Virus record (IMG/VR): IMGVR_UViG_3300049442_000166
DNA: 64,000 bases
From: an uncultured virus (IMG/VR IMGVR_UViG_3300049442_000166)
Lineage: Duplodnaviria; Heunggongvirae; Uroviricota; Caudoviricetes
Reading direction: 5' to 3' (one strand)
The notes under the pieces: model-generated
Told to the model about the DNA's origin: nothing
Databases searched by the model: none
What the model saw: the letters and a program-made list of their open reading frames with translations, nothing else
In this document: positions 1-64,000 of the stretch, piece by piece
How the letters are laid out: every line of letters starts with the position of its first letter
How positions within the stretch are numbered: position 1 is the stretch's first letter
Made by a program: the position numbers and the translations under genes

Positions 1-126
1 CAAGCCGGGATCAAGGTGCATGGACACCTGACGCATCTCGGATGCTTTCGCACCGAGGAGGCTGCCCACGCTGCCTATGTCGCTGCTGGGAAGAAGGCCT
101 TCGGTGAGTTCTTCCATGATGGTTAG
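1..126 (+). CDS. C-terminal end of HNH-AP2 homing endonuclease (partial)
   Basis: Frame 1 reads QAGIKVHGHLTHLGCFRTEEAAHAAYVAAGKKAFGEFFHDG*, matching the AP2-like tails of 49010-49531 and 57854-58399. Confidence 0.75.
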   Translation, partial: QAGIKVHGHLTHLGCFRTEEAAHAAYVAAGKKAFGEFFHDG

Positions 127-1802
127 GTGTTCCGGGTGTCGGAGAAGCTCTGCACTCCGAAGTATACGCTCTCCGGCTCGCGGTCCCAGGCGCGTGCGAC
201 CATCAGCCGTTCATCTGCCAGCCCCTTCAGCAACTGGATGTTGTAGTCAGCCTTGAGGGCGGCACGGCGCTCCGAGTGCTCCGGCCACAGCTCGACGGCG
301 AGGCAGAAGCGCAGCGCGTTATTCCACTCCACCGGAAAGTTGTCCGCGGTGGTGAGGTCGGCAAATGTGGTGAGCGGTAGCTGCACCGTCATCTGCAGGG
401 CTTGGTTGACGTTCCCGGCGGTCGGCCACGTCGACAGCTCGGCGAAGCCCAGCTGCGGATCGAAGAAGAAGCCGGTCACCTCTCCCGGCTCGTCCTTGTT
501 GGTCTGGAAGCTGTAATCGATCCGGCTGTAGACCGTCAGCGGCGTCTCGATCTTGGTCGGTATCCCTAGGTTGCCGGCATAGATGATGCGGCGGGCTGCG
601 GGGGCCTTCAGAGGCCGCGGCAGGTCGTCGGTGTAGGAGATCACCCTGGCGCCGCTGGAGGCCTGTGAGGGCAGCCCGGAGGCCAGTGTGATGGTGGTTC
701 CCGGCACTGCGGCCGCGACTGTCCAGAAGTAGTGCGCCTGCTGCGTCGCGGTGGCATCGAGCACCACGGCGACGTGGTCACCCGCCGCCATGCCGGTGAT
801 CGCGTTGACCGCCAGGGTGGTGGCGCCGGCCGCGGCGGTGCCGGTCAGGAAGGTCTGCCTCCAGGCATTGGAGGCGCAGCAGTGGTCGGGAGATCCGACA
901 CCGATGCGGTAGATCCGCTGGCCGGGCTGCAGGAACAAGGTGGCGTCGCGCTCCGTCCACAGATGTATCCCCAGGCCCTGCCAGGACTGCACCATGGCGT
1001 TGAGCGAGTAGAACCCGTTGTTGATCAGGCCGAGAGTGGGGGTCTCCTGCGCGCCGCAGCCACCGCACAGACGGAGCGCGCCGGCAATCAATTGGTACAC
1101 TGCCTGGGAGAACGGCAGGGTGGTGGTGCCTTGTGGTTCGGTGTCCCAGCCCTGGACGATCTTGAGCTTCTCGTCCGCCAGTTCCTTGAGCATCTTCATC
1201 CGCTCGGCGGGCACGTCGTATTCGGGGCCCAGCTCCACTGCCAGGGCGAAGCGGAGCGCGGAGACCCACTCCTGCGGGATGTCCGCGGTATCGCGCTGGG
1301 TATCGAAGCTCTGCAGCGGGCGCTGGGCGACGAAGCGGGCGAGGCCGGTGGCGGCGGGCGCCGGATAGACCGTCAGGACGCCGAAGGGCAGCTGCGGGTC
1401 GTAGAAGTACTGCACAGGCGGTCCGGGAGGGGTCAGCTTGTTGGACAGGTTGGCGTAGTCCCAGCGCGACATCGGGATCAACGGCTCTTCCTCGGCGCCG
1501 AGGACGAAGCGGCCTTCGGTAATCTTCAGCGGCCTGGGGATGAGCGGCAGGTCCGCGGAGCCGATGCCGATCTGGTAGGAGGCCTGCCCGGCGACCAGCG
1601 GCACGTCGATCGTGCTCTGGGTCCAGACGTGCAGATTGTTGCTCTGCCACGCGTGGATCAGGCCGTTCAATGCGGCGAGCGCGTCCTCGTATTCCTCGGC
1701 CGGTGGGGCTTCACCGGACTGGATGGCGCCGATCAGCCGCAGCCCGCCCGTGATGATTTGATACGTACTGGGATTAAAGGTGTAGTCGCCGCTGGAGGCC
1801 AT
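123..1802 (-). CDS. Head-to-tail adaptor (P22 gp4-like), two tandem copies of the domain
   Basis: Repeated motifs YQ(I/L)IxGxLRL...LNxxxxxWQ...ALRFxLAVEL...LADExL...WDxEP in both halves; located in the virion operon. Confidence 0.6.
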   Translation of the reverse strand: MASSGDYTFNPSTYQIITGGLRLIGAIQSGEAPPAEEYEDALAALNGLIHAWQSNNLHVWTQSTIDVPLVAGQASYQIGIGSADLPLIPRPLKITEGRFVLGAEEEPLIPMSRWDYANLSNKLTPPGPPVQYFYDPQLPFGVLTVYPAPAATGLARFVAQRPLQSFDTQRDTADIPQEWVSALRFALAVELGPEYDVPAERMKMLKELADEKLKIVQGWDTEPQGTTTLPFSQAVYQLIAGALRLCGGCGAQETPTLGLINNGFYSLNAMVQSWQGLGIHLWTERDATLFLQPGQRIYRIGVGSPDHCCASNAWRQTFLTGTAAAGATTLAVNAITGMAAGDHVAVVLDATATQQAHYFWTVAAAVPGTTITLASGLPSQASSGARVISYTDDLPRPLKAPAARRIIYAGNLGIPTKIETPLTVYSRIDYSFQTNKDEPGEVTGFFFDPQLGFAELSTWPTAGNVNQALQMTVQLPLTTFADLTTADNFPVEWNNALRFCLAVELWPEHSERRAALKADYNIQLLKGLADERLMVARAWDREPESVYFGVQSFSDTRNT

Positions 1803-1810
1803 GACCTACC

Positions 1811-3328
1811 TCAGGTGATGATGATCTGCGGGTTGACCCACACTGTGGTGGAGATCTTCCCGAGACGCACGATACCACGCACCCGCCCGGCGACCTGCGG
1901 TGTGAATGTCACTTGGATGTGCTGCTTGACCGGGGTCGATGGCATGTTGTTCCAGGTCACCGTGGAGGTCGGGATGGCGGCTGAGGGTGTCAGTGGACTA
2001 GGCAGGCTGTAGGCAAAGGCGCCGAGCGATGAGCCAGCCGTGGCCTGATACTCCAGCATCAGGTTGATGTCGGTGTTGTTCAGGCTGGCGCTGCTGATGA
2101 TCTCTACGGTCGCGGTGCGCGGAGCACCGACGGTGGTGAGTTCGACGTCCATCCAGAACGTGTCGAGCGTCATCGCGAAAGGATCGCTGCGCGTGCTGGA
2201 CACCAGCTTGTGTGAGAACAGCCCGACATCGTCCTGTGCGCCGCCGACCAGGACTGTCGATCTATCTACGGTGACATCGCCGGCTGGTGTGTGGCGTTCG
2301 TTGATGATGCTCGTACCGTCGAAGCAGTTGACCAATTCGACCTCGTCGGCGGCGCTATTGTAGGAAGCGGTGCCGAGCCGCGCGACGCCCGGGGCAATGC
2401 GGCAGCTATCGAACAGAGCCTTCTGGAATGAGTTGGTGGCGAGGCCGTTGACGAGTGTGTTGGTCACCGCGCTCAGGTCAACGCCCCGGCAGGTGATGTA
2501 CGTCGCGGCGCCGTTTTGAGTGTTGTTGAACAATGCCGCTGGCGCGGTGCCCAGCACGGCTGCTGGCGTATTTATCCAAGTGAAGTCGAACCCGTAGTTG
2601 CTGGGGTTGAGGAGGCGTTGACCGATGGCGTTGAAGGTCACCGTGGTGTTGTCGAAGGTCACCTTCGTCGGGCAAGCGCCGCTTCCCCAGCAGCTAGTGT
2701 TGCTGGTGCTGAAGATGAGGGCGCAATTCTTGAAGTAGTGCGCTTTTGTTCCACTGTTGGAGAAGTAGAATGTGGCTGCCGTGCCAGCGACGTTGAAAGT
2801 GATGCCCTGCCAGTAGGTGTCGGACATCGCATCTAAGATCCAAGGGACGGTGGATGCGATGCTGGCGCCCGACAGGGCGTCGGCGGCGACTGGTGGGACC
2901 GATCCGGCGCGGTTGACCGAGATGGCTTGGGTGAGACCAAACCCCGGGCCGCATAGTTGGTACCAGTTGTTCGCGCTGCTCTCGCTGTGGTCGCTCGACA
3001 GGAAAATCCGGTCCCCGAGCACGATGCGCGAAGACGGGCCGCTGAAGGTCAACTCGTATAAGTTGCCAGCCGCCGCTGCCCAGCCGTAGGTCGACTGGCC
3101 GGTGACATTGGTAAAGGTGGCGCCGCCCGTGGTGACCGTACTGTTGTTGCCTGTTGGCCACGCCGGCTCGGTGGCGGCGGTTCCGGCGGTGGTGCAGCGG
3201 AAGGCGTATTGGGCAGTGAAGGCGGGCGCCGTCAACGGTCGGACGATCTGTCCGACGGTGTAGACGCCGCTCACCGCGAACTGCGTGATCGCTGTCCAGG
3301 CGACGCTCGATACGTACCAATCACTCAA
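1811..3328 (-). CDS. Putative tail/virion structural protein
   Basis: 505 aa, Thr/Ser/Ala-rich beta-type composition, located in the tail cluster. Confidence 0.5.
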   Translation of the reverse strand: MSDWYVSSVAWTAITQFAVSGVYTVGQIVRPLTAPAFTAQYAFRCTTAGTAATEPAWPTGNNSTVTTGGATFTNVTGQSTYGWAAAAGNLYELTFSGPSSRIVLGDRIFLSSDHSESSANNWYQLCGPGFGLTQAISVNRAGSVPPVAADALSGASIASTVPWILDAMSDTYWQGITFNVAGTAATFYFSNSGTKAHYFKNCALIFSTSNTSCWGSGACPTKVTFDNTTVTFNAIGQRLLNPSNYGFDFTWINTPAAVLGTAPAALFNNTQNGAATYITCRGVDLSAVTNTLVNGLATNSFQKALFDSCRIAPGVARLGTASYNSAADEVELVNCFDGTSIINERHTPAGDVTVDRSTVLVGGAQDDVGLFSHKLVSSTRSDPFAMTLDTFWMDVELTTVGAPRTATVEIISSASLNNTDINLMLEYQATAGSSLGAFAYSLPSPLTPSAAIPTSTVTWNNMPSTPVKQHIQVTFTPQVAGRVRGIVRLGKISTTVWVNPQIIIT

Positions 3329-3747
3329 CGAACCGGCTCCATTAGCGCTCGCTCAACAGCCCACCCCAGAACGTCAATCCGGCGTCGGATCGTGCGCGTG
3401 TGAATGCCGGTCTGCTCGGCCCACGCCGCTATGCACTGCGTTGTGCCGTCTAGCGAGATGAGCCGGTTGCTGCGTCTGTTCCGCGCCTGCTCGCTCCTAT
3501 CCGCCCATTCACAATTAGCTGGTGAGTAGCCGAGGGCGTTGTCTATGCGCTCCAAGGTCAGCCCTACCGGAGGTGATCCCGTGTCAGCATAGAACCGCTC
3601 AAAGTCCTGCCATCGGACATCCACACCGATGCCGCGGCCACCATAGTAGGCATAATTCATATGTTTCGTGTCATGACACTTGTGCATCATGTTGTTCCAG
3701 GCATTGTATGCCCGGCCACGATCAGTCGTGTCCCACTTCCTTGCCAT
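3325..3747 (-). CDS. HNH homing endonuclease
   Basis: YYGGRGI...LTLERIDNALGYSPANCEWA...QARNRR motif. Confidence 0.85.
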   Translation of the reverse strand: MARKWDTTDRGRAYNAWNNMMHKCHDTKHMNYAYYGGRGIGVDVRWQDFERFYADTGSPPVGLTLERIDNALGYSPANCEWADRSEQARNRRSNRLISLDGTTQCIAAWAEQTGIHTRTIRRRIDVLGWAVERALMEPVR

Positions 3748-4752
3748 CTAAGCCAATACCATGACACGCGCCTGCACAGCACCACCGACCGGTGGCGCGG
3801 GCGCTGCGGTGGCTTCGGCCACGATCGCACTGAGCGGCAGCGCGAACGTGCTGGTGCCAGTCTGCCATACCACGGCGGAGCCGATGCCGGCGCGGCTGGC
3901 GGAGAGCGCGTAGGCGGGGCCCGTCGGCGGCACGATCCCCAGCGACGCCCATTCCTCGATGGCGATCTGGGTGAGTTGCAAGGCCGGCGCAGTGGGTGCG
4001 CCCCATTCTTCGATGGCGACCTGCGTGAGTTGCAAGACCGGTGCGGCAGAGACCCACTGTTCGACAGCGAGCTGGGTGGTGAGTGCAGAAGTGTCTGTAA
4101 ATGGCGCGGTCGGTGGGGTGAACGCACCGCCATAGCGCGCGGTGCCTTTGGTGATCCGCACCTCGTCCATAATACCTGTGAGACCTTGGGCCGAGGTGTC
4201 GTTACAACCTATGTTCACATTGCGCGTCGAAGCAAAGAACGTGACGGCGGCGGTTGCCGAGGCGATTACCACGCCGTTGGCATAAACCCGCAGCACGTTG
4301 GAAGCGTCACGATCGACCGCGTAGTGTATCCAGGTATTGAGTGTTGGTGTGTAAGCGGCGCCGGGGCCTGGGTTGTCCGTCCCTGTCGTGCTGTAGAAGA
4401 ACGTCAACTGGCCGCCGACCATGCCGAAATACCAGCCGATATTGGTCGATGCTCCACCGGGCCACTGCGTCAGGAAAGCCTGTGTGCCGGCACCGGGCGC
4501 CACCGTATAATAAACCCACGCCTCGAGGGTGAACTGTCCAGCCCCGAAGTTGAAATCGGCGGAATAGTTAGCTTCGATCCTGGTGCCTGATCCAGCGGTG
4601 AAACTCGTGCAGCCGGTGCCGAACTTGGGGTTTGTGGTGCTGACAAGGGCAGTATTGCCGACATTCGTCAGCGTGTGCGCGCTCGGCGAAACATCGGTGA
4701 ATGTCGTCGAGCCGTTGGTGCCATCGAAGTGGCAGAGAAGAACGACCGGCAT
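3748..4752 (-). CDS. LamG/concanavalin-A-like domain tail protein
   Basis: LLCHFDG, FTLEAWV, WIHYAV, GIMDEVRITKG motifs typical of phage LamG-3 domains. Confidence 0.8.
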   Translation of the reverse strand: MPVVLLCHFDGTNGSTTFTDVSPSAHTLTNVGNTALVSTTNPKFGTGCTSFTAGSGTRIEANYSADFNFGAGQFTLEAWVYYTVAPGAGTQAFLTQWPGGASTNIGWYFGMVGGQLTFFYSTTGTDNPGPGAAYTPTLNTWIHYAVDRDASNVLRVYANGVVIASATAAVTFFASTRNVNIGCNDTSAQGLTGIMDEVRITKGTARYGGAFTPPTAPFTDTSALTTQLAVEQWVSAAPVLQLTQVAIEEWGAPTAPALQLTQIAIEEWASLGIVPPTGPAYALSASRAGIGSAVVWQTGTSTFALPLSAIVAEATAAPAPPVGGAVQARVMVLA

Positions 4753-4756
4753 CGCG

Positions 4757-6259
4757 CTAGGCCGTCACAATCGGGCCGATCGTCACGCTATTCACCGCCG
4801 TCGCGGTCCAGGCCGCGCTGGTATTTGGATCGACCGTATCGGTGCGCCACAGCCAAGCCCAGTTGGTGCTCAGTGAGGTTGATGGGCTCTGTACCGTGGC
4901 AGCGCCGCTCTTGAGCTGCACCGCGCCACTGCGAGCGCCGGCATCGGACTTCTCAAGGTAGCCACGCGTGGTGACCGCAATCACCGAGGCCGGCGTCGAG
5001 GCAATGGCGGCGATGTTATAGAAGTCCGCGTCGCCGACCGTGCCGTCGTAAACATACGTCGTCGTGCCGTCATAGAACGCCTCGCTGACGAAGTCCGCGT
5101 TGTTGGTCGGCGTGATGTTGATTGTGGAAGTCACTGGGTATTGTCCCGAGGACGTGACCGGACTGGCGCTCGGGAAGCTTGCGTAGGCGACAGCCGAGCC
5201 GAGGCGCCCGATAGTGCCGGAGGCAGTCGGGCAGTTAAAAGTCGCTGTGACGTCGTGGCTGACACCAAACCAGTAGATCGTGCCTTTGGTGACCGCGACC
5301 GGCGTGCCGAATGTAAACGTGTTGTTGCCGAGCACTGGGTTGACGACGATGGTGGCCGATCCGAGAACGGCGGCAGGACCAATCGAACCGGGAGCGGCGC
5401 CGGTCGTATCGGCAAAGATCGACATCTTGCAGTTGCCGGTGAAGCCGGTGTTAAGGTTGGCAAGGATGCTCCCGATTGTGCCGGTGACGGTGGGCGTGAA
5501 GGGGGAATAGCGAGCCGTGGCGGTCGCGTCGGTTCCGGTGGTGCTCGCTGCGGAGGTTATCGGTGTCGGGTTCGGGGCTGATGCGAACTGCGCCGAAGAT
5601 ATCGTGCTCGGCATCCGCACATAGCAACGAATGTCACCCACCCACGGCACAGCTGAGGCGTCGCTGCGCCACAGAAAATCATCAAAGAATTGAGCATTCA
5701 CACCGCCGCCGGTATACATGCCGACGCCGACCCGGTTGCAGTAGTTGTTGGCTGAGCCGGCGCGCGTGTTCAGGGAGCCCAGCGTGAAATCGTTGGCGGG
5801 GTTGCCGTTCTTGCGGACAGTAAACGAGCCTGTGGTGTTGTTGACCACCACTTCAAGCTCAAACGAATACCAGACGCCGGAAACCGTATACGCGCCGGTA
5901 TAGGTCGCCAGTGCCGCACCAGCTGGCGTTCCCGAATAAAGCACGATCGCTCCATCCTGCCGAAATCCGATGCAGCACTGATTGTTGGCGCCGTCCATAA
6001 GCTGGATTGTCATGCCGATCGTCGTACCGCCAATGCTGGCACTCTGCATGAAGGCGACGTTGAACTTATGCACCGCGTCGTTGACGTTGCTGGCCTTGAA
6101 CAGAACGCTGCCGTTACCGCTGCCTATTTGCATACATTTGCTGTTGGCAAACCGGCCAACCGCGAGGCTCCAAAAACTAACGCCGCTATCCCAATACCCC
6201 AGCAAGGGGTCGCCGACCGCTGCGTAGAGATCGAAACTGTCACCAAAGGTCCATGCCAT
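4757..6259 (-). CDS. Putative tail/virion protein
   Basis: 500 aa beta-rich ORF, tightly packed in the tail cluster. Confidence 0.5.
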   Translation of the reverse strand: MAWTFGDSFDLYAAVGDPLLGYWDSGVSFWSLAVGRFANSKCMQIGSGNGSVLFKASNVNDAVHKFNVAFMQSASIGGTTIGMTIQLMDGANNQCCIGFRQDGAIVLYSGTPAGAALATYTGAYTVSGVWYSFELEVVVNNTTGSFTVRKNGNPANDFTLGSLNTRAGSANNYCNRVGVGMYTGGGVNAQFFDDFLWRSDASAVPWVGDIRCYVRMPSTISSAQFASAPNPTPITSAASTTGTDATATARYSPFTPTVTGTIGSILANLNTGFTGNCKMSIFADTTGAAPGSIGPAAVLGSATIVVNPVLGNNTFTFGTPVAVTKGTIYWFGVSHDVTATFNCPTASGTIGRLGSAVAYASFPSASPVTSSGQYPVTSTINITPTNNADFVSEAFYDGTTTYVYDGTVGDADFYNIAAIASTPASVIAVTTRGYLEKSDAGARSGAVQLKSGAATVQSPSTSLSTNWAWLWRTDTVDPNTSAAWTATAVNSVTIGPIVTA

Positions 6260-6261
6260 CG

Positions 6262-8496
6262 CTAAACCCTCGCCGCAAGTACGGTAATACCCAAATCGCT
6301 GAGCGATGCGTCCTGTGTCGGTGCGACGATCTGCAGCACATCACCGACCGCCAGTGAGCCGCCTGTGCCGGCCAGCGTGCAGCTGGTGTTCGAGGCGCTG
6401 GTGACCGTCACTGTGCCGAGCGCAGTCGTCGCACCAGCCACCGTGATACGGTTCACCGTGAACACCGCACTCGCTGTCGTTTTGGTGGTGTCATACACGA
6501 CGGTCCCTGCCAGGGCGGATGGTATCGTCACCGCGAACGCCATCGGGACATTGACCACCGCCGCCGTGCTCGGTTTCCCGGAGAACGGGAAACTAATCGG
6601 CAGCTGCTGAACTTCCGTTGGCAGTTGGAGATAGGTCGCCACGCCAGTGAGCGAGGAGAACGCCTGCGCCGGCACCGCTTTCCATGTCCCGTCGCCACAC
6701 CAGAACGTCGTGCCGCTTGCGCCCGTGCCGCCAGCCAGTCTCGCTACCGCCAGATTGCCGCTGGTGATGTTGGTCGCGTTGGTGGTGTCGAGGGTCGCCG
6801 ATGGCGCGAAGGCGGTGCCGTTGGTCTTGGTGACCGTCAGAGCCCCCGCCGCGCTCAGCGTTGCGTCGCTGGTCATCGTCTTGGACTGCGCTGTCGTGCC
6901 GTCCATGATGAGGATATTGCCGGCGGTCGCTGTCATCGCGCCGAGCGGCGTGCCGTTGAGCTTGGCCACCGCCGGGCTGGGGTAGGTGCCGCTCAGATCG
7001 CCACCAGCTGTGCCAGATGGCGCGCCACCCGTGGCAGATAGATTGCCGCCCGTGAGCGTCAGTCCGGAGCCGAGTGTGTTGACCGTGCCGGCGTTCCACT
7101 GCACCGACAAGGTGCCAGTGGCGGTGATCGGGCCACCGAAGATGCCGGGACTAGTCGTGGCGATGCTGGTGACCGTGCCGCCACCACCGCTCTTGGTGCT
7201 GCCATTGGCGATCGCAGTGATGCGACCGTCGGTCGTCACCGTAAGGTTGGTGTTGGTGTAGGAGCCCGCCGTGATGCCGGTCGTGGTCAGGGTGGGGTTC
7301 GGGTAGGTGCCCGTCAGCGAGCCGCCTGCGGGCCCTGTGGGCGAGCCCATAGCCAGGGCGGCACCATTGGCCGCCGCGGTCACACGGCCCTTGGCGTCCA
7401 CCGTGATGGCGGCGTTGGTGTAGCTGCCGGCGGTGACCGTCGTCGTCTTCAGCGTCGGGCTCGGGTAGGTGCCGACCAGATCGCCACCCGCCGCGCCGGT
7501 CGGCGCAGTGCTGCCGTTGGCTGCGGTGAGGAGGCGTCCTTTGCTATCGCAAGTGATGTTGGCGTTCGTGTAGCTGCCGGCAGCGACCGAGGTGACCGCC
7601 AGAGTAGGGTTCGGGTAGCTCCCAGTCAGATCGCCGCCGGCTGGTCCGGAGGGCGCCGAGGGCGCTAGCAGCGCGCCGTTGGCCAATGCGGTAATGCGCC
7701 CGTCAGCACCGCACGTCACCGTGGCATAGGTGTAGGTGCCGGCTGCGACGCCGCTGGCCGCAATGGTGGGGTTGGGATAGGTGCCCGCCAACGACCCGCC
7801 GGCAGGCCCGATCGGGAAGGACGGCGGAAGGGCGGTCTTGGTGTCGACATACTGCTTCGTCGCGATGCCGAGTGCGGTCGTGGGATCGGTCGCTACCGTC
7901 GCGGTGCCGCCGGTAATGCGCAGCCCGTTTGGCAGCACCAGCTGGCCGGTGGCGCGCTCCACCCGCAGCGTGGCATTGCCCACGCCATCGAGCGGCGCAC
8001 CATTGTCGGCGTAGCGGAATAGCGAGAAGTCGCTGCCGACGTTGCTGCCGCTCTCCGGCCGGGTGTCGGGGAGCTGCAGCTGCCAGCGATACACTCCGGC
8101 ACGCGTCGCCGCGATCGCTCCGGCGGCTCCGGCAGGCGCCGACAGATAAACCCCAGGCCAGGGCGTGTCGGGGTATGCCACGGTGGAGGTGCCGATGAGA
8201 TTGAGCACCGGGCCGATGGTGTCGGGCGGTGCGTCGTACTGGATCGTGAGGGCGCCGGTCATCGTGCCGCCCGAGGCCGGCAGCACCTGCACCCAGCTGG
8301 CATTGACCCGGCCATACACGATGCCGTCGCGCGGGGCGTCGTCGACCAGACCGCCGATCGCCGCCTGGATCTGCCCGAGCGACATCTGCCGTGTGTGCGG
8401 TGTCTGCCCAGGCTGCCACGCGGCGACGGTGTCGCTGGTCGTCGGGGTGACGGCGTACGGCAGATCACCGACGCGTTCGACGAGGGTCTCGCTCAT
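6262..8496 (-). CDS. Tail fibre protein
   Basis: Repeated GPAGG(D/S)LxGxYPNPT...GSYTNxxITxDxxGR units; DAPRDG and ATKQYVD fibre motifs. Confidence 0.75.
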
Positions 8497-9044
8497 GACC
8501 CGACCGAGAGCAGGTCGGCGTTGTCGTCGCCGATCAGGACGCCTGCATCGTCTACCAGGAACGGTGGCGCATCCGACGGGCCGATGTTCAGCATGGTGTT
8601 CTCGATCGGCGATCCGATGGTGCCACCGACACCGTGCGGCAGGGCTGGTGTCAGCCGGATGATGTTGCCCTCGATGCCGGTGATCGTCGGGAAGTAGTTC
8701 TCGCCATTATCCAGCATCAACGCGACCTTGTCGTTGACAGTGAACCCCTCCGCGGTGTCGACCTGCACGAAGTGGGTCAACCGCGGCGCATAGGTGGTGA
8801 CGAACGTCGCAACAACGACGAAGCGGTTCGGCTGGCGGGGCCGCGCCTCGGCGATCGACTGGTCGTCGGCGATGCCGCGCACGAAGTCCTGCGGATGCTG
8901 CGGCTCCCAGCGCTTGGCATCTACCAGGAGACCGCCGGTCTGCCCGCCTGGGATCTTGCGCGCCTGACTGTGCTTCAGGCGGAAGCCTGAGATGTCATCG
9001 ATGACGTTGTAGTCGCCGGGTTTGTACCATGTGCCGTACGGCAT
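8493..9044 (-). CDS. Hypothetical virion-cluster protein
   Basis: 183 aa ORF overlapping the next start (ATGA); [12 protein letters not shown] motif. Confidence 0.5.
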
Positions 9045-9048
9045 AGCG

Positions 9049-9225
9049 TTACCCTCTTAGGATGAAACCGAAGACGCGCCAGCCGATAAGAAACAACAAA
9101 ACGAACACCCAGATGCCATTGAACCGCGGCACATGCGGGCTGCCGGAATACGGTCCCCAGTAGCCACCGATGTAGAAGATGATGGCAAGCAACATGAGCA
9201 GCCAGAACAGGAACCCGATATCCAT
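9049..9225 (-). CDS. Small membrane protein (58 aa, not in the ORF track)
   Basis: MDIGFLFWLLMLLAIIFYIGGYWG...VFVLLFLIGWRVFGFILRG*, two hydrophobic segments, abuts the upstream stop. Confidence 0.6.
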   Translation of the reverse strand: MDIGFLFWLLMLLAIIFYIGGYWGPYSGSPHVPRFNGIWVFVLLFLIGWRVFGFILRG

Positions 9226-9408
9226 TTAGAGCGGCCCTCCGCGACCGAGCAGCAGCCACACCAGCAGCACGATCAGGATGATCCCGACAATGCCGACGCC
9301 GCCGTAATGCGTCGGCCCCCAGCCGTAGCGTGGGCCGAGGTAAACGCCGCCGCCGCCGAACAGGATAACGATCAGCAGGATCAACAGGATCAGCCCCAGC
9401 AGTGACAT
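9226..9408 (-). CDS. Small membrane protein, DUF3309-like
   Basis: Two TM segments joined by GGGG..YGWGP. Confidence 0.6.
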   Translation of the reverse strand: MSLLGLILLILLIVILFGGGGVYLGPRYGWGPTHYGGVGIVGIILIVLLVWLLLGRGGPL

Positions 9409-9418
9409 CGTCTTATCC

Positions 9419-9859
9419 TCAGCTCTGCGGGATACCTTTGCTGCATTTTAGTATGATTGTGTAACCGCCGTTGGCGACCGCGGCGGCTGTGGTGAAGTCG
9501 ATGCTGCCGGTGATCCCCGCGACACCGGTTGGTGGCGTGAAGCCGCCGAAGCCGCCGCGGTTGGCGTCGAGGAACTGCCAGTTGTCGCTTTGGCTGAGCA
9601 CGAAGATGTCGCGGTTGGTCGTCGCGTGCCACTGCACGCGCAACACCATCCCCGACACCGAGAACCACACCGAGACGATCTGCAGGTGGATGCCGGGATA
9701 GAGGGTGTTGCCCTGGAACACGAGCCCGTAGGGCCCGGTCGAGGTGGCATCGATCTTGGTGACGCCAACCTCGCCCGTGGCATCGGACAAGCTAGTGAAC
9801 TTGGCCACGAGGAAGCGCGGCCCGTTCTCCAGTATCTGACTGGAAACTAAATCAGCCAC
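9419..9859 (-). CDS. Hypothetical virion protein
   Basis: 146 aa, GAGG RBS, operon context. Confidence 0.5.
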   Translation of the reverse strand: MADLVSSQILENGPRFLVAKFTSLSDATGEVGVTKIDATSTGPYGLVFQGNTLYPGIHLQIVSVWFSVSGMVLRVQWHATTNRDIFVLSQSDNWQFLDANRGGFGGFTPPTGVAGITGSIDFTTAAAVANGGYTIILKCSKGIPQS

Positions 9860-9869
9860 GAGTGCCTCC

Positions 9870-10811
9870 TCAGGCCTGGAAGACCCCGAACATGCCTTGG
9901 TTGATGCCGAAGGTCGGGTTGGTCATCTGCGGTATCCACGGGCGCTGGAACAGCGTTAGCCGCTTGGCACCATCCGTGGCGCTCGGGGGTATCCAGGTGC
10001 CGCAGGTGTCGCCCAGCAAGTTGGTCGACGGAATGGTCGTCACGCCGGCCACGAACGTGCCCACGCCATACAGCACGGCGTTGTTGAAGAAGCCGTAGAG
10101 CTGGCTCTGCTGTGCGGCATAGAACGGCAGCCCGATGGTGTCCGAGGTGCCGATCGACACGTTGGAGCCCGACAGCGTGCCGGTGCACACCGCGCTGAGC
10201 AGCGCCTTGAACGCCTTGGTCGAGGTCACTGGGACCGCGTTGCCCATCGTCAGCCGTTGCGTCATGAGGTAGCCGTACTGATCGACGCCGGTCAGCAGGA
10301 TCGTCGCGGCGCTGTCGTTGCCGACGCTGCTGACGGTGATGCAGCGTTCGATCATGGTGGCGCTGTCGTAGGCGTAGGCCTGCTGCTTGCCGAAGCCGAA
10401 CCGCTGGTAGACCGGGATCGCCTGCACAAAGCGCCCAGTGATCGGCACCAGCTGCCCGCCGGGGAACATCTGCGTCGGCGTGGTCGGCACGATCACCCCA
10501 GCGCCGGAGGCGACGACCAGGGTCATTGGCGTACCGGCGACCGGGACTTGCGCCGCTGCGAAGGCCGCGGCTGCCAGGGTGGCCGGCACCACATCGAGCA
10601 CCGGGTAGAGGCCCGGGTCGGGCCAGCCGATCACCTGCGGCGCGAAGGCCGAGGTGCCGGTGTTCCACAGCCAACGGCTGTCCTGGATACCCATGCCGGC
10701 GGCATCGAAGGACATCGACACCGCGGGTGGCTGGCTGGCGCCCACGCGCGACCCTGGCGGGTTGCGCCCCATCACGCGGTGGGCGGGGGCGTAGAGTGCG
10801 GTGCGTGCCAT
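9870..10811 (-). CDS. Hypothetical virion protein
   Basis: 313 aa, AAGGA RBS, downstream of capsid genes. Confidence 0.5.
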   Translation of the reverse strand: MARTALYAPAHRVMGRNPPGSRVGASQPPAVSMSFDAAGMGIQDSRWLWNTGTSAFAPQVIGWPDPGLYPVLDVVPATLAAAAFAAAQVPVAGTPMTLVVASGAGVIVPTTPTQMFPGGQLVPITGRFVQAIPVYQRFGFGKQQAYAYDSATMIERCITVSSVGNDSAATILLTGVDQYGYLMTQRLTMGNAVPVTSTKAFKALLSAVCTGTLSGSNVSIGTSDTIGLPFYAAQQSQLYGFFNNAVLYGVGTFVAGVTTIPSTNLLGDTCGTWIPPSATDGAKRLTLFQRPWIPQMTNPTFGINQGMFGVFQA

Positions 10812-10861
10812 TAGGTTGTCCTTTCAGCGCACAGAGTGCGGGGCAGAAGGAGGGTGAGGGG

Positions 10862-11815
10862 TCAGCGGGCGCGGCGAGCCATGAGCTTCCCCCAGGCCGA
10901 GATCGTGCCGCCGGAGAAGGTGCAGTTGACGCCGAGCGTCACGGTGGTCGCGCCTGCGATCGACACCCGCATCGGCGTCAGTGGCACGATCGCCTGCGGT
11001 ACGTTGTTGGCGGTCGGCTCGATCGCATTGCCACCCATCTGATCGATCGATGGCTGGCCTGCGCCGGCCGCGTTGATCCAGCACCTGAGGGTGACACCGT
11101 TGCCGTTGACCATGGTCAGGCCACCTGAGCCCCAGACGTCCCAGTCACCGGCAGTCAGGGGGAGGGTGGTGATGGTTGCGTCGACGTTGTTGGCCAAAGC
11201 CACCCCGGCAGTGCTGAGCCGCTGCACGCCCAGGTATTCGCCGATCTGGCCGGCTGCCGCGCTGTCGTTGGTGGTGGTGCCGGCGTGCGCGATGGCGGTG
11301 ACTTGCGCCACGGTTTGGTAGCCGCTCGGGTTGTTCGCCGCGTAGCGGCTGACATCGACCGGATGGACGTGGTCCCCCCTGGCCCAGGTCATGCCTGACC
11401 CTGGCGCGGCGGTGCCGTCCATCGCCGGGTTGGTCGTGGAGGCGGCCGGGATCTGCGTTGTAGCCGGCAGCGCCGGGCTCCAGGCCGCGTTCAGCCGGCC
11501 ATAGGTGGTACCGTCCGAAGGCGCTTCCGGAATGCCGGGAGCCGGCACCAGAGGCACCATGCCGCCCGGCACCAGAGCGTCCGCCTCGTCCTGCTCCAGG
11601 CCGAACTCCGAGACCAGCACCGATTTGCAGCGGGAATACAGGCTGTCCTGGTCTGTCGCGATGACCAGCTGGGTGCGCCATCGCGCAGCGAGGTTCGCGC
11701 CGTCGTAGTCGATGTCCCGGCCGATCGTCGCGCAGATATAACTGCCCATCACATAGACGGAGATGTCGGGCATCTCCTCCGGGTAGTCGTCGCGCTGTTC
11801 CGGTGCGTCGCTCAT
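10862..11815 (-). CDS. Hypothetical protein with tail-fibre-like motifs
   Basis: EAPSDGTTYGR and WARGDHVHP motifs; N-terminus resembles 29995-30420. Confidence 0.5.
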   Translation of the reverse strand: MSDAPEQRDDYPEEMPDISVYVMGSYICATIGRDIDYDGANLAARWRTQLVIATDQDSLYSRCKSVLVSEFGLEQDEADALVPGGMVPLVPAPGIPEAPSDGTTYGRLNAAWSPALPATTQIPAASTTNPAMDGTAAPGSGMTWARGDHVHPVDVSRYAANNPSGYQTVAQVTAIAHAGTTTNDSAAAGQIGEYLGVQRLSTAGVALANNVDATITTLPLTAGDWDVWGSGGLTMVNGNGVTLRCWINAAGAGQPSIDQMGGNAIEPTANNVPQAIVPLTPMRVSIAGATTVTLGVNCTFSGGTISAWGKLMARRAR

Positions 11816-12414
11816 CGCAGCTCCGTCACCGGCTTGTAGGGCCGGATGTCGATCGTCATGGCGATGCGGTCATCCTTCGAGCGGTTCTCCACGCTGTGCG
11901 GCGCTTGGTTGTCGAACCACCAGATCGTGCCGGGTTCCATGTAGATACGCTCGTCACCACATATAAACACGACATGGGGCTGGCTGTAGAGCGTCAGCTG
12001 GTAGCGCTCGTAGTAGACCGCCGGGATCTCCCGGTCGGGGTAGTCCCGCTCACTGGTAGGGTCGCGGTCGCTGTGGAGCGGGATCACCCCCTCGGGCGGA
12101 AGGCGGGAGGTAAACACCCGCCCGAGATGCACACCCTGCACCCGGGCCATGAGGCCGAAGATGATGGGCATGGCATGCGGCAATGCAGCGAAAGCTGGGT
12201 AGTTCACGCAGGCGATGTTGCTCACCACCGCCTCGCGTGGGTCGTCGTTCGTCGGATCGAACCGGTTGTAGCGCAGTAGGATATCGTCCGTGCTGCCGTG
12301 GTTGCCGTACTTCGAGCGGATCGGCACGGCATTCCACAGTCCCGGCTGCGTGGTGATCTGATGCAGCAGAGGCTCTACGTCTATTCCGGCAGCGATCCGC
12401 TCGAAGTAACGCAC
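11812..12414 (-). CDS. Aspartyl/asparaginyl beta-hydroxylase family 2OG-Fe(II) oxygenase
   Basis: IPLHSD (HxD)...WWFDNQAPHSVEN...DRI motifs. Confidence 0.85.
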   Translation of the reverse strand: MRYFERIAAGIDVEPLLHQITTQPGLWNAVPIRSKYGNHGSTDDILLRYNRFDPTNDDPREAVVSNIACVNYPAFAALPHAMPIIFGLMARVQGVHLGRVFTSRLPPEGVIPLHSDRDPTSERDYPDREIPAVYYERYQLTLYSQPHVVFICGDERIYMEPGTIWWFDNQAPHSVENRSKDDRIAMTIDIRPYKPVTELR

Positions 12415-13320
12415 TCAGACACCCTGGTTGCCATACATACCGCGCCAATCCGCCCAGTAGCCGGAGTAGCGCTCGTAGCAGGCTGCCTTGGCATTCTTCG
12501 TGTCGAAGTCGTTGTCCTGGTCGAACGAAATCCCGTCGCGCTCGAAGTAGGTGAGCCCGTTCGGGATGTTCGTGCGGATGAAGTACGCGGTCGCTGACGT
12601 GAAGTAGTGGTTGACCTTAATCCCCTTGGGGAAGGTGCCCACCGCCCGCAGCACGTTGATCGCGTTGTTCGCCGTGTCGTTCTGCAGCACAGAGTTGTAG
12701 ATGCGGTTCGCCTCGAACCACAGCTGCGGCGGCACATGCAGCGACAGCGGCAGCGCGGAGATCCGCATGCCGCGGTTGTTCTGGCACTGCATCACCTGGA
12801 TGACGAGATCCTCGATCGCCACCTCGGAGATATCCGCCGCGGTACCGAGGTTGGACTGCGGTCCCGACAGCGTCGGATGCGACGCTGACACCAGCGGCTG
12901 ACCGTCGGCGCCGAGCGAGGTGGCCGAGAAGCCGAGGTTGTAGATACCCGCCAGTACGTTCTCCTTGGTCTGCCGCATGGAGAACGCCAGCTGCGACGCA
13001 CGCCGCTTCGACACGACCTCGTAGAGGTCATCGCGCAGCTCTTCGTAGGTCACGATGTAGCCGAGGGCGTAGGCGACGTGGGTGAAGCGGCTGACCGGCC
13101 CCTGCACCTCGATGTCGTAGAAGATCTGCTGCCCCTGCGGCTTGACCGGCGCGAGACCGAAGCCGGTGATCTCCACCTCCTCTTCGTACGCCTTGTCCGA
13201 TGACTGCTTGTCGAACAGATCCAGGTATTCGACCGGGTGTTCGTTGTAGCTCCGGCCCCAGAAGGCTTTGACCCCAGGCCACAGCGCCTTGGGATGCGTG
13301 CCAGTGGTGATGACGGCCAT
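12415..13320 (-). CDS. Major capsid protein
   Basis: 301 aa; LWPG, YALGYIVTYE, DNDFDT..KA..YERYS.YW.DWRG motifs; strong GGAGAG RBS. Confidence 0.85.
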   Translation of the reverse strand: MAVITTGTHPKALWPGVKAFWGRSYNEHPVEYLDLFDKQSSDKAYEEEVEITGFGLAPVKPQGQQIFYDIEVQGPVSRFTHVAYALGYIVTYEELRDDLYEVVSKRRASQLAFSMRQTKENVLAGIYNLGFSATSLGADGQPLVSASHPTLSGPQSNLGTAADISEVAIEDLVIQVMQCQNNRGMRISALPLSLHVPPQLWFEANRIYNSVLQNDTANNAINVLRAVGTFPKGIKVNHYFTSATAYFIRTNIPNGLTYFERDGISFDQDNDFDTKNAKAACYERYSGYWADWRGMYGNQGV

Positions 13321-13332
13321 TGTCGCTCTCCC

Positions 13333-13941
13333 TCAGACGCCGGTAGCTGCAGTGAACGGATGGATGCCCATGTTGAGTTTCACCAACCAGCGGGCGTACT
13401 GACCGATTGCGTTGTCGGTCTCCTGCAGCATTTGGATGATGTGCAGCTGGAAGCCCGGCGTGGTGGCCAGCGAGCTTGTCTGCATTGTCCAGCCGGACTG
13501 TCCGGAAAAAGCGTTGCCAGTGCCGGCTAGGAGATTGGCGTTGCGGCCCGAAGCACCGGACACCATGAAGGCGCCCGCGGCGCCGTCCTCCTGCACGGCG
13601 TAGAGCAGGTCCGGGTCATCCGAGACCGCGACGTAGGCTGCCTGACCCGCCGCCAGGAATGGCGTCTGGGTCTGCTGCAGCGTGATCACCGCCTGTCCGG
13701 CGTTGTTGGTGATGCCCTGGAAAGCACCGAGGACAAGCTGCGTGGTGCCAGCCGTGGCGATCTGCACCGTCTGGATGCCGTTGCCATCGGAGCTGTTGGT
13801 GATGGTCATCACCGGGTCGCCGATGTACAGCGCGGTCGGGTTGGAGGCGGGGACATAGTAGGTGCGGATTGCACCGCTGTAGGGCGAGCCGCTCCGCATC
13901 GCATACGGACGCAGCCCGAATGGACCATTGATGTTTGGCAT
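13333..13941 (-). CDS. Capsid-associated (decoration/cement) protein
   Basis: Start re-called at MPNINGPFGLRP; lies immediately upstream of the MCP; VSDDPD motif. Confidence 0.6.
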   Translation of the reverse strand: MPNINGPFGLRPYAMRSGSPYSGAIRTYYVPASNPTALYIGDPVMTITNSSDGNGIQTVQIATAGTTQLVLGAFQGITNNAGQAVITLQQTQTPFLAAGQAAYVAVSDDPDLLYAVQEDGAAGAFMVSGASGRNANLLAGTGNAFSGQSGWTMQTSSLATTPGFQLHIIQMLQETDNAIGQYARWLVKLNMGIHPFTAATGV

Positions 13942-14117
13942 CGCATAGCCTCTGCCATGCCTGCTATGCGCTGCGGCTGACCGGCCAGGGCCAGCCCGCA
14001 GCACTTAGGCAAGCGGTTAAAGGGATGTCGTGCCGATCGCGCGTGCGATGCCTAGCCGCGTGACGGTTCTGTTCCGGCTCCGGGCATTGCTATCCCGTCG
14101 CCTCCGGAGGCCAGTGA

Positions 14118-14660
14118 TCAGCGGCGAGAATTTCCTGTCTCGATACTGATATTGCCTCGTGTCGACCCAGCGTAGCGCAGGCTGCCATCCGGGCCCCCCG
14201 GCCTCGAATGGTCGCCTTTGCCGATCTGGTTCATGAGGCTATGGACCGCCATTTCCTGGGCGGCCATATCCTCGCGGAACCATTCTTCCGGCGTCTCCAT
14301 CAAAAAAGCAACCAGAGGCTGTCCGCCGCGGCCGATGCCGACGACCATGGAGACCACCCGGCCGTCATCGTCATGCACCTGCTCATAGCCAGCGTTGCGG
14401 GCCTGCATGATCCGCCCCGGCGTGTCGTTGAACCAATGGCGGTGGAACCCCTCGCGCTCGGGATAGGACAGCTTCTGGTCGAAGTTGCCGAACGGCTTTC
14501 GAACGAACGGCTTGCGCTCGCGCCTGGGCAGCGTGTCGACGGACTGCTCGTCGTCTGCACTGCCGCTGAGTGCACGCTCGACCTCAGCCTGACGCCGGGC
14601 CTGTGCCGCCGCTGCGGCGTCGTTGAGCGGCTGGCGCTCTGATGCTGGTAGTCGTGCCAT
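14118..14660 (-). CDS. Head-module hypothetical protein
   Basis: GFHRHWFND..GRI..A..AGYE motif; GGAGG RBS; between scaffold and capsid genes. Confidence 0.6.
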   Translation of the reverse strand: MARLPASERQPLNDAAAAAQARRQAEVERALSGSADDEQSVDTLPRRERKPFVRKPFGNFDQKLSYPEREGFHRHWFNDTPGRIMQARNAGYEQVHDDDGRVVSMVVGIGRGGQPLVAFLMETPEEWFREDMAAQEMAVHSLMNQIGKGDHSRPGGPDGSLRYAGSTRGNISIETGNSRR

Positions 14661-15137
14661 CTATGTCCTCCTGTTGAGCCGCTGCTCGGACCACGTCGCC
14701 CAGCGCCAATTGTCCGGCCCGTAGTCGCCGTAGGGATCGACCCGGTCGAGGGTCAGCCCAGGCGGGCGCTCGCCGACATCAGTGTGGAAATTTTCGAATG
14801 AGTGCCAGCGCTCACAAACGCGCACACCGAGAGCGCCATAGTAGCGGTAGTGCGGCTGGTTCGAGTTGTAGCAGCGGCTCATCATGCCGCTCCACGCCCC
14901 ATAGAGCGCCGTACTGGACATGCCATGCGTCCGGTTTCGAGCGCCGGAGGCCTCGTTCCTGCCGCACCCGCAAGACCGCGTTTTGCCAGCACGCAGATCC
15001 ACGCCAGCGACAACCGTCTCGTTCCCACACTCACAAACACAGCGCCAGAACGCACGATTGTGCGTCCCCACATGCGAAAACCCGGTCACCCGAATACGAC
15101 CCGCTGAGAACCCCAGCATGTTGACTAACACACCCAT
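14661..15137 (-). CDS. HNH homing endonuclease
   Basis: WRCVCECG, TRSCGC, LTLDRVDPYGDYGPDNWRWAT. Confidence 0.85.
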   Translation of the reverse strand: MGVLVNMLGFSAGRIRVTGFSHVGTHNRAFWRCVCECGNETVVAGVDLRAGKTRSCGCGRNEASGARNRTHGMSSTALYGAWSGMMSRCYNSNQPHYRYYGALGVRVCERWHSFENFHTDVGERPPGLTLDRVDPYGDYGPDNWRWATWSEQRLNRRT

Positions 15138-15187
15138 ACAGTGTTAGTAGCATGTCGCTGGCCACTAGTAAAGAGTTGGCGATATCA

Positions 15188-16150
15188 CTAGGGTTCTCCT
15201 TCCCAATAGTAGCTAGCAAATTCTTCCCTTGTTAGGGGCTCCCCCTTCCCTTCTAACATCTTGCGCTGGCGATCGTATTGTCCCCGGACATCAGCCGGCA
15301 TCGCTTCGAAGCTACGCGGGCCAGGGCGCCGCGCAGGTGCCCCCTCCGCCGATCGCGAGACTGCCGCCACCTGACGGCGCACTGCTGGCTGGGCCACAGG
15401 CTCCTCCTCTTCGTACTCCTCCTCCTGGACCTGCGGCGGCTGGCGTGCCGTTCGCTCGCTCCCGTTGGCGCTGCCGTTGGTGCTGCGCGCTCGAGGAAAA
15501 TGCTCCGGGAAGCGCCGACGGATGTGGCTCTCCGCCTCGATCAGATGATCCTCGACGCTGCGGTTGGGGCTCATGCGCTCCGCCTGCTGCATCGCAGCAA
15601 TCATCGCCACGTTGGCCACCGGATCGGTGGTGAACCAGTTGTTGTTGCGCACCCACGCCTGGATCACCGGATCCGCATTGGCCTGTGGCTGGCCCTGGCC
15701 ACGGTCCTGAGGCTGTGGCGGCGCCTCCGGGGGTGGTGGGCCAAGCTCGCGCATGGCCTGCTCCACGGCCTGGAAAGCCGCCGTATCACCCATCTCGACA
15801 GCGCGGGTGCGTTGCTGCTGCAGCTCCTGCATCGCCCGGCGGTAGCCGACCTGCTCCGCCTTGCGGGTGCTCTGCAGCATTTGGTTTAGGGTATCGCCCT
15901 GCTGGCGAACCTGTTGCTGCAGATCAACGATCGTGCGATCGGCCGCCCGGTTGCGTTCCTGCAGCAGCGGCAGCAGGCGCTCGCCGCGGTCTATGAACTC
16001 CTCCGCGGGAAGCCACTTCTCTGGTTCGCCGCGGAACTCCTCACGCGGACGCCACCCCATCCGGTGCGCCCGCTCCTCGATCGCAGCCTGCCCCGGATCG
16101 TCGTGTTCCTGATCCAGAAGCTCGGCTGACTGTTCAGCCGTGTCTGACAT
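15188..16150 (-). CDS. Putative scaffolding protein
   Basis: MGWRPREEFRG..KW..AEEF, coiled coil, WVRNNNWF; position between portal and MCP. Confidence 0.65.
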   Translation of the reverse strand: MSDTAEQSAELLDQEHDDPGQAAIEERAHRMGWRPREEFRGEPEKWLPAEEFIDRGERLLPLLQERNRAADRTIVDLQQQVRQQGDTLNQMLQSTRKAEQVGYRRAMQELQQQRTRAVEMGDTAAFQAVEQAMRELGPPPPEAPPQPQDRGQGQPQANADPVIQAWVRNNNWFTTDPVANVAMIAAMQQAERMSPNRSVEDHLIEAESHIRRRFPEHFPRARSTNGSANGSERTARQPPQVQEEEYEEEEPVAQPAVRRQVAAVSRSAEGAPARRPGPRSFEAMPADVRGQYDRQRKMLEGKGEPLTREEFASYYWEGEP

Positions 16151-16261
16151 AGCTTGCCTCGCTCAACCAATCTGTTAACTTGACTGAGCAAGCGCTTAGG
16201 GTTTTGGGTTAGGGCGTGTCTTGAGTGGCCGGTGTTACCAGGGGTGGGACACCGGCCTCTT

Positions 16262-16660
16262 TCATTTCTTCCCGTCGTACAGAGCGCCGATCGATTTCTG
16301 ACTGACCAGTCGGTATTCGACGCTGTCCTCGCCCTGCACCACGCGGCCGGCGTAGCGCTCCACCACCACACGATCGCCCGGGGTTGGTTTGGCGGTGTGC
16401 CAGCGCCGGCTGCCGTCGTCGGTGAACGCGAAGGCCGCCGCGCCGAGGGCGATCACCACACCGGTCTCGGATGCCATGGTCTGTCGCGCGCGGGCTTCGT
16501 CGGGGATCACGATGCCACCCGAGGTGCGCTCGGCATGCTCGTCCATTCTGATCAGGATTTTATCGTCTAGTGGCGTAATGCCCGAGCGGTTGGTGCCATC
16601 CCATTCAGCTTGGACAAACTCACGTTGATCCCCCGTCCGAAGGACTTTTCCCTCAAGCAT
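16262..16660 (-). CDS. GroES/Cpn10-like co-chaperonin
   Basis: ITPLDDKILI...TSGGIVIPD...GVVIALG...GDRVV..RYAG. Confidence 0.85.
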   Translation of the reverse strand: MLEGKVLRTGDQREFVQAEWDGTNRSGITPLDDKILIRMDEHAERTSGGIVIPDEARARQTMASETGVVIALGAAAFAFTDDGSRRWHTAKPTPGDRVVVERYAGRVVQGEDSVEYRLVSQKSIGALYDGKK

Positions 16661-16830
16661 GTTGCGCTTCCCTGCGCTCTCGCCAGACCCGCGTTGTGGC
16701 CAAGCTAAGCGCCGGCCTCCTGTCGCGACTGTTGGCATATTGCTCGGCCATAGTGGCCCACCGCACGTTGCCCGGCTCGTAGTTCCCATCGTTGTCAGGA
16801 AACCGGTCAAGCGAGTGCCTAGATCCAACC
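16653..16830 (-). pseudogene. HNH endonuclease remnant
   Basis: HSLDRFPDNDGNYEPGNVRWAT core without the N-terminal part. Confidence 0.55.
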
Positions 16831-17080
16831 GGCATCAGCGGAACGCCATGCCGTTGTCGCACATGTCAGGATTATCCGGGAACGCCTGCAGGCAGGCCTT
16901 CTTCTTCTGACTGCGCTCCGAGATCTTCGCGGCGATATCATGGCCAGCCGCCTGCCCGATGGTCGCGCCGAGCCCGGCGCCAGCCTCACCAGCCAGAGCA
17001 TCGCCAGTAGCGCTGCCCAGCGCCCTACCGCCTGCGCCGAGGATCGCGCTTAATACACCGGACATCTCAGGCTCCTCTCA

Positions 17081-17422
17081 TCAGACGTGTTTCTCCGGTT
17101 CTGGTATCGCGTCGCCGAAGTACCATCGGAAGATGTCCGGCAGCTCCAGCGCTGCCAGCTCGCTGCACATCAGCGCTCGACCGCGGAACTCCTGCAGCAT
17201 CAGCTGCTCCATCTCGCCCGCCAGGAATGCGCGAAGGGCCTCACGCAGGAGGCTGTCCCGGTAATCCGCCAGCCATGCCAGCACCTGCACCGTTACCGGG
17301 TGGTGCCGCCATAGACTGAAGTCCCCCGGCGATAGATCCCGCAAGGCCGGGCGGCGCTGCTCCACCACCTCCTCCGCTGGAGCCACCACCTTCGCCAGCT
17401 GGTCCGGTGTCAGTGACAACAT
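17081..17422 (-). CDS. Hypothetical protein overlapping the portal 3' end
   Basis: 113 aa; F..WRHHPVT motif of small genes following portals. Confidence 0.45.
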   Translation of the reverse strand: MLSLTPDQLAKVVAPAEEVVEQRRPALRDLSPGDFSLWRHHPVTVQVLAWLADYRDSLLREALRAFLAGEMEQLMLQEFRGRALMCSELAALELPDIFRWYFGDAIPEPEKHV

Positions 17423-19817
17423 TGAGTAAATCGATCTGATGTCTGAGTGCGGTCAGCTGGTGCTCGTACCAGCCCTGGTCCACCTCGGCGTCGGCCTTGC
17501 GCGCGTTGGCGAGATTGAGGATGGCCTGCGACAGCTCCTTGATCTCCGAGGCTTTGTCCTTGCCGCGCTTGATCGCCAGCTCGACCTGCTCGTGCTGCTG
17601 GCGGATATCGAGTTCCTTGTTGCGCAGGCCTGCCATCTGGCCGGCGATGTCGACCTGCTCCTTCTGCAGCTGCAGGTTCGCCGCCGCCTGCACCAGCTCG
17701 GCATTGGGTGGCGCCTGGGCGGCGATCAGCTTGTCGACCTGCTGAATGGCTGCGGCCTGCAGCGCCCTCAGGCGGATCTCGCGCCCGTCGAAGAACGGGT
17801 CAGACGCGAACTGCAAGAGGAAATTAGCCTGCGCCATCTGCTGGGTGTCGGTGACCATGTCCGGATCGCTGACGGGTTCCGCGCCAGAACCCCGCAGATA
17901 GTCTGATCTCTGTATCTGAAAGTATTCTGATCCGATACGAAATCCTGCTTCGTCAGGAAGGTACAGCCGATTGAGCCTAAATAGCTTGTCGAAGTCCTGT
18001 CGTAAACTCCTGTGTATACGTTTGAATATGGCATTGAATACCTTCAGTCCCTGCTGGATAACCGCTAGGCCGAGGATGCCTGGGACGTTCGCACCGGGCA
18101 GCTGGCCCTGCAGAACTTCCCTGATGCTACCTACATCTTTGGCTGCTTCCACTAAGAACTGCAGCAGCTGGAACAGCACCGGGTTGGGGCCCGGCATCTC
18201 AAGCGGTACTAAGTTTTCCCGCAGCGTGCGGCCCTGCGTGGTGACCACCTTGTATTCGCCGGTCATGAACCGCACAGAACCGGCGTTGATCGACACGCCG
18301 CCACCGATGAAGCCACCGCCCGCGATCTGCAGGTGACCGGCGTCGAACATCTGGTTGATGGTGGTGTTGACCGCCGCGTTGAGCGGATACATCAGGCTGC
18401 CGAAGCCCAGGTCGTATGACCCGCCGTCGGGGTTCGGGATGAAGCCGTACTTGGTGAAGTAGTCGATCTGACGGATCTCAGAGACCTCGCCTTCTTCGGT
18501 GGCGTCGATGCAGTCCTGGTCGAAGCCCACCGTGATGCGGGCCAGTTTGCCGCTGTCCTTGGCGAACGTGACGATGACCGGTTCGTCGTAACCGTCGTCG
18601 TCGAGATCGTAGCGACGGTGCTGTTCGCAGAAGGTGACCGGCGCCTGCTCGTCCTCGGAGGTGTCGGCGTTGCGGCCATAGCCCTCGTCGCCGTAGTCGA
18701 GCCACAGGCCGGAGCGGATGTTGCTCTCGATCTCCCACGGGTAGAAGTCGATCAGCTCCGTCTTGCGCGGGGCGGCATCAAAGCTCTTGGCCTTGTAGTT
18801 CACGCACAGGCGCAGGGCCGAGACGATCTCGCTGACGTTCCGCCTTTGCTTCGGGTCGAAGTAGTTCTTCCTGAACATCGTGCCGGCGATCGCCACGGTG
18901 ATCAGCAGCCGATCGGTCTGCTCCTCCCACTCCGGCATCTCGGTGAGCAGCTGCCAGGACATATGCCGGCCGATGCGGTCAGCGCGGGTCTGTTTGGACC
19001 CTGGCGGCACGATCCACAGTGCCTTGCCACCGGGACCGATCGCCTGCCCGCCTGGGCCTTGTTGTGGACCCTGTCCGCCCTGGCCGGGTTGTGGTGGCAT
19101 TGGGGGTGCCCCTGGCGGTGCCCCTGGAGGGGGTCCGGCCATGCCGCCAGGGGCTGCGCCCCCAGGTGGCCCGAGTGAGGGTGGGCCGCCGGGTCCGGGT
19201 TGTCCGGGTGGTCCGCCCGGCATCATGCCGGGCTGCGGTGGGGGTGCCATCAGCGGCACGCCGCGGTCGTCGCCGACCACCTTGCCTTTGACGACGTTGC
19301 TGCCCTGCACGATCGCCGGATACGCCCTGGCGTTGAACTGCAGCGCGGCGACGGTGATCAGTGGGAAGCAGACGTTGGAGGCGTTCGGCCAGGGATAGGT
19401 CTTCGGCTCGACGACCTGCAGCGCGAAGGCCATCCACTCGCCGTACCTCTGTTTCCAATCCGCCCGCGTCTCCTCATCGAGTTCGTATTCCCGCTTCGCT
19501 TGGTCGGCGAGGCGTTGGCGCTCGCCGTCCTCGATCTCGTCGGCAATATTCTTGCGCACGATCCACCTAGCGAACCGTCGCACATGCTGAGGTTGCAACA
19601 GCGGCCGGCGGTCGGCTTGGTCGGTCTTGGGGTCGGCGAGGGACTGGTCGGGCGCTGGTGGGCGGAGCGGCAGGATGTCAGCGGATTTTAGCGGCGCCTC
19701 AGGCTCATCCGGCGGCGGCCCCTGCATAGTCTGGCCATCGTCAGGCGGCGGCGGTTGCTGCGCGTCCTGATCTGGCGGTAGTGGTCCCGTCGGAATGGCG
19801 CTGAGCGCGGCACTCAT
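17241..19817 (-). CDS. Portal protein
   Basis: KTYPWPNASNV..PLI..AA.QF.ARAY, GTMFRKNYFD; follows terL; C-terminal coiled coil. Confidence 0.85.
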   Translation of the reverse strand: MSAALSAIPTGPLPPDQDAQQPPPPDDGQTMQGPPPDEPEAPLKSADILPLRPPAPDQSLADPKTDQADRRPLLQPQHVRRFARWIVRKNIADEIEDGERQRLADQAKREYELDEETRADWKQRYGEWMAFALQVVEPKTYPWPNASNVCFPLITVAALQFNARAYPAIVQGSNVVKGKVVGDDRGVPLMAPPPQPGMMPGGPPGQPGPGGPPSLGPPGGAAPGGMAGPPPGAPPGAPPMPPQPGQGGQGPQQGPGGQAIGPGGKALWIVPPGSKQTRADRIGRHMSWQLLTEMPEWEEQTDRLLITVAIAGTMFRKNYFDPKQRRNVSEIVSALRLCVNYKAKSFDAAPRKTELIDFYPWEIESNIRSGLWLDYGDEGYGRNADTSEDEQAPVTFCEQHRRYDLDDDGYDEPVIVTFAKDSGKLARITVGFDQDCIDATEEGEVSEIRQIDYFTKYGFIPNPDGGSYDLGFGSLMYPLNAAVNTTINQMFDAGHLQIAGGGFIGGGVSINAGSVRFMTGEYKVVTTQGRTLRENLVPLEMPGPNPVLFQLLQFLVEAAKDVGSIREVLQGQLPGANVPGILGLAVIQQGLKVFNAIFKRIHRSLRQDFDKLFRLNRLYLPDEAGFRIGSEYFQIQRSDYLRGSGAEPVSDPDMVTDTQQMAQANFLLQFASDPFFDGREIRLRALQAAAIQQVDKLIAAQAPPNAELVQAAANLQLQKEQVDIAGQMAGLRNKELDIRQQHEQVELAIKRGKDKASEIKELSQAILNLANARKADAEVDQGWYEHQLTALRHQIDLLNVVTDTGPAGEGGGSSGGGGGAAPPGLAGSIAGGLQSMAAPPGNGAGAGMAGGLPGQPPA

Positions 19818-19850
19818 GGCTATATGTAGAGGCGCGCGAGCGGCCGAAAG

Positions 19851-20105
19851 TCAACCGGTGGTCGTTCCCCGTTCGGTCCAGCTCCCGCACCAATAATCGG
19901 CGCGCACCACCGGGAAGGTGGAGAAGGGGCGCAGTTCCATGGATGTTCCCAGCTTCGATGGCATGGGGATGAGGAAGGCGGTCGGGGGATTGCGTCGGCA
20001 GTTGAGGTCGCCCGCGGGATCTTTCCAGCTGTAGCGGCAGGTCGCGCAAGCTTGGTCCAGCATGCGAGCGACCACGTCGCGGGGAACGATTAAGGTGGAA
20101 GACAT
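19851..20105 (-). CDS. Small Cys-rich hypothetical protein
   Basis: CATCRY...CRRNPP...FPVV..DYWCG. Confidence 0.6.
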   Translation of the reverse strand: MSSTLIVPRDVVARMLDQACATCRYSWKDPAGDLNCRRNPPTAFLIPMPSKLGTSMELRPFSTFPVVRADYWCGSWTERGTTTG

Positions 20106-20158
20106 GGAGGGCAGTCTATACCGGAGGTAGCATCCGGCATCTACCTAGACCGCCCTCC
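20106..20158 (-). ncRNA. Structured element 1 (outer stem plus a-b-a'-b' core)
   Basis: ggagggcagtcta/tagaccgccctcc; taccgga/tccggca; ggtag/ctacc. Confidence 0.7.
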
Positions 20159-20615
20159 CGCTCTACGACGTCGGCACACTCGCCCGCATCGGCTACGCTC
20201 TGAAGGCTCGGCACTCTCTCGCTACCCGGCTCGCTCGGCTATCATGGCACGCTCGCGGTTGATCGGCTCGCTCACGGGCTTCGGCACTCTCTCGCTGATC
20301 GGCTCGCTCTCTCTATGCGGCACTCTCGCGGATAGCGGCTCGCTCCTGGGGCTCGGCACTCTCGCTCGTAGCGGCTCCGCTCCTGCTCTACGGCACTCTC
20401 CTGAACTTCGGCTCGCTCGCTGGGTTCGGCACTCTCGCAGGTTTCGGCTCGCTCAACGGGTTCGGCACACTCCGAGACCTAGGCTCGCTCCCGGCAATCG
20501 GCACTCTCTGACCATTCGGCTCAGCGGGGATGCGGCACCGACGTCAGCAATCGGTGGCTGACCCGCACCCCCACCCGCTCCAGTTCGAAGGCACTCTCCC
20601 GCAGCTCGGCTGCTC
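20159..20615 (-). repeat. TIGR-like dual-repeat guide array 1 (11 units, including embedded element 2 at 20522-20575)
   Basis: Plus strand alternates CGGCACTCTC and CGGCTCGCTC with variable 8-nt spacers, 36-nt period. Confidence 0.9.
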
Positions 20616-22128
20616 AATAACCAGTGGTCTTTGAGCGGGTACGATCCTGCACCAGCCTGGAATTAAGTTCAATCATGTCGTTATCGATCTGGTCACCGCG
20701 CCATTGCATCGAGGGGCCGAACAAGCGGGTGGCGGTGTACTGGAGCGCGTCGGCCGGGTGTGAATGCAGGTTCTTCTCGGGCTTGTCAGCCCAGCGCTCG
20801 GTGCCGGCGATCTGGATCCGCCGGTAGTGATACCCACCCTGCAGCGCCCGCCGCAGCCGGCCGCACCTGGGATGGAGGTTGAACGCCGGCCGTCCATCAT
20901 CATCAAACTGGCGGAGCTGCTTGCGGATGCACTCCTGGCGGATCTGCGGGGACTGCAGGCCGGGCTCGATCATGATGCCCTTGGTGTGTAGGATATCGAA
21001 ACAAGTCCGCTCATCAGTCTCGGCGCGGCTGTTGCCAGCCGGGTCACCGACGTCGATGAACTCGGTGTCGGGGAAATGCTGGCTGGAGTGGCTCAGCACC
21101 TGATCGCTGAAGCGGTCGACGCCCATCGTATCGGCGCACAGCTCGTCGACGATCTTCCATTGGCCCGTCGCGGCCAGCTGGCTGAAGATGCAGCTGGGCG
21201 TCAGGCCGAAGTCCCACCCGCGGTGCACCGGCAAGCGCGGGTCGGTGCGGGGTGCACGCTTCTCGTCGGCGCCGCCAGGGCAGTGGACGTTGTCATGATA
21301 TTCAGGGAAGACCGGGCGACCCTCGGTGACGAAGCCATATTCACCGCGACAATATACTTTCACCCATTCATCAGTTTTTCCGATGGCCAGCCGCTGCCAG
21401 TAGCCGGGCGACTGGTTCTTGGCGTTCTCCGCGCTGGCCGACAGGCCGGATGGCTGCTTGAATATCCGACAGTATTTTGCAACGGTCATGCCGGGCATGA
21501 ACGCGGCGAGACCTTCGACCGCCTCGGTGTGGTCCATCTTCTCGAAGAACCGGTACCATGCGCTATCGGCATCGGGCGGGTTGGTGTCGAGGATGATGCC
21601 GGCCCAGGTAGCACCACCGCCGTCTCGCTTGGCCGGGTAGCGATCGACGCGGCCCTGCAGGGCGTCGATGATCGTCCAGGGTACCTCGCGCGCCTCGTTC
21701 ACCCAGGCGCCTGTGAGGTCGAGTGACAGCAGGTTCCGAACGTGGTCTGGCCGGTCGAGCGCGCGGAAGAGCAACTCGATTTCGGCACACTTCTTATCGC
21801 CGTCAGCAATGAGTTTGTTCAGCACATACTCGTGCTCGGTCGCCCGCCATTGCCCCATCATAGGGTACGGAAACCATTGGTGCACCGTTCTGATTGTCGT
21901 GTCGTTGAGCTGGCGATAGGTGTTCCTGATCACCGCCCAACGGCTGCGCCGGATGCCATCGAGGCCGGGCTTCTGCTTCAGGCCACGCTGGACGATGTCC
22001 CATAGGCAGCCGCTGCTCTTGCCGCTGCCGAACGGCCCCATCAACCCCCTGATGAACGCGTCATCATTGAGGAAGGCGTGGATCGTCGGGACATCGCCGG
22101 TGTTGTAATCGAGCGTGTGTTTGACCAT
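20614..22128 (-). CDS. terL: Terminase large subunit
   Basis: Walker A GPFGSGKS, Walker B AWVNE, DTNPP, RGWDFG, HPADALQY. Confidence 0.95.
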   Translation of the reverse strand: MVKHTLDYNTGDVPTIHAFLNDDAFIRGLMGPFGSGKSSGCLWDIVQRGLKQKPGLDGIRRSRWAVIRNTYRQLNDTTIRTVHQWFPYPMMGQWRATEHEYVLNKLIADGDKKCAEIELLFRALDRPDHVRNLLSLDLTGAWVNEAREVPWTIIDALQGRVDRYPAKRDGGGATWAGIILDTNPPDADSAWYRFFEKMDHTEAVEGLAAFMPGMTVAKYCRIFKQPSGLSASAENAKNQSPGYWQRLAIGKTDEWVKVYCRGEYGFVTEGRPVFPEYHDNVHCPGGADEKRAPRTDPRLPVHRGWDFGLTPSCIFSQLAATGQWKIVDELCADTMGVDRFSDQVLSHSSQHFPDTEFIDVGDPAGNSRAETDERTCFDILHTKGIMIEPGLQSPQIRQECIRKQLRQFDDDGRPAFNLHPRCGRLRRALQGGYHYRRIQIAGTERWADKPEKNLHSHPADALQYTATRLFGPSMQWRGDQIDNDMIELNSRLVQDRTRSKTTGY

Positions 22129-22133
22129 GGAAT

Positions 22134-22196
22134 GGGAGGAAAGCGCATCGGCGACCTGACTGACAAGGTCACCGGTCAGTCATGCGCTCTCCTCCC
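22134..22196 (-). ncRNA. Structured element 3
   Basis: gggaggaaagcgcat/atgcgctctcctccc; cggcgacct/aggtcaccg; gactgac/gtcagtc. Confidence 0.75.
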
Positions 22197-22772
22197 CGCT
22201 CCCGTACCCCGGCACTCTCGAACCACTCGGCTCGCTCAGCGTGTACGGCACTCTCGTGGCGCCCGGCTCGCTCGCCTAATCCGGCACTCTCACTTGTCCA
22301 GGCTCGCTCTCTACACACGGCACACTCATCTACACCGGCTCACTCGTCGCTCTTGGCACTCTCAGCTGGCCCGGCTCGCTCACTACTGGCGGCACTCTCT
22401 CGGATAGCGGCTCGCTCACTTGGTTCGGCACTCTCCATCGTAGCGGCTCGCTCCTGTTCTACGGCACTCTCAGCTGCGACGGCTCGCTCCTGATGTTCGG
22501 CACTCTCTCGCAGCACGGCTCGCTCTACCTTATCGGCGCTCTCCATTATCACGGCTCGCTCCAAGGGCGCGGCACTCTCACCAACGCCGGCTCGCTCCTG
22601 TGGCTCGGCACTCTCTTCATGGTCGGCTCGCTCTTCCTGCTCGGCACCCTCGTGCCATTCGGCTCGCTCGCGCTTCTCGGCACTCTCAGGGATACCGGCT
22701 CGCTCCTACGCCACGGCATACTCAACGTAGTCGGCTCGCTCGGCTATCACGGCACACTCCTAGCCCGCGGCT
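22197..22772 (-). repeat. TIGR-like array 2 (16 units)
   Basis: Exactly 16 x 36 nt; same dual repeats, variable spacers. Confidence 0.92.
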
Positions 22773-23004
22773 AGTCGGTGACCTTGTTCGCATCTTGGAG
22801 CGGCCCGGGCAACTCGGCTTCATGCTCCTGCGTCCACCGCTTCGGCGGCTTCCCGCCGTGGTTTAGATAAATATAACGCTCCCTGGTCACCGGAATGCCT
22901 TGCTTCAGCATATAGTCCAGGGTGATGTCGTTGTGGCGATGGGCCTCCAGCTCCGCCGGGCTCACCACCCCCTCCTCACCCTCACTCCTCGGCGTCGTCG
23001 CCAT
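22771..23004 (-). CDS. Hypothetical protein
   Basis: 77 aa; its TAG stop overlaps the first repeat of array 2. Confidence 0.5.
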   Translation of the reverse strand: MATTPRSEGEEGVVSPAELEAHRHNDITLDYMLKQGIPVTRERYIYLNHGGKPPKRWTQEHEAELPGPLQDANKVTD

Positions 23005-25030
23005 AGTCCTGTCCTCCAGCCCAACTGGGTGGTTTTAGCCCACCCGCATGAGACACGATAGCCTCTCGTCTCTCATCAGGGGTTTTACCACGATGCGCCC
23101 CCTTGTTGCGCCACATATCTGCAACTTCACCGACGAATGTCTTGTTGCGCTTCTGTTCCGGTGAGAACAGGCCGCGCACGCCCTCCCAGGTCACGCTCTG
23201 CAGCTCCCGGGGCATGATGCCGAGATCGGCAGCCGCCCGCCGGTAGGCCTCGGCATACAGCCCATACATCCCCTTGTTGCCCAGCGTGGCGCTGTCCCCG
23301 GCCTGGGGCAGCCGCGGCGCGTTGGGATCCCCCTTCGGCTGCTTCGGGTTGGTGCCCAGGCCGTGGGCGACCTCCATGGCGCCGGCCCCGAGCGGCCGGA
23401 GCAGCGCCGCGGCAATCGCGTGGGTGTCGATCGTGACATCGTGGCCATGCCCTGGCGCGATGATGTTGTTGTAAAAGTTACGCACCTTGTGGGCGCCGCC
23501 CATCAGCCGGGACACGGTCGGCAGGTCGGCGTTCTGCAGCGCCGCCATCGCTTTGCCGATCTCGCTGAAGCTGCCCCAGGTCACGTCCCGTGACCGCGAC
23601 GCCTCCTCAAGCTGACCCTTGCGCTTGCCTTTGGTGTAGTACTTCGCCGGGATCATCGAGGTGCCGGCCTCGCCGCCCTCCGGGGTAATGATCTTGTAGC
23701 TGCGCGGGTTGTGCGCCTCGTCGTGCCAGCGGGCGAACACGGCGCGCTCGAAGGGGTCGGTGAGCGCTGACATCGGCGTCTCGCGGAACTTCTGCTGCAG
23801 CCCCCTCAGCCTCTCGATCATCTCCGGCTCGCCCTTCCAGGGCTTCCCCGTCGCCTGTGCCTTGGCCTGCTGCTTCGCCGCCTCCGTCTCCAGCTGGGTG
23901 ATGTACTTCGCAGAGTAGTCCTGCATCTTGTCCGTCATCGTCCAGTTGGCACCGAGCTTGTGTGCCTCGAACGCCTTCTTGGCGAGATGGACGTTCTGAT
24001 ACCAATCCTTCTGCGGGCTGAGTGCGGCCAGCACAGCGGCGGCGACGTGCGGCTGGACGCCGTATTCCTTGGCCAGACTGTGGGCGATGCGGTTGGCGCC
24101 GCTGTACCACTGCTTGGCGCGCTCGACGATGCCGGGGCCGATCGGGCCCTTCTCGTCGTTCATCTTGTTGTACAACCACTTGAGGTTGTCCTTGGCGTGG
24201 TTGATGAACGCCTCGTTGATCTTGGTCGGGTCATCGGTGCGCAAGTGCTCGAACCCCGGGTAATGCTCCTTGATGATCTTGGCGTTCTTGGCCTTCTGGT
24301 CGGTCGCCCGGTTCATGCTGTCGTAGTCGCTCGACAGGTCGGCGGTGCCGTGCGCGTCGATGCCGGCTGCACGCTGCGCCGGCTCGGACGGGATGCGGGT
24401 GGAGATGCGCAGATCGCTGCGGCTGCGCTCCGGCTCCTGATCGGGCGATGTCGGCGCCTCGGGTTCGGCTCCTGGCGCAGGTGCAGCACCCTGAGCACCG
24501 CCGGCCTGGGCCAGCGCCTCGCTGCCGTAGGTGGGGCCGCCCATCGTCTGGCCCGCCAGTCGCTGCGCCACCGCACCACGTTGGCGGACCAGCCCGCCGC
24601 TGGTGGGATCCTGCTGGAACTGGGTGACGTCAGCCGGACCACCTGGGGGCGCGCCAGGAGGCGCCATGGGCGCTGCGGCTGGCACCGGCACCGACATAGC
24701 GGCGGCACTGGGCCCCGGCGCCGCGGCACGCAGCTGGGCAACCCCTGAGGACGGCGCTATGCCCATCGGCGGGGGCGACGGCGGCATCTCCATAGCCGGT
24801 GGCGTCATTACACCGGGCGTCGGCGATGGCTGCGCCAGCTGCGCCAGCGACAGCGCGGCACGCGGCGGCTGGATCGGCGCCAACCCTGGCGCGCGCGGCG
24901 TCTGCCACAGCTGGTCTGTGAGCTTCGCCAGCGGGTCAAGCTGCTTCTGATATTTCGCCAACGGATTGGTTTCGAGATCCCCACCGGGATCGATCTGTGG
25001 GTAGGGGATACCCCCGAGGCGACCGCTCAT
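22982..25030 (-). CDS. Protein with Pro-rich N-terminus and a putative HhH-GPD/glycosylase-like DNA-acting domain
   Basis: WY..A...AAVLAALSPQ..W..N, KVRNFYNNI, VTIDTHA, Y..AY..AA...G..P.ELQ..TW. Confidence 0.5.
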   Translation of the reverse strand: MSGRLGGIPYPQIDPGGDLETNPLAKYQKQLDPLAKLTDQLWQTPRAPGLAPIQPPRAALSLAQLAQPSPTPGVMTPPAMEMPPSPPPMGIAPSSGVAQLRAAAPGPSAAAMSVPVPAAAPMAPPGAPPGGPADVTQFQQDPTSGGLVRQRGAVAQRLAGQTMGGPTYGSEALAQAGGAQGAAPAPGAEPEAPTSPDQEPERSRSDLRISTRIPSEPAQRAAGIDAHGTADLSSDYDSMNRATDQKAKNAKIIKEHYPGFEHLRTDDPTKINEAFINHAKDNLKWLYNKMNDEKGPIGPGIVERAKQWYSGANRIAHSLAKEYGVQPHVAAAVLAALSPQKDWYQNVHLAKKAFEAHKLGANWTMTDKMQDYSAKYITQLETEAAKQQAKAQATGKPWKGEPEMIERLRGLQQKFRETPMSALTDPFERAVFARWHDEAHNPRSYKIITPEGGEAGTSMIPAKYYTKGKRKGQLEEASRSRDVTWGSFSEIGKAMAALQNADLPTVSRLMGGAHKVRNFYNNIIAPGHGHDVTIDTHAIAAALLRPLGAGAMEVAHGLGTNPKQPKGDPNAPRLPQAGDSATLGNKGMYGLYAEAYRRAAADLGIMPRELQSVTWEGVRGLFSPEQKRNKTFVGEVADMWRNKGAHRGKTPDERREAIVSHAGGLKPPSWAGGQDYGDDAEE

Positions 25031-26802
25031 GGCGTGCCTTTCTTGTGGTCGCGCAGTGCGTCAGCACCGGCATCGATCATCGCCGGCATACCGTTACGCT
25101 TGACGATGTTGATCGTGCGCGGATCGAACACGACGTAGTTGTGGCTGCCATGGCCGGAGGCTCGACTGCCAGCATCGAGGTAGCGGATGCCCGGGATACC
25201 GGCGTCGAGTAGCCGCCGCGCCGCCGCTTCATCACCCCCTCTACCACCAGCCATGTGCGTGTAAATGTGTTTGCCCTGATCCGTGTCGCCATAGCCGTGA
25301 TCGAGCAGCCTGTCCCGCACATACGAATGATGCTGACCAAGCGGCTTATCCCAGTCGAGCATGTGGTCCGGATGAATGTGCAGCTCCGACTGATACAGTT
25401 GGCCGGTGCTTTGGGCGAAGTCATCCGGCTTCAGTTTACCTGCTGCCGCGTGCACACCGAGATAGAACTGGCCACGCCGCTGGTCCGCCTCCCACGCGTC
25501 CGTTCTCCCGAACCCATGCCGATGCGGCGAATATGACATCTGCGCCGCCGCGTCAGCGTACTCATCCTCCACCTTCTCGATCGCCTGCCGTGCCGTCATC
25601 CCCTGGTCCTGCATGAATTCGGCGACCTGATGCACCGCCATCTTGTGCGGATCGACCCCGCTCCACACCGGCACCGCACCCTGGTGGGTCACACCACCAG
25701 ACAGGTCATCGCGGTAGCTCTTCGCGATGCTTTCATTGCCAGCCTGATAAATGCCCTTGCCGTAGGCCTGGGCGCCCTCGCCCGTGCCGAGCTTGCTGAG
25801 GTTGAACTCACCGAGTGGGTTGGCGCGCGTCGGCGCGAACTCGTGTGGCGTGCCGTGGTGCACCGTCAGCGGTTGCGCCATGCGGATCAGCTGGCCTGAG
25901 CCATACGCCTCTGGCCCGGGTGCGGCGGGCACGTTTCCGCGGCTCTCGACGTGCGCCAGGGCGGCGTGCTGCGCCGCGGTGCCCGCGTCATAGTCAGCGA
26001 CATGGGGGCCGTCAGTAGGCTGATACGAGCCCGCCTGGGGGTCGTGTGCCATGAACACGACATCGGGCGTGCCACCCTTGAATTCCCTGAACGTGTCACG
26101 CATCCAGCCCTTCGGCTTGTGCTCCTCGCTCCAGGGGATGCGCGCGACGGCACGGAAGCCGTTCTGTGCGTAAATATGTGGCAGCACCGTATCGAACGCA
26201 TCAAGCCGCCGACCGCCGTTCTGTTTGGCAAGGTCGAGCATCGATCTGGTGACGTTACGGTATGGCGCCTTCGGATGTTTGAACACCGATACGATGTCAT
26301 CGCCCTTCAGCGCGAAGCCGGCATCACCCTCCTTGGTCGCGAACATCCGCATCCCGCGGTAGTCCTCGGGAGGATATTGGGTGACCGCGGCGCCGGCCGG
26401 GTGAGCCTTCTTGGCGACACCGATTACATGGTGAAAGGCATCGGCACCCTCTGGGTGCAGCTCATGATACGTCGGAGCGTCGGCGTTGGAGTAGCCCTGC
26501 TTCGGCGACCAGACGGTCTTGGTGACGCCAGAGAGACCTGTGCCTAGACCCAGTGCCGAAGATGCTTCAGGGCTTCTGCCTTCGTAATTCCCCTCGACTG
26601 CACCAGCTCGTCCGCCAGCCTGTCCAACAGCTTGTCCGCCTCCCGCTGGATCTCCGGGGTTGAGCGGTAACTGTGCTGGGGCTGGTGTTGCGACTGGTCC
26701 TGGGGTGGTTGTTTGGCCATATCGATCTCCGAGCGATCCTAGCGCATTGGTGCTAGGCGTCGCCAGCGGCGGGTAGGGGATGCTGCCAAGCGTCGCGGAC
26801 AT
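25027..26802 (-). CDS. Polyvalent-type protein: GNAT-like plus ADP-ribosyltransferase-like domains
   Basis: DIVSVF...GGRRLDAFDT.LP.IY...GF; VHHGT...GTGEGAQAYG.GIY...GIPGIRY...NYVVFDP; start re-called at MSATLG. Confidence 0.6.
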   Translation of the reverse strand: MSATLGSIPYPPLATPSTNALGSLGDRYGQTTTPGPVATPAPAQLPLNPGDPAGGGQAVGQAGGRAGAVEGNYEGRSPEASSALGLGTGLSGVTKTVWSPKQGYSNADAPTYHELHPEGADAFHHVIGVAKKAHPAGAAVTQYPPEDYRGMRMFATKEGDAGFALKGDDIVSVFKHPKAPYRNVTRSMLDLAKQNGGRRLDAFDTVLPHIYAQNGFRAVARIPWSEEHKPKGWMRDTFREFKGGTPDVVFMAHDPQAGSYQPTDGPHVADYDAGTAAQHAALAHVESRGNVPAAPGPEAYGSGQLIRMAQPLTVHHGTPHEFAPTRANPLGEFNLSKLGTGEGAQAYGKGIYQAGNESIAKSYRDDLSGGVTHQGAVPVWSGVDPHKMAVHQVAEFMQDQGMTARQAIEKVEDEYADAAAQMSYSPHRHGFGRTDAWEADQRRGQFYLGVHAAAGKLKPDDFAQSTGQLYQSELHIHPDHMLDWDKPLGQHHSYVRDRLLDHGYGDTDQGKHIYTHMAGGRGGDEAAARRLLDAGIPGIRYLDAGSRASGHGSHNYVVFDPRTINIVKRNGMPAMIDAGADALRDHKKGTP

Positions 26803-26805
26803 GAT

Positions 26806-26858
26806 GGTGGGAAGCATACACCACGACGGGCTCGTGGCGACCCGTTATGCTCCCCACC
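26806..26858 (-). ncRNA. Structured element 4
   Basis: ggtgggaagcata/tatgctccccacc; caccacga/tcgtggcg; cgggc/acccg. Confidence 0.7.
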
Positions 26859-27254
26859 CGCTCGGCCACGTCGGTACTCTCAATCGAGACGGCTCGCTCG
26901 ACTGTATCGGCACTCTCGCATCGGTCGGCTCGCTCACTTTGGTCGGCACTCTCTGCTGCTCAGGCTCGCTCAGCCTTGTCGGCACACTCTTCGAATACGG
27001 CTCGCTCGTTCAGATCGGCACTCTCGCACATCACGGCTCGCTCTCTCGTATCGGCACTCTCGTATACGACGGCTCGCTCAGGTGTAACGGCACTCTCAAC
27101 ATCCCAGGCTCGCTCCCTCATCACGGCTCTCTCAGTGAAGACGGCTCGCTCGTTCTTTACGGCACCCTCAGATCGAGCGGCTCGCTCCGCTATGTCGGCA
27201 CTCTCTCACAGCACGGCTCGCTCTGGACCGACGGCACACTCACGATAGACGGCC
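26859..27254 (-). repeat. TIGR-like array 3 (11 units), downstream of the tas gene
   Basis: 11 x 36 nt dual-repeat units. Confidence 0.92.
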
Positions 27255-27321
27255 CACCTGCGGGCGTGCGTGGTGTTTGCCTCGTTTAAGACCCAGGCCC
27301 ATTAGCTCCGGTCCCCGCAGG

Positions 27322-28512
27322 TCACCGCGGCTTCCGCGGCCGCGATGTCGGACCACGTTGCGCCTTGGCCTTCGCCGCGGCAAACGCAGGTATCAGCTCG
27401 ATGTTGGGGATCTCCAGCCGGTGCACATGTCCTGGGATATTCTCGATGACGTACGGATGCGGCGGCAACTCTTTGTAATGATCCCAATACATCACCTCGT
27501 GGAGATGCGCGAGGAAAAGCTTCACTGCGCGACGTTGCGCTCGCAGATGCAGACGGGCCGGCGGCAACATGCCTTGCTGATACCACTTATACGCGTCGGT
27601 CTTCGGATCAAACCGCTTCAGCTCCAGGCTGAGCTTCGCCTGATCGGCGTAGAGCTGACGGCTGTTGCGCTCGGTCTCCCAGTCCTTCCGCGCCTTGTAC
27701 AGCTTGCCGTAGACGTCGTCCGGCCTGTTAGATACTTTGACAAAGCTCTCGCCGATCAGAAAGCACAGCCGCTTCAGGCTGGCGTTCCACGGGCGCTTCT
27801 GGCCCTTGCCCCAGATCGAGGTCGGATCCAGCCCGGCGAAGCGCCAGATATGCCCCACGGTCGGTGCGCGTTGGATGTCGATGTTGGCCAGCAGCCCGGC
27901 GGCGATCACCGGTCCGATGCCCTTGATGCTGCGCGCCCAGATGCCGGCCTCATCGGACAGGCTGTAGATGTCGAGTGTGCCGCGGATCTGCTTTTCGAGG
28001 GTCTCCTCCTGCACGAACAACCACTCCAGAACCTCGTGTGGCTCGGGGACTGGATCTGCCACTGGCTGCGGCTGCGCCTCCTCATCGTCCTCGTCGCCCT
28101 CGTGAGCGTCGTCGGTGCGCTGCTGCTTCGGCTCCGCTAAAGTCCTCACTTGGTGTTTGGTGCGGATGCGGTTCTCCTGCATAGAATAATACGCATCGAC
28201 GAGGAACCGCGCCTCGATCTTGCCGAGGGTGCGCGACGCCTGCTTCAGATCCTTGGTTAACTTCTGGATCGGTGTCAGCAGGCTGGGATCGGCGGTAGAT
28301 GTCAGCAGCTGGTGCAAGGCATCGAGCCGCTGGAACAGGCTGGCGATCAGGTCACCGTCCGGCGGTTGGTTGCGGCCATGGCGCAGCAGGCTGAGCGCGT
28401 CACCCACAAGCTCGACGGGTGTCATCGCCAGGAAGTCTTCGGGGCCCATCGGCTCGGTCGTGATCGGCGGTGGCATGTCCTTGGCTGGGCGGTATGTTTC
28501 TGGCCGTTTCAT
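27322..28512 (-). CDS. Tas-like Nop/IS110-related RNA-binding protein with no nuclease domain (TasA-like)
   Basis: Coiled coil (YY.MQENRIR), SIKGIGPVIAAGLL, IWRFAGLDP, RPWNASLKRLC, YGKLY..RK, LHLRAQRRAVKLFL; no DEDD RuvC or HNH motif; flanked by arrays; AAGGAG RBS before MKRPETY. Confidence 0.85.
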   Translation of the reverse strand: MKRPETYRPAKDMPPPITTEPMGPEDFLAMTPVELVGDALSLLRHGRNQPPDGDLIASLFQRLDALHQLLTSTADPSLLTPIQKLTKDLKQASRTLGKIEARFLVDAYYSMQENRIRTKHQVRTLAEPKQQRTDDAHEGDEDDEEAQPQPVADPVPEPHEVLEWLFVQEETLEKQIRGTLDIYSLSDEAGIWARSIKGIGPVIAAGLLANIDIQRAPTVGHIWRFAGLDPTSIWGKGQKRPWNASLKRLCFLIGESFVKVSNRPDDVYGKLYKARKDWETERNSRQLYADQAKLSLELKRFDPKTDAYKWYQQGMLPPARLHLRAQRRAVKLFLAHLHEVMYWDHYKELPPHPYVIENIPGHVHRLEIPNIELIPAFAAAKAKAQRGPTSRPRKPR

Positions 28513-28534
28513 GGGTTCTCCTTTGGGGTGGTTC

Positions 28535-28786
28535 CACTCAATGGTTGCGGCACTCTCGGGGAACACGGTTCACTCTGCAGTTGCGGCACTCTCGTTGCTC
28601 ACGGTTCGCTCAATACCCTCGGCACACTCTCCTCATCCGGCTCGCTCTAGCTTCTCGGTACTCTCAAGGACTGCGGCTCGCTCCTATCTATCGGCACGCT
28701 CCATGGAAACGGCTCGCTCATGTCACACGGCACTCTCTTTCCAAGCGGCTCGCTCACCAAGCCCGGCACTCTCCGAAGCTACGGCT
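28535..28786 (-). repeat. TIGR-like array 4 (7 units), directly upstream of the tas gene
   Basis: 7 x 36 nt; repeats degenerate toward the gene. Confidence 0.9.
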
Positions 28787-28888
28787 TGGTCTTTGCTACC
28801 GCGGCCGGCGCAGCAAAGTCAAGATGGTTAATCAGGAGACGGTACTGGCCGGTAGAAGGATGCAATGAAGGCAGGAAAGGAAGGCAGG

Positions 28889-29038
28889 TCAGCGGTGCAG
28901 CACGGCCTGGAAGATCACCCAGGCCATTGCCAGGGAGCCGGCGCTGGCCAGGACGTAGGCGTAGGCCCGGTCGTAGCGCCGCCGTGGTCTGGGTGCTTGG
29001 TTGTAGCGGACGGTAGAGCGGCGACGGCGCAGCCGCAT
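28889..29038 (-). CDS. Small basic membrane peptide (49 aa, not in the ORF track)
   Basis: MRLRRRRSTVRY...AYVLASAGSLAMAWVIFQAVLHR*; starts 5 nt after element 5. Confidence 0.4.
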   Translation of the reverse strand: MRLRRRRSTVRYNQAPRPRRRYDRAYAYVLASAGSLAMAWVIFQAVLHR

Positions 29039-29043
29039 CAGCT

Positions 29044-29098
29044 CAGCGGGGATATGGTACCGGCGTTAGCAAACCGGCAGCTGACCCATACCCCCGCC
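29044..29098 (-). ncRNA. Structured element 5
   Basis: ggggatatgg/ccatacccc; taccgg/ccggca; gttagc/gctgac. Confidence 0.7.
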
Positions 29099-29602
29099 CG
29101 CTCTTGAGTGTCGGCACTCTCTCTTGACGCGGCTCGCTCGGCATCCGTGGCACTCTCACACATGGCGGCTCGCTCAGCTCTCCCGGCACTCTCGGTTGGT
29201 GTGGCTCGCTCATTGGCTACGGCACTCTCGCCCACGCGGCTCGCTCGTCGATGTCGGCACTCTCGCGGTTTATGGCTCGCTCGGCCAGCTCGGCACACTC
29301 TCGGACTTCGGCTCGCTCAGCCGGTTCGGCACTCTCCAGGGACACGGCTCGCTCTCAAGGATCGGCACTCTCGCTGGATGCGGCTGCGCTCTTATCTATC
29401 GGCACCCTCATTTCATTGCGGCTGCGCTCATGTTGCTCGGCACCCTCGCAACTGGCGGCTCGCTCTGTCTGCTTGGCACTCTCATAGATCTCGGCTCGCT
29501 CGCGCCAGTCGGCACACTCAACCTTCCCGGCTCGCTCACCTTCCTGGCACTCTCGTGGAGGCGGCTCGCTCATCCATTTCGGCACTCTCGGACGGCCCGG
29601 CT
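29099..29602 (-). repeat. TIGR-like array 5 (14 units)
   Basis: Dual repeats; a few 7- or 9-nt spacers and CGGCTGCGCTC repeat variants. Confidence 0.9.
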
Positions 29603-29735
29603 AACGCGCCGATGCTATCGCCGTCCCACCGGGTGCGCCATGCCGCTGCCATCATGGAACGCCGTGCCACCACAGTTGTGGCCGGCGAGCTGGTTCCTGG
29701 CGGCCTTCTTGATCGCCCGCAACAGGCTGCCGGGC

Positions 29736-29984
29736 TTAGACTGGCGCGCTGCCGGCTGGCGGGCTTGCTGGCCCCGCTGGCCCTGGCCCACCGCCGCCGA
29801 GCCCGGCGAGTAGCTGCCCGAGCCCACCGCCATTGCCTTGGGCACCATCCCCTGATTGATCACCGCCATTGGGTGGCTCCTCCATCGGCATCTGTTGCCG
29901 CCGCTTCTTGTGCTTGCGGTGCGCGTGCGGCCCCTCGGTGAACGCGGTCGGTGCGTCGGGGAAGGCTGTCGGGTCGTCGCTCAT
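29736..29984 (-). CDS. Gly/Pro-rich hypothetical protein
   Basis: GAGGAG RBS before MSDDPTAF. Confidence 0.4.
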   Translation of the reverse strand: MSDDPTAFPDAPTAFTEGPHAHRKHKKRRQQMPMEEPPNGGDQSGDGAQGNGGGLGQLLAGLGGGGPGPAGPASPPAGSAPV

Positions 29985-29994
29985 GTCTCGCTCC

Positions 29995-30420
29995 TCACGC
30001 CTCGCGCTGCGGCTCGTGCTCCCCCTCGGCCTGTGGCTCCTGCCACGCCGTCGGCACCTCCAGCGGATCTGGGCTGATCTCAGCCTCTGCCAGCGCCCGC
30101 TCGTCGGCGCTTGGCTCCTCAGCGACAACCGGTGCGCCCTCGACCATGGTCAGCCTGGGCACCGTCTCGGCGTCCTCCTGGAGCAGCCCATAGTCGGAGA
30201 TCAGACACGAGGTGATGCGGCTGTCGAGCGCGCCACCATCGTGCGCCAGGAGCAGTCGCGTCTTCACCTGCTCGGCGAGGTTGGGCGCATCGGGATCCCC
30301 AGCCAGTGAGATCGTGGCACCGAAGTAGCCGCCGTCGAGCATGAGCATCTGCACCAACGGGACCGGGACGATGTCTTGCGGCTCTAGCTCTTCGAGGCTG
30401 TCGGTGTAGGTGTCTGACAT
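29995..30420 (-). CDS. Acidic hypothetical protein, paralogous to the N-terminus of 10862-11815
   Basis: G.Y..ATI and L.SR..S.L.S..GL.Q..A shared. Confidence 0.55.
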   Translation of the reverse strand: MSDTYTDSLEELEPQDIVPVPLVQMLMLDGGYFGATISLAGDPDAPNLAEQVKTRLLLAHDGGALDSRITSCLISDYGLLQEDAETVPRLTMVEGAPVVAEEPSADERALAEAEISPDPLEVPTAWQEPQAEGEHEPQREA

Positions 30421-30584
30421 GGTTCTTCCCCCTCATCGTCCGGTGGCGGCCAGTCGATCTCGCCCTTGCCCTTACATAGCCAGCAATCCTCACGTTGGAG
30501 GCAGGCTGAACTGACGAGGCGCACTATGACATACTGCCGGCCATTGCAATTAGGGCAGATGCAGCGGAAGAAGCCGACGGTCAT
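30384..30584 (-). CDS. Small zinc-finger protein (DnaJ-type CxxCxG)
   Basis: CPNCNG...CWLCKGKG. Confidence 0.5.
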   Translation of the reverse strand: MTVGFFRCICPNCNGRQYVIVRLVSSACLQREDCWLCKGKGEIDWPPPDDEGEEPCQTPTPTASKS

Positions 30585-30881
30585 CGCCGGCTCTTGGCGC
30601 CTATGTTCGCCGGCTGGCGATCAGGCTGCACGCCCTCCTGGGTGGCGGCGTAGTTTGGGGCGTAGCCGGCCTGGAACGCCGGGTGGTCAGCACTGCTGCC
30701 CTTGATCTTGGGCTCGCTATTCTTCACCTCGATCAGGGCTGCCCAGGCCTCGTGCGGCAGATGCTCCGGCCATCCCGCCTGTTGGGCGTCCCACAGCGTG
30801 TGGGTGTCCGTTTCGATGTGAGGATAACCTAGCGCGTACTTCGGGGCGGGGGTGGCGGAGAGCAGCGCCTCGCTCCCCGCC

Positions 30882-31334
30882 CGCTCCGCGATCCCGGTAC
30901 TCTCTGGCTCTGCGGCTCGCTTCGGTGTCTCGGCACTCTCAAGTCTGTCGGCTCGCTCACTGTGCCCGGCACTCTCATGTGTAGCGGCCCGCTCAGTCGC
31001 CTCGGCACTCTCTGGCTCGTTGGCTCGCTCAGCGGTATCGGCACTCTCACAAGTTTCGGCTCGCTCGGACAGCTCGGCACTCTCTCGATCCACGGCTCGC
31101 TCATCTGTATCGGTACGCTCGCGAGTGTCGGCTCGCTCAGGTTTCTCGGCACTCTCTTCTGCCACGGCTGCGCTCATCTGTGTCGGCACCCTCACTGCGC
31201 TCGGCTCGCTCGGTTATCACGGCACTCTCTCTCGAAGCGGCTACAACGGGGACGATGCACTGGCGTCAGCAAACCAGTGGCTGACCATCGTCCCCGCCCG
31301 CTCGGCGGCCCCGGCACTCTTGCACATCACGGCC
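30882..31334 (-). repeat. TIGR-like array 6 (11 units; element 7 embedded at 31243-31298, short element 6 at 30843-30881)
   Basis: Dual repeats with 36-nt period; element 7 has perfect ggggacgatg/catcgtcccc, cactgg/ccagtg, gtcagc/gctgac. Confidence 0.9.
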
Positions 31335-31439
31335 GTATTCATTGTCCTACAGGATCAACCAGAAGAACAGTCCCCATAGCGGTAGCGACAGCGTGACGCC
31401 GACCGCAATCCCCTTGGCCACAGCCAGGTGATCATCCCC

Positions 31440-31628
31440 TCACCGAGTTCCTGCTCGTTTGATCCACCGGTCACACCACCCTCCCGGTTTGATATCTCCT
31501 GCAACTAGGTGGCACGCATTAGGCGCGCGCCAATGGACGCACTTGTCACACGTCTCAGACTGTAGCTCCGCCTTTGGCGTGTAGCGCGTGTCGCGTTTCG
31601 TCAGCTGCCTGATCGGCCGCTGCGCCAC
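31440..31628 (-). CDS. HiPIP-like small Fe-S protein
   Basis: CDKCVHW...CHLVAGDIKPGGWCDRW four-Cys pattern. Confidence 0.6.
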   Translation of the reverse strand: MAQRPIRQLTKRDTRYTPKAELQSETCDKCVHWRAPNACHLVAGDIKPGGWCDRWIKRAGTR

Positions 31629-31877
31629 TCAGCTCGGAATATGATGCGGGCCGTGATCACTGTGCGCGGTCGCCGGCAGCTTGCCACCACCACGCGATAT
31701 GTGCGGCGGCCCGGCGCGGTTGCTGTCATCCAGTGGCGTGTGGCTCATGCCGGCGTCCGGGTGGGCAATGCCACCGTTCACCTTGGCGAGGCTGTCACAG
31801 CCGCAATCCGAAGCCTTCATCGTACCATCTCCCATCGCTAGGTTCTTATGCTGTCTGATGCTGGTGTCGTAGGCCAT
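31629..31877 (-). CDS. Hypothetical protein
   Basis: 82 aa, tightly packed in the operon. Confidence 0.45.
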   Translation of the reverse strand: MAYDTSIRQHKNLAMGDGTMKASDCGCDSLAKVNGGIAHPDAGMSHTPLDDSNRAGPPHISRGGGKLPATAHSDHGPHHIPS

Positions 31878-32021
31878 TCACTTGCCCTTCCGCTTAGGCT
31901 TACGCCTGGATTTGTCTAGTGCAATTGCCACAGCTTGCTTCTGCGGAAATTTACCAGTAGACACCAACTCACTGACGTTCTTGCTTATCGTCTTCTGGCT
32001 CGATCCGCTCTTTAATGGCAT
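31878..32021 (-). CDS. Small basic phage protein
   Basis: [20 protein letters not shown]...QKQAVAIAL, a common phage peptide near packaging genes. Confidence 0.65.
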
Positions 32022-32024
32022 CCC

Positions 32025-32570
32025 ATGCGCTCCTGTCGGCACTGCGGCACTGAGATCAGAACTCGTGGCGCTCGGCTCTATTGCTCCTTGCGATGCAAAG
32101 GTCTCGCCGAACGAGTGCAGGTTGACGCGATCTGTGCCATCTGCGGCGGTCCATTTACGCACATTTCCTCGCGATGCAACAAGGCCAAGTACTGCTCCAG
32201 GGTTTGCTATTACCGATCGATGATCGGACGGGGGAGAACCCATTACACATGCCGCCACTGCGGCAAGGCCTTCTTTGGGTCGGCTTCGCATAAGCGTGTC
32301 TATTGCAGCCGGGCGTGTAACGCTAAGGAACGTCTCGCCACATGGCGGCCTTCGTTCATCACAGTTCGTAAGCAGTTAGTGAGACGTGGCCGATTGCTCC
32401 GGTGTGATCAGTGTGGGTTCGATGAAGAGCCCCGCATACTTGGCGTCCACCACAAGGACGAGAACAAGCGAAACAATGAGCTGATCAATCTCGCCGTACT
32501 CTGTCCTAACTGCCACTCCAGGGAGCATCTCAAGCATATCCCTCAGGGATACAGGCCTCAGGCGTCATAG
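32025..32570 (+). CDS. HNH endonuclease with zinc-ribbon repeats
   Basis: Repeated Cxx[16 protein letters not shown]...NL..LCPNCH..EH. Confidence 0.85.
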
Positions 32571-32875
32571 CGAGGCTTCCCCTCGGCCTGCCGGCGCATC
32601 TCCTCCATCGCCTTCACCTGGGCGGGATACGCGGTCCTCAACATGTTGGAGAAGCGTTGGCCGGTGGCATCGAGCACGTCGGGATCCATGGAGGCCGCGG
32701 CCATGATCTTGGCCAGCAGCGTCGCCAAGGCCCACAGCGCTGTGCTGTTGGTTACGTTGCCGAACCGCTCGGCCATGATGTCGAACGCCCGCATCAGGTG
32801 CTCGCATTGCCGGTGATCGACACCGGCCAGCAGCTCCTCAGTACCATCGATGGTCGGCGGCTCTTGGCTGGGCAT
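32558..32875 (-). CDS. Hypothetical protein
   Basis: Helical ORF starting MPSQEPP, coupled to the upstream stop. Confidence 0.45.
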   Translation of the reverse strand: MPSQEPPTIDGTEELLAGVDHRQCEHLMRAFDIMAERFGNVTNSTALWALATLLAKIMAAASMDPDVLDATGQRFSNMLRTAYPAQVKAMEEMRRQAEGKPRYDA

Positions 32876-32877
32876 GG

Positions 32878-33093
32878 CTACCCTCGTGCTGACCCATCCG
32901 GCTGGTGGGTGATCGCCATGTTGCACCACATCGCGCAGGTGCGTAGCTGGCGGATGACATAGGTGCGGTCCGGTCCATCCGGCACATGGGCCATGACCTC
33001 ACCCAGCAGCAACCCGAACGCACCACGCATGTGGGTGACGTTGGCGAGCTGTTGATCAGTTGGCGCGAGACGTTCGAAGGTTGCTTTGTCCAT
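32878..33093 (-). CDS. Acb2/Tad1-like hairpin (putative anti-defence sponge) protein
   Basis: TF..L.PT..Q...MR...VPDGPDRT...R.L....MWCN.AI pattern. Confidence 0.45.
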   Translation of the reverse strand: MDKATFERLAPTDQQLANVTHMRGAFGLLLGEVMAHVPDGPDRTYVIRQLRTCAMWCNMAITHQPDGSARG

Positions 33094-33301
33094 TACTCAT
33101 ATCCTGGCTCAATCTTGGTCTTCCAGAAGTCGGCGGTGTGCGGCAGCACCTCCTTGCGCAGCTCACGAGCGCGCGCGTCGGCCTTGGCACGCGACAGCTT
33201 CTCACCGGCATCACCAGCCTGCATATGCGCGAGATCACGCAGCGCGATGTGGCGCTTCACGCTCTGTGGCATCGTGCGCCTGGGTGGTAGCATGATCGGC
33301 A

Positions 33302-33793
33302 TCACGGTGGCTCCTCATCAGGCTTCGGCAGGTGCGTCACGCTAATGCGGTGGCTCTCGCCGGTATCGGGGCCGTTGTTAATGTTGATCGCGAACACGGC
33401 CGACGCACCAGGAGCCTCGCTGTCCTTGCCGACGTCACGCCAGCCACTGCGGGCCTTGGCCCAGAAGATCGACATCGTCTTGTCGCCCTCCTCGGCTTGG
33501 GTGACGATGCCACCGAGGATCTTGGCGTCGGTCATCAGCTTGCCGTGCTGCAGCTCAAACGGGAAATGCCGCTCCAGCGTGACCAGGGGGATGTTCATGA
33601 TCACCGAGATGCTCTCTTGGGTGAAACCACACGCCACCAGCCTCCTGGCCTCGATGCGCTGTTCCCCGGTCGGCACGAACGGCGTCTGCCCCCTGAGCCC
33701 AGGCTCACCGCCTTTGCCGGGGGCTAGCCCGGCCTTGGCCTGTCGGGGTGGACGGTGGACCTGAGCCACCTTGTCGAGGATGCGCGGCGCCAT
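33302..33793 (-). CDS. terS: Terminase small subunit
   Basis: PT.EQR...G..QE.I....I...TL.RHF..EL..G...A..GD....IFW.K.R.GWR. Confidence 0.75.
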   Translation of the reverse strand: MAPRILDKVAQVHRPPRQAKAGLAPGKGGEPGLRGQTPFVPTGEQRIEARRLVACGFTQESISVIMNIPLVTLERHFPFELQHGKLMTDAKILGGIVTQAEEGDKTMSIFWAKARSGWRDVGKDSEAPGASAVFAININNGPDTGESHRISVTHLPKPDEEPP

Positions 33794-33826
33794 GGCGCCA
33801 TGTTTGTCCTGTGGTGCCGTCTCTAA

Positions 33827-34315
33827 TCAAGCCCCAGCTGCCGCCCTGATCACGCTGCTCATGTCGAGCAGCAGGCGGAGCAGTGCCGCGCCTTCGTCCA
33901 TTGGCAGGGTGACGTCGAGCCTGATGTGTGCCTCGCCACCCGCGGTGACGCGGAACACCAGCGGGTCACCGGCTGACTTGAGCGTCGCCGGCCGCACCAC
34001 GACCGCGGTGCTGGGCGCAGCGCCACCAGCCACGACACGCGCCTTGGCCTCGCGCTCTGTCTTAGGCTGGCGTGGCAGCAGCTGCGCTTCGGTCACGCCG
34101 AACAGCTTGGCGACCTTGGGCCGAGTGGCTGGTCCTGGTGCGCCTTTGGCGTTGAGCCAGATGTAGATCGAGGTGTGGGTGACTTCGAGGCCCATACGGG
34201 CGTTGAAGTCGCGTGGCGACCAGTTGCGTTGCGCCATCTGTGCTCGGAGCAGCGCGGCGATGTGGCCATTGCGGGCGATCTGAGCGGGTGTGGCGGCTCC
34301 GCCGGATGTGGTCAT
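33827..34315 (-). CDS. XRE-type HTH regulator
   Basis: WSPRDFNARMG...SIYIWLNAKGAP......KVAKLFGV. Confidence 0.6.
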   Translation of the reverse strand: MTTSGGAATPAQIARNGHIAALLRAQMAQRNWSPRDFNARMGLEVTHTSIYIWLNAKGAPGPATRPKVAKLFGVTEAQLLPRQPKTEREAKARVVAGGAAPSTAVVVRPATLKSAGDPLVFRVTAGGEAHIRLDVTLPMDEGAALLRLLLDMSSVIRAAAGA

Positions 34316-34632
34316 GATGCTGCTGCTTTCTTATCAGGGGCTACCACGCGCAGTTTCCTGTCAGCGTCCACCACCTTTAACCTGGGGCGTCCTGCGATGG
34401 GGGCTACGGTCTGGCGCACCAAGTCGTAGTATGCGTCGCGGTAGCATACGGTCTGGGTCTTGAAGCCCTGGCGATACGCGCCGCCTGAGCGGGCGATCCA
34501 TACCCAGCCGGTGAGCATGCGCAGCTCGCCGTCGCGGCGGTGTTCGTTCCATGCGCGGCAGTCGTGCACGTTGATATAGAAGATGCGTGCGACGCGGGCG
34601 ACATCGGCGATGATGTCATCTGGAAGCCACAT
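34312..34632 (-). CDS. Hypothetical protein
   Basis: 106 aa, GGAGG RBS, ATGA overlap. Confidence 0.5.
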   Translation of the reverse strand: MWLPDDIIADVARVARIFYINVHDCRAWNEHRRDGELRMLTGWVWIARSGGAYRQGFKTQTVCYRDAYYDLVRQTVAPIAGRPRLKVVDADRKLRVVAPDKKAAAS

Positions 34633-34830
34633 GCTCAGCCCTCCCTTGTGGTGTTTAGTGGGCCAAGTCTTTGGCGGCTTGTCGATTGACTGGCCTGCGG
34701 TAGCCGCGCTGCAATGCGGAGCGCGCGCCCTTCCAGGCGCGGATTGTCTCTTCGTCTTGCCGATCCAGCTCGGCCACCATTTTGAGTGCCAGCTGCTTGG
34801 CGAATTTGCGCCGCGCCTTCTCGCGCAGGT

Positions 34831-35124
34831 TCATGGCTCCTCCTGCTGCAGGTCGATGACGCTGGACGACGCGTACTCCGCGGCGTCGTCGTCCTCGGTG
34901 GCGATGGCGATCGCCTCGGCGTCGATGGCGATGGCGAGCTGGCGGCAGAGGTTGCCTTTGGACAGGTAGCCTGAGGCGAAGAACAGGCGCGCGGCGAGGC
35001 TGTAGTGGGTGCTGGCGACGGTGAGGCGTTCGTCGCAGTAGGCGGCTGCGGCGTCGTGCTTGAGGGCCCAGGCGGCGCTGATGGCCTCGGCCTTGGTGAG
35101 TGCGATCTGGATGGTGGTGTTCAT
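34831..35124 (-). CDS. Hypothetical early protein
   Basis: Preceded by CAGGAGTATCCC. Confidence 0.55.
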   Translation of the reverse strand: MNTTIQIALTKAEAISAAWALKHDAAAAYCDERLTVASTHYSLAARLFFASGYLSKGNLCRQLAIAIDAEAIAIATEDDDAAEYASSSVIDLQQEEP

Positions 35125-35148
35125 GGGATACTCCTGAGGATGGGTGGC

Positions 35149-35361
35149 CTACGCCGCCAGCGGCTCGATGTTGATTGACTGCGCCATGACCGAGCCACTC
35201 GCGGTCACCAGATCGCGGAACGCAGCAGCCGTTTCGATGTTGGTGAACTTCCGGGCTTTGGTTTTGTCGTTGGTCCAGAACGCTAGTCCGTCCTTTGTGC
35301 GTGTGCCACGAAGAACATAGATGGTCCGGCCCATTGGCATTGCGGTGATGATGTAGATCAT
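35149..35361 (-). CDS. Hypothetical early protein
   Basis: Start re-called at MIYIIT after CAGGAGTATCCC. Confidence 0.5.
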   Translation of the reverse strand: MIYIITAMPMGRTIYVLRGTRTKDGLAFWTNDKTKARKFTNIETAAAFRDLVTASGSVMAQSINIEPLAA

Positions 35362-35400
35362 CGGGATACTCCTGTGTCGCGGCCGCTCTGGCCGCCAGTC

Positions 35401-35530
35401 CTTATGCGCCATCATGAACCATCGGTCAACACCTGTGTGGCCCACCCGAAAACAATTTCGGGCGCCTGAAAACAATTTCGGGCGGCGCTAAAACAAACTG
35501 TTGACACATGATGACCCATCAGATACTTCT
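35401..35530. promoter_or_regulatory. Divergent sigma70-like promoters with two operator copies
   Basis: Minus-strand TTGACC-17-CATAAG; plus-strand TTGACA at 35501; operators at 35401-35415 and 35508-35522; GAAAACAATTTCGGGCG direct repeat x2. Confidence 0.65.
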
Positions 35531-35571
35531 TTTCTCAGGCCACTGATGGCCTGCCACAGGAGTATCCCACT

Positions 35572-36327
35572 ATGGTTCGTCAAGAAGACTGGCGCCGCGA
35601 CCACCCCGCCACCAACCCGGCCTTCGAGGCCTTGGCCGAGCTGAGCTTGGTGCTCGTGCATCTCTCGCCGCGTGACCTCACGTTCGCCGAGAGCCTCGCC
35701 GGGCAGTTCCAGGCGCGCGGCAGCCTCTCTGAGAAGCAGCTGTTCTGGGTGGGCGAGCTGACCCGGCGCGCCCAGGCTGTCGCCGCTCCGCGCGCGCAAG
35801 CGACAATGTCGACACCCGCCCCGACCCCAGCTGCTCCCGTGGCCAAGGAATTCCTGCAGATCCTGGCGCTGTTCGCCAGCGCCGGCAGCCGTGCGGCGAT
35901 CGTGTTCAACACCGACACCGTCAACCAGATCCCCCAGGGCACCGAGTTCCGCCTGAGCGTGGCCGGCGAGCGCAGCCAGCAGCCGGGAAGCATCAACGTC
36001 ACCGACGCGGCTTCGGGATTTGCCGACCGGACGTGGTACGGCCGCATCACCACCAAGGCGGTGTGGCAGCCGAGCCGCAAGCTCGACACGGCCACCATCG
36101 CGGCGGTCGAGGCGGCGCTGACCACGTTCAATGCCGATCCGGCAGCTGCTGCGGCTCACTACGGCCACGGCACCAACCACTGCTGCTTCTGCCGCCGCGA
36201 GCTGACCGACGAGCGCTCGGTGAGCGTGGGCTATGGACCTCAGTGCGCAGATAAGTTTGGATTGCCTTGGGGCGCCGTCCCTGGTCCCAAGCCCGAGAAC
36301 CTTCTGGTGTGTGATGTCCCTTTCTAA
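35572..36327 (+). CDS. DUF6011-like zinc-finger protein
   Basis: CCFCRRELTDERSVSVGYGPQCA; LSEKQ motif. Confidence 0.7.
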   Translation: MVRQEDWRRDHPATNPAFEALAELSLVLVHLSPRDLTFAESLAGQFQARGSLSEKQLFWVGELTRRAQAVAAPRAQATMSTPAPTPAAPVAKEFLQILALFASAGSRAAIVFNTDTVNQIPQGTEFRLSVAGERSQQPGSINVTDAASGFADRTWYGRITTKAVWQPSRKLDTATIAAVEAALTTFNADPAAAAAHYGHGTNHCCFCRRELTDERSVSVGYGPQCADKFGLPWGAVPGPKPENLLVCDVPF

Positions 36328-36811
36328 ATCGAAATATGAGGCTGTGGTGCTCTACCAGCACCCCAGCCGCCCCGGCCTCTTTCTGACGAAGGACGGCCGG
36401 GCCTTCCGCGAGTTGCCGCACTACGTGGACACGAACGGCTACGCATGTCTTCACGTCGGCAAGGATGGGCACATCGTTCGCCGCCACACACTTGTTGCCG
36501 AAACCTTCATCGGTCCCCAGCCACCCGGCCACGGCGTGCGGCACCTCGACGGCAATCCTGCCAACGATGATCCGAAGAACCTCGCCTGGGGCACACAAGC
36601 AGAGAACATTGCCGATGCAGTCCGCCACGGTCGCACCACTAGGGGAGCCAAGAACCGACACACCAAACTAACCGAAACCGAGGCGCGCGAGATCAAGCGT
36701 CGCCGCGCCGCAGGTGAGAGTGGGGCATCGCTGGCCCGTGAGTTCAACATCAGCGAGCAAACAATCTGCTGCATCCACACCAAACGCCAGTGGGCGTGGC
36801 TCACCGACTGA
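36314..36811 (+). CDS. HNH endonuclease
   Basis: HTLVAETFIGP...VRHLDGNPAND..NLAWGT..EN..D. Confidence 0.85.
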   Translation: MSLSKSKYEAVVLYQHPSRPGLFLTKDGRAFRELPHYVDTNGYACLHVGKDGHIVRRHTLVAETFIGPQPPGHGVRHLDGNPANDDPKNLAWGTQAENIADAVRHGRTTRGAKNRHTKLTETEAREIKRRRAAGESGASLAREFNISEQTICCIHTKRQWAWLTD

Positions 36812-36882
36812 TCCCTCAAATCCCCTCAAATCCCCTCAACTGACGGGGCGGCAATGGTGCCGTCCCACACAGGAGTATCCCA

Positions 36883-37104
36883 ATGACCAAGTTCGAGTTC
36901 GAGGTCTTCAGTGAGCTGACCTACTGCGCCAACGAGATCGTCCACTGCATGGCGACACACCCCGATCTGACAGCACGGCAGATCGCCGGCACTGTCGCCG
37001 ACCCCGATGACGAGCTAGCGCGGTTCGCTAGGGCGATCACGGCGGCGCGCAAGATCTTGTCGCCGTGGCTGTTCGATGCCGATGGCAAGGAGATCACCTC
37101 GTGA
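36883..37104 (+). CDS. Hypothetical early protein
   Basis: Preceded by CAGGAGTATCCC. Confidence 0.55.
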   Translation: MTKFEFEVFSELTYCANEIVHCMATHPDLTARQIAGTVADPDDELARFARAITAARKILSPWLFDADGKEITS

Positions 37105-37459
37105 GCCCGCGCCCGCTTTGCGTCTACTGCGGCAAGCCGATCCCCAAGCTTACCACCACGGTGTGGGTCGGCAGCGCTAGCGACAAGATCAAGCACCAGG
37201 ACAGCAGCTGGTCGCGCTACGTCTACCCGGAGGAGCCGCTGCGCAGCATCGCCGAGTGCCGCAGGCTGTCGAACCAGCAGGTCATCTCGCTGCACTACGG
37301 CTTCGGCGGCACGGTGTCGCGGTTCGCCGAGTGGGATGGCCAGACATACTGGTGCGCCAGCCAGCCGTGCTGCTCGGGGACGTGCGCGGTGAAGTTCGCC
37401 AGGGCGGCTCACAAGGCGGGCTACAGGCTGCTACAGCCGGGTGAGCAGGAGGTTGTGCC

Positions 37460-37792
37460 ATGACCATCCCGATCGGCCGCTACGCCAACCTGGGCCCGGA
37501 GATCCCGATCGAGGGCATGCCCGACATCCCCCCGCTCAGGATCACTCGCATTGCCGAGCTGGCCGAACGCAATGCCTTGAACGAGACGGTGATCCTGGTC
37601 GATGCTATGGGCGAGGATGACGCGCCGCTGAAGCTGATCCTGGGCTGCAATCCGCACACGGCGGAGATCAGCCGCGCCGCGGTGTGGCTACGCCCTGGCG
37701 CTGGGTTTGTGGCCACAGATCTCGCCTGCCTGCCGGGCAATCTCGTAGACGTGGTCAGGACAATCCTGCTGGACCCACGCCCCGAGGCTTGA
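37460..37792 (+). CDS. Hypothetical protein
   Basis: GGAGG RBS, ATGA overlap. Confidence 0.45.
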   Translation: MTIPIGRYANLGPEIPIEGMPDIPPLRITRIAELAERNALNETVILVDAMGEDDAPLKLILGCNPHTAEISRAAVWLRPGAGFVATDLACLPGNLVDVVRTILLDPRPEA

Positions 37793-37840
37793 CAGATGGT
37801 TCCTGATGGGTCATAAGTTTCGAACCCACAGGAGTATCCC
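37789..37840 (+). promoter_or_regulatory. Promoter, operator and extended RBS of the helicase gene
   Basis: TTGACA-17-CATAAG; CTGATGGGTCATAAG at 37803; ACAGGAGTATCCC at 37828. Confidence 0.65.
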
Positions 37841-39334
37841 ATGTCCGAGCCCCTCACCCTCCGTGAATACCAAGTCGCCGACATCGAGCGGCTGCGGGAC
37901 GCGTTCCGCGGTGGCGCCCGCGCGCCGCTGTACCAGCTCAGCACGGGCGGCGGAAAGACGGTGGTCTTCGCCCACATCATCAAAGGCGCGGTGGCCAAAG
38001 GGACACGCACCCTGGTCCTGGCGCATCGCCGCGAGCTGATCCGGCAGGCCTCCGCGAAGCTGACCGACCTGGGCGTGGCGCACGGCATCGTCGCCGCCGG
38101 CCAGGACCGTGACCACGATGCGCAGGTCATCGTCGCCAGCATCCAGACCGTGGCGAGGCGCCTGGATCTGCTCCCCACGTTCGGCCTGATCGTGATCGAC
38201 GAGGCGCACCACGCGGTGGCCGCGACCTGGACGAAGCTTCTGGCTGGCCAGCCCGATGCCCGGCTACTCGGGGTAACGGCGACGCCAGCCCGGCTCGACG
38301 GCAAGGGCTTGGGCAAGCACTGCGGCGGGCACTTCGATGCGATCGTCTCCGGCCCGAGCATGCAGGAGCTGGTCGACCAGGGCTTCCTGGCGCCGACCCG
38401 GGTCTTCATCCCGAGCGCCACGATCGACACCCAGGGCCTGCGCACGATCGCGGGCGACTATGACGAGGGCCAGCTGGAGGAGCGCGCGCAGGGCGTGACC
38501 GGCGACGCGGTGGAGGAATTCAAGAAGCTGCCCGAGGGCACCACCGCGATGGTGTTCTGCGTCACCGTCAAGCATGCCCAAGACGTCGCCCAGGCCTTCC
38601 AGAACGCCGGCTACCGGGCGCAGGCTGTCCACGGTGGACTGCCCAAGGACGAGCGGGACATCGCCATCCAGGGCCTCTCAGACGGTCGCACGCAGGTGCT
38701 CACCTCGTGTGAGATCATCTCCGAGGGCCTGGATGTGCCGAGCGTCGGCTGTGTAATTTTATTGCGCCCGACCAAGAGCCTGACCATGTGCCTGCAACAG
38801 ATCGGCCGCGGCATGCGCCCGAAGGTGGGCGGCGACCACCTCACCGTGCTCGACCACGCCAGGAACTGCTGCGAGCACGGCCTGCCGACCGAGCCGCGCG
38901 ACTGGAGCCTCGACGGGGTCGACAAGAAGCCGGGCAAGGTGACCAAGCCGGCGCCGTGGGATTGCATCGCGTGCGGCGTGCTGAACCCGGCGCAGCGGCC
39001 GACCTGCTCCAACTGCGGCGCGCTGAAGCCTTGGCTGTGCAACCAGTGCGGCCAGCGCAACCACGCCGATCGGCGTAGCTGCTCGCAGTGCGGTGCGCTC
39101 CGGCCGCAGCCGCGCAAGATCCTGGAAATGGACGGCGCGCCGATGAAGGAGCTGGTCGTCGATCAGTACGCCTACATCACGAGGATGAGCTACCGCCAGC
39201 TGCTGCGCGCGCGGCGCACCGAGGAGGAGCTTCAGGCGTATGCCCGGTCGCATGGTTACAAGCCGGGATGGGTGTGGTGGAAGATGAAGGAGCAGGAGGA
39301 GACGTTCGCGCCGCAGCAGGAGAGGAGGGCATGA
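37841..39334 (+). CDS. SF2 DEAH-box helicase with C-terminal zinc ribbons
   Basis: LREYQ, STGGGKT, DEAHH, TATP, EGLDVP, QQIGRGMR. Confidence 0.95.
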   Translation: MSEPLTLREYQVADIERLRDAFRGGARAPLYQLSTGGGKTVVFAHIIKGAVAKGTRTLVLAHRRELIRQASAKLTDLGVAHGIVAAGQDRDHDAQVIVASIQTVARRLDLLPTFGLIVIDEAHHAVAATWTKLLAGQPDARLLGVTATPARLDGKGLGKHCGGHFDAIVSGPSMQELVDQGFLAPTRVFIPSATIDTQGLRTIAGDYDEGQLEERAQGVTGDAVEEFKKLPEGTTAMVFCVTVKHAQDVAQAFQNAGYRAQAVHGGLPKDERDIAIQGLSDGRTQVLTSCEIISEGLDVPSVGCVILLRPTKSLTMCLQQIGRGMRPKVGGDHLTVLDHARNCCEHGLPTEPRDWSLDGVDKKPGKVTKPAPWDCIACGVLNPAQRPTCSNCGALKPWLCNQCGQRNHADRRSCSQCGALRPQPRKILEMDGAPMKELVVDQYAYITRMSYRQLLRARRTEEELQAYARSHGYKPGWVWWKMKEQEETFAPQQERRA

Positions 39335-39341
39335 CCACGCC

Positions 39342-39890
39342 GTGATCACGCTCCAGCCGATCCGCTTTCCGAGGCCGGTGGCGATCCCGGTGTGGACCGA
39401 CGACTACGCCGACCTCCCCGAGCGCATCCGCAGAGCTGGCCGCTTCGATACCGAGGATATCTGGCTGGCGCATTCCGGCGATAGCTGGGAGGCGTTCTGC
39501 AATCGCCACGGCACCTACCAATTCAACATGGATTTTCGGGAGCTGGAGCAGCGCGATCGTGCCACGAAAGCCAGAGCTGAGAGCCGCTACACGGCGCGTG
39601 TGCGGCAGCAACAGGAGCTGTGGGAAGCGGCGCGGCGCGAGCGCGAGCAGGCCAAGCAGGCCGAAGCCGATCGCGAGTGGCAGGCGATCGAGGCAGTGAA
39701 GACGTATTGGTCGCAGCGCAATCCCGCCTATGCGACGGAGCAGTATCACCGCGTCAATATCGGTGTGACCGGCAAGATCGATGGCGTCGAGCTGCTGGGC
39801 GGTAAGAGCTACTGGGTGCCCCAGTCGATCGCCCGGCGGTTGCGCGCCTACCTGAAAGCCCACAACCTGGAAACAGTGACCGGCCTATGA
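39342..39890 (+). CDS. Hypothetical protein
   Basis: 182 aa with a coiled coil; start uncertain. Confidence 0.45.
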   Translation: MITLQPIRFPRPVAIPVWTDDYADLPERIRRAGRFDTEDIWLAHSGDSWEAFCNRHGTYQFNMDFRELEQRDRATKARAESRYTARVRQQQELWEAARREREQAKQAEADREWQAIEAVKTYWSQRNPAYATEQYHRVNIGVTGKIDGVELLGGKSYWVPQSIARRLRAYLKAHNLETVTGL

Positions 39891-39905
39891 GGGATCTCAT
39901 CCGGG

Positions 39906-40112
39906 ATGGCCCAGCAACGCCGCAAACCGCGCCCGATCTCCGACGAGGAGCGCGCGGAGATCTACCGGTTGGCGGAGGAGGGCGCGCCCTACAAGGAGAT
40001 CGCCGCGCGGTTCGACCGGCCGCAGGGAACCATCAACCAAACGCTCAGCGACGGCATCCTGGCGGGCAAAGTGACCCGCCGCCGGAGCCGTGAGGAGCCG
40101 CGGAAGGGCTGA
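39906..40112 (+). CDS. Small HTH protein
   Basis: EERAEIYRL..EG..YKEIAARFDRPQGTI. Confidence 0.65.
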   Translation: MAQQRRKPRPISDEERAEIYRLAEEGAPYKEIAARFDRPQGTINQTLSDGILAGKVTRRRSREEPRKG

Positions 40113-40580
40113 ACCGGCGAAAAAGCCGGCGAAAATGCAGGAAAGGCCGGCGAGAAAGCGCAAAACACGCAAAACCCCGGCGTGAAACACGCAAAACACG
40201 CAAAACCATGGCGAAAAGGCCGAGGGACACAAAAGCCCGGCGGATTTAATGTCCGCCGTTTTCCCAGGTATAGGTTCATGCTTTGTTCGGCCGACTTATT
40301 GGCAACGAGTTTCGGACAAAATGTCAGGTCAGCAACCAGTCCGGCACGCCGACCAGCTCTTCGTCCACCTGGAGCCGGTGCTCCCGACAGGCGTACACGG
40401 TAGGCCGGTGCGGCGGCACCAGTGGGTGGCCGAAGCCGAACCAAGCACGGTCCGATCCACAGACGGCGCAACGGCGGGCCTGGAGAGGGGCTACAGCGGC
40501 CTGGGGGCCACCCGGGCCCGCCAGCAGCGGCCGAGGCCTCGGCGCCGTCCTGGGGCTCCTGGGGCGTCGCGTGGCCGGCA

Positions 40581-40802
40581 TCAGGCGTCCTGCTTGGCTG
40601 TGGCTATGGGTGTCGGGCCGTAGACATCCGGCCGCAGCTTGTAGCGCGACACGCCGGTCAGGTGCTCGATCGCCAGCACGCGTGTGGCTGGTGCTTTCTT
40701 CCACCGCAAGATCGGGACGTGCGCCATGCGCAACTGACGCGCCAGGGCACGCACGCCACCAGCGCGACGAATAGCCTCGGCTAAGGGTTTATCAGCAACC
40801 AT
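40581..40802 (-). CDS. Cro/YdaS-like regulator
   Basis: AI..AGG..ALA..L......W...P..RVLAIE..TGVSR..LRPDVY. Confidence 0.8.
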   Translation of the reverse strand: MVADKPLAEAIRRAGGVRALARQLRMAHVPILRWKKAPATRVLAIEHLTGVSRYKLRPDVYGPTPIATAKQDA

Positions 40803-40862
40803 AGCGACGCAGATACCACACCAGCGATCGCTTTGGTAGTATGTTGACACCGGGGTGATGAT

Positions 40863-41636
40863 ATGCTTAGGATACCGGTCATCCTGCCACCCCAAGGAGA
40901 CCATCCTGTGACCGCCCAAAGGCTTCATTCCTATCATGGGGTAGACCAGTCTACCCCTGATCCGCGAGACTTATCAGACGAGGACTGCAAACTTGTGAAG
41001 CTCGGCATCGCCGCGTTTCGGCGCGTCAGGAGCGGCGCTCATCGCGAGGACTGGCTCCGCATCGGTCGCAGCCTCAACGCCCTGCAACATGCCGCCATGG
41101 CTGCCGCCGGCACCACCGAGCCGATCGGAACACGCTACAACGAGTGCCACCGCCACTATGCGAGGAAGCTGCACGCCACCGATATGCTCATCGGCCTGGA
41201 TAAACCCACCAAGGCGCACGCGATGTGGTTGGCGCGCAATTGGCCAACCATCGAGGTGTGGCTGATCAAGCTTACCGAAGACCGCCGCAACAAGCTCAAC
41301 AATCCAACCACCATACGGCGGCACTTCGACAAAGACACCACCACCAAGTCCGACCTGGAGAAGCTGACGGAGACACCGAGCCTCAGCGTCCGCCACGCGC
41401 TACTGCAAAACGAGAACCTGGAACTTCAGGTCGAGAACGCTGACCTGCGCAAGTTCAACTCGACCTTTCTGCCGGCGGGGATGTCGATGGAGGAGGTGGC
41501 TCGCGCCATCGCCGCCGAGCACACGCCGGACCAGCTGCGCGGGCTGGTTTCTGCGCTACAGGCCATCCTCGATGATCCCTGGCACGACGATCTGCCGCAT
41601 CCCAGCGAACCGGATGCGGTCGAGCGCTCGATCTGA
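40863..41636 (+). CDS. Hypothetical protein
   Basis: Divergent from cro; probable start is GTG at 40908 after AAGGAG. Confidence 0.5.
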   Translation: MLRIPVILPPQGDHPVTAQRLHSYHGVDQSTPDPRDLSDEDCKLVKLGIAAFRRVRSGAHREDWLRIGRSLNALQHAAMAAAGTTEPIGTRYNECHRHYARKLHATDMLIGLDKPTKAHAMWLARNWPTIEVWLIKLTEDRRNKLNNPTTIRRHFDKDTTTKSDLEKLTETPSLSVRHALLQNENLELQVENADLRKFNSTFLPAGMSMEEVARAIAAEHTPDQLRGLVSALQAILDDPWHDDLPHPSEPDAVERSI

Positions 41637-41653
41637 CACGGAGGAGGATCTCG

Positions 41654-42433
41654 ATGAGCGAAACAGCTGAAGCATTGGCGGGCCGCCCCGTCGCCCGCAT
41701 GACCGAGGCCGAGTACGAGAAGGAGCGTGCGCGGCTGCGCGACCTTCACGGCGACAGCCCGGTGCAGGCGGCAGCAAAGCGCGACCAAGCGATGGCGTTG
41801 CTGTTCGCCCGCTCCGGCTGGACCCAGGAAGAGCTGGCGAGAAAGGAAGACAAAGGACAGGCATGGATTGCCTTGCGTCTGCGCTTCGGTAGATTTCTCA
41901 ATTTTAATACTACAGATGTAGTAAATGCCGAAGGCATACCAAACAATCTCACTGAGGGAAGGTTTAGGGGTTATTGGGAGCGCACCGACAAACAAGACAC
42001 CGAGCGTCAGCGTTTCGACGCCGTGCGTGAGATGATCACGGCCGCGCCAACGCAGCGCATCGTGCGCCCCGTGCTGGCCCCTACCATCGTCAAAGAGTTC
42101 GGCGATGGTGAATGGCATCACCTCAAGGACATCGCCAGTACCGTTGCCGATGGCGACGAGGAGTACGTCACCTCGTCGCTCGGCATGATGCTCAAGTACG
42201 TCGTCCACGATGCCAAGGCGGAGAAGCGCAAGCACGGCACATCATACGAATACCGGATCTTCAAGGGAGCTGCCTCCAGGGTGGTGGCACTGAAGGAGAT
42301 CCGCACGAAACTCGGCCCACTGATCAAGGAGCTAAAGGCAGAAGGCAAGAAGAACATGGCCACCATGTCACCGTTCACGGTGGCCAGGATCGCCGGCCTT
42401 CTGGAACGCCAGCTCGATGAGTGGACCAAGTGA
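41654..42433 (+). CDS. Putative DNA-binding protein
   Basis: GWTQEELA...QAWI HTH-like segment; GGAGG RBS. Confidence 0.5.
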   Translation: MSETAEALAGRPVARMTEAEYEKERARLRDLHGDSPVQAAAKRDQAMALLFARSGWTQEELARKEDKGQAWIALRLRFGRFLNFNTTDVVNAEGIPNNLTEGRFRGYWERTDKQDTERQRFDAVREMITAAPTQRIVRPVLAPTIVKEFGDGEWHHLKDIASTVADGDEEYVTSSLGMMLKYVVHDAKAEKRKHGTSYEYRIFKGAASRVVALKEIRTKLGPLIKELKAEGKKNMATMSPFTVARIAGLLERQLDEWTK

Positions 42434-42504
42434 CCGCCGAGCGTGTCAGAGGACACGCGTCTCGCGCGGCTTCCACCACCCCAGTCCTCAGGAGCCTACC
42501 GACT

Positions 42505-43383
42505 ATGTCCGATGTCCATTTTCGGTTGATCAAGTCAGAGCACATGCCTCTGACCAAGCCGCTCGCTGAGCAGTTCCGCTGCATGCGAGCGTCTCCCACC
42601 GAGCGTGAGCTTGACGAAGGTCACGTCAAGCATCTGCACGAGAAGTTCGTCGCCGGGCACGCGGTGCCGTTTTACTGGGTCACCGCAATCCTGAACGGTG
42701 TCGAGGTGCGGATGAACGGCAACCACAGCAGCAACGCGCTGTGTCAGCTGAATGGCGCCTTCCCCGAGGGACTGATGGTCCACCGGGACACCTTCGAGGT
42801 GCCCAACGAGGACAGTCTGGCGCTGTTGTTCCGCCAGTTCGACGATCGCAAGTCAGGGCGCAGCAAGGAGGACGTCTCTGGTGCCTACCAGGGGCTCTAC
42901 GAACCGCTGCGGGATGTGCCCCGGTGGATCGCTAAGCTGGGCGCCGAAGGTATCGCGTGGCACGAGCGCTTCGCGATGCAGGTATCCGTGCCGATCGGCG
43001 ACGACATCTACACGCTGTTCGCCGACCCGAAGTACCACACGTTCCTGCGCTGGCTCGGGGAGACCTTGACGGTCAAGACCCCCGAGATGCGCAAGGCCTC
43101 GGTGGTGGCGACGATGTACGGCACGTTCGTCGCCAACGAGCCTGCGGCGCGGGAGTTCTGGTCGAGCGTCGCTCGCGGGGGTGTCGAGTTCGATGACAAC
43201 GCCCCCGCCACGGTGCTGGACACATGGCTCAAGCAGCAGAAGGACAAGAAGAAGAAGCTGGGTCTGACACCGGCCCAGTTCTGGCAGGGCTGTGCCTACT
43301 GCTGGACCGCGTTCCGTGACGCCAAGTCACTCAAGGACGTCAAGTACGACACCAGCAAGGGTCTGCATCCCATCCAGCACTGA
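42505..43383 (+). CDS. ParB/Srx-like domain protein
   Basis: ER.L...HV..L...RMNGNHS; AGGAG RBS. Confidence 0.45.
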   Translation: MSDVHFRLIKSEHMPLTKPLAEQFRCMRASPTERELDEGHVKHLHEKFVAGHAVPFYWVTAILNGVEVRMNGNHSSNALCQLNGAFPEGLMVHRDTFEVPNEDSLALLFRQFDDRKSGRSKEDVSGAYQGLYEPLRDVPRWIAKLGAEGIAWHERFAMQVSVPIGDDIYTLFADPKYHTFLRWLGETLTVKTPEMRKASVVATMYGTFVANEPAAREFWSSVARGGVEFDDNAPATVLDTWLKQQKDKKKKLGLTPAQFWQGCAYCWTAFRDAKSLKDVKYDTSKGLHPIQH

Positions 43384-43398
43384 TCCTTGAATGACGAC

Positions 43399-43432
43399 GA
43401 AGGGGCGGCCCTCTCGGGGGCCGCCCAACCTT
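43399..43432 (+). terminator. GC-rich hairpin, possible terminator
   Basis: gggcggccc-tctcg-ggggccgccc after the stop codon; U-tract weak. Confidence 0.4.
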
Positions 43433-44329
43433 CGTTACAGCATCCAATAGGCACTGAGATGAACATCTGTCGCGACTGCCGGTGGGTCAGGCCACCGGCT
43501 GACTATCCGCGCTGCGGTCATCCGTCGTCCGCTAGGCCATCACGCCAGGACGTCGTCACCGGCAAGATCTCCCCCGCCGAGCAAATAGCCTGCGACTTCG
43601 CCCGCATGCATTGGTCTGACCGCCTCAACAACTGCGGTCCGGATGGCAAGCACTGGGAGGCGGCTGAGATGCCGGGCTTCCGATGAACCTCGGGCTGTGG
43701 TTCCTCCTCTGGATGGGCGGCTGGGGCCTGTTGATCGTCAGCGCCATCTGCTTCGACCGCATCGCGGTGTTCGTGCTCGGCGCCATCAATGCGCCGTTCT
43801 ACGAGGACGCCCGCCGCGTCGCCGGCATGATCTACCAGCACCCGGAGCAGTGGTCGATCGGGCATGACACCCTGAAGCACCCGACGCTCGGCGTGATCCG
43901 CTGGACCACTACGGCCAGCATCCTGCGGATCGATGGCGGGGCGTTCGGCGAGTGGCACCCGAGCTGGGTCGAGCGGCGCATCCTCTACAACGCCTGCCGG
44001 TGGCATCAGCGCAACGCCATCCGCCACGCCCTGGGTGGGTAGGCTGGTTGTATATACGGGCGTGCGGCGCCGCGCCAAAACCCTATAACTTCATACTACG
44101 GGGGGCCCCCCAAGAGGGGCCCCTATATACGTAGTATATAGGCACAACACGCCGCATTTCGTTTCACCAATCTTTTCAACGACATAGCCTAGGCACGACG
44201 CACCTCAAAATTTATAGCACGCTGTCGCCTTTAGGTTGGTATTTCACTATCTGCGGTAGGCGTGTTTCGCTTATATGGTGTGCTGTCATAACATTGTCGT
44301 TCCGACATTCTTTATCACGAACTCAATGT

Positions 44330-45616
44330 TTATTGGGGTTCGCTGTCAGCCGACGAGATGCTGTCGCCTTTAGGTTGCACTTCTTCCATCTGCTTTCGGC
44401 GGTATTTCTCGACATATCGGAGACGCCCTTCCGCCTCCAGCTCACGCATTGCCCGCAGGTATTGATCCTGCCGGTAGGGCTTGCCGTCCGGGTGGTTGGC
44501 AAACACCTCGGGGGCGAACGTTCCCTTGTGGTTACGACTATCGTTCACATGCTTGCCGATCGCGATCGTTGCGCGCAGCAACTCTAGGAACTTTTCTCGG
44601 CACGCCTGTTTGGCAAACGGCCCGCGCGCCTTGGCCTTCTCCGGATCGAGTGCGCCAGTGGTGAAGACGCCGTGGTCACAGACCAGATCCAGCACCTTGC
44701 CGGGCGGCGCGTAGTTCGATTTCCACAACGTCAGCTGCCGGTCCTTCCCGTCGACCTGGGGCTTGCTATCGTCGGACGCCTCCTCGACGCGGGTGAGCGC
44801 GATGCGCGCCCTGACGCCGCCCTCCCAGCCGGTGCTGCCGCTGTCCATGCGCCCGCTGTCGCGTCCCTTCGCGCTGGGATGCGCGGTGATCACGATACCG
44901 CAGCCGCGCACGATAGAGATCGCGTCTAACTTCCTGAGAAACCGCGATACTTGCCGGCGATCGATCTCGCTGCCGCCGAAGAAGTGTGGTGCCGTGTCGA
45001 GACAGGCCAACGCCGCACCGGTTTGCTGGATTGTCATGTCAAACCGCTTTAAGGCACGCGTCTGGTACATTGAGTTTCTTTCAAATGTGACGAACTCAAG
45101 GTCGTCGTGCCCGACCAGCGAGGCGTAGTGGAAGTCAGGGAACTCGCTGAGGTACATGCCGTGGTGGCTGGCGATCCTGGCGGCGCGGCGCGCGATCTCG
45201 ACGGCGGTGTCCTCACAGAACAGACCGAACACCGGCATGCGCTCCAGCTGGTAGCCGAGGAACGGCAACCCCAGAGATGTCGACATCAGCAGCTGGATCA
45301 AGAAATCTGTTTTGTTCACGCCCGGCGGCCCGTAGAGACCGGTCACCTGCTCGCGGGGTATCCAATCAGGGATAACCCACAGACGGTCAGGCAGCTCAGC
45401 TTCGTTCCAGTCAGAGATGCGGCGATCGATCCACTCGACGTCCGGTAGCTGGTGGCCGTCGTAGATGTTGGGCTTTTCTTCGACGATCAGTCGCGGGTCT
45501 TCGTGATCGTGCCCATTACCGTTGCCGTTCTTCCCGCGCCCCCTCGGTGGGGGGAAAAACGGAATACTGTAGTCTCGTTCTGGGCCTTTCCCGGGACGCT
45601 TGCCGTTCCCGCTCAT
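44330..45616 (-). CDS. RepA-like AAA helicase (AAA_25 type)
   Basis: WVIPDWIP, GPPGVNKT, CED, CLDT, AHPS, SGSTGWEG.VR, KSNY. Confidence 0.85.
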   Translation of the reverse strand: MSGNGKRPGKGPERDYSIPFFPPPRGRGKNGNGNGHDHEDPRLIVEEKPNIYDGHQLPDVEWIDRRISDWNEAELPDRLWVIPDWIPREQVTGLYGPPGVNKTDFLIQLLMSTSLGLPFLGYQLERMPVFGLFCEDTAVEIARRAARIASHHGMYLSEFPDFHYASLVGHDDLEFVTFERNSMYQTRALKRFDMTIQQTGAALACLDTAPHFFGGSEIDRRQVSRFLRKLDAISIVRGCGIVITAHPSAKGRDSGRMDSGSTGWEGGVRARIALTRVEEASDDSKPQVDGKDRQLTLWKSNYAPPGKVLDLVCDHGVFTTGALDPEKAKARGPFAKQACREKFLELLRATIAIGKHVNDSRNHKGTFAPEVFANHPDGKPYRQDQYLRAMRELEAEGRLRYVEKYRRKQMEEVQPKGDSISSADSEPQ

Positions 45617-46315
45617 GGTGTGCGTCCTCCCTGAATATGGTTGTTCTTGAGCCAGTTGCTCCACTCGTCGGCTGTCTCCGCTTCGAAGACCGCGGCGCTC
45701 AGATTGATGGTGATGAACTCCTCCAGCTCGTGCAGCTGGTGGTCTGGTAGGTGCAGCGCGCCGTAGTTGCGGGCGTAGCGCATGATGGCGTCCCAAGCGC
45801 CGCTGAAGCTCTCCACACCGGCCGCGACGCAGCGTGCCTGGGCGACGCAGAGCCGGGTCAGCCGCGGGGTGAGGTGCTCCCAGAATGTCTCGGCAAATGG
45901 CGCGTGCTCGCTCATGGCCGCACCCACGGCGCAGCGGTCAGCGAAGCTGTGAACAGTCTGTATTGGAAATATCGCTTGCAGTGCAGCGCAAAGCCGGATA
46001 AGCGCGCATAGACCATCAAACGTTTTCCTTTGCGGGGCACGTTGTTGGACTTCGCGGCGCCGTTCCCTGGCCGGGCGGCGCCGCAACTACGTCAGGCTCT
46101 GTTCATTCGCCCCTCTGGCCTAGAGCGAACCCCCGGCATACGCTCACGAGCCGGCGCCTCGCAACCCAAACCACGCTGGTTTTTCACGCAACTTTCTTGC
46201 GTTCCAACGGTTCGCAAGATGTAGGGTGTCAGCTTATACTCCTCCACCAAGAGTTGTGTCTGACATCTTATCGAGATGCCGTGCCTATTGTTCATACGAA
46301 ATGAAGGAGTGAGGA

Positions 46316-46993
46316 ATGCCAACAGTTGTTCTGCGCAACGCCACTATCGTCGGTGAGCTGGAAACATCGCCGGGCGCCCCATCACACCCGATCGCTCCCG
46401 GCGGTCAGCCGCCCGGCATCTGGGGTGGTGCGCCGCCCTACGTCGACATCGGCTTTCCCGGACCGCAGCCGGGCCAGCCCCCCAGCGTCTGGCGGCCGAC
46501 GTTCCCGACCAATCCGATTGTGATCCCACCGGATGCGATCTCGCCCGGCGTGCCGACGCACCCGATCTACATCCCAGTTTATCCGTCTCAGGGACCGGGC
46601 TTTCCGACAAATCCTATCGTCATCCCACCCAACGCTATTGGCCCCGGGGTGCCGACCCACCCGATCGTGCTGCCGCCGCCTGGGTCACCGAGCCATCCGA
46701 TCGTGATCCCGCCGGATGCCATTGAGCCGGGCGTGCCGACGCACCCGATCGTGCTGCCGCCGTCACCGCCGCTGACCATCTGGGGCGGTCCGTTCAATCC
46801 GCCGCAGATCTGGGGCGGTGCGCCTCCTTATGTCGACATCGGTTTCCCTGGACCGCAGCCGCCTGCCGCTGGCGGTGGCAAATGGGTGTTCTCGCCGGTC
46901 TACGGCTGGGTGATCGATCCCAGCCCGCAGGGCGGCAAGCCGGTGCCACCCGGGCCTGGAACACCGACGCCTGAGACCAAGCGCGGCGGCTGA
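46316..46993 (+). CDS. Proline-rich repeat protein
   Basis: P(T/S)(H/N)PI repeats and duplicated IWGGAPPYVDIGFPGPQP; AAGGAG RBS. Confidence 0.65.
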   Translation: MPTVVLRNATIVGELETSPGAPSHPIAPGGQPPGIWGGAPPYVDIGFPGPQPGQPPSVWRPTFPTNPIVIPPDAISPGVPTHPIYIPVYPSQGPGFPTNPIVIPPNAIGPGVPTHPIVLPPPGSPSHPIVIPPDAIEPGVPTHPIVLPPSPPLTIWGGPFNPPQIWGGAPPYVDIGFPGPQPPAAGGGKWVFSPVYGWVIDPSPQGGKPVPPGPGTPTPETKRGG

Positions 46994-47010
46994 ATTGCTA
47001 GACTGAAGCT

Positions 47011-47382
47011 GTGGTGGCGTTCGTATCTACGCATCATGAGCGGCACATAGGCAAGGCCGTAGGGACCGGCCACTGTGTGTCGCTGGTGCGTGAGGTGACG
47101 GGCGCACCCATTACAACGCAATGGCGACGCGGTGATCCGGTGCGGGGCTCAGGCTGTGCACCGGGTACCGCGATTGCCACGTTCGATCCTTCCGGCCGCT
47201 ACGGCAATCACGTCGATGGCCGATCGCACGCTGCCATCCTGATTGCCGAGACCGACGAGGGACTGCTGGTGTGCGACCAGTGGATCGGTCAGCTGGTGCA
47301 GCACCGGACCATCCAATTCCGCAACGGCGAGGGCAAGGCGGCGGACGACGGCGACCGCTTCTATGTAGTCGAGATGGCCTGA
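47011..47382 (+). CDS. BPSL0067/Tae-like peptidoglycan amidase, putative endolysin
   Basis: GHCVSLVR...PGTAIATF...SHAAI...DQW (Cys/His dyad). Confidence 0.75.
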   Translation: MVAFVSTHHERHIGKAVGTGHCVSLVREVTGAPITTQWRRGDPVRGSGCAPGTAIATFDPSGRYGNHVDGRSHAAILIAETDEGLLVCDQWIGQLVQHRTIQFRNGEGKAADDGDRFYVVEMA

Positions 47383-47397
47383 CTTTGGTCGTCACCG

Positions 47398-47655
47398 ATG
47401 GCACGTCAGCCCTTCTCGATGCTGCGTGCGTGCTTCTACCTGCTGGCCGTCGTCGTCCTGATCATGATGTTCGAGACGCTCATAGCGCTGACCGGCTGCG
47501 CCTGGATCACCGTGGTGCAGAACCGCGAACCGCTCGGAGCGTGTCAATCGATGGGTACGATGATCCGCGACATCTTCAGCGAGCTGCTCACCGGCATCCT
47601 GGCGCTGCTGGTGGCGGCGCGGAACGGTGGACCACCTAAGGCGCCACCTGAGTGA
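47398..47655 (+). CDS. Putative holin
   Basis: Small protein with two TM segments next to the amidase. Confidence 0.45.
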   Translation: MARQPFSMLRACFYLLAVVVLIMMFETLIALTGCAWITVVQNREPLGACQSMGTMIRDIFSELLTGILALLVAARNGGPPKAPPE

Positions 47656-48142
47656 CCGACAGCCCATAGGCGGCCAGCAGCAAGGCATCGGCGCGATTGC
47701 CGTCCTTCTTGCGCGCCAACCGATCGGCGACAGCCGGGTAGAGCTGGGCAGCACGCTGACGGGCCGCGTCCGGGGCCGGGCCGCAGCCGTGGTGGCGTTG
47801 CCAGTGCGTGGGCAATACCAGGGTCAGTGGCACGTCCAGGGCCGCCAGGACGCCCAGGATACTGCCGTAGGCCTGCCCGAAGCGGAACATGCTGGTGACG
47901 CCCTGGCCGGGCCGCGCAGCGACGCGCTCGACGTAGGCGTGGTCGAACGGGAGATGCTCCCACAGCACCCGGCGCAGCTGGTGCAGATCCAGCTCGGCGC
48001 GCAACCCGCGGCCGGAGGCGGTGACCATGTGCACAGGCAGGTCATCGAGCAGGACCACGCCGCCCCCGTTCAGGACCGCGAGCGCACCAGCGGTGCCAGG
48101 ATCAATACCGACGACGCGCCGCCATGTCGTGCGGTCAGGCAC
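47636..48142 (-). CDS. RuvC-like Holliday junction resolvase
   Basis: VGIDPG, YVE, SMFRFG, RADALLLA. Confidence 0.85.
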   Translation of the reverse strand: MPDRTTWRRVVGIDPGTAGALAVLNGGGVVLLDDLPVHMVTASGRGLRAELDLHQLRRVLWEHLPFDHAYVERVAARPGQGVTSMFRFGQAYGSILGVLAALDVPLTLVLPTHWQRHHGCGPAPDAARQRAAQLYPAVADRLARKKDGNRADALLLAAYGLSVTQVAP

Positions 48143-48280
48143 GCCGCCTCACCGGCTTCCGCGGTTCCTCGGGCCAGATCTCGGCGAAGTCGCGCTGCTT
48201 GGTCGGGATGTCGATACGCGCCCGCTTCCTGGCGATCATCTGTTGCTCGGCGATCGATAGCGGCTCGGGCCGCACACGGA

Positions 48281-48508
48281 TCACGCGGCCACCGCTGCCT
48301 TCGGTCGTGCTTGCTTTGTCTGCTTCTGTAACCATTTCTGGTAGTCGCCACTGGATGTCGCATAGTCCAGCAGTGCGCGCCTGAGCACCACCTTCACGCT
48401 GCGCTCCTCGGCCTTGGCCAGCTCGAACAGCAGGTCGCGGCTGTCGGTGGTGGCCCAGATGCTACTGCCAGGACCGAACTCCTGGTCGGGGCTGACTTTT
48501 CTCGGCAT
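48281..48508 (-). CDS. Ribbon-helix-helix-like regulator
   Basis: SIWAT...LL.ELAKAEERS...VLRRAL..Y; perfect operator just upstream. Confidence 0.45.
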   Translation of the reverse strand: MPRKVSPDQEFGPGSSIWATTDSRDLLFELAKAEERSVKVVLRRALLDYATSSGDYQKWLQKQTKQARPKAAVAA

Positions 48509-48540
48509 CTCTCGTGGTCCTTCGTATTTTCTGATTGCAA

Positions 48541-48555
48541 CTGATAAACCATCAG
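48541..48555. promoter_or_regulatory. Palindromic operator CTGAT-N5-ATCAG
   Basis: ctgataaaccatcag between divergent genes. Confidence 0.6.
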
Positions 48556-48601
48556 GCGTATGAACGCAATCACGGAAGCCGCCCACCCAAAGGAGTATCC
48601 C

Positions 48602-48799
48602 ATGATCGTCGAGACCACCGACAACCGCCTCTTCTCCGTCCACGAGATCCCCGAGCCCGACCTCGCCCACGTCTGGTTCGGTATTCCCGTCAAGCGCGCC
48701 AAGATCCGCGGCACTTACGAGGCCCGGGCGAACGCCAAGCCCGAGCTGGTGCGCAAGGAAGGCTCCAAGGTCGTGTCCTCCTTCCGTGTGGAGGTCTGA
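48602..48799 (+). CDS. Hypothetical early protein
   Basis: Preceded by AAGGAGTATCCC. Confidence 0.55.
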   Translation: MIVETTDNRLFSVHEIPEPDLAHVWFGIPVKRAKIRGTYEARANAKPELVRKEGSKVVSSFRVEV

Positions 48800-48802
48800 G
48801 CC

Positions 48803-49006
48803 ATGGCTAACCGCCCCGACATCCACCTCACCTTCCACGGCAGCATTATCATCGCCACCGGCATCACCGAGACCGGCATCGACTGGCTGGAGGAGAACCT
48901 CGAAGCCGGCTCCATGCGCTGGGGCGCAAACGGCTACGCCATCGAGCCGCGCTACATCGGGCAGATCGTCGAGGGCGCCGGCAACGACGGCCTGACCGTG
49001 GACTGA
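48803..49006 (+). CDS. Hypothetical protein
   Basis: 67 aa, GGAGG RBS. Confidence 0.55.
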   Translation: MANRPDIHLTFHGSIIIATGITETGIDWLEENLEAGSMRWGANGYAIEPRYIGQIVEGAGNDGLTVD

Positions 49007-49009
49007 ACG

Positions 49010-49531
49010 TTGATACTCCAGCTGCCCGACACCGCCTACTTGCGCGAATGTTTCACCTACAACCGCAAGACCGGCGCCTTGAGATGGAGGCGTCGGCCGC
49101 GCGAGCATTTCTCCAGCGAGAGGGAGTGGCGCAGACAGTCGTGGCGCAGGGGCACAATAGCTGGCTATATCGATCCTCAGGGTTACCGGATCGTGGTCAT
49201 TGATCAGCAGGCCTACAAAGGCTCTCGCATCATCTGGAAACTACAGACAGGGACCGATCCAAGCGCAGAGATAGATCACAAGAACCGGGACCGCAGCGAC
49301 AACAGGTGGCGGAACCTCCGTCCGGCGACGAGCCAGCAGAACAGGTTCAACCGCCCTGGCTGGACCGATCTCCCCAAGGGGGTTCATCGCCACGGGACGA
49401 AATATACCAGCCGGCCATACATTGACGGTCGCCTTGGCTATCTCGGCAGCTTTGACACACCCGAGGAAGCCCATGCAGCGTATGTCGCATACACTCGCCC
49501 GCTGCACGGCGCGTTCTTCTTCAAGGAGTAG
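49010..49531 (+). CDS. HNH-AP2 homing endonuclease
   Basis: IDHKNRDRSDNRWRNLR; YLGSFDTPEEAHAAY. Confidence 0.9.
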   Translation: MILQLPDTAYLRECFTYNRKTGALRWRRRPREHFSSEREWRRQSWRRGTIAGYIDPQGYRIVVIDQQAYKGSRIIWKLQTGTDPSAEIDHKNRDRSDNRWRNLRPATSQQNRFNRPGWTDLPKGVHRHGTKYTSRPYIDGRLGYLGSFDTPEEAHAAYVAYTRPLHGAFFFKE

Positions 49532-49533
49532 TC

Positions 49534-50712
49534 ATGAGCATCATCACCGTCGGTCCGACCGGCCAGTTCCAGACGATCCACGACGCAGTCGCCGCCGCCT
49601 CCAGTGGCGATACCATCGATGTGGCGGCTGGCACCTACAACAATGACTTCCTGAGCATCCAGAAAAGTCTCGTGTTGCAAGCCGTCGACGGCCAAGTGGT
49701 GATGACAGAGACCACCCAACCGCCGAATGGCAAGGCGATGATAACCGAAGGCGCAGCCGGCATCTCGGTTGCCATCAACGGTTTCACAATCTCAGGGGTT
49801 AGCGTTCCGGACGGCAATGGCGCAGCTGTTAGGTATGAGGGTGGAAACCTCAGCCTGACCAACGATCTGTTCACGCATAACCAAGAGGGCTTGCTGGGCA
49901 ATGGCGATGACCCTAATGGCACCATCAACGTCAGTCACTCGGAGTTCTCGTTCAACGGCGACGGCTCCGGCTTCACCCACAACTTCTACGCTGGCGCTAT
50001 CGCGTCCGTCTCCATCGATGCGTCATACTTCCACGACGCTGTGGTCGGTCACGAGATCAAGTCCCGTGCCGCCAGCACCAACGTGACCAACAGCCGGGTG
50101 TTCGATAACAACGCGACCGCGTCATACTCGATCGACACGCCGAACGGCGGCAACGTCAACATCTCCGGCAACGTGATCGAGCAAGGGCCGCGCAGCGAGA
50201 ACCAGAACATCTTCGCCTGGGGCGAGGAGGGTATCACGCACAACGGCACCGAGACCATCAGCAACAACACCATCGTCAACGACCGCGATGGCGGTGTGGG
50301 CGTGCTATCACCCACGCCAGTTAGTTTCACCGGCAACCAGCTCTGGAACCTCAGCAACCTAGGCACCGTCAATGCCTCCAACAACGTCAACCTCGCCGCG
50401 CGGCCTTCGCTCGACACTTCGGCGATGGCGTTCATCAATCCGACGGACGGCGGCGGTAGTGGCACTGGTGGCAGCACTGGTGGCAGCGGCGATGGCACTG
50501 GGGGCGGTGGTAGCACTCCTCCTCCACCGCCTCCGCCTAGCCTGACGCTGGACGACTACCACGCGATGGTACTCAGCGACTTCCTGGCCTACTTCATGAC
50601 CCACCCCGCGGTGCTCACCGACCAGCAGGCACTCGGCGTGTTCATCGCCGAATACACCAGCCCTACGGTCCTGCTGACCCCACCCCCAGGCGACCTATGG
50701 AGCCACGCATGA
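49534..50712 (+). CDS. Right-handed parallel beta-helix (pectin-lyase fold) protein
   Basis: TI..AV.AA..GDTI.V.AGTY; GHEIKSRA; Asn-ladder repeats. Confidence 0.8.
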   Translation: MSIITVGPTGQFQTIHDAVAAASSGDTIDVAAGTYNNDFLSIQKSLVLQAVDGQVVMTETTQPPNGKAMITEGAAGISVAINGFTISGVSVPDGNGAAVRYEGGNLSLTNDLFTHNQEGLLGNGDDPNGTINVSHSEFSFNGDGSGFTHNFYAGAIASVSIDASYFHDAVVGHEIKSRAASTNVTNSRVFDNNATASYSIDTPNGGNVNISGNVIEQGPRSENQNIFAWGEEGITHNGTETISNNTIVNDRDGGVGVLSPTPVSFTGNQLWNLSNLGTVNASNNVNLAARPSLDTSAMAFINPTDGGGSGTGGSTGGSGDGTGGGGSTPPPPPPPSLTLDDYHAMVLSDFLAYFMTHPAVLTDQQALGVFIAEYTSPTVLLTPPPGDLWSHA

Positions 50713-51017
50713 CGCCAGAGAATGCTGCGCTGCAGCGACAGATCGATACCCTGCGCACCCAAACCCAGATGATGCGCGAGGAGAACGCTGAACTGCGCAA
50801 GCAGATCGTCCAGCGCGACCATTGGATCAAAGACTTGCGGGAGACAGTGGAGGCGCTGCTTCGCCCAGCCCCATCGGAAGCGGCGTGAAAGTGTAAAGCT
50901 AGCCTTACAATTCCTGGTATCCCATTACCGCAAGTGTCGGAACTATTCGATAACTGTTCCCGTCCCGCATCAGCTAGGACAGCATGCGTCATTCCGGCGC
51001 ACACCCCAGGAGAACCC

Positions 51018-51674
51018 ATGCGACACACCCTCCTAGCTGCCACCGCTTTCGCCGCCCTGGCCTACGCTGTCCCGGCGTCCGCCACCCTGATCAGCACCGC
51101 CACCTCAAGCACGGCTGGCCTGAGCACCGGCTGCAACACGACCACAGCCACCGGCCTGCTGACCGCCACCTGCTCCGGCGGCGGCTTCTCGGCCGTTGCC
51201 CTGACAGCATCAGCCCCGCCGCTGCTGGCCGTCCCTGACCTCACGGCGACCACACTGACCGTCACCACCATCCCGTTGGCGGCGGCGACCACGCTCACCG
51301 TCGACATCGCCTCGTCCGGCTTCAGCTTCCCCGGCGGACCGCTCACCGCGCTGCTGACCGTCAACAACCTGATCGGCAACGGCGTCGGGCCGTTCGTGTT
51401 GTCGGCCGTCACCCCCGTCGGAACCGTTACGCACACCTTCACGGGTGCCGGCGCAGCGACCGGTGGCCCCACCGTGTTCCCTGCGTTCACGACTGACAGT
51501 GCACACTTCGTGCTGACCTTCGGCCCCTCCGCAACGGCGCAGTCGATCGATGCCACGATCGAAATCCAGGGCGTCGCCGCGGCGCCGGAGCCTGCCGGCC
51601 TCGCCATCCTCGGCGTCGGCCTGCTCGGTCTGGGCCTCGTGTCCAGTCGCAAGCGTGATCAGTTCTCGCGGTGA
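51018..51674 (+). CDS. PEP-CTERM sorting-domain protein 1
   Basis: Signal peptide (PASA) plus APEPAGLAILGVGLLGLGLVSSRKR. Confidence 0.85.
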   Translation: MRHTLLAATAFAALAYAVPASATLISTATSSTAGLSTGCNTTTATGLLTATCSGGGFSAVALTASAPPLLAVPDLTATTLTVTTIPLAAATTLTVDIASSGFSFPGGPLTALLTVNNLIGNGVGPFVLSAVTPVGTVTHTFTGAGAATGGPTVFPAFTTDSAHFVLTFGPSATAQSIDATIEIQGVAAAPEPAGLAILGVGLLGLGLVSSRKRDQFSR

Positions 51675-51767
51675 CCTAAGACCATCCAGGGGCATCCTCA
51701 CAGCCATCATCATCAGTATGCTGTGCTGGACGCTCCTGGCCCACCTCGTGATAAGGATACTTTCGGA

Positions 51768-52481
51768 ATGAAAAGACTATTGAGTACCACCGCCATCGTC
51801 GCCGGAGCCCTCTGGTTCGGGGTGCCGGCGGCGCATGCCAACATCACCTTCACCCTGGGCAACGTGCCGCAGCAGCCGAGTGAACAGAATATCTTGTTCA
51901 CGAACGGCGAGTCGGGCCTCACGTTGACCGATGGCCAAGTCGATCACACCGGAGCCGGTGTGCTCTTCACGACGCTCGGCAATCCGTTGCAGATTTTGGC
52001 CCAGGCGTCCGGTGGGCAGGCCAAAATCGAGTGTCTCGCGAACTGTATCGACAACAGCGCGATCCACGCCCCCGACAACAACCAGCTCAATTCGATCTCG
52101 ATGCGGGCTGGACTGTTGAACGGCCAACCGACTGCGTGGGGCGATGCCATCATTGACCTGACGAACGGGGTCGGTGATGCGCTGGTGACGGTCACCGACA
52201 ATTTCGGCGCGCCGTTCCACTTCGTGCTAACCAACGGCTCAAACTTCCTGACCATGGTTGCCTCGGGTGGCGAGTTCATCACCCGCATCGACGTGACCAA
52301 CAATGTTCCTGGAGCAGCCTTCGGGTTTACCCAGTTCGATCAGCCACGGGTCAGCGGTCTGTGCACGTTGGTCACCGCGACCAGCTGCACACCGGTCGAG
52401 ACCCCTGAACCGGCATCCCTCGCCTTGCTTGGCGTAGGGCTGCTCGGTACCGCCGCCTTCGCACGGAGGCGCCGGTCCTAG
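51768..52481 (+). CDS. PEP-CTERM protein 2
   Basis: Signal peptide (AAHA) plus TPEPASLALLGVGLLGTAAFARRRR. Confidence 0.9.
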   Translation: MKRLLSTTAIVAGALWFGVPAAHANITFTLGNVPQQPSEQNILFTNGESGLTLTDGQVDHTGAGVLFTTLGNPLQILAQASGGQAKIECLANCIDNSAIHAPDNNQLNSISMRAGLLNGQPTAWGDAIIDLTNGVGDALVTVTDNFGAPFHFVLTNGSNFLTMVASGGEFITRIDVTNNVPGAAFGFTQFDQPRVSGLCTLVTATSCTPVETPEPASLALLGVGLLGTAAFARRRRS

Positions 52482-52622
52482 CCTAGACTATCCCACAGCA
52501 ACTCGGCGGCAGGAGATGAACCCCCTCCTGTCGCCATTTTTCTGCCAACGCCATTCCGACCAGGATCAGCTAAAGTCTGGGTGCGCGCCACTGATCGGGC
52601 GCATGTCTCAGGGGGTCTCGTC

Positions 52623-53276
52623 ATGAAGCACATCCTGTTCGTCACCACGACACTGGCCGCCATGGCCTGGGTCTCGCCGGCCAGCGCCACGCTCGTCAGC
52701 TCCGCCAGCTCGACCACGGCTGGCCTGAGCGCCGGCTGCAACACCACCGACGGCGGCTCCGGCACGTTGACCACATCGTGCAGCGGCGGCGGCTTCTCAG
52801 CCATCGCACTCAGCGCGGGAGGCCCGCCGCTCCTGAGCGTGCCAGACCTCTCAGCCACCACGCTGACCGTCACAACGACACCCCTGGTAGCCGCGACCAC
52901 CCTGACGGTGGATATCGCCTCGTCCGGGTTCAGTTTTGCCGGTGGGCCGCTCAGCGCTCTCTTGACCGTCAATAATCTGATCGGCGCTGGCACTGGTCCG
53001 TTCGTGCTGTCCGCCGTCACCCCGGCCGGCAGCGTCACCAGGACCTTCACAGGCTCTGGCGCCGAGACTGGCGGCCCGACCGTGTTCCCGGCGTTCACCA
53101 CCGACTCGGCGCACTTCGTGCTGACGTTCGCTGCATCCGCGCTGCCGCAGTCGATCGATGCGACGATCGAAATCGTCGGCGCCACGGAAGCATACGAACC
53201 GGGATCGCTCGCGCTGTTCGGCGTCGGGTTGCTCGGTACTGTCGTCCTCTCCCAACGGAGGCGCTGGTTCCTGTGA
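52623..53276 (+). CDS. PEP-CTERM protein 3 (YEP variant), paralogue of protein 1
   Basis: Long near-identical blocks with 51018-51674; AYEPGSLALFGVGLLG..RRR. Confidence 0.85.
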   Translation: MKHILFVTTTLAAMAWVSPASATLVSSASSTTAGLSAGCNTTDGGSGTLTTSCSGGGFSAIALSAGGPPLLSVPDLSATTLTVTTTPLVAATTLTVDIASSGFSFAGGPLSALLTVNNLIGAGTGPFVLSAVTPAGSVTRTFTGSGAETGGPTVFPAFTTDSAHFVLTFAASALPQSIDATIEIVGATEAYEPGSLALFGVGLLGTVVLSQRRRWFL

Positions 53277-53653
53277 GGCGTAAACCGCGGCGCATCGATG
53301 AGGTCACGGCCGGCTTCTACCGCTACCGGCGGGCAAAGAAGGGCCCGTGGATGCCGGCCGTCGTCACCGTCGAGGACGGCATGATTTACGTGGTCGAGGC
53401 CGACGAGACGTTGCAGGTCGGCATCACCGCGGACGCCTACGCCGACATCATCATCCAGGCGACAATGGAGGGCACGGCGTTCGAGCTGAGCCTGCTGCGG
53501 GTCGTGTGGTTCGGCGACCTCATCGACGAGGCTGAGTATCGCCAGATGCTGGAGACGCTGGCCTGGGCGCGGGAGAACCAGCCGGATCACCCGATGCTCC
53601 ATCCAGACGAACCTATCGTGCTGCGCGAGGTGAGGGTCGCTAGTATCTTCTGA
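53273..53653 (+). CDS. Hypothetical protein
   Basis: GFYRYR..K.GPW.PA motif. Confidence 0.55.
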   Translation: MRRKPRRIDEVTAGFYRYRRAKKGPWMPAVVTVEDGMIYVVEADETLQVGITADAYADIIIQATMEGTAFELSLLRVVWFGDLIDEAEYRQMLETLAWARENQPDHPMLHPDEPIVLREVRVASIF

Positions 53654-53709
53654 TTGACGGATGGATACTGATGAGCTATCAGGATACTCCGACCCCACAG
53701 GAGTATCCC
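53654..53709 (+). promoter_or_regulatory. Promoter, operator and SD-sequestering hairpin
   Basis: TTGACG; ctgatgagctatcag at 53668-53682; ggatactcc/ggagtatcc inverted repeat. Confidence 0.65.
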
Positions 53710-54471
53710 ATGTCCCACAGCAACTACCCGATCCCGCCGTCCCCCGAGACCATCAAGGAATGGCTGGCTGAGACGAACACCGCCCTGGTGCAGCGTCGCG
53801 ACGAGCTTCTCGCCGGCTACAAGCGCTTCCTGGAGGCCTATCCCAACGGCATCCCCGACGAGACCGTGCAGGGCCGCGCAGCCGACTTCGCCGGCCCCAA
53901 GGGCATGATGAACACCTTCATCAAGGAGTGCGACACCGGGCACGATGTCGAGAAGAAGCCCTACATCGTCGGCGGCAAAGTCGTCGACGCGTTCTTCGGC
54001 TCGCTGAGCGACCCGGTCGAGCGCTGTCAGAAGGACATGAGAGCCCGCATGACGGTGTTCGCCAACAAACAGGAGGCGGAGCGCCGTGAGGCAGCCCGCC
54101 TGGAGGCTGAGCGGCTCGCCGCCGAGGCTGCCCTGGCCCAGGACGCAGCCATCGATGCGATGACCGAGGAGGCCCTCGACCACGCCATGGTCGTCGCCCA
54201 GGAGGCCGAGGAAGCCGCCGCCCTTGCCCAGGCGTCAGCTGCCGAGTTGAGCCGCACCCGCGGCGAGCTGGGCACGGTGGTGTCGCTGCGCACCCGCTGG
54301 GTGGCGGACTACCGGGCCTCCGACTTGATGAAGCTGGTCAAGGCGGTCGCTGCCGGCGACGCGCCGTTGGCGTACCTCGCGTTCGCCGAGACCCGCATCA
54401 ACTATGCCATCCGGAGCGAAAGGGTTCGTCAGATCCCCGGTGTGGTGATCAAAGAGGAGCGGTCGATATGA
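53710..54471 (+). CDS. Coiled-coil recombination-module protein
   Basis: EKKPY..GG..VDAFF...IPGV.I.EE. Confidence 0.6.
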   Translation: MSHSNYPIPPSPETIKEWLAETNTALVQRRDELLAGYKRFLEAYPNGIPDETVQGRAADFAGPKGMMNTFIKECDTGHDVEKKPYIVGGKVVDAFFGSLSDPVERCQKDMRARMTVFANKQEAERREAARLEAERLAAEAALAQDAAIDAMTEEALDHAMVVAQEAEEAAALAQASAAELSRTRGELGTVVSLRTRWVADYRASDLMKLVKAVAAGDAPLAYLAFAETRINYAIRSERVRQIPGVVIKEERSI

Positions 54472-55076
54472 AGACGCTGTACGTTCAGACCGACACCACC
54501 GGCCGCTACAATTTCCGCGAGCAGATCACCTACACCGAGCAGCCCAATATGGTGCGGCTCGCCTGCCTGATCGCCGACGAGGCCGACATCATCGGCCGCT
54601 GGTGCGTGCTGATCCGCCCCAACAACACCTGGATGGTCGAGGACGATGCGGTCGTCGCGCACGGGGTCACCCTGGAGGAGGGGGTGAGGATCGGCGTGCC
54701 GGTGGAGAACGCGATGGCGCGCTTTGTCGGCTGGCTGGAGGACGTCGAGCGGGTCTGCGCGTTCAACATGGATTTCCACCGCAAGATCCTGGAGCGCTCA
54801 GCGTTCCAGTCCAGGATAGGGTGGTCACGCCTGTTCGACAGCAAGACCATGGCCTGCGCCATGCGCCGGGCGACCGACATCGTGCAGAAGCCCAGGATGA
54901 TGCCGGGCGGCGGGTTCTCGTGGCCGAAACTCGGCGAGGCGTACGCGTTCTTCACCGATCGGGATCTGCCGTCGATGGACATGCCACCCGTCGAGCGCGG
55001 CATCGCCCTGGCGCAGTGCGTGTATGAGATCGACCGCGGCATCATCGACCACCAAAGGAGTACTCCACATGAGTGA
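54468..55076 (+). CDS. DnaQ/DEDD-like 3'-5' exonuclease (catalytic motifs degenerate)
   Basis: QTDTTG, AHGVT, AFNMDF, WPKL.EAY.FF. Confidence 0.6.
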   Translation: MKTLYVQTDTTGRYNFREQITYTEQPNMVRLACLIADEADIIGRWCVLIRPNNTWMVEDDAVVAHGVTLEEGVRIGVPVENAMARFVGWLEDVERVCAFNMDFHRKILERSAFQSRIGWSRLFDSKTMACAMRRATDIVQKPRMMPGGGFSWPKLGEAYAFFTDRDLPSMDMPPVERGIALAQCVYEIDRGIIDHQRSTPHE

Positions 55077-56583
55077 CACCGACAACGAAATGTTCGTGCA
55101 GGAGCGGCCGCGCAACCCGTTCAACACCGGCCAGGAGGTCGCCACACGGCAGGCGCCTTCGCTCGGTGCCTTGGCGTCGGCCGAGCAGCAGAGGGCCCTC
55201 GGCGAGCTTCAGGCGCAGATTATGCTGGCACGCATGAACCCACGCGACCCGCAGCAGGCGATGGACGCCATCCTGCGCGACTGTGGCCGCGTCACCCTGG
55301 CGAGCGTCGCGCAATACGAATACGCACGCGGCGGCACCGACATCAGAGGCCCGTCCATCAAGTTACTGGAAGCGATTGCCCGGCGTTGGGGCAACATCCA
55401 TTCGGGCTTCAAGATCGTCCACACCGAAGGCAACACCAGCGACGTCGTAACGTACGCTTGGGATCTGGAGACCGGCTACAAGGACGACAGGCAGTTCCAG
55501 GTCCGCCACATCCGCGACACGCGCCAAGGTCCGAAGCTGGTGACGGACGAACGCGACATCTACGAGCTGATCGCCAACAGCTCGCAGCGCCGCAAACGGT
55601 CGTGCCTGCAGGCGGTGATCCCATCAGACGTGATCGATGCCGCGGTCGAGCAATGCCAAGAGACGATGAGCGCCAACGTCGACACTTCGGTGGACGGGCT
55701 GAAGAAGCTACTGAAGGCGTTCTCGGAATTCGGCGTCACCCAGGCGCAGATCGAGCAGCGCATCCAGTGCAAGCTGGAGGCAATCAGCCCGGGGCAGGTG
55801 ATGCAGCTGAGCCGCATCTACACCAGCATGCACGACGGCATCTCTGTGCCGAGCCAATGGTTCAGGGCGGTCGATCCGCCGCGGCCGACCCGGCAAAGTC
55901 CAGCCGCCAAGCAGCCAACCCAGACGCCGCCGGCACAGGACACTTCCCAGGTAAAGGGGGATAAGTCGGAAACCCCGACACAGCCCCAGGAGCCGCCCCA
56001 GGAGCCGCCCCAGACGCCTCCGCCGACGCCCCCGACACCGACACCCCCGCCAGCCGAGGAGCCGCCAGCGGAGCCTGAACCCCCGCCAGCGGCAGCGTCC
56101 GAGACTCAGGAGCAGTTCGACTACGCCGTGCTGGATGATACCGGCGAGCCGATCGACGGCGAGACCTATCTCGACCCGCTGGTCTGGGCGCAGCAGTTCC
56201 TGGCCGTCTGGGCCCAGACCCACGACAACGACCGTAACAACTTGCTGTTCCACAACGCCGAGGCTTTGCACGACGCCAAGGCCATGAGCCCCGAGGCCGA
56301 CGCCCTGCTGGACACCCTCGACGAGGAGGACGAGTCGGAAGCCGGAGAGCTGCCGGCCGCAGATCCCGAGGAGACGACCGACCCCGACGAGAAGATCGTC
56401 GCGCACATCCTGCAGCATCTGCCGACACTGAAGACCGGGCAGGAAGTCATCGCCTACAGCAAGACACCCGCGGTGATGGCGCCGATCCAGCGCTGGCAGA
56501 AGGATGGGCGGGAGGGACTGGTGCTGTCGGTCAAGTCCGCGTTCACCACCCGGCTGGAGCGCCTGCGAGTCGGCGGTGCCTGA
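55069..56583 (+). CDS. Putative recombination/ssDNA-annealing protein
   Basis: Y.RGG..I.GPSI.L.E.IAR.WGNI, AWDLET, RDIYE; follows the exonuclease. Confidence 0.5.
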   Translation: MSDTDNEMFVQERPRNPFNTGQEVATRQAPSLGALASAEQQRALGELQAQIMLARMNPRDPQQAMDAILRDCGRVTLASVAQYEYARGGTDIRGPSIKLLEAIARRWGNIHSGFKIVHTEGNTSDVVTYAWDLETGYKDDRQFQVRHIRDTRQGPKLVTDERDIYELIANSSQRRKRSCLQAVIPSDVIDAAVEQCQETMSANVDTSVDGLKKLLKAFSEFGVTQAQIEQRIQCKLEAISPGQVMQLSRIYTSMHDGISVPSQWFRAVDPPRPTRQSPAAKQPTQTPPAQDTSQVKGDKSETPTQPQEPPQEPPQTPPPTPPTPTPPPAEEPPAEPEPPPAAASETQEQFDYAVLDDTGEPIDGETYLDPLVWAQQFLAVWAQTHDNDRNNLLFHNAEALHDAKAMSPEADALLDTLDEEDESEAGELPAADPEETTDPDEKIVAHILQHLPTLKTGQEVIAYSKTPAVMAPIQRWQKDGREGLVLSVKSAFTTRLERLRVGGA

Positions 56584-56866
56584 TCTGCTGGCACCATCCC
56601 TGGTCGAGATGCTGGCCGAGATGGATCGCGATCTGCTTGCCAGGAAACGGGCCTATGGCAACCGAGTCTTCACCCGCCGCCTGACTCACGAACGTGCCGA
56701 GCGACGGCTGGTCCTCGTGCAGGCTATCATCGACAACCTCAGGGCCCAGCTATCGCCAGCACAACTCCAGGCGATCGCCCAGGCCAGGGAGAAAAAGGAG
56801 CGGCTCAAGTCCCAGCGTCGCAAACCGGCGACCAAGGGAACCGCACTGCAGGGGATGGGTTAGTTG

Positions 56867-57760
56867 TTACGCGTAGAAAATTATATAGTTGCAGATAATC
56901 GAGGGCTGCACGTTGTTGCTGCCACCACCACCGAAGTTAGAGATCGTGATGCCGGTCGTCGCATCAGTGATCTGTGCCATGCCTGACTGTACTTTGGACT
57001 CTGGGAAATCGAAGTGGTAGTTGCCCCCGCCTTGTAATCCTCCTCCAGTAAGAGGGTAGCTTATTGCAATCGGCGACATTGTATGAGTGTGACCGGTATC
57101 TGAATGTTTGTGTCCCGGATCGGTTAATGCATGATTATGTGTCTGTAAAAGCTCACTTCCCCCCATAGCCCCGACGGTAGCACCGTCAACCCCGCTGTTG
57201 CCTGAGGTGATCCGCCCGGCAGCGACTCCGCCGAGATTGTCTCTGCCCACCGCCACATTGCCCCTCAAATCTGGAAGGGCATAAGTCGTCGCGCCATCGC
57301 CGGCTCCGAATGTGGTGCCGATGACAGAGAAGAGGACCGAGAACGTGGTGCGTGATATCTCGCTACCGTCGCAGAACAGCCATCCAGATGGTGGGGTGCT
57401 CCCACCGAAAGGTACGATAGCGCCGACAGGGACGTAGCCAGAGATCGAACCGCCGAAGCCGCTAGTAGGAACACCCGAGCAAGGGTCACAATCGTAGATG
57501 ACCGCTCCCGCCGCGTCCTCTAGGCGTAAGCGGTACGCAGGCGCCGCAACGAGGAAGACCTGTGGGAACATTCCCATGCTGTTGGTGACCACGGGATTGG
57601 CATTAGCGATCGTGAGAGACACGTCATTATATGTGCTCTGCAGCGTACCTGTCCCGGTCGCATACGAAAAAAGCTGGGCCCCAACGAGGGGAATGCCGGC
57701 GGCATCAACCACTTGCTGGATAGGGAGCACCAGTCTGTTGCCAATTGCGGTACCGGACAT
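56867..57760 (-). CDS. Tail-collar domain protein
   Basis: PVGAIVPF....PSGWLFCDG..SRTT...LF.VIGT.FG.GDG.TT..LPDLRG; NVQPS. Confidence 0.9.
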   Translation of the reverse strand: MSGTAIGNRLVLPIQQVVDAAGIPLVGAQLFSYATGTGTLQSTYNDVSLTIANANPVVTNSMGMFPQVFLVAAPAYRLRLEDAAGAVIYDCDPCSGVPTSGFGGSISGYVPVGAIVPFGGSTPPSGWLFCDGSEISRTTFSVLFSVIGTTFGAGDGATTYALPDLRGNVAVGRDNLGGVAAGRITSGNSGVDGATVGAMGGSELLQTHNHALTDPGHKHSDTGHTHTMSPIAISYPLTGGGLQGGGNYHFDFPESKVQSGMAQITDATTGITISNFGGGGSNNVQPSIICNYIIFYA

Positions 57761-57853
57761 TCCTTGTATCTCTGCCCTCTAACCTAGTATGATGCGGGAC
57801 GCGCCCGGTAGTGACCCCGGACACGTCCCTAAACCCCGCCATGGAGATGAGCC

Positions 57854-58399
57854 ATGCCGAAGCCTTTCCGTAGTCTACCGCCCCTGATCTTTCTACGCGA
57901 TAGCCTCATATACGAGCCAGAACTCGGCGCGTACAGATGGCAACGGTGGCGCCCACGAGAACACTTCCCAACCCAGAAGGGCTGGAAGACTTTCAATAGG
58001 CTGTTCGGTGGAACGCCAGCCGGGGGTATCGTCCTCGGATATTGGATGATCCACATCAGCGGCAAGAATTACAGGGCGGCGCGGATCGCCTGGATGTTGA
58101 TGACCGGCGAAGATCCTGGCGCCATCGAGATTGATCACATCAACAAAAACAGTGCTGACGACCGCTGGGAAAATCTTCGGTTAGCTACGAGCGCGCAGAA
58201 CTTGCGTAACCGAGGCGTCAACAAGAACAACGGTTCTGGATTGAAGGGCGCCTATCGCCATCGCAAGCAATGGCACTCACAAATCACAGCAGAGGGCGTC
58301 GTTCATTACCTGGGTTCCTTCCCCACCCCTGAGGCCGCCCACGCCGCCTACGTCGAGGCCGCCCGCCGGCTGCACGGCGACTTCGCGCGGGAGGGCTGA
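57854..58399 (+). CDS. HNH-AP2 homing endonuclease
   Basis: IDHIN...DDRWENLR; YLGSF.T.EAAHAAY. Confidence 0.9.
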   Translation: MPKPFRSLPPLIFLRDSLIYEPELGAYRWQRWRPREHFPTQKGWKTFNRLFGGTPAGGIVLGYWMIHISGKNYRAARIAWMLMTGEDPGAIEIDHINKNSADDRWENLRLATSAQNLRNRGVNKNNGSGLKGAYRHRKQWHSQITAEGVVHYLGSFPTPEAAHAAYVEAARRLHGDFAREG

Positions 58400-58402
58400 G
58401 CG

Positions 58403-58777
58403 ATGACCGACGCCGATCGTCAGCGCTTGGTGAACATCCTCGGCATGCTCGGGAGCGCGCACCAGGGCGAGCGTGACGCAGCTGGGCTCCAGGCCGAGGC
58501 GTTCCGCAATAAGCACGGGCTGAGCTGGGCGGAGATGATCAATGGGAAGACGGTCTATGTCGGTGGCAATCCACCATGGCACACGGTCCCGGTCGAGAAG
58601 ACTGTCTACGTCGATCGCATCGTTTACGTGGACCGCACATTCGGTAGACAGACTATTCAGCGATGGAGGCGGTCGGTTGCTCTACCTTGGTCTTGGTGTG
58701 ATTTAATCGCCTTCGGTGGCATCGCTTTCATTGTGGTCACCATCGCCTATGGTGCGGTCCTTGGGTCTTGGCATTAA
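58403..58777 (+). CDS. Hypothetical membrane-anchored protein
   Basis: LGMLGS.H.GER.AA; C-terminal TM segment. Confidence 0.5.
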   Translation: MTDADRQRLVNILGMLGSAHQGERDAAGLQAEAFRNKHGLSWAEMINGKTVYVGGNPPWHTVPVEKTVYVDRIVYVDRTFGRQTIQRWRRSVALPWSWCDLIAFGGIAFIVVTIAYGAVLGSWH

Positions 58778-60828
58778 GGGGGCGGCACTGGTGGTGGCGG
58801 TTGAGGAACTTCTCCGCCGAACTTCCCCAGCGCCCCAGTGACACGCCGCTGTTGCAAGCGGCCTCCCACCCAATTCATCCCGCGCTGTGCGACATGTATT
58901 CCACCCGCTGCCGCAAGCGCAGGGAAGAGGCTACCCGATGCTCTGCCTTCGGCGAGAGCGCCACCCAGCATAAGCAGCTTGTTGCCGAACAGGTGCAGCG
59001 TTCCGCCGATCACACCGCGATTGGCGGCGTCTTTCAGCCACGCTTTCTCAATGTTGGAATACCCCCGGGATCTGGTTGGACTATCCAGCAGGGATTTGAC
59101 TTGGCGCCGAAAGGCCGTCGTCGTGTCGCCCTCAACGCCCTCCGCGCGCTGCCACATACGTTCGATGTCGTCCATCTTCCGGTATATCGACCACGCGCCA
59201 CGTGCGTTGCCTAATGCCTGGAACCCGGCCGTGCCGCCGGTCGTGTCGCCAACACCTGCGTTGTCTATCGAGTGACGCAGATCGCTTTGTATCTCCAGGA
59301 GTTCCTTCCCTTCTTCGGTTAGGCGCGGCTTGTACTCTCTGCCAATGAGCCTCGTCAGACCTTCATCCATCTCCTGCACGGCATTCAACGTCAGCGGCTT
59401 GCCTTTGAGTGCTTGCCACCGCTGCACCATGGCATCGACTTCGCTTGGCCCAACAGTGGCCGCGCCGGCTTCTGTCTTTGGTTGGACGCGTTTGGTGATG
59501 TTATCGATGAAGGCGTCAGTGAACTGCGGCGTCAGTGTGCCACCGGTATCGTTGGCGGTCTTATAGAGATCATTGGACCACGCCTTCGCGTCTGCCGCCG
59601 TCCTGACCCTGGTCGGCGGTGGCGTGGCCGCTGGCGTCGCCGCAGTCGGTGATGTGGCGGTAGGCTCATAAACCTCCGATTGTCCGGTCGTCTGGTTCAT
59701 GCGGAACTGACGCCCGGGCTGGAACACCTCATCCGGATTGACGGGTCGCCACCCACCCGTTGTCCCGGTGGTAGTGGACGGCGTGATGCGCAACCCCTCT
59801 CGTCCTGTGCCATCGAAGGCCACAGGCACCCCACCCCACTGCTGCCCCTTATCGTCATACATCATGCCGTCTTTGACACGGACGATCGGCACGATCTTCT
59901 TCCCACCATCGGCGACAAGCTCGACCTTGTGTCCTGCTGCCAAAGCTTGGTCGGCGGCGCTGGACATGGCATTGCCGCCCTTAGTCATATCGAAGCCGGT
60001 GCCAGTCTCCCCGGCGTTGAGCATCCAGTCTCTGCCGAAGAAGGTTGGCTTGGCCTGTGGCGTGGCCCCCGGTTCAGGCGGCGGCGGTGCTGTGTCGTGC
60101 TGGATCAGTTGATGCATGCGCTCCAGGTCGGTCATGCCGGCCGGGCGCGGTGGCGCCGTTAGTTCTTGAATGGTGCTTGGCCTTGGTGGTAGCGGCTCGG
60201 ATGGCGTTGCCTCGTGCATGAAGGGCGCGCGCTGCTCGGTAAAAGGCACGCGCAACTCTGTCCCAGGAATGGGCGGACGCATGGGTGGGCGCAGGTGGCC
60301 TACGCCGGTCGGGAACGCTTCCGGCCCCGCTGCTAGCTCGTGGCCGAGTGAACCTGGGGTGAGTTCTCCGGAGATGCCCAACCACGGGACGTCAAGCGAT
60401 CCCAGGTGAATGTCGGGGGTCGCTTCGACGACTGCCTGCTGGCCCCCGCGCAACAGGGCGCCGCCAGCGCGGAGTACGGTTTCGGCACCGGCAATGACCG
60501 GATTATAGAACGGAGCCGTTATCAGATCTCCGGGAACTCTCGGGATGTGCGGAACCCCCTCAGCGCCTTCGACGCCTGCCTGGAAGATGCGCTTGTACGG
60601 TTCGTAGTTCGGCGTGTAGTTGAGTTCCGCCGTCGGCGGGGGGAATAGCTCGTCCTTGGTCGCCCGATGTGGCTCCTGGGGCGGCGGCGCCTGGGTGGTG
60701 GTGAAGCTGGGGAAGAAGTCGGTGGTCGCGGCCGCTGGCGGCGCTGCTGTTGGTGGTGGCGCCTGAGCTGGTGCTGGTGCCGGTGCCGGTGCCGTCGTGC
60801 CGAAGCTGGGGAAGAAGTCCTCTGCCAT
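58774..60828 (-). CDS. Putative internal virion/DNA ejection protein
   Basis: Large Pro/Ala-rich ORF coupled to the lytic ejection protein. Confidence 0.55.
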   Translation of the reverse strand: MAEDFFPSFGTTAPAPAPAPAQAPPPTAAPPAAATTDFFPSFTTTQAPPPQEPHRATKDELFPPPTAELNYTPNYEPYKRIFQAGVEGAEGVPHIPRVPGDLITAPFYNPVIAGAETVLRAGGALLRGGQQAVVEATPDIHLGSLDVPWLGISGELTPGSLGHELAAGPEAFPTGVGHLRPPMRPPIPGTELRVPFTEQRAPFMHEATPSEPLPPRPSTIQELTAPPRPAGMTDLERMHQLIQHDTAPPPPEPGATPQAKPTFFGRDWMLNAGETGTGFDMTKGGNAMSSAADQALAAGHKVELVADGGKKIVPIVRVKDGMMYDDKGQQWGGVPVAFDGTGREGLRITPSTTTGTTGGWRPVNPDEVFQPGRQFRMNQTTGQSEVYEPTATSPTAATPAATPPPTRVRTAADAKAWSNDLYKTANDTGGTLTPQFTDAFIDNITKRVQPKTEAGAATVGPSEVDAMVQRWQALKGKPLTLNAVQEMDEGLTRLIGREYKPRLTEEGKELLEIQSDLRHSIDNAGVGDTTGGTAGFQALGNARGAWSIYRKMDDIERMWQRAEGVEGDTTTAFRRQVKSLLDSPTRSRGYSNIEKAWLKDAANRGVIGGTLHLFGNKLLMLGGALAEGRASGSLFPALAAAGGIHVAQRGMNWVGGRLQQRRVTGALGKFGGEVPQPPPPVPPP

Positions 60829-63740
60829 CACGGCGCCGCCGCTGGTTTCTGATGGCCGCCAGGAGCCCACTGCGGGTCGACCCTGCGAATGATCGCCTCA
60901 GCCTCGGCTCGCTGCTCTGATGTGAGCTTGCCGTACCACTTCGTCAGCTCGTCGGCGCTACGACCGTTTAAGGCGTCGGTCGCCAGCTGATACACAGCCG
61001 GCGCATGGATGCCCTTTGGGTCTTTCCACTCCGCTTCCAATTCCGGTGATGCGGGCACATAGGCTGCCGGCATACCGCCCTCCTTCGTGTTCCGCCACGC
61101 CATGTATCGCGGTGTGAGCTTCGCCGTGAGCCCTTGTGCGTGGTCTAGGATTGCCTGATTGCTGACCAGTCCTGCGTGGAGCAAGTCGCTAATTGTTGCC
61201 TCCGGCATACCGGCGTGAGGCGAAGCGTGAGCGTTCATCTCGGCGAGGCCGATGCCATGCACTCCGCCCATCTGTGCTTCCTGCTGCAACGCGAGCTTGG
61301 TGAACTCCTTGACAGCAGCATCTCGATCGCCGGCAGAGGAGAAGTCTAAATGGAGGTAGTCCTTCATATCCTCCTGCCAGCCCTTCGATAGCCATGTATC
61401 GCCGAGACGGATCAGGTTGTTGCGCCATTCGGTGCCACTGCCTGCGGCAATGTTAGGCAGGCGGTGCAGGAGGTCTAAGGTGGTCTGGTTCACTGAATTG
61501 GCCTGCGTCGCCTGCGCCTGGAGCACGGCGTTCGTTTTGAAGTCCTCCTCGGTGCGCTTCTCGTCCGCAGAGGTAAACGTCTCCTGGCCCGGCATCGCCT
61601 GAGGCTGCACCGCTGTTGGTGGTCCGGATGTTCCTGGCGGCTGCGATATGGTTCCAGCTGGTGGCGCTGTAGCCGCTGGTGGTGTGGTGGCTGGTGGTGT
61701 GGTGGCTGGTGGTGTTTGCCCAGCTCCTGGCCCCGCCACCGGGGTGCTGCCGGGCGGCAGGCCGCGCGCCGCCAGGATGTGGGTGGGGGTGATCGCATCG
61801 GTGCCGGCCACCCTCCTGGTATAGGCCACGAAGCCGCGCGCCGTAGTGTCGCCGCCCAGCTGCGGATTTGCCGCGACGGCAGCCTTCAGCTCCGGGATAT
61901 CCGCGAGCTTCGTGTTGGACGGATAGCGCGCCAGCGCCGCCACACCACCCACACCCAGCCAATGCGCCGCGAACAGCGACGCGCCGGTCGGTCGCATGCC
62001 GTTCTTGATGAGTGCGGCTGCGTTGTCGGAGGTGAGCCCGGCCATCGCCTCGCGCTCGTAGTCGCCGTTGTTGGCGGTGATGTAGCGATCGGTGATCTGC
62101 TGATCGGTGAGATTGGTCGTCAGCTCCGGATGCTGCTTCTTCATCTGGGTGGCGAATGTGCCCGGCATGAACTGATACACGCCATTGGCGCCGGAGCCCT
62201 GCTTGTTCGGCTGCGCAACACCGCCGCTCTCGTGACCACCCACGGCGGCCATGTACCTCGTGTAGGGGTTGCTCTGGTCGGCTGCTCCCGGCCCCGGCGG
62301 TGTCGCAGGCGCATTCGGAGCCCCCGGCACGGGGGCGGTTGGTGCAGGAGCAGTTGACGCTGGCGGTCTGCCTGTCGCGCCTCCCGGTATCGTGCCCGGC
62401 GCCATCATCGGCGAACCAGACCGGGCGGCGATTTCGGATGGTGTCGCCACCTCCGGCACGAACCTGCCGTTGACGATCCATCCGCGGTCGGTCTTCGTGG
62501 GCGCCCTGTCAGCGGACAGGTCTGGATTGAAGACATATTGCAGCCCGTTCCACGAGTAGCTTTTCTGCGACATCTCGCGGTCCCAGGCGTCTGTCTGGTC
62601 CTTGGTTTTGAGCCCTCGGAGAGCCGCCATCTGCAGCTCAGGGTGGTCGAACAGCATCCTGCCGTCGGCGGTGCTCAGGTAGCCCTGGCGCCACGCCAGA
62701 TCGATCGCCTTGTTCCAGCTGGCCGGATCGGTGACGCTGCTCTCCAGCTGCGATAGATACTCGGTGCGCTGCTTACGTAACTGCTCTGCCGCCTCTATGG
62801 ACCGCTCGGGGGCGAAGGTTATCGCCCGGCGATAGGCCATATCCAGCTCACGCGGCACGAAGGCACCGATAGCTTGGTTGTAGACGCCGGTTCTCGCGCC
62901 GGTCACGCTCTCCCTGGGGTCAGTGGCGCCGGGCCGCGGAGCGGCTGGTGCGGCAGGCGCAGCGTTGGGAGGGGTGGCCTGGGCGAGCTGCGCCGACGCA
63001 GGTGGGCGGGCGAGCACGGCTGGTGCTGGAGCGGGTGGCGGCGGCTGCACTTGCGGGTGGCTGGCTAGGTACTGCTCCTTGGGGACCATCTGCCCAGTAT
63101 CAGGGTCTGCTATCATGGCGTTCGGGTCGGCGAGCGCGCGGTCAACGGCGGGGCTCAGGGGTCTCCTGGCTGGCTCTGTGGTCGTGGCCCCCATCATGAG
63201 GGGGCTGTCAGCGGACACGCCGCCGAAGCCCAGCTGAGGGGCCGCTGACGCCAGCATGGCGCTACCCGGCGGCTGATACCCTGGGCCCGGCTGGGAACCC
63301 GCCCCAGGTCGCCCAGCTGTGTAAAGCTGACGGGTGCTGCCGCCGCCCTGGTCTGTGTCCGGACTGTCGCCGATAGGATGTGCAGCACCACCACCACCAC
63401 CTCCGCCACCACCACCTCCGCCACCACCACCGCCGAAGGGGGATTGTTCGTTAGAGATCCCGGAGTTGGGGTCTGGGGGCTGCAGTGTCCCCATCTTCAG
63501 TCGTGTCATCTCGGCATCGATCGCCGCCTTGGTGCCCAGCGCCCCGTAGTAGGGCACCTGCGCCCGGTTCAGCTCGGCCTGCGATCGCAGCACATCAGGC
63601 TGCTGCCGCTCGGTCGCCGTCTGCGCCTCGATCAGCGGGATACCCGCATACGTCTTGGAGACGTCGGCCATCGACTGCGGCAGGGTCGAGGTGAGGTACT
63701 GGGCACCCCGGAACGGCATGTCGAGCAGTGACCAGCTCAT
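60828..63740 (-). CDS. Internal virion/ejection protein with lytic transglycosylase-like domain
   Basis: HESGG...SGANGVYQFMPGTF...AAHWLG.GG. Confidence 0.75.
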   Translation of the reverse strand: MSWSLLDMPFRGAQYLTSTLPQSMADVSKTYAGIPLIEAQTATERQQPDVLRSQAELNRAQVPYYGALGTKAAIDAEMTRLKMGTLQPPDPNSGISNEQSPFGGGGGGGGGGGGGGGGAAHPIGDSPDTDQGGGSTRQLYTAGRPGAGSQPGPGYQPPGSAMLASAAPQLGFGGVSADSPLMMGATTTEPARRPLSPAVDRALADPNAMIADPDTGQMVPKEQYLASHPQVQPPPPAPAPAVLARPPASAQLAQATPPNAAPAAPAAPRPGATDPRESVTGARTGVYNQAIGAFVPRELDMAYRRAITFAPERSIEAAEQLRKQRTEYLSQLESSVTDPASWNKAIDLAWRQGYLSTADGRMLFDHPELQMAALRGLKTKDQTDAWDREMSQKSYSWNGLQYVFNPDLSADRAPTKTDRGWIVNGRFVPEVATPSEIAARSGSPMMAPGTIPGGATGRPPASTAPAPTAPVPGAPNAPATPPGPGAADQSNPYTRYMAAVGGHESGGVAQPNKQGSGANGVYQFMPGTFATQMKKQHPELTTNLTDQQITDRYITANNGDYEREAMAGLTSDNAAALIKNGMRPTGASLFAAHWLGVGGVAALARYPSNTKLADIPELKAAVAANPQLGGDTTARGFVAYTRRVAGTDAITPTHILAARGLPPGSTPVAGPGAGQTPPATTPPATTPPAATAPPAGTISQPPGTSGPPTAVQPQAMPGQETFTSADEKRTEEDFKTNAVLQAQATQANSVNQTTLDLLHRLPNIAAGSGTEWRNNLIRLGDTWLSKGWQEDMKDYLHLDFSSAGDRDAAVKEFTKLALQQEAQMGGVHGIGLAEMNAHASPHAGMPEATISDLLHAGLVSNQAILDHAQGLTAKLTPRYMAWRNTKEGGMPAAYVPASPELEAEWKDPKGIHAPAVYQLATDALNGRSADELTKWYGKLTSEQRAEAEAIIRRVDPQWAPGGHQKPAAAP

Positions 63741-63818
63741 GACAGAAATCCTTCGCGCGCGAACCGAAACTGCCTAGTTGGGTTCATATCAGCCTTTTGC
63801 CCTAACAATATCAGCGGG

Positions 63819-63998
63819 TTACTGAAGTGGCCGGAAGAAGCCGAGGTTCTGCAGCGCAGCCCCTCCTGGCGTGGTCCCTGTCGGGTCTGACGCGTAGCCG
63901 TAGTTGGTGGGGTCGTAGCTGCTGCTGGTCTGGCCACCGAAGGCGGTATCGGCGGCGCTGACGAGGCCGCCGACGCCCTTGAAGAGGTCGCCGACCCC
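63819..63998 (-). CDS. C-terminus of a putative ejection/pilot protein (partial)
   Basis: GVGDLFKGVGGLVSAADTAFGG...LGFFRPLQ*, open to the window edge. Confidence 0.4.
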   Translation of the reverse strand, partial: GVGDLFKGVGGLVSAADTAFGGQTSSSYDPTNYGYASDPTGTTPGGAALQNLGFFRPLQ

Positions 63999-64000
63999 AC

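Follow-up and report, generated by a model that had tools for sequence, protein, structure and literature searches.

In the clade of a soil phage whose TIGR arrays are interspersed among essential late genes, a dedicated covarying RNA module stands at every array end but one. The window (the whole stretch of DNA analysed, 64,000 nt) holds six full elements of 53-63 nt and one short form, E6, a plain 11-bp hairpin without inner helices. As argued from the geometry of its segments, the element is a two-state hairpin and not a pseudoknot. We read it tentatively, at somewhat less than even confidence, as a clade-specific boundary module that would seal the RNA ends diced by Tas and replace the ribosome-binding leader. 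TIGR-Tas systems first became known in 2025, and the expression and delimitation of their arrays, and the way in which dense phage genomes tolerate them, are questions for the field; some 70 guide units within a packaging and structural operon, together with such an end module, offer a testable answer to how the operon survives despite self-dicing.

Arrays and elements in the late operon

The dual-repeat units are grouped on the minus strand into six array blocks, with tas, the terminase, the portal and other late genes as neighbours (Table 1). In this operon context, a scan of 16-35 kb returned no promoter-like site, and the arrays directly adjoin the stop codons upstream of them. Co-transcription of tas and an array cannot be told from sequence alone (Xu et al. 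2026, 10.64898/2026.09.09.750476). The Tas protein carries an invariant Y...H pair near its C-terminus, and a dyad of this type is what published dual-repeat Tas proteins use to cleave the edge repeat. A PHROGs scan of 45 window ORFs labels tas a 'transposase', its sole match in the integration-and-excision category.

Table 1. Elements, TIGR arrays and tas in the window
Feature	Position	Strand	Remarks
E1, full	20106..20158	-	directly abuts ATG 20105-20103 of the 84-aa gene upstream of portal
TIGR array between E2 and E1	20159..20521	-	edge GAGCGAGCCG, loop GAGAGTGCCG, 8-nt spacers
E2, full	20523..20575	-	after a single tigRNA unit just past the terminase stop codon; then G + AGCCG + main array
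Single tigRNA unit (one-unit mini-array)	20576..20611	-	between terminase stop codon and E2
E3, full, longest helices	22134..22196	-	5 nt before terminase ATG at 22128
TIGR array	22197..22759	-	ends at E3
E4, full	26806..26858	-	3 nt before ATG 26802 of the 591-aa gene
TIGR array	26859..27241	-	ends at E4
tas	27322..28512	-	nuclease-less Nop-domain protein, 396 aa
TIGR array before tas	28535..28791	-	without element; then unstructured leader with AAGGAG
E5, full	29045..29098	-	one C-A mismatch in a:a'; 6 nt before ATG 29038 of a 49-aa ORF
TIGR array	29099..29589	-	ends at E5
E6, short form	30854..30881	-	outer clamp alone: 11 bp, 6-nt loop
TIGR array between E7 and E6	30882..31242	-	
E7, full, all Watson-Crick	31246..31298	-	after a single unit; then TGT + AGCCG + main array
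Single tigRNA unit	31299..31334	-	before E7

All seven copies listed in the initial annotation exist, at coordinates within 1-3 nt of those given there except for the short copy, which spans 30854-30881 and not 30843-30881; related phages have a full element at its position. As that annotation also claimed, each of the seven starts at the first base after minus-strand GAGCG, itself preceded by a loop repeat and 8 nt. This half edge repeat precedes the element in 22 of 25 aligned copies, and the first base after it is paired in all 21 of these 25 with sequence at that pair. The five bases that follow GAGCG retain part of the edge half, reading GGCCG, one mismatch from the full edge repeat, in the terminase-type copies. 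Downstream, AGCCG and more array follow two elements (E2 and E7) and a gene follows five. The earlier division into two array-splitting and five array-capping copies holds in its counts, but the 'split' ones are one-unit mini-arrays with a terminal element of their own. Six of seven non-terminal copies stand after exactly one unit past a stop codon and 1-7 nt before AGCCG, and one relative has an element directly after a stop codon, at the array's 5' side, where the window has none. The elements were found in one phage clade only, in which the presence of array and element modules varies between the same genes, and phages with 98% identical terminases carry elements of unrelated sequence in front of this gene.

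Two alternative inner helices on the tas-sense strand

The full element comprises a G-rich/C-rich outer clamp of 11-15 bp and two inner helices, a:a' and b:b', of 6-9 bp each. Covariation of the three helices, claimed initially for the window copies, is confirmed on 25 element copies from related phages, with compensatory changes in both inner helices. When a:a' was left out of the alignment model (clamp and b:b' retained), it was 96.0% paired and 5/6 of its pairs change on both sides; when b:b' was left out instead (clamp and a:a' retained), the values were 97.0% and 8/8. Slid registers of b:b' gave 34-51%, and none of 500 shuffles reached the observed values. The segment order a-b-a'-b' and this covariation of crossing helices (96% and 97% paired) are shared with H-type pseudoknots. 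However, the a-b and a'-b' linkers, which would be the groove-crossing loops, both have a length of 0 nt in all true copies that the descriptor retrieved, and thus the two stems cannot coexist. The mutual exclusivity that had been suspected is thereby upheld, and the proposed pseudoknot is untenable.

The conformer energies differ by +2.0 +/- 2.3 kcal/mol (n=21), and a nearest-neighbour model, with register caveats, gives a:a' a median equilibrium probability of only 0.02. The module is a compact natural two-state RNA in which selection keeps both states. Among the aligned copies, unpaired positions amount to 1-3 nt of variable sequence, no unpaired nucleotide is conserved, and no conserved box motif lies next to a or b'. 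For the 'switch' first suggested, a ligand or ribozyme type is unlikely because no unpaired base is conserved.

The folded strand is that of the tas-sense transcript, the window minus strand, since G-U or U-G pairs occupy 41 of 379 cells in the aligned copies and A-C or C-A a single one; the minus-strand RNA structure claimed earlier is backed by these counts. At one position, G-U is the commonest pair (13/23 copies). The minus-strand RNA of the full elements folds with minimum free energies of -31.8 to -42.3 kcal/mol (-20.4 for the short copy; z-scores -3.3 to -7.8), and the plus-strand fold is weaker in 7/7 elements. A strict descriptor (8/8 outer pairs and a perfect a-b-a'-b' order) retrieves 5/7 elements and two weak chance matches on the minus strand, 1/7 elements on the plus strand, and 23 weak scattered matches in ~2.2 Mb of unrelated strand sequence. 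It misses E5 through its one C-A mismatch and the short copy through the absence of inner helices.

A proposed boundary between arrays and Shine-Dalgarno-less genes

The 3' end of the clamp lies 0-9 nt ahead of a start codon or 1-7 nt ahead of the next array. A Shine-Dalgarno core at -20..-4 is found in 0/16 element-led genes as against 18/35 other ORFs. In two array-less relatives, which share the same sequence, the terminase has AAGGA and overlaps the upstream stop codon. The initial annotation had missed both the abutment of elements and start codons and the lack of a Shine-Dalgarno motif.

According to the tentative boundary-module reading, the element would be co-transcribed with the late-operon genes on the window minus strand, and Tas, by its own metal-independent RNase, is expected, by analogy with mapped systems, to cut right after GAGCG. 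The downstream RNA would then begin with a blunt, fully paired, G:C-rich clamp lengthened by one inner helix. Ahead of a gene, this hairpin would form the entire 5' leader, its 3' strand adjoining the start codon; ahead of an array, or at an array's 5' side, it would stand just before the next cut and supply the upstream RNA with its 3' end. It may thus shield mRNA and precursor ends made by array dicing from end-dependent RNases, fix the last cut, and set, probably limiting it, the translation of the gene behind. Since a:a' is the only inner helix able to form during RNA synthesis and b:b' is slightly more stable, the two are read as a sequential-folding pair, in which a:a' would guard the G-rich 5' strand against wrong pairing with array RNA while the 3' strand is yet to be made, b:b' being the final partner. 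It counts against this reading that the equilibrium probability of a:a' is so low that its proposed role depends on the order of folding. The initial idea of a 5' cap or processing boundary fits this predicted anatomy, in which the first base after GAGCG is paired. If RNA-end protection or Shine-Dalgarno-less starts hold true, the module could be an insulator part for multiplexed tigRNA expression.

Several observations speak against the boundary module. The clamp is not required behind every array, because tas, which has an ordinary leader in the window, follows a clamp-less array in 5/5 clade phages, and in one relative (L081) the orthologue of the 591-aa gene also lies behind an array without the element. 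The short copy indicates that the outer clamp alone can fill a site, and end-sealing therefore does not account for the retention of the inner helices. A helix of -30 kcal/mol touching the start codon should moreover impede ribosome binding. Lastly, minimal arrays require full edge repeats for processing (PMC12045711), so that cutting at the truncated edge is not assured. An unlikely variant makes the element a translation gate, by which the Tas cut would couple late-gene expression to guide-RNA processing: cutting would yield a blunt hairpin whose new 5' end is base-paired beside position -1 of the start codon, initiation would proceed in a pseudo-leaderless, Shine-Dalgarno-free manner, and clamp opening would depend on the toggle between a:a' and b:b'. 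Such a gate, if true, would represent a novel type of initiation region, and for the first time a guide-RNA array would be linked at the RNA level to the control of neighbouring genes.

Among the other explanations, cleavage within the element by a host double-strand RNase of the RNase III type, parting array RNA from a short-leader or leaderless mRNA, is rather unlikely too. In either conformer, clamp and inner helix add up to ~20 bp, one strand of which carries a bulge of 6-8 nt; RNase III sites containing an asymmetric internal loop are known from phage intergenic regions, and the closeness of the clamp to a Shine-Dalgarno-less start codon would suit a processed short leader. However, such a site does not explain why the elements start precisely at the predicted Tas cut point, the short copy has just 11 bp, and no RNase is matched among the 45 scanned window ORFs. 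It is improbable that the element is a Tas pseudo-unit. This would be a degenerated final guide unit in which a complementary 3' strand hides box and spacer, and it would present the last scissile bond or block Tas assembly on an incomplete unit. The remnant of the edge half after GAGCG and the full edge repeats needed by published minimal arrays agree with it, but similarity to the 36-nt unit reaches 7.2/20 fixed positions against 5.85 expected from composition, box motifs flanking a or b' are absent, and the abutment of start codons is not explained. A role in terminating or attenuating transcription, in keeping with the first annotation of TIGR array ends, is equally doubtful in spite of a G+C-rich hairpin at the annotated place: a terminator scan of 16-35 kb called 19 other sites and 0/7 elements, none of which has the T-run of a rho-independent terminator (0/7), and essential genes begin directly behind. 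Given the lack of a promoter-like site in 16-35 kb and the stop codons adjoining the arrays upstream, the late genes would fall silent if termination were efficient; with the terminase and late-gene starts 0-9 nt behind, the elements do not appear to end a transcription unit.

A role at the DNA level, in which a folded single-stranded hairpin marks array cassettes for insertion, loss or exchange in the manner of integron attC sites, is very unlikely. It would suit the coming and going of modules between the same genes, the unrelated elements ahead of near-identical terminases and the favoured strand; attC sites likewise favour one strand. Against it, 0/45 window ORFs match a recombinase in PHROGs (tas 'transposase' aside, in a window that may not be the entire genome), the position where G-U is commonest is typical of RNA, and the constant placement relative to start codons and the RNA cut point is left unexplained. 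Finally, a self-cleaving ribozyme of the HDV-like or hatchet type that cuts its own 5' end and frees the last guide RNA is extremely improbable, even if the element begins precisely where an RNA end is required and its helices cross one another along the sequence. The elements match no Rfam family, no unpaired nucleotide is conserved, and the linkers, of 0-3 nt, vary in sequence. The first strand of the element pairs with its last, unlike in HDV-like folds.

Comparison with known RNA elements

An Rfam search of the elements returned no match at the gathering threshold or at E<=1, in line with the initial remark that this is not a described motif. TIGR arrays have been reported to end in a truncated edge repeat and a predicted terminator (Faure et al. 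2025, PMC12045711), a description that went unnoticed in the initial annotation; the published account of array ends mentions only a "predicted terminator". The elements share with those ends the site directly after the 3' truncated edge repeat, the strand and a G+C-rich hairpin. They differ in lacking a T-run, in having a start codon or the next array within 0-9 nt, in their two covarying, mutually exclusive inner helices, and in their single-clade occurrence at every operon-embedded array, one-unit arrays included, and once at the 5' side.

Stem-loop tigRNAs (Faure et al. 2025; Xu et al. 2026, 10.64898/2026.09.09.750476) also have a variable closing stem kept by covariation at TIGR loci. In contrast, box C/D motifs and free spacers are absent here, the stem bridges the end of one unit and the start of the next and not both ends of one unit, and the Y...H loop kept in this Tas is absent from the Tas of those clades. 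Without a conserved motif adjoining a or b', the elements do not group with stem-loop tigRNAs.

Stabilising stem-loops exist at the 5' terminus of bacterial mRNAs, the ompA leader hairpin being an example. Like these, the element is a stable hairpin whose presumed 5' end is free of unpaired bases, but this end would come from a guide-RNA processing enzyme and not from a transcription start, the ribosome-binding leader would be replaced, and the stabilising effect is putative. The early and late mRNAs of phage T7 carry intergenic RNase III processing hairpins, which are similar in being ~55 nt long with an interrupted stem and in capping the neighbouring mRNAs once cut; the cut point predicted here lies at the base of the hairpin, set by the TIGR edge repeat, and not inside.

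Arrays and elements among the late phage genes

The phage genes between ~100 and 34300, among them that of the major head protein, lie on the minus strand of the window. In the same orientation, a 36-nt unit, in which the 10-mers GAGCGAGCCG and GAGAGTGCCG alternate with 8-nt spacers between them, is repeated in six blocks spanning 20.1-31.3 kb (~70 loop repeats). This architecture is the dual-repeat TIGR layout described by Faure et al. 2025 (PMC12045711). Instead of forming one array beside tas, the tigRNA units are scattered among essential late genes, with the portal, terminase, 591-aa, 682-aa and tas genes interspersed between the blocks. The 396-aa protein, which matches Pfam Transposase_20 and the PDB chains 9mty_A and TasH, is the Tas protein. 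Near its C-terminus, a PPxPY...GHxH stretch, invariant in six relatives, is similar to the Y/H dyad used by dual-repeat Tas proteins for metal-independent cleavage of the edge repeat (Xu et al. 2026 preprint; PMC13421893). Alignment of Tas proteins (A5) also displays a ~75-aa N-terminal extension and an acidic insert in the window clade, and the Tas proteins of two related loci (L060:4063-5439 and L081:9905-11260) carry a further ~70-aa insertion after the GIGP helix.

Arrays are oriented in the tas sense at almost every one of 80 related Tas loci. Several soil and rhizosphere DNA runs contain the phage; contigs from four such runs were fragmented, with repeat-driven joints, and had no bearing on the element. 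The nearest record, G001, is devoid of arrays, and a protein search with the 591-aa gene product returned a near-identical contig as sole match. Scanning of 16-35 kb identified no promoter-like sites. Two HNH endonuclease genes are present, one of them within the structural gene block.

Coordinates of the features discussed, on the window
Feature	Position	Strand	Remark
HNH endonuclease gene	14661-15137	minus	
Portal gene	17241-19817	minus	
Portal gene start	19808-19817	minus	ATGAGTGCCG, two mismatches to the loop repeat
tigRNA units	20159-31334	minus	~70 units
Terminase large subunit gene	20614-22128	minus	
Element before terminase	22134-22196	minus	
Array stretch matching sR14	27076-27128	minus	18.9 bits, E=0.2
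tas	27322-28512	minus	396 aa; Pfam and PDB matches
Array end before tas	28512-28547	minus	degenerate edge (GAGTG), AAGGAG leader
Site without element	29590-29615	minus	9 nt only
YALGYPHIE gene	30581-31195	minus	GTG at 31195
Short hairpin	30854-30881	minus	clamp only, 6-nt loop
Double spacer match	43371-43390	plus	unit near 29385
HNH endonuclease gene	57854-58399	plus	

Anatomy, strand and covariation of the element

The seven sites proposed in the initial annotation are all real, each being preceded by a loop repeat, 8 nt and GAGCG, and descriptor and model searches found no additional copies elsewhere in the window. A stem enclosing the strand order a-b-a'-b' had been assigned to the copies, one of them marked as short. 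Six are indeed full elements of 53-63 nt, while the seventh is a short hairpin, its place being taken by a full element in two related phages. In the full element, the outer helix, or clamp, has 11-15 bp formed by a G-rich 5' strand and its C-rich 3' counterpart, and immediately encloses, in this order, segments a (6 nt) and b (7-9 nt), a linker of 1-3 nt, a' and b'. Copies thought to split a repeat within an array are indeed followed by AGCCG 1-7 nt on, but they prove to close mini-arrays of one unit. For 6/7 non-terminal copies, the arrangement runs from an upstream stop codon through a single unit, the element and a gap of 1-7 nt to AGCCG and the main array.

Folding of the minus strand yields z-scores of -3.3 to -7.8, better than those of the plus strand at 7/7 sites. 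Counted on the tas-sense strand, G-U/U-G pairs occupy 41 cells vs a single one for A-C/C-A, and at one position G-U is the commonest pair (13/23 copies). The constraint therefore acts on the transcript-sense strand, as expected from the minus-strand RNA postulated beforehand. Covariation had been claimed for three helices, and both-sided changes are found in the clamp, a:a' and b:b' in two alignments of 25 element copies, A4 and A6, each inner helix being tested on the alignment whose covariance model omitted it. Copies being related and partly paralogous, the shuffle counts, including the 0/500 shuffles that reach the observed value in A6, should not be read as probabilities. Part of the lower pairing figure of the clamp stems from the terminase-type copies, whose register is shifted by one column.

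Pairing and both-sided change in the two alignments (slid controls: A4, 33-48%; A6, 34-51%)
Alignment	Part	Paired	Pairs with both-sided change
A4 (model R1, clamp + b:b')	overall	90.0% (shuffled 66.5%)	
A4	clamp	84.0%	12/13
A4	a:a' (unmodelled)	96.0%	5/6
A4	b:b'	96.6%	7/7
A6 (model R2, clamp + a:a')	overall	91.0% (shuffled 66.7%)	
A6	clamp	85.3%	12/13
A6	a:a'	96.4%	5/6
A6	b:b' (unmodelled)	97.0%	8/8

A pseudoknot or switch had also been put forward. Since no true copy has a linker at the a-b and a'-b' junctions, geometry implies that a:a' and b:b' cannot coexist; the knot is thus dismissed, while the mutual exclusion of the inner helices, with their 0-nt junctions, holds. In constrained folds, clamp + a:a' and clamp + b:b' are +2.0 +/- 2.3 kcal/mol apart (range -1.2 to 7.8, n=21). 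The equilibrium model, in which some rows are off register, gives b:b' a median probability of 0.86 vs 0.02 for a:a', the latter exceeding 0.1 in 8/23 copies. As long as transcription has yet to reach b' and the 3' strand of the clamp, a:a' is the only inner helix that can form.

Distribution and published array ends

The element is restricted to a single clade of phages. Searches by pattern, protein and model found copies in phages with 64-100% identical Tas. None was found in more distant viral loci (Tas ~45-58% identical), which comprised 21 loci, the array-less relative L229 and the viral sources in a further search of 80 other than L072, L228 and L234, or in 17 bacterial genome loci. A generic array-end detector proved too noisy on distant Tas loci and was replaced by the descriptor and covariance models. 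Distant array ends that were read run straight into an ordinary leader (e.g., L027-L031, L033) or, as in L094, into a simple hairpin with a T-rich stretch behind it. A metagenome pattern scan returned 4 arrays among at least 120 loci, with no new element among the matches listed. Both R1 and R2 searches missed the window's terminase copy and L025:1954-2009; with search filters off, the former scores 17.9 bits, a consequence of its longer helices.

Gain and loss affect the element as a self-contained module. In the related phage L025 (745-830), a 53-nt element directly follows the stop codon of the upstream ORF and precedes the array's first AGCCG, at a site where the window has none. The terminases of the window and of phage L024 are 98% identical, and the elements before them (L024:17275-17335) share no stem sequence; as five other phages have a common conserved clamp with compensating inner changes, the window copy looks replaced.

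An RNase III site, a masked pseudo-unit, a terminator, a DNA-level cassette site and a ribozyme were considered as rival readings. The terminator has a precedent in print, a "predicted rho-independent terminator" after a truncated edge repeat being mentioned in PMC12045711, which uses "terminator" 3 times and "pseudoknot" 0 times. The element differs from this array-terminal hairpin: it lacks the form of a terminator, is two-state, is fused to start codons and occurs in a single phage clade. In a scan of 16-35 kb, none of the elements was called terminator-like. Descent from a fossil guide unit is unsupported, with 7.2/20 fixed positions matched vs 5.85 expected. A gathering scan of the whole window with Rfam gave 0 matches, in agreement with the initial remark that the motif was not recognised as a described one. 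At E<=1, the sole match in 19900-31500 is a C/D-box sRNA lying inside an array. This weak match, to the archaeal family sR14 and below the gathering score, is chance-level, yet agrees with tigRNAs being box C/D-like. The sections consulted of Xu et al. 2026 and of other 2026 TIGR papers, and the abstract and outline of Guan et al., do not mention the element; no description was found in the literature searched, supplementary figures aside, which may show array ends. No other published statement on array ends was found there, and the element is therefore classed with the TIGR array-terminal hairpins, as a new form.

Leaders of the following genes and proposed function

The end of the clamp is separated by 0-9 nt from the start codon of the next gene, start codons being fixed by N-terminal conservation across phages. 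The element is the entire leader of this gene and must therefore shape its translation. A Shine-Dalgarno core at -20..-4 is found in 0/16 element-led leaders vs 18/35 other ORFs of the window. Two relatives, identical in sequence in this part, lack an array before terminase; their terminase gene carries AAGGA and shares bases with the stop codon preceding it. No element accompanies the array before tas, whose degenerate edge gives way to a plain leader bearing a Shine-Dalgarno-like motif, in 5/5 clade phages, the window and four related ones.

Judging from sequence, the element's anatomy is consistent with a boundary module serving arrays embedded in an operon. The expected Tas cut would leave the downstream RNA with a blunt, fully paired 5' end, and at the other side of the array the upstream RNA would end in the hairpin plus at most 7 nt of 3' tail. 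Blunt paired 5' ends and short-tailed 3' hairpins are classical protections from end-dependent RNases. End-sealing does not account for the need for two helices, for which our best guess is ordered co-transcriptional folding. Ribosomes would have to start beside a -30 kcal/mol helix, for which the anatomy offers no explanation.

Spacers aimed at the phage itself or at the elements were also considered and rejected: a single exact double match was found (43371/43383), about the chance expectation and of wrong geometry. Both spacers of one unit match there, spaced by 12 nt and on one strand, whereas the published Tas geometry is two-strand. Behind the short hairpin lies a small gene with the conserved ...YALGYPHIE... 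stretch. It has no ATG/GTG/TTG after the array, and its reading frame extends upstream, uninterrupted across the entire array, as far as a GTG; in relatives its start codons differ or are unclear, one relative having an ATG inside the 3' strand of the clamp. Lastly, the portal gene has no Shine-Dalgarno motif upstream, and its start, close in sequence to the loop repeat, may be an array remnant.

Follow-up and report, generated by a model that had tools for sequence, protein, structure and literature searches.

A conserved three-helix RNA module at the boundaries of TIGR guide arrays and late genes in a soil phage

TIGR-Tas is an RNA-guided system that was described only recently. Its dual-repeat type was defined by Faure et al. 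(2025; PMC12045711), and the portion of that paper available to us predicts a rho-independent terminator at the 3' ends of TIGR arrays. Dual-repeat Tas has further been reported, in the accessible parts of the sources, to cut inside the edge repeat in a metal-independent manner with a Y/H dyad (Xu et al., 2026, preprint 10.64898/2026.09.09.750476; PMC13421893). The same preprint, within those parts, describes intragenic tigRNAs in tas and proposes a link between maturation and Tas translation. Here, we describe a phage locus in which a structured RNA element stands at the boundaries of such arrays, in several cases abutting the start codons of late genes.

Guide arrays in the late operon

The window, by which we mean the whole stretch of DNA analysed, comprises 64,000 nt of soil phage DNA (G+C 64%) that encodes a tailed phage. 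Its long late operon occupies the minus strand from about 35475 down to 123 and includes terL, a portal gene (phrog_1216), the major head gene and tail genes; a replication block on the plus strand encodes a helicase, a primase/polymerase, an exonuclease and two HNH endonucleases. The relatives of TerL belong mostly to phages infecting Proteobacteria, and the 15 sequencing runs found for the region are of soil or rhizosphere DNA. Embedded in the late operon, and oriented throughout in the direction of its genes, are eight segments of TIGR array with a period of 36. Each 36-nt unit is made up of the loop repeat GAGAGTGCCG and the edge repeat GAGCGAGCCG, 18 nt apart, together with 8-nt spacers. 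The arrays start with AGCCG and end with GAGCG, which are the two halves of the edge repeat, i.e., both ends are truncated. On the minus strand, the layout at an array end is GAGAGTGCCG, 8 nt, GAGCG and, directly thereafter, the hairpin that is the subject of this work. The segments and the tas gene lie as follows (E5 and E6a are hairpin copies listed below):

20159..20521, minus strand: TIGR array 1, 36-nt repeat units
22197..22772, minus strand: TIGR array 2, beginning with AGCCG and ending with GAGCG (terminal GAGCG at 22197-22201)
26859..27254, minus strand: TIGR array 3, repeat units
27322..28512, minus strand: tas (396 aa, Nop/IS110-type RNA-binding domain), with AAGGAG at 28518-28523
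28530-28786, minus strand: TIGR array 4, before tas; last repeat degenerate, no hairpin
29099-29598, minus strand: TIGR array 5, upstream of E5
30882-31242, minus strand: TIGR array 6b, starting with AGCCG after E6a and with a short version of the element at its end
31299-31333, minus strand: single guide unit before E6a

The tas gene is the only one in the window. Its product matches PF02371 (8e-6) and phrog_4285 (8e-43) and, in a PDB sequence search, the TasR-like chain of 9mty (6e-9) and TasH 21kl (4e-5), with a matching C-terminal region; it found no match among cultured phages. The combination of 36-nt dual-repeat arrays with a Nop/IS110-type Tas identifies the locus, by repeat structure and homology, as a dual-repeat TIGR-Tas system, for which processing of 36-nt guides by Tas is predicted. 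When 67 parsed spacer pairs were compared with the window outside the arrays, in both arrangements, with gaps of 0-4 nt and at most one mismatch, no self-targeting match emerged.

A three-helix element at array boundaries

A hairpin follows the terminal GAGCG directly at seven of the eight array ends in the window, the exception being the array before tas. A pattern scan of viral contigs returned 82 stretches with the same repeats and a TerL search 13 loci; these related loci and the window hold 21 distinct full-size copies, all from a single phage clade (13 contigs and the window). Wider scans were less productive. Repeating the viral scan with a degenerate pattern (50 stretches) yielded no new element, a metagenome scan for the array-end pattern gave 120 stretches, and a genome scan gave 15 single matches, with arrays in only two loci, one in a Verrucomicrobia MAG and one in a Holophagales MAG. 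In loci L096-L230, which come from metagenomes and genomes, real arrays of at least four repeats occurred in only five metagenome loci, and nothing new was added. The arrays of another lineage (L046, L059) carry a different trailer, which on inspection was judged unrelated to the element.

The element is about 53 nt long, with an outer stem (O) of 13-15 bp in 19 of the 21 copies and a core of 27 nt in 14. The core follows the plan X6-Y7-N-X'6-Y'7, in which X pairs with X' and Y with Y', giving two interleaved helices joined by linkers of 0, 1 and 0 nt in 15 of the 21 copies. The copies in the window, with covariance-model scores in bits where available, are:

20106-20158, minus strand: E1, 13-bp stem and 27-nt X/Y core; 60 bits
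20523-20575, minus strand: E1a, then AGCCG opening array 1, with no gene after it; 57 bits
22134-22196, minus strand: E2, 15-bp outer stem and core X7-Y9-N-X'7-Y'9; dG -48.1, z -6.2
26806-26858, minus strand: E3, then ATC, then ATG 26802 (3 nt); covariance-model match and fold
29045-29098, minus strand: E5, then GAGCTG, then ATG 29038 (6-7 nt); 48 bits, outside the training set
31245-31298, minus strand: E6a, after a single guide unit and before the AGCCG of array 6b; 45 bits, outside the training set
30854-30881, minus strand: short version, 11-bp stem and 6-nt loop, no X/Y core; z -0.8

E1, E2, E3 and E5 have folding energies between -35 and -48 kcal/mol and z-scores between -3.2 and -6.2, none of 200 shuffles being as good, and the z-scores of six of the seven window copies span -2.8 to -6.2. 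Three copies, E1a, E6a and the short version, had been missed by the earlier note on this DNA. The ORF after the short version (to 30581) has no ATG, GTG or TTG downstream of the hairpin, and its frame is open through both hairpin and array.

Comparative evidence establishes the pairing of all three helices. When 14 distinct copies are aligned without gaps, 99.1% of the 350 cells are paired and 23 of the 25 pairs show compensatory changes (12/12 in the outer stem, 5/6 in X and 6/7 in Y); none of 500 shuffles reaches the observed level, and slid controls pair at 31-45%. Since the copies were selected on outer-stem pairing and core length, and not on pairing of X or Y, the covariation of these two helices is not circular. 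Unaided, RNAalifold arrives at the outer and Y helices, 18 of whose 19 pairs are compensatory, and in 20 of the 21 copies not one of 300 core shuffles was as good as the native core. G-U pairs are present (in 9 of 14 copies at one Y pair), and minus-strand scores of the covariance model reach 45-60 bits as against at most 16 on the plus strand, an advantage of 30-45 bits; these two features together show an RNA of the gene strand. The hairpin is thus a conserved, strand-specific RNA module with all three helices covarying, and its conservation lies in structure only, not in sequence.

The covariance model (R1) finds five matches in the window at E < 1e-7, all at array boundaries, and nothing else at E < 0.3; in the related loci it finds 37 matches in the 13 contigs. 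It misses E2, which has a larger core and whose assignment rests on folding and the X/Y parse. A search of positions 19500-32000 against Rfam, on both strands and with E up to 1, gave no match to the element. The sole Rfam match in that interval is a weak C/D-box sRNA inside array 3 (E 0.21).

The two conformers, O+X and O+Y, are near-equal in energy, with a mean difference of 1.8 kcal/mol. The covarying interleaved helices are those expected of an H-type pseudoknot, but the loops lack the length needed for groove crossing; given linkers of 0, 1 and 0 nt, X and Y should be unable to coexist, judging from general pseudoknot geometry. In one conformer the 3' strand is continuous over 20 bp (13 + 7) with a 6-nt bulge, and in the other over 19 bp with a 7-nt bulge.

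In 19 of the 21 copies the first base of the stem is the base after GAGCG, and in the other two it is one base later. The stem start reads GGNGG where a full edge repeat has AGCCG, i.e., the 3' half of the last repeat has been replaced. At E1a, E6a and L083a (L083:393-447), the hairpin splits an edge repeat in the order GAGCG-hairpin-AGCCG; E1a comes after a single guide unit that is itself placed 3' of the terL stop codon. The copy at L018:764-816 stands directly after a gene's stop codon and before the AGCCG opening an array. Altogether, about one-fifth of the copies precede another array rather than a gene. These copies without a following gene show that the element is a module at the boundary where coding RNA meets guide RNA and not primarily, or as a dedicated device, a translation signal.

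Start codons behind the element

Four genes of the window begin directly behind full-size copies:

19851-20105, minus strand: 84-aa gene; N-terminus conserved from residue 2 in 7/7 relatives
20614..22128, minus strand: terL (504 aa); phrog_2, 1e-23, and 41% identity to annotated podophage terminases
25027-26802, minus strand: 591-aa gene; N-terminus recurs in relatives
28889-29038, minus strand: 49-aa ORF, arginine-rich with a hydrophobic tail; N-terminus recurs in relatives

The earlier note had reported that the genes behind the hairpins lack an SD and that their ATGs follow the outer stem by 0 nt (20105), 5 nt (terL, 22128), 3 nt (26802) and 5 nt (29038). Sequence and folding bear out the first three distances: the E1 stem abuts ATG 20105, and E2, which starts directly after GAGCG 22197-22201, is followed by ATTCC (22129-22133) and then by ATG 22128. 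The ATG at 29038 does follow an outer stem, but at 6-7 nt rather than 5. The starts themselves are genuine. In 7/7 relatives TerL is conserved from M1 onwards, as is the N-terminus of the 84-aa protein in its own 7/7, and ATG 22128 is the true terL start. The same note had called the 591-aa gene an effector, which we cannot uphold: searches of Pfam, PHROGs and PDB sequences found no nuclease or Tas-effector family in its product, which has only weak PHROG matches, to a virion or endolysin-like protein.

The lack of an SD is reflected in the duplex energies of the four genes, which are -3.0 (84-aa gene), +1.9 (terL), -2.8 (591-aa gene) and -1.5 kcal/mol (49-aa gene), as had been claimed; likewise, tas, the sole array-downstream gene without the element, has its AAGGAG, with a duplex energy of -8.7 kcal/mol. 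For the window as a whole, 58% of 71 first starts have an SD energy of -4 or better, as against 30% of random positions. A further gene without an SD is the portal gene at 19817 (+1.9). The region from -15 to -1 is 81-100% paired in the four hairpin genes versus 35% in tas, and the probability of its being unpaired at the hairpin genes is 0.00-0.19. An upstream ORF ending at the ATG, as in termination-reinitiation, is seen only for the 49-aa gene, in a TGATG overlap. The CCUCC-like 3' arm and GGAGG-like 5' arm noted earlier are present in E1-E3, but the GGAGG-like arm is not conserved in relatives, where the 5' arm reads GGCCGG, GGCGGG or GGGGTG.

The relatives extend this pattern. None of the 15 hairpin-type ends with a following gene, two of whose start calls (the ORF after 6b-type arrays) are doubtful, has an SD energy of -5 or better, and all 15 lie at -3.7 or weaker, -3.7 being the best; terL behind a hairpin has -2.4 in L089 and -1.7 in L094. 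Among 34 true array ends lacking the hairpin, a gene lies within 50 nt in 27 cases, and an SD is present in 16 of these 27; it is present in 10 of the 12 in which the gene starts no more than 15 nt from GAGCG. At such close ends, the SD is formed by the last spacer bases and the repeat, e.g., ggGAGCGCAC-ATG. The same gene family can be compared in both situations (SD energies):

49-aa ORF: with hairpin -1.5; without hairpin -6.6 (L013)
84-aa gene: with hairpin about -3; without hairpin -7.4, with a CTG start (L089, L090)
terL: with hairpin +1.9 to -2.4; in the array-less L090/L091 -6.1, where it overlaps the upstream gene
591-aa gene: with hairpin -2.8; without hairpin -3.1 (L047), the exception

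Thus, an SD is present where the hairpin is absent in three of the four families. L094 retains the hairpin and an SD-less start of terL even though its adjacent guide units have decayed. The earlier proposal of a coupling between translation and guide processing would find its strongest support in the way SD absence tracks the element across relatives (0/15 versus 16/27), and is weakened by the copies that have no following gene.

Function of the module and its relation to known systems

We tentatively favor the reading that the element is an array-boundary module for processing and stability which ends up as the 5' end of the downstream mRNA, and regard it as a real possibility rather than the probable answer. 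The presumed site of processing is given by the truncated ends of the arrays (AGCCG, GAGCG), which mark the guide-processing point in the edge repeat. The arrays and genes would be carried in one long late transcript, with the element marking the array/gene boundary; by excising the 36-nt guides, Tas would, we infer, also sever the polycistronic mRNA. After the cut, the hairpin would form the extreme 5' end of the downstream mRNA, while a hairpin before an array would become the 3' end of the upstream RNA. It may thus cap and insulate the coding RNA against both decay and the array ribonucleoprotein. With the module occupying the SD position, the start codon would come to lie at its foot and the gene would go without an SD. 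With a GC-rich stem closing 0-3 nt ahead of the AUG, the 30S subunit should be blocked, and hence a further step, either opening or removal, would be needed; SD-less initiation would probably take place on the processed or further trimmed RNA. Translation might then depend indirectly on guide processing, although this is a conjecture.

Several observations sit uneasily with this boundary-processing scheme. A plain stabilizer leaves the conservation of both exclusive helices, X:X' and Y:Y', unexplained. Double-sided processing at E1a and E6a would free the hairpin as an RNA protecting nothing. Moreover, in the accessible portion of Faure et al. (PMC12045711), processing required full edge repeats, which the last repeat here, its 3' half replaced by the stem, is not. 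A coupling of translation, that of terL included, to guide processing or hairpin folding would be plausible. Its most elaborate form, which we consider unlikely, would make the module a two-state device in place of a ribosome-binding site: the Tas cut at the last edge repeat would yield hairpin-capped, SD-less mRNAs of the terminase and virion genes, translatable only after the guide machinery has acted, X and Y would serve as the switch, and packaging would be timed to guide maturation.

Other readings start from the same position and structure. The element could be a dedicated translation-start element, with the hairpin replacing the SD and initiation at terL and the other genes requiring its folding, its opening by Tas bound to the last repeat, or its removal, such that the guide system gates the late genes. 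This we hold to be unlikely. It draws on the contrast between 0 of 15 hairpin-type ends and 10 of 12 close hairpin-less ends with an SD, on the switch of SD status with the hairpin in three of four gene families, on start codons lying 0-9 nt from the stem in all cases, on the retention seen in L094 and on the suggestion, in the available part of the preprint (Xu et al., 2026; 10.64898/2026.09.09.750476), that the maturation of intragenic guides may be linked to translation. What tells against it are the fifth of the copies (E1a, E6a, L083a and L018) that precede an array and not a gene, the SD-like 5' arm that is not conserved, and the 591-aa gene, which is without a strong SD even when hairpin-less (L047, -3.1). 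Nor is there SD enrichment 5' of the hairpin, the last spacer bases being varied, or a known mechanism by which a ribosome could initiate at the base of a stem worth about -20 kcal/mol. Two related candidates were tried and rejected: a promoter in the hairpin giving leaderless mRNA, as GGTATA junctions occur only before the 84-aa and 591-aa genes and not before terL, with no consensus promoter; and a bridged SD 5' of the hairpin of the T4 gene 38 type, which the varied last spacer bases, not enriched in purines, do not support.

By analogy with phage T7, the element might instead be a site for host RNase III, whose cut would free the array and leave a short SD-less leader. The helix of 20 or 19 bp with its one-sided bulge of 6 or 7 nt, the intergenic position in a phage operon and the structure-only conservation are all in keeping with such a site; yet Tas itself is reported, in the accessible parts of the sources, to process dual-repeat arrays (Xu et al. 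preprint; PMC13421893), so that no extra nuclease is needed for the guides, and we deem the reading improbable. A transcription terminator or attenuator closing each array, with the downstream genes served by their own promoters or by read-through, would agree in position and GC-rich stem with the array-end terminator described in the available portion of Faure et al. (PMC12045711). The hairpin has the GC-rich stem of a rho-independent terminator but not its U-tract: no T-tract follows any of the 21 copies, with at most 4 T per 8-nt window, and a consensus scan of the region places all 13 terminator-like sites and the single promoter-like site away from the elements. Terminators in Proteobacteria, the hosts of most phages with related TerLs, generally need a U-tract. 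Essential late genes lie 0-9 nt away, leaving no room for a promoter, and two copies stand before the main body of an array. The element is thus not a classical terminator, and even a broader terminating or attenuating role appears improbable. Least probable is a role at the level of DNA, where the folded single strand, by analogy with integron attC, would act as a site of recombination or array mobility. Recognition by structure instead of sequence would suit it, as would the location at the ends of cassette-like arrays that vary in presence between relatives, and gain or loss of the hairpin ahead of the 49-aa and 84-aa genes; in contrast, the G-U wobbles and strand asymmetry fit an RNA of the transcribed strand, and a scan of 14 proteins encoded around the arrays revealed no recombinase.

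Since the guide arrays are interleaved with essential late genes, the making of guides would have to cut the mRNAs of the terminase, the portal region and the virion proteins. The module at the junctions, along with the systematic loss of ribosome-binding sites, indicates a specific solution that the phage has evolved for expressing genes placed behind guide arrays. It offers a testable handle on the links among guide maturation, mRNA stability and translation, as well as a compact RNA part defined by structure only, with an unusual pair of exclusive helices outside the current RNA families. If the two-state reading were true, DNA packaging would be timed to the maturation of guide RNA.

What is new here is a conserved three-helix RNA module with mutually exclusive, co-conserved helices that is absent from Rfam. 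Stem-loops that stabilize the 5' ends of bacterial mRNAs, such as the ompA leader, and T7 RNase III sites are hairpins placed at the end of an mRNA or between cistrons, where they determine RNA ends and stability, and their genes keep an SD of their own downstream of the hairpin. The element resembles them as a structure-only hairpin and differs in the SD-less start and the X/Y core; we know of no bistable core of this kind in either class. In T4 genes 38 and 25, a hairpin bridges the SD, which is single-stranded and lies 5' of the hairpin. The likeness is a hairpin between an upstream purine-rich sequence and the start codon, whereas here no conserved SD precedes the stem on its 5' side, and the SD-like run is part of the stem itself and varies among relatives. 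In the TIGR-Tas literature, within the portions available to us, neither a three-helix element nor SD-less starts at array ends are described, and the bioRxiv supplements could bear on this. The intragenic tigRNAs of Xu et al. share with our locus the merging of guide units with the expression signals of protein genes and the same idea of coupling; there, however, the guides lie inside the tas frame, whereas here they lie upstream of terL and virion genes with the hairpin in between. Closest in position is the predicted array-end terminator of Faure et al., which is likewise a hairpin and immediately follows the truncated edge repeat at the 3' end of a dual-repeat array beside tas. The element described here differs from it in having no U-tract and three helices, two of them interleaved, mutually exclusive and both covarying, and in standing also at 5' array boundaries, within split edge repeats and in mid-operon, where it abuts SD-less starts.

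A reading frame through array 6b

The ORF behind array 6b, a TIGR dual-repeat guide array, encodes a conserved protein sequence (...YALGYPHIE...SSADHPAF) and ends at 30581, and it has no ATG, GTG or TTG start 3' of the hairpin, here a short version of the conserved array-boundary RNA element that directly follows the terminal GAGCG.

30581-31242, minus strand: array 6b with its downstream ORF, found also in the related loci L004, L012, L026 and L049

In five of the five distinct contigs examined, the frame of this type of ORF runs without a stop across the hairpin and the entire upstream array, leaving an open stretch of 258-732 nt (10-25 repeats) ahead of the ORF, in which the array reads as ESAxxxERAxxx. 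Because the background rate of stops in this frame is 0.08 per spacer (113/1418), the open array frame is suggestive rather than proof. These sequences raise the prospect that a guide array may be translated as a portion of a protein other than Tas.

Ribosome-binding sequences and start codons

At array ends that lack the hairpin, the ribosome-binding (SD) sequence of the next gene, often the guide-system gene tas, is composed of the final spacer bases together with the terminal GAGCG.

L008, L009, L010, L014, L039, L046, L069, L071: SD from spacer plus GAGCG at the tas start
L013:+2108; L089/L090: further cases of such an SD

Cleavage at the edge repeat would sever an SD built in this way from its ORF; through this loss Tas could restrain its own translation by negative feedback. 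The 84-aa gene, which in the window follows hairpin E1, has in L089 (~1845) and L090 (~2857) a CTG at the position of the ATG/GTG found elsewhere, with a good SD, AGGAGAG (-7.4 kcal/mol), upstream; this CTG is probably the start codon.

Several window genes share a ~16-nt motif, (C)CACAGGAGTATCCC, immediately 5' of their start codons, a putative common ribosome-binding or regulatory box.

Upstream of 35572, 36883, 37841, 48602 and 53710, plus strand: motif sites
Upstream of 35124, minus strand: motif site

Hairpins and array units

5' of the terminase gene terL in L094 (1040-1190), the guide units are eroded and their repeats scarcely recognisable; this decay has spared both the hairpin and the start of terL, which lacks an SD. 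Another hairpin copy, E5, precedes a short ORF that is conserved in L013; its N-terminus is rich in arginine (MRLRRRRSTVRYNQAPRPRRRY) and its tail is hydrophobic.

28889-29038, minus strand: 49-aa ORF 3' of E5

Within otherwise regular arrays of the window, 11-nt edge repeats (GAGCGCAGCCG) at ~20381, ~29428, ~29390 and ~31175 (minus strand) give a 37-nt unit spacing. A weak, below-threshold Rfam match (E 0.21) in array 3 (27076-27128, minus strand) to the archaeal C/D-box sRNA model sR14 fits the box C/D-like character of TIGR guides.

Follow-up and report, generated by a model that had tools for sequence, protein, structure and literature searches.

The tas gene and its guide arrays

The window analysed here, a stretch of viral DNA of 64,000 nt, encodes a single tas gene, located on the minus strand at 27322..28512. 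Its open reading frame and start were read from the sequence, with the ATG at 28512 and the stop codon at 27322-27324, and give a protein of 396 aa of the TasA type, which carries a Nop domain and no nuclease; the interval agrees with that of the original prediction. A ribosome-binding site, AAGGAG (28518..28523, minus strand), is present 5 bases before the ATG. The alternative longer reading starts with a GTG at 28566 and would enter the guide array upstream of the gene, making this GTG an unlikely start. The same DNA is found in the IMG/VR viral contig L001, with 100% identity over each of the window genes compared.

The protein scored 194.9 bits (E 1.6e-57, residues 101-341) with the NCBIfam equivalog model NF052498, 'TIGR-Tas system RNA-guided endonuclease', for which the cut-off is 100 bits. 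Transposase_20, corresponding to the Nop-like C-terminal part of IS110 proteins, was the only Pfam match (E 9e-6), and sequence searches of the PDB returned TaTasR (9mty, E 6.8e-9) and SpTasH (21kl, E 3.8e-5). The family is a large one, with 4,426 proteins at E <=0.001 among 8,000 candidates scored and 2,562 representative clusters in an all-against-library search. Faure et al. 2025 (PMC12045711) describe TasA as the solo-Nop form of Tas, the commonest effector, which binds 36-nt guides.

Six dual-repeat TIGR arrays, delimited by Tandem Repeats Finder and a motif walk, lie in the window, all on the tas (minus) strand. Array 1 (20172..20508, 18 repeats) is located between the terminase and portal genes, and array 2 (22210..22759, 31 repeats) between a DUF7178 gene and the terminase gene. 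Array 3 (26872..27241, 21 repeats) is found 80 bases downstream of tas and array 4 (28548..28791, 14 repeats) directly upstream of it, followed by array 5 (29094..29589, 26 repeats) and array 6 (30866..31321, 22 repeats, with gaps). The arrays are interleaved with the portal, large terminase and other phage genes, and amount to 132 repeats with 57 clean units of the order edge-A-loop-B-edge. The repeats are of two kinds, GAGAGUGCCG and GAGCGAGCCG, each of 10 nt; they occur in alternation, separated by 8-nt spacers, with a period of 36. Since the GAGAGUGCCG type stands at both array ends, it was assigned as the edge repeat, following the rule given in PMC12045711. Both repeats have GAG...CCG ends, which fit an RNA bound by a symmetric dimer (PMC12045711). 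A 10-mer inside tas (28450-28459) is one mismatch away from the loop repeat; its phase differs from that of array 4, and we attribute it to chance because about ten similar near-matches occur elsewhere on the same strand of the window.

Arrays of the same kind accompany the related genes. A repeat distance of 36 on the tas strand, with repeats like GAGCGAGCC..., was the commonest in 43 of the 47 loci listed out of 80 analysed, about nine of the 43 having repeat counts too low to weigh. The 36-nt period and the similar repeats were seen with short and long forms of Tas alike, and the idea that the additions of the long form, described below, track a different guide was rejected for this reason.

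Targets of the 57 guide units were modelled as spacer A followed by the reverse-complemented spacer B, 0-2 bp apart. This geometry was worked out from the cut rule of PMC12045711 and the 8-nt 3' overhangs reported there, rather than from a sequence that the paper states, and spacer pairs in the opposite order or shifted (mis-paired) served as controls. No site with at most one mismatch was present in the window outside the arrays, and the 12 sites with at most two mismatches compare with 7, 5 and 6 sites in three control pairings. The 80 related viral loci contained no exact site for the true units; one control had two such sites, one lying within an array. The guides could not be assigned a target in the window or in the related contigs.

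Fold and clade-specific additions of the protein

An AlphaFold2 model built on 85 sequences (mean pLDDT 89.3, pTM 0.77) is composed of helices, with zero strands. When this model was compared with the PDB by Foldseek, all 10 matches at E <=0.001 were TasH or TasR chains, and the IS621 and ISCro4 recombinases came next. In VIA-align, model residues 94-374 were superposed on residues 64-309 of TasH (9w04_B; Z 18.9, rmsd 3.6, 234 aligned) and model residues 99-372 on residues 112-322 of TasR (9mty_B; Z 17.0, rmsd 2.5, 193 aligned). Given that these alignments begin only at model residue 94-99, the HNH domain of TasH (1-63) and the RuvC domain of TasR (1-111) have no counterpart in this protein. 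No HNH, RuvC or DEDD domain was found by Pfam, in the all-helical model or by a structure search of the N-terminal part, so that the absence of a nuclease, as claimed earlier for this protein, was borne out.

The part shared with ordinary TasA proteins begins at about residue 81, as judged from the sequence alignment, the model and the structural alignment to TasH and TasR. Residues 81-126 (28135..28272, minus strand, as for all protein segments below) carry a short helix (86-94) and the first coiled-coil helix (98-126), and the second coiled-coil helix occupies residues 160-186 (27955..28035; model and structural alignment). The two helices, predicted at 98-126 and 160-185, fall inside the range aligned to TasH and TasR. 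They are followed by the Nop RNA-binding core (residues 187-375, 27388..27954; Transposase_20 and VIA-align), which includes a GIGPV helix-hairpin-helix and a C-terminal loop. Within this loop, the family profile places Y354 (27451-27453) and H362 (27427-27429) on Y289 and H296 of SpTasH, reported in PMC13421893 as the catalytic residues of metal-independent pre-tigRNA processing. H362 does not vary in a 25-row alignment, and its conservation in an 85-row alignment is at least 90%; position 354 is Y, F or W among the relatives of the 25-row alignment. Because the Tyr position varies and TasR, with a W there, does not process its own guides (PMC12045711), it is uncertain whether this protein processes its guides autonomously.

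The long form differs from ordinary TasA proteins mainly before the coiled coil. There are 101 residues ahead of the RFLVDAYY motif, against a median of 34, giving about 67 extra, and 100-119 residues were counted at this place in 18 of the 187 relatives bearing the anchors (187 of the 269 fetched proteins, query included, carry both anchor motifs). Ordinary relatives, of about 275-295 aa, start near residue 73-80 of the query in the alignment. The extra region is made of two parts. Residues 1-22 (28447..28512) form a disordered, proline-rich and slightly basic head (pLDDT 55-67, pI 8.3, 6 prolines), and the heads of relatives have a Lys/Arg/Gly-rich stretch and then a proline run. Residues 23-80 (28273..28446) form an acidic helical hairpin specific to the clade, with helices at 24-28, 32-45 and 53-74 and a pLDDT of 88-92 in the full model; the next helix, at 86-94, is already part of ordinary TasA proteins. 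The hairpin segment has a pI of 4.4, no cysteine and two histidines, and no cysteine occurs anywhere in residues 1-101. Head and hairpin together occupy the slot of HNH in TasH and of RuvC in TasR. The original prediction of about 90 extra helical N-terminal residues therefore holds for the presence and helical character of the region and overstates its extent, with about 67 residues extra and the first 22 disordered.

When residues 1-101 were folded alone on 19 sequences, the same helices appeared with a mean pLDDT of 69, and a block over residues 21-70 had a pLDDT of 76-86. The lower value of the hairpin block when folded alone (76-86, compared with 88-92 in the complete protein) is the sole hint in the models that the hairpin may pack on the core. 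Residues 1-101 had no Pfam match even at E up to 10, and a comparison of the N-terminal part with 48,161 PDB representatives gave no chain at Z >=8, the best matches being uL29-type hairpins of ribosomal proteins (Z 7.6, rmsd 1.7, 55 aligned). The structure search tool itself rates the uL29-type arrangement as common, and its stated noise range includes a Z of 7.6. A search of the protein database with residues 1-80, word-based and of little reach, gave four matches, all to close Tas relatives. As Pfam gave no match and the structure matches were to generic hairpins alone, no cryptic nuclease or recombinase fold is seen in this region.

Two further additions lie outside the N-terminal part. 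A disordered acidic insert (residues 127-159, 28036..28134; pLDDT 64-67, 12 D/E and 2 K/R) includes the acidic run DDAHEGDEDDEE (residues 134-145, 28078-28113). In the model, this run sits where helices 98-126 and 160-185 of the coiled coil are joined, at the tip of their hairpin, which matches the acidic loop that had been noticed in the coiled coil. DAYY and EPH lie 47 residues apart in this protein, 27 more than the mode of 20 found in 111 of 168 relatives. Longer tips recur across several lineages, and among 29 tip segments of at least 14 residues, counting the query and the identical fragment P0001, 27 are net negative, 2 neutral and 0 positive. 10.64898/2026.09.09.750476 describes long tips in stem-loop Tas and a compact core with minimal variation in dual-repeat Tas; the acidic tip is a mild exception to this minimal variation, without amounting to a new principle. 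At the other end, residues 376-396 (27325..27387) form a basic tail with 7 K/R, no D/E and a pI of 12. In the 25-row alignment, the 14 long-form rows continue past the HxH motif for 21-30 residues with 4-8 K/R; the seven short rows without a long C-terminal extension do so for 12-21 residues with 0-3 K/R.

The additions differ in how strongly they are conserved. In comparison with the relatives in L002 and L003 (89% identical, dS about 0.7-0.9), dN/dS was 0.08-0.11 for residues 23-80, 0.06 for the core, 0.18-0.25 for the tip and at least 0.27 for the fast-evolving head. In comparison with the distant L038 and L059, where synonymous sites are near saturation, the module looked less constrained, at 0.33-0.61, than the core, at about 0.2. 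With its dN/dS of about 0.1 in the closer comparison, the hairpin is under a constraint similar to that of the core; it is a folded part of the protein that has been kept by selection. A quick maximum-likelihood tree was built from the core region (85 rows, unrooted apart from midpoint); in it, all 19 module-bearing rows, including three with shortened database gene calls, formed one group with an SH-aLRT of 95. Short TasAs surround this group, and the closest outgroup, P0035, carries only the head. The long form was found in one syntenic viral lineage only, comprising L001-L004, L038, L050 and L059, with L086 added by a second scan.

Two readings of the protein as something other than a TasA effector can be weighed against these data. 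An IS110-family transposase, or the remnant of one, rather than an effector of guide arrays, is what the Pfam and PHROG names ('transposase') and some source annotations (IS116/IS110/IS902) would suggest. However, the DEDD domain of such enzymes is absent in Pfam, the NCBIfam IS110 model NF033542 gave 28.2 bits against a cut-off of 140 whereas the Tas model passes its own, and the structural match to the IS110-family recombinases IS621 and ISCro4 (Z about 12.4) falls below that to Tas proteins (Z 17-19). The tas gene is also flanked by TIGR arrays, and an IS110-family transposase or its remnant has next to no chance of being the right description. A degenerate TasH or TasR, with the N-terminal region as the decayed remnant of HNH or RuvC, would place the extra residues in the very position of these domains, and dead RuvC domains are known in TasR (10.64898/2026.09.09.750476). 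What is found there instead is a folded stretch of only about 58 residues, which is entirely helical, lacks strands and Cys, has no Pfam match and resembles uL29-like hairpins best, in a clade placed among short TasAs next to a head-only outgroup. A decayed nuclease is therefore very improbable, and the earlier description of a nuclease-free Tas with an extra helical N-terminal region and an acidic insert is confirmed.

Neighbouring genes and the predicted action of the complex

Gene order in the lineage is tas, a 596-aa protein, a DUF7178 protein, a small ORF, terminase and portal. The 596-aa protein had no Pfam or NCBIfam match and two weak PHROG matches; an Atlas feature score of 0.79 connects it to phage clusters with ART-PolyVal and GNAT domains, so that the ART/GNAT label is a lead only. 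Of the seven lineage loci, two (L038 and L050) gave no match to it. For relatives of the DUF7178 neighbour, tas was absent from 33 of 39 viral loci and present in 6 of 39, within the DNA examined. PDB sequence searches with both neighbours returned nothing useful, and nothing was found to show a glycosylase among the neighbours. A free-standing HNH gene (32025-32570, on the strand opposite to tas) was found in L001 only, which is identical to the window, and was for this reason placed outside the Tas system. Between 19800 and 31600, a promoter scan gave no promoter-like sites, and nine terminator-like sites compare with 6.3 expected, which is uninformative on transcription units. Because the long form is confined to one syntenic lineage, its shared neighbours reflect common descent rather than partnership. 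The proposal that the protein recruits an adjacent glycosylase-like or ART/GNAT protein is thus unsupported by gene linkage, tas being absent from most loci of the DUF7178 relatives.

The NF052498 match, the TasH/TasR fold, the same-strand arrays and the lack of a nuclease support, at the level of sequence and model, the proposal that the protein is a TasA-like RNA-guided DNA binder. By homology to the TasR, TasH and PlTasA complexes, two copies would pair through the coiled-coil helices 98-126 and 160-185, and their Nop cores would bind the edge (GAGAGUGCCG) and loop (GAGCGAGCCG) repeats at their GAG...CCG ends. The loop carrying Tyr354 and His362 may cut long array transcripts into 36-nt guides, in each of which one 8-nt spacer would pair with one strand of a 16-bp site and the second spacer with the other strand. 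The complex would then bind without cutting and may block transcription or another DNA transaction. According to 10.64898/2026.09.09.750476, MbTasA binds target DNA and represses reversibly under guide control without cutting, and dead TasRs are also guide-dependent DNA binders and repressors. Given that MbTasA and two dead TasRs repress under guide control, repression is the default expectation for this TasA, and the earlier suggestion that it represses or blocks is reasonable by homology.

Since relatives without the hairpin have similar 36-nt arrays, it is probably unneeded for guide binding. Most likely, it is a structural or regulatory accessory, which would stabilise the dimer or tune DNA binding by charge; in the latter case, the acidic parts may compete with non-specific DNA or pair with the basic tail.

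The hairpin could also be an adaptor that recruits a phage or host protein to the guide-specified site, with TasA serving as a platform for an effector in trans. The module does lie in the N-terminal slot that holds an effector domain in TasH, TasR and Nop5, in the last of which the N-terminal domain recruits fibrillarin (PMC12045711); being acidic, it is unlikely itself to bind DNA, and it is under purifying selection. However, no candidate partner is linked to tas. The neighbours are common to one syntenic lineage only, and even there the 596-aa protein goes unmatched in two loci; the DUF7178 relatives mostly occur without tas, and the HNH gene is restricted to L001. We regard the adaptor as unlikely, and give equally little credence to a joint version, in which a docking hairpin is combined with an acidic tip and basic tail acting as a charge switch that gates DNA binding, and a separately encoded phage or host effector is brought to whichever sites about 60 guides specify. 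If docking were true, these TasAs would form a natural platform that recruits effectors under guide direction, and not just a roadblock. We hold with considerable confidence, as the joint best explanation, that the protein serves a phage dual-repeat TIGR-Tas system as its effector, that it is of the nuclease-free TasA type and would bind without cutting, and that its hairpin is most likely an accessory.

Comparison with known Tas and Nop proteins

TasA is the commonest TIGR effector and the one least understood. The TasA class and RNA-guided repression are already in print, so the present reading is supported rather than new; it adds a clade-specific variant to a known family and no new mechanism. 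The available parts of the TasA literature describe no folded non-nuclease N-terminal module for a dual-repeat TasA, which supplements and TIGRSafari may cover. The clade shows that the N-terminal slot, filled elsewhere by HNH or RuvC, can be taken by a small module that is under selection and non-catalytic, and that dual-repeat TasAs vary at the coiled-coil tip, with recurrently acidic inserts. Hairpin, tip and tail are defined parts for asking what tunes DNA binding, and the well-contextualised phage locus, with its many guides, will be useful for target hunting once the host is known.

The closest counterparts are the TasA proteins FpTasA, PlTasA and MbTasA, which have the same Nop core and coiled coil, no nuclease, same-strand arrays and a phage origin, and for which a like action, guide-directed binding without cutting, is expected. 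In contrast to these, the present protein has about 67 additional N-terminal residues, an acidic tip and a basic tail, as judged from the published descriptions. The cryo-EM structures in 10.64898/2026.08.11.744272 show PlTasA as a coiled-coil dimer whose N-terminal loop is unresolved, and the N-terminal extensions of stem-loop-clade TasAs are described as disordered in 10.64898/2026.09.09.750476. Among the TasAs with repression or cryo-EM data, PlTasA is of the stem-loop and not the dual-repeat clade.

SpTasH from Salicola phage CGphi29 (9w03, 9w04, 21kl) and TaTasR (9mty) share the fold over the region between coiled coil and C-terminal loop, both included (Z 17-19), and SpTasH also has the 8-nt spacers and the Tyr/His processing residues in common with this system. 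Both proteins, however, carry a nuclease domain in place of the head and hairpin (HNH in chain residues 1-63 of SpTasH, RuvC in 1-111 of TaTasR), and both cut DNA. The bridge-RNA recombinases IS621 and ISCro4 have a C-terminal, Nop-like RNA-binding domain in common with the present protein, which, unlike them, lacks a DEDD domain and is served by short-guide arrays instead of a bridge RNA. Archaeal Nop5 of the box C/D RNPs is, by its description, likewise a coiled-coil Nop dimer on a two-guide RNA. In the searches described above, the N-terminal part showed no match to it in sequence or in fold, and a further difference is that Nop5 targets RNA whereas Tas targets DNA.

Guide arrays among the late genes

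Six TIGR arrays, the dual-repeat guide arrays of this locus, carry about 60 guide units between positions 20172 and 31321 of the window, where they are interleaved with the portal, the large terminase and other late genes. The arrays and these late genes all lie on one strand, and the terminase gene is flanked on each side by an array. No promoter-like site was found in the promoter scan of window 19800-31600, and the terminator scan of the same interval gave no excess of terminator-like sites, with a count at chance level.

Arrays that can be read as protein

We found that codons 1 to about 110 of a 204-aa ORF (30581-31195, minus strand) run through array 6 (30866-31321) without a stop, the translated array appearing as ESA...ERA repeats. 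The matches to this ORF in relatives span all or much of its length, at 63% over 204 residues for the related syntenic contigs L002 and L004, and at 47-52% for L059 and L038. In L002 (9719-11110) and L003 (2086-3507), the array upstream of tas was also open and in frame with tas. Two Tas relatives, P0059 and P0061, are extended at the C-terminus by long stretches whose sequence resembles translated arrays (SEP...RAP).

Other genes around tas

Two large proteins are encoded on the minus strand between tas and the terminase gene. The 596-aa protein (25027-26817) had no Pfam or NCBIfam match, and its sole lead was a weak one, to phage ART-PolyVal/GNAT clusters (score 0.79). The 682-aa protein (22982-25030) matched DUF7178 (E 1.8e-30), and its front half is Pro/Ala-rich. 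Both presumably resemble the multi-domain proteins often located near phage packaging genes.

A free-standing HNH endonuclease gene (32025-32570, plus strand; Pfam HNH, E 6.2e-5; phrog_1271, E 3e-22) overlaps a minus-strand ORF (31878-32291). Since it was found in L001, a contig whose compared genes are all identical to those of the window, and in none of the other related contigs, it looks like a recently inserted mobile nuclease gene.

Names and architecture of the Tas protein

The NCBI family model would name the Tas protein (27322-28512) 'RNA-guided endonuclease', yet a nuclease domain is absent. In PHROGs and in several of the source annotations it is labelled a transposase. Each of these automatic names is misleading. 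In a sister subgroup of the long-form clade (P0010-P0021 and P0035; contigs L038, L050 and L059), LDPTS.W is followed by an additional insert some 70 residues long, and the window protein does not carry it. The loop at LDPTS.W corresponds to the DNA-splitting wedge of TasR, the RuvC-bearing Tas protein of solved structure.
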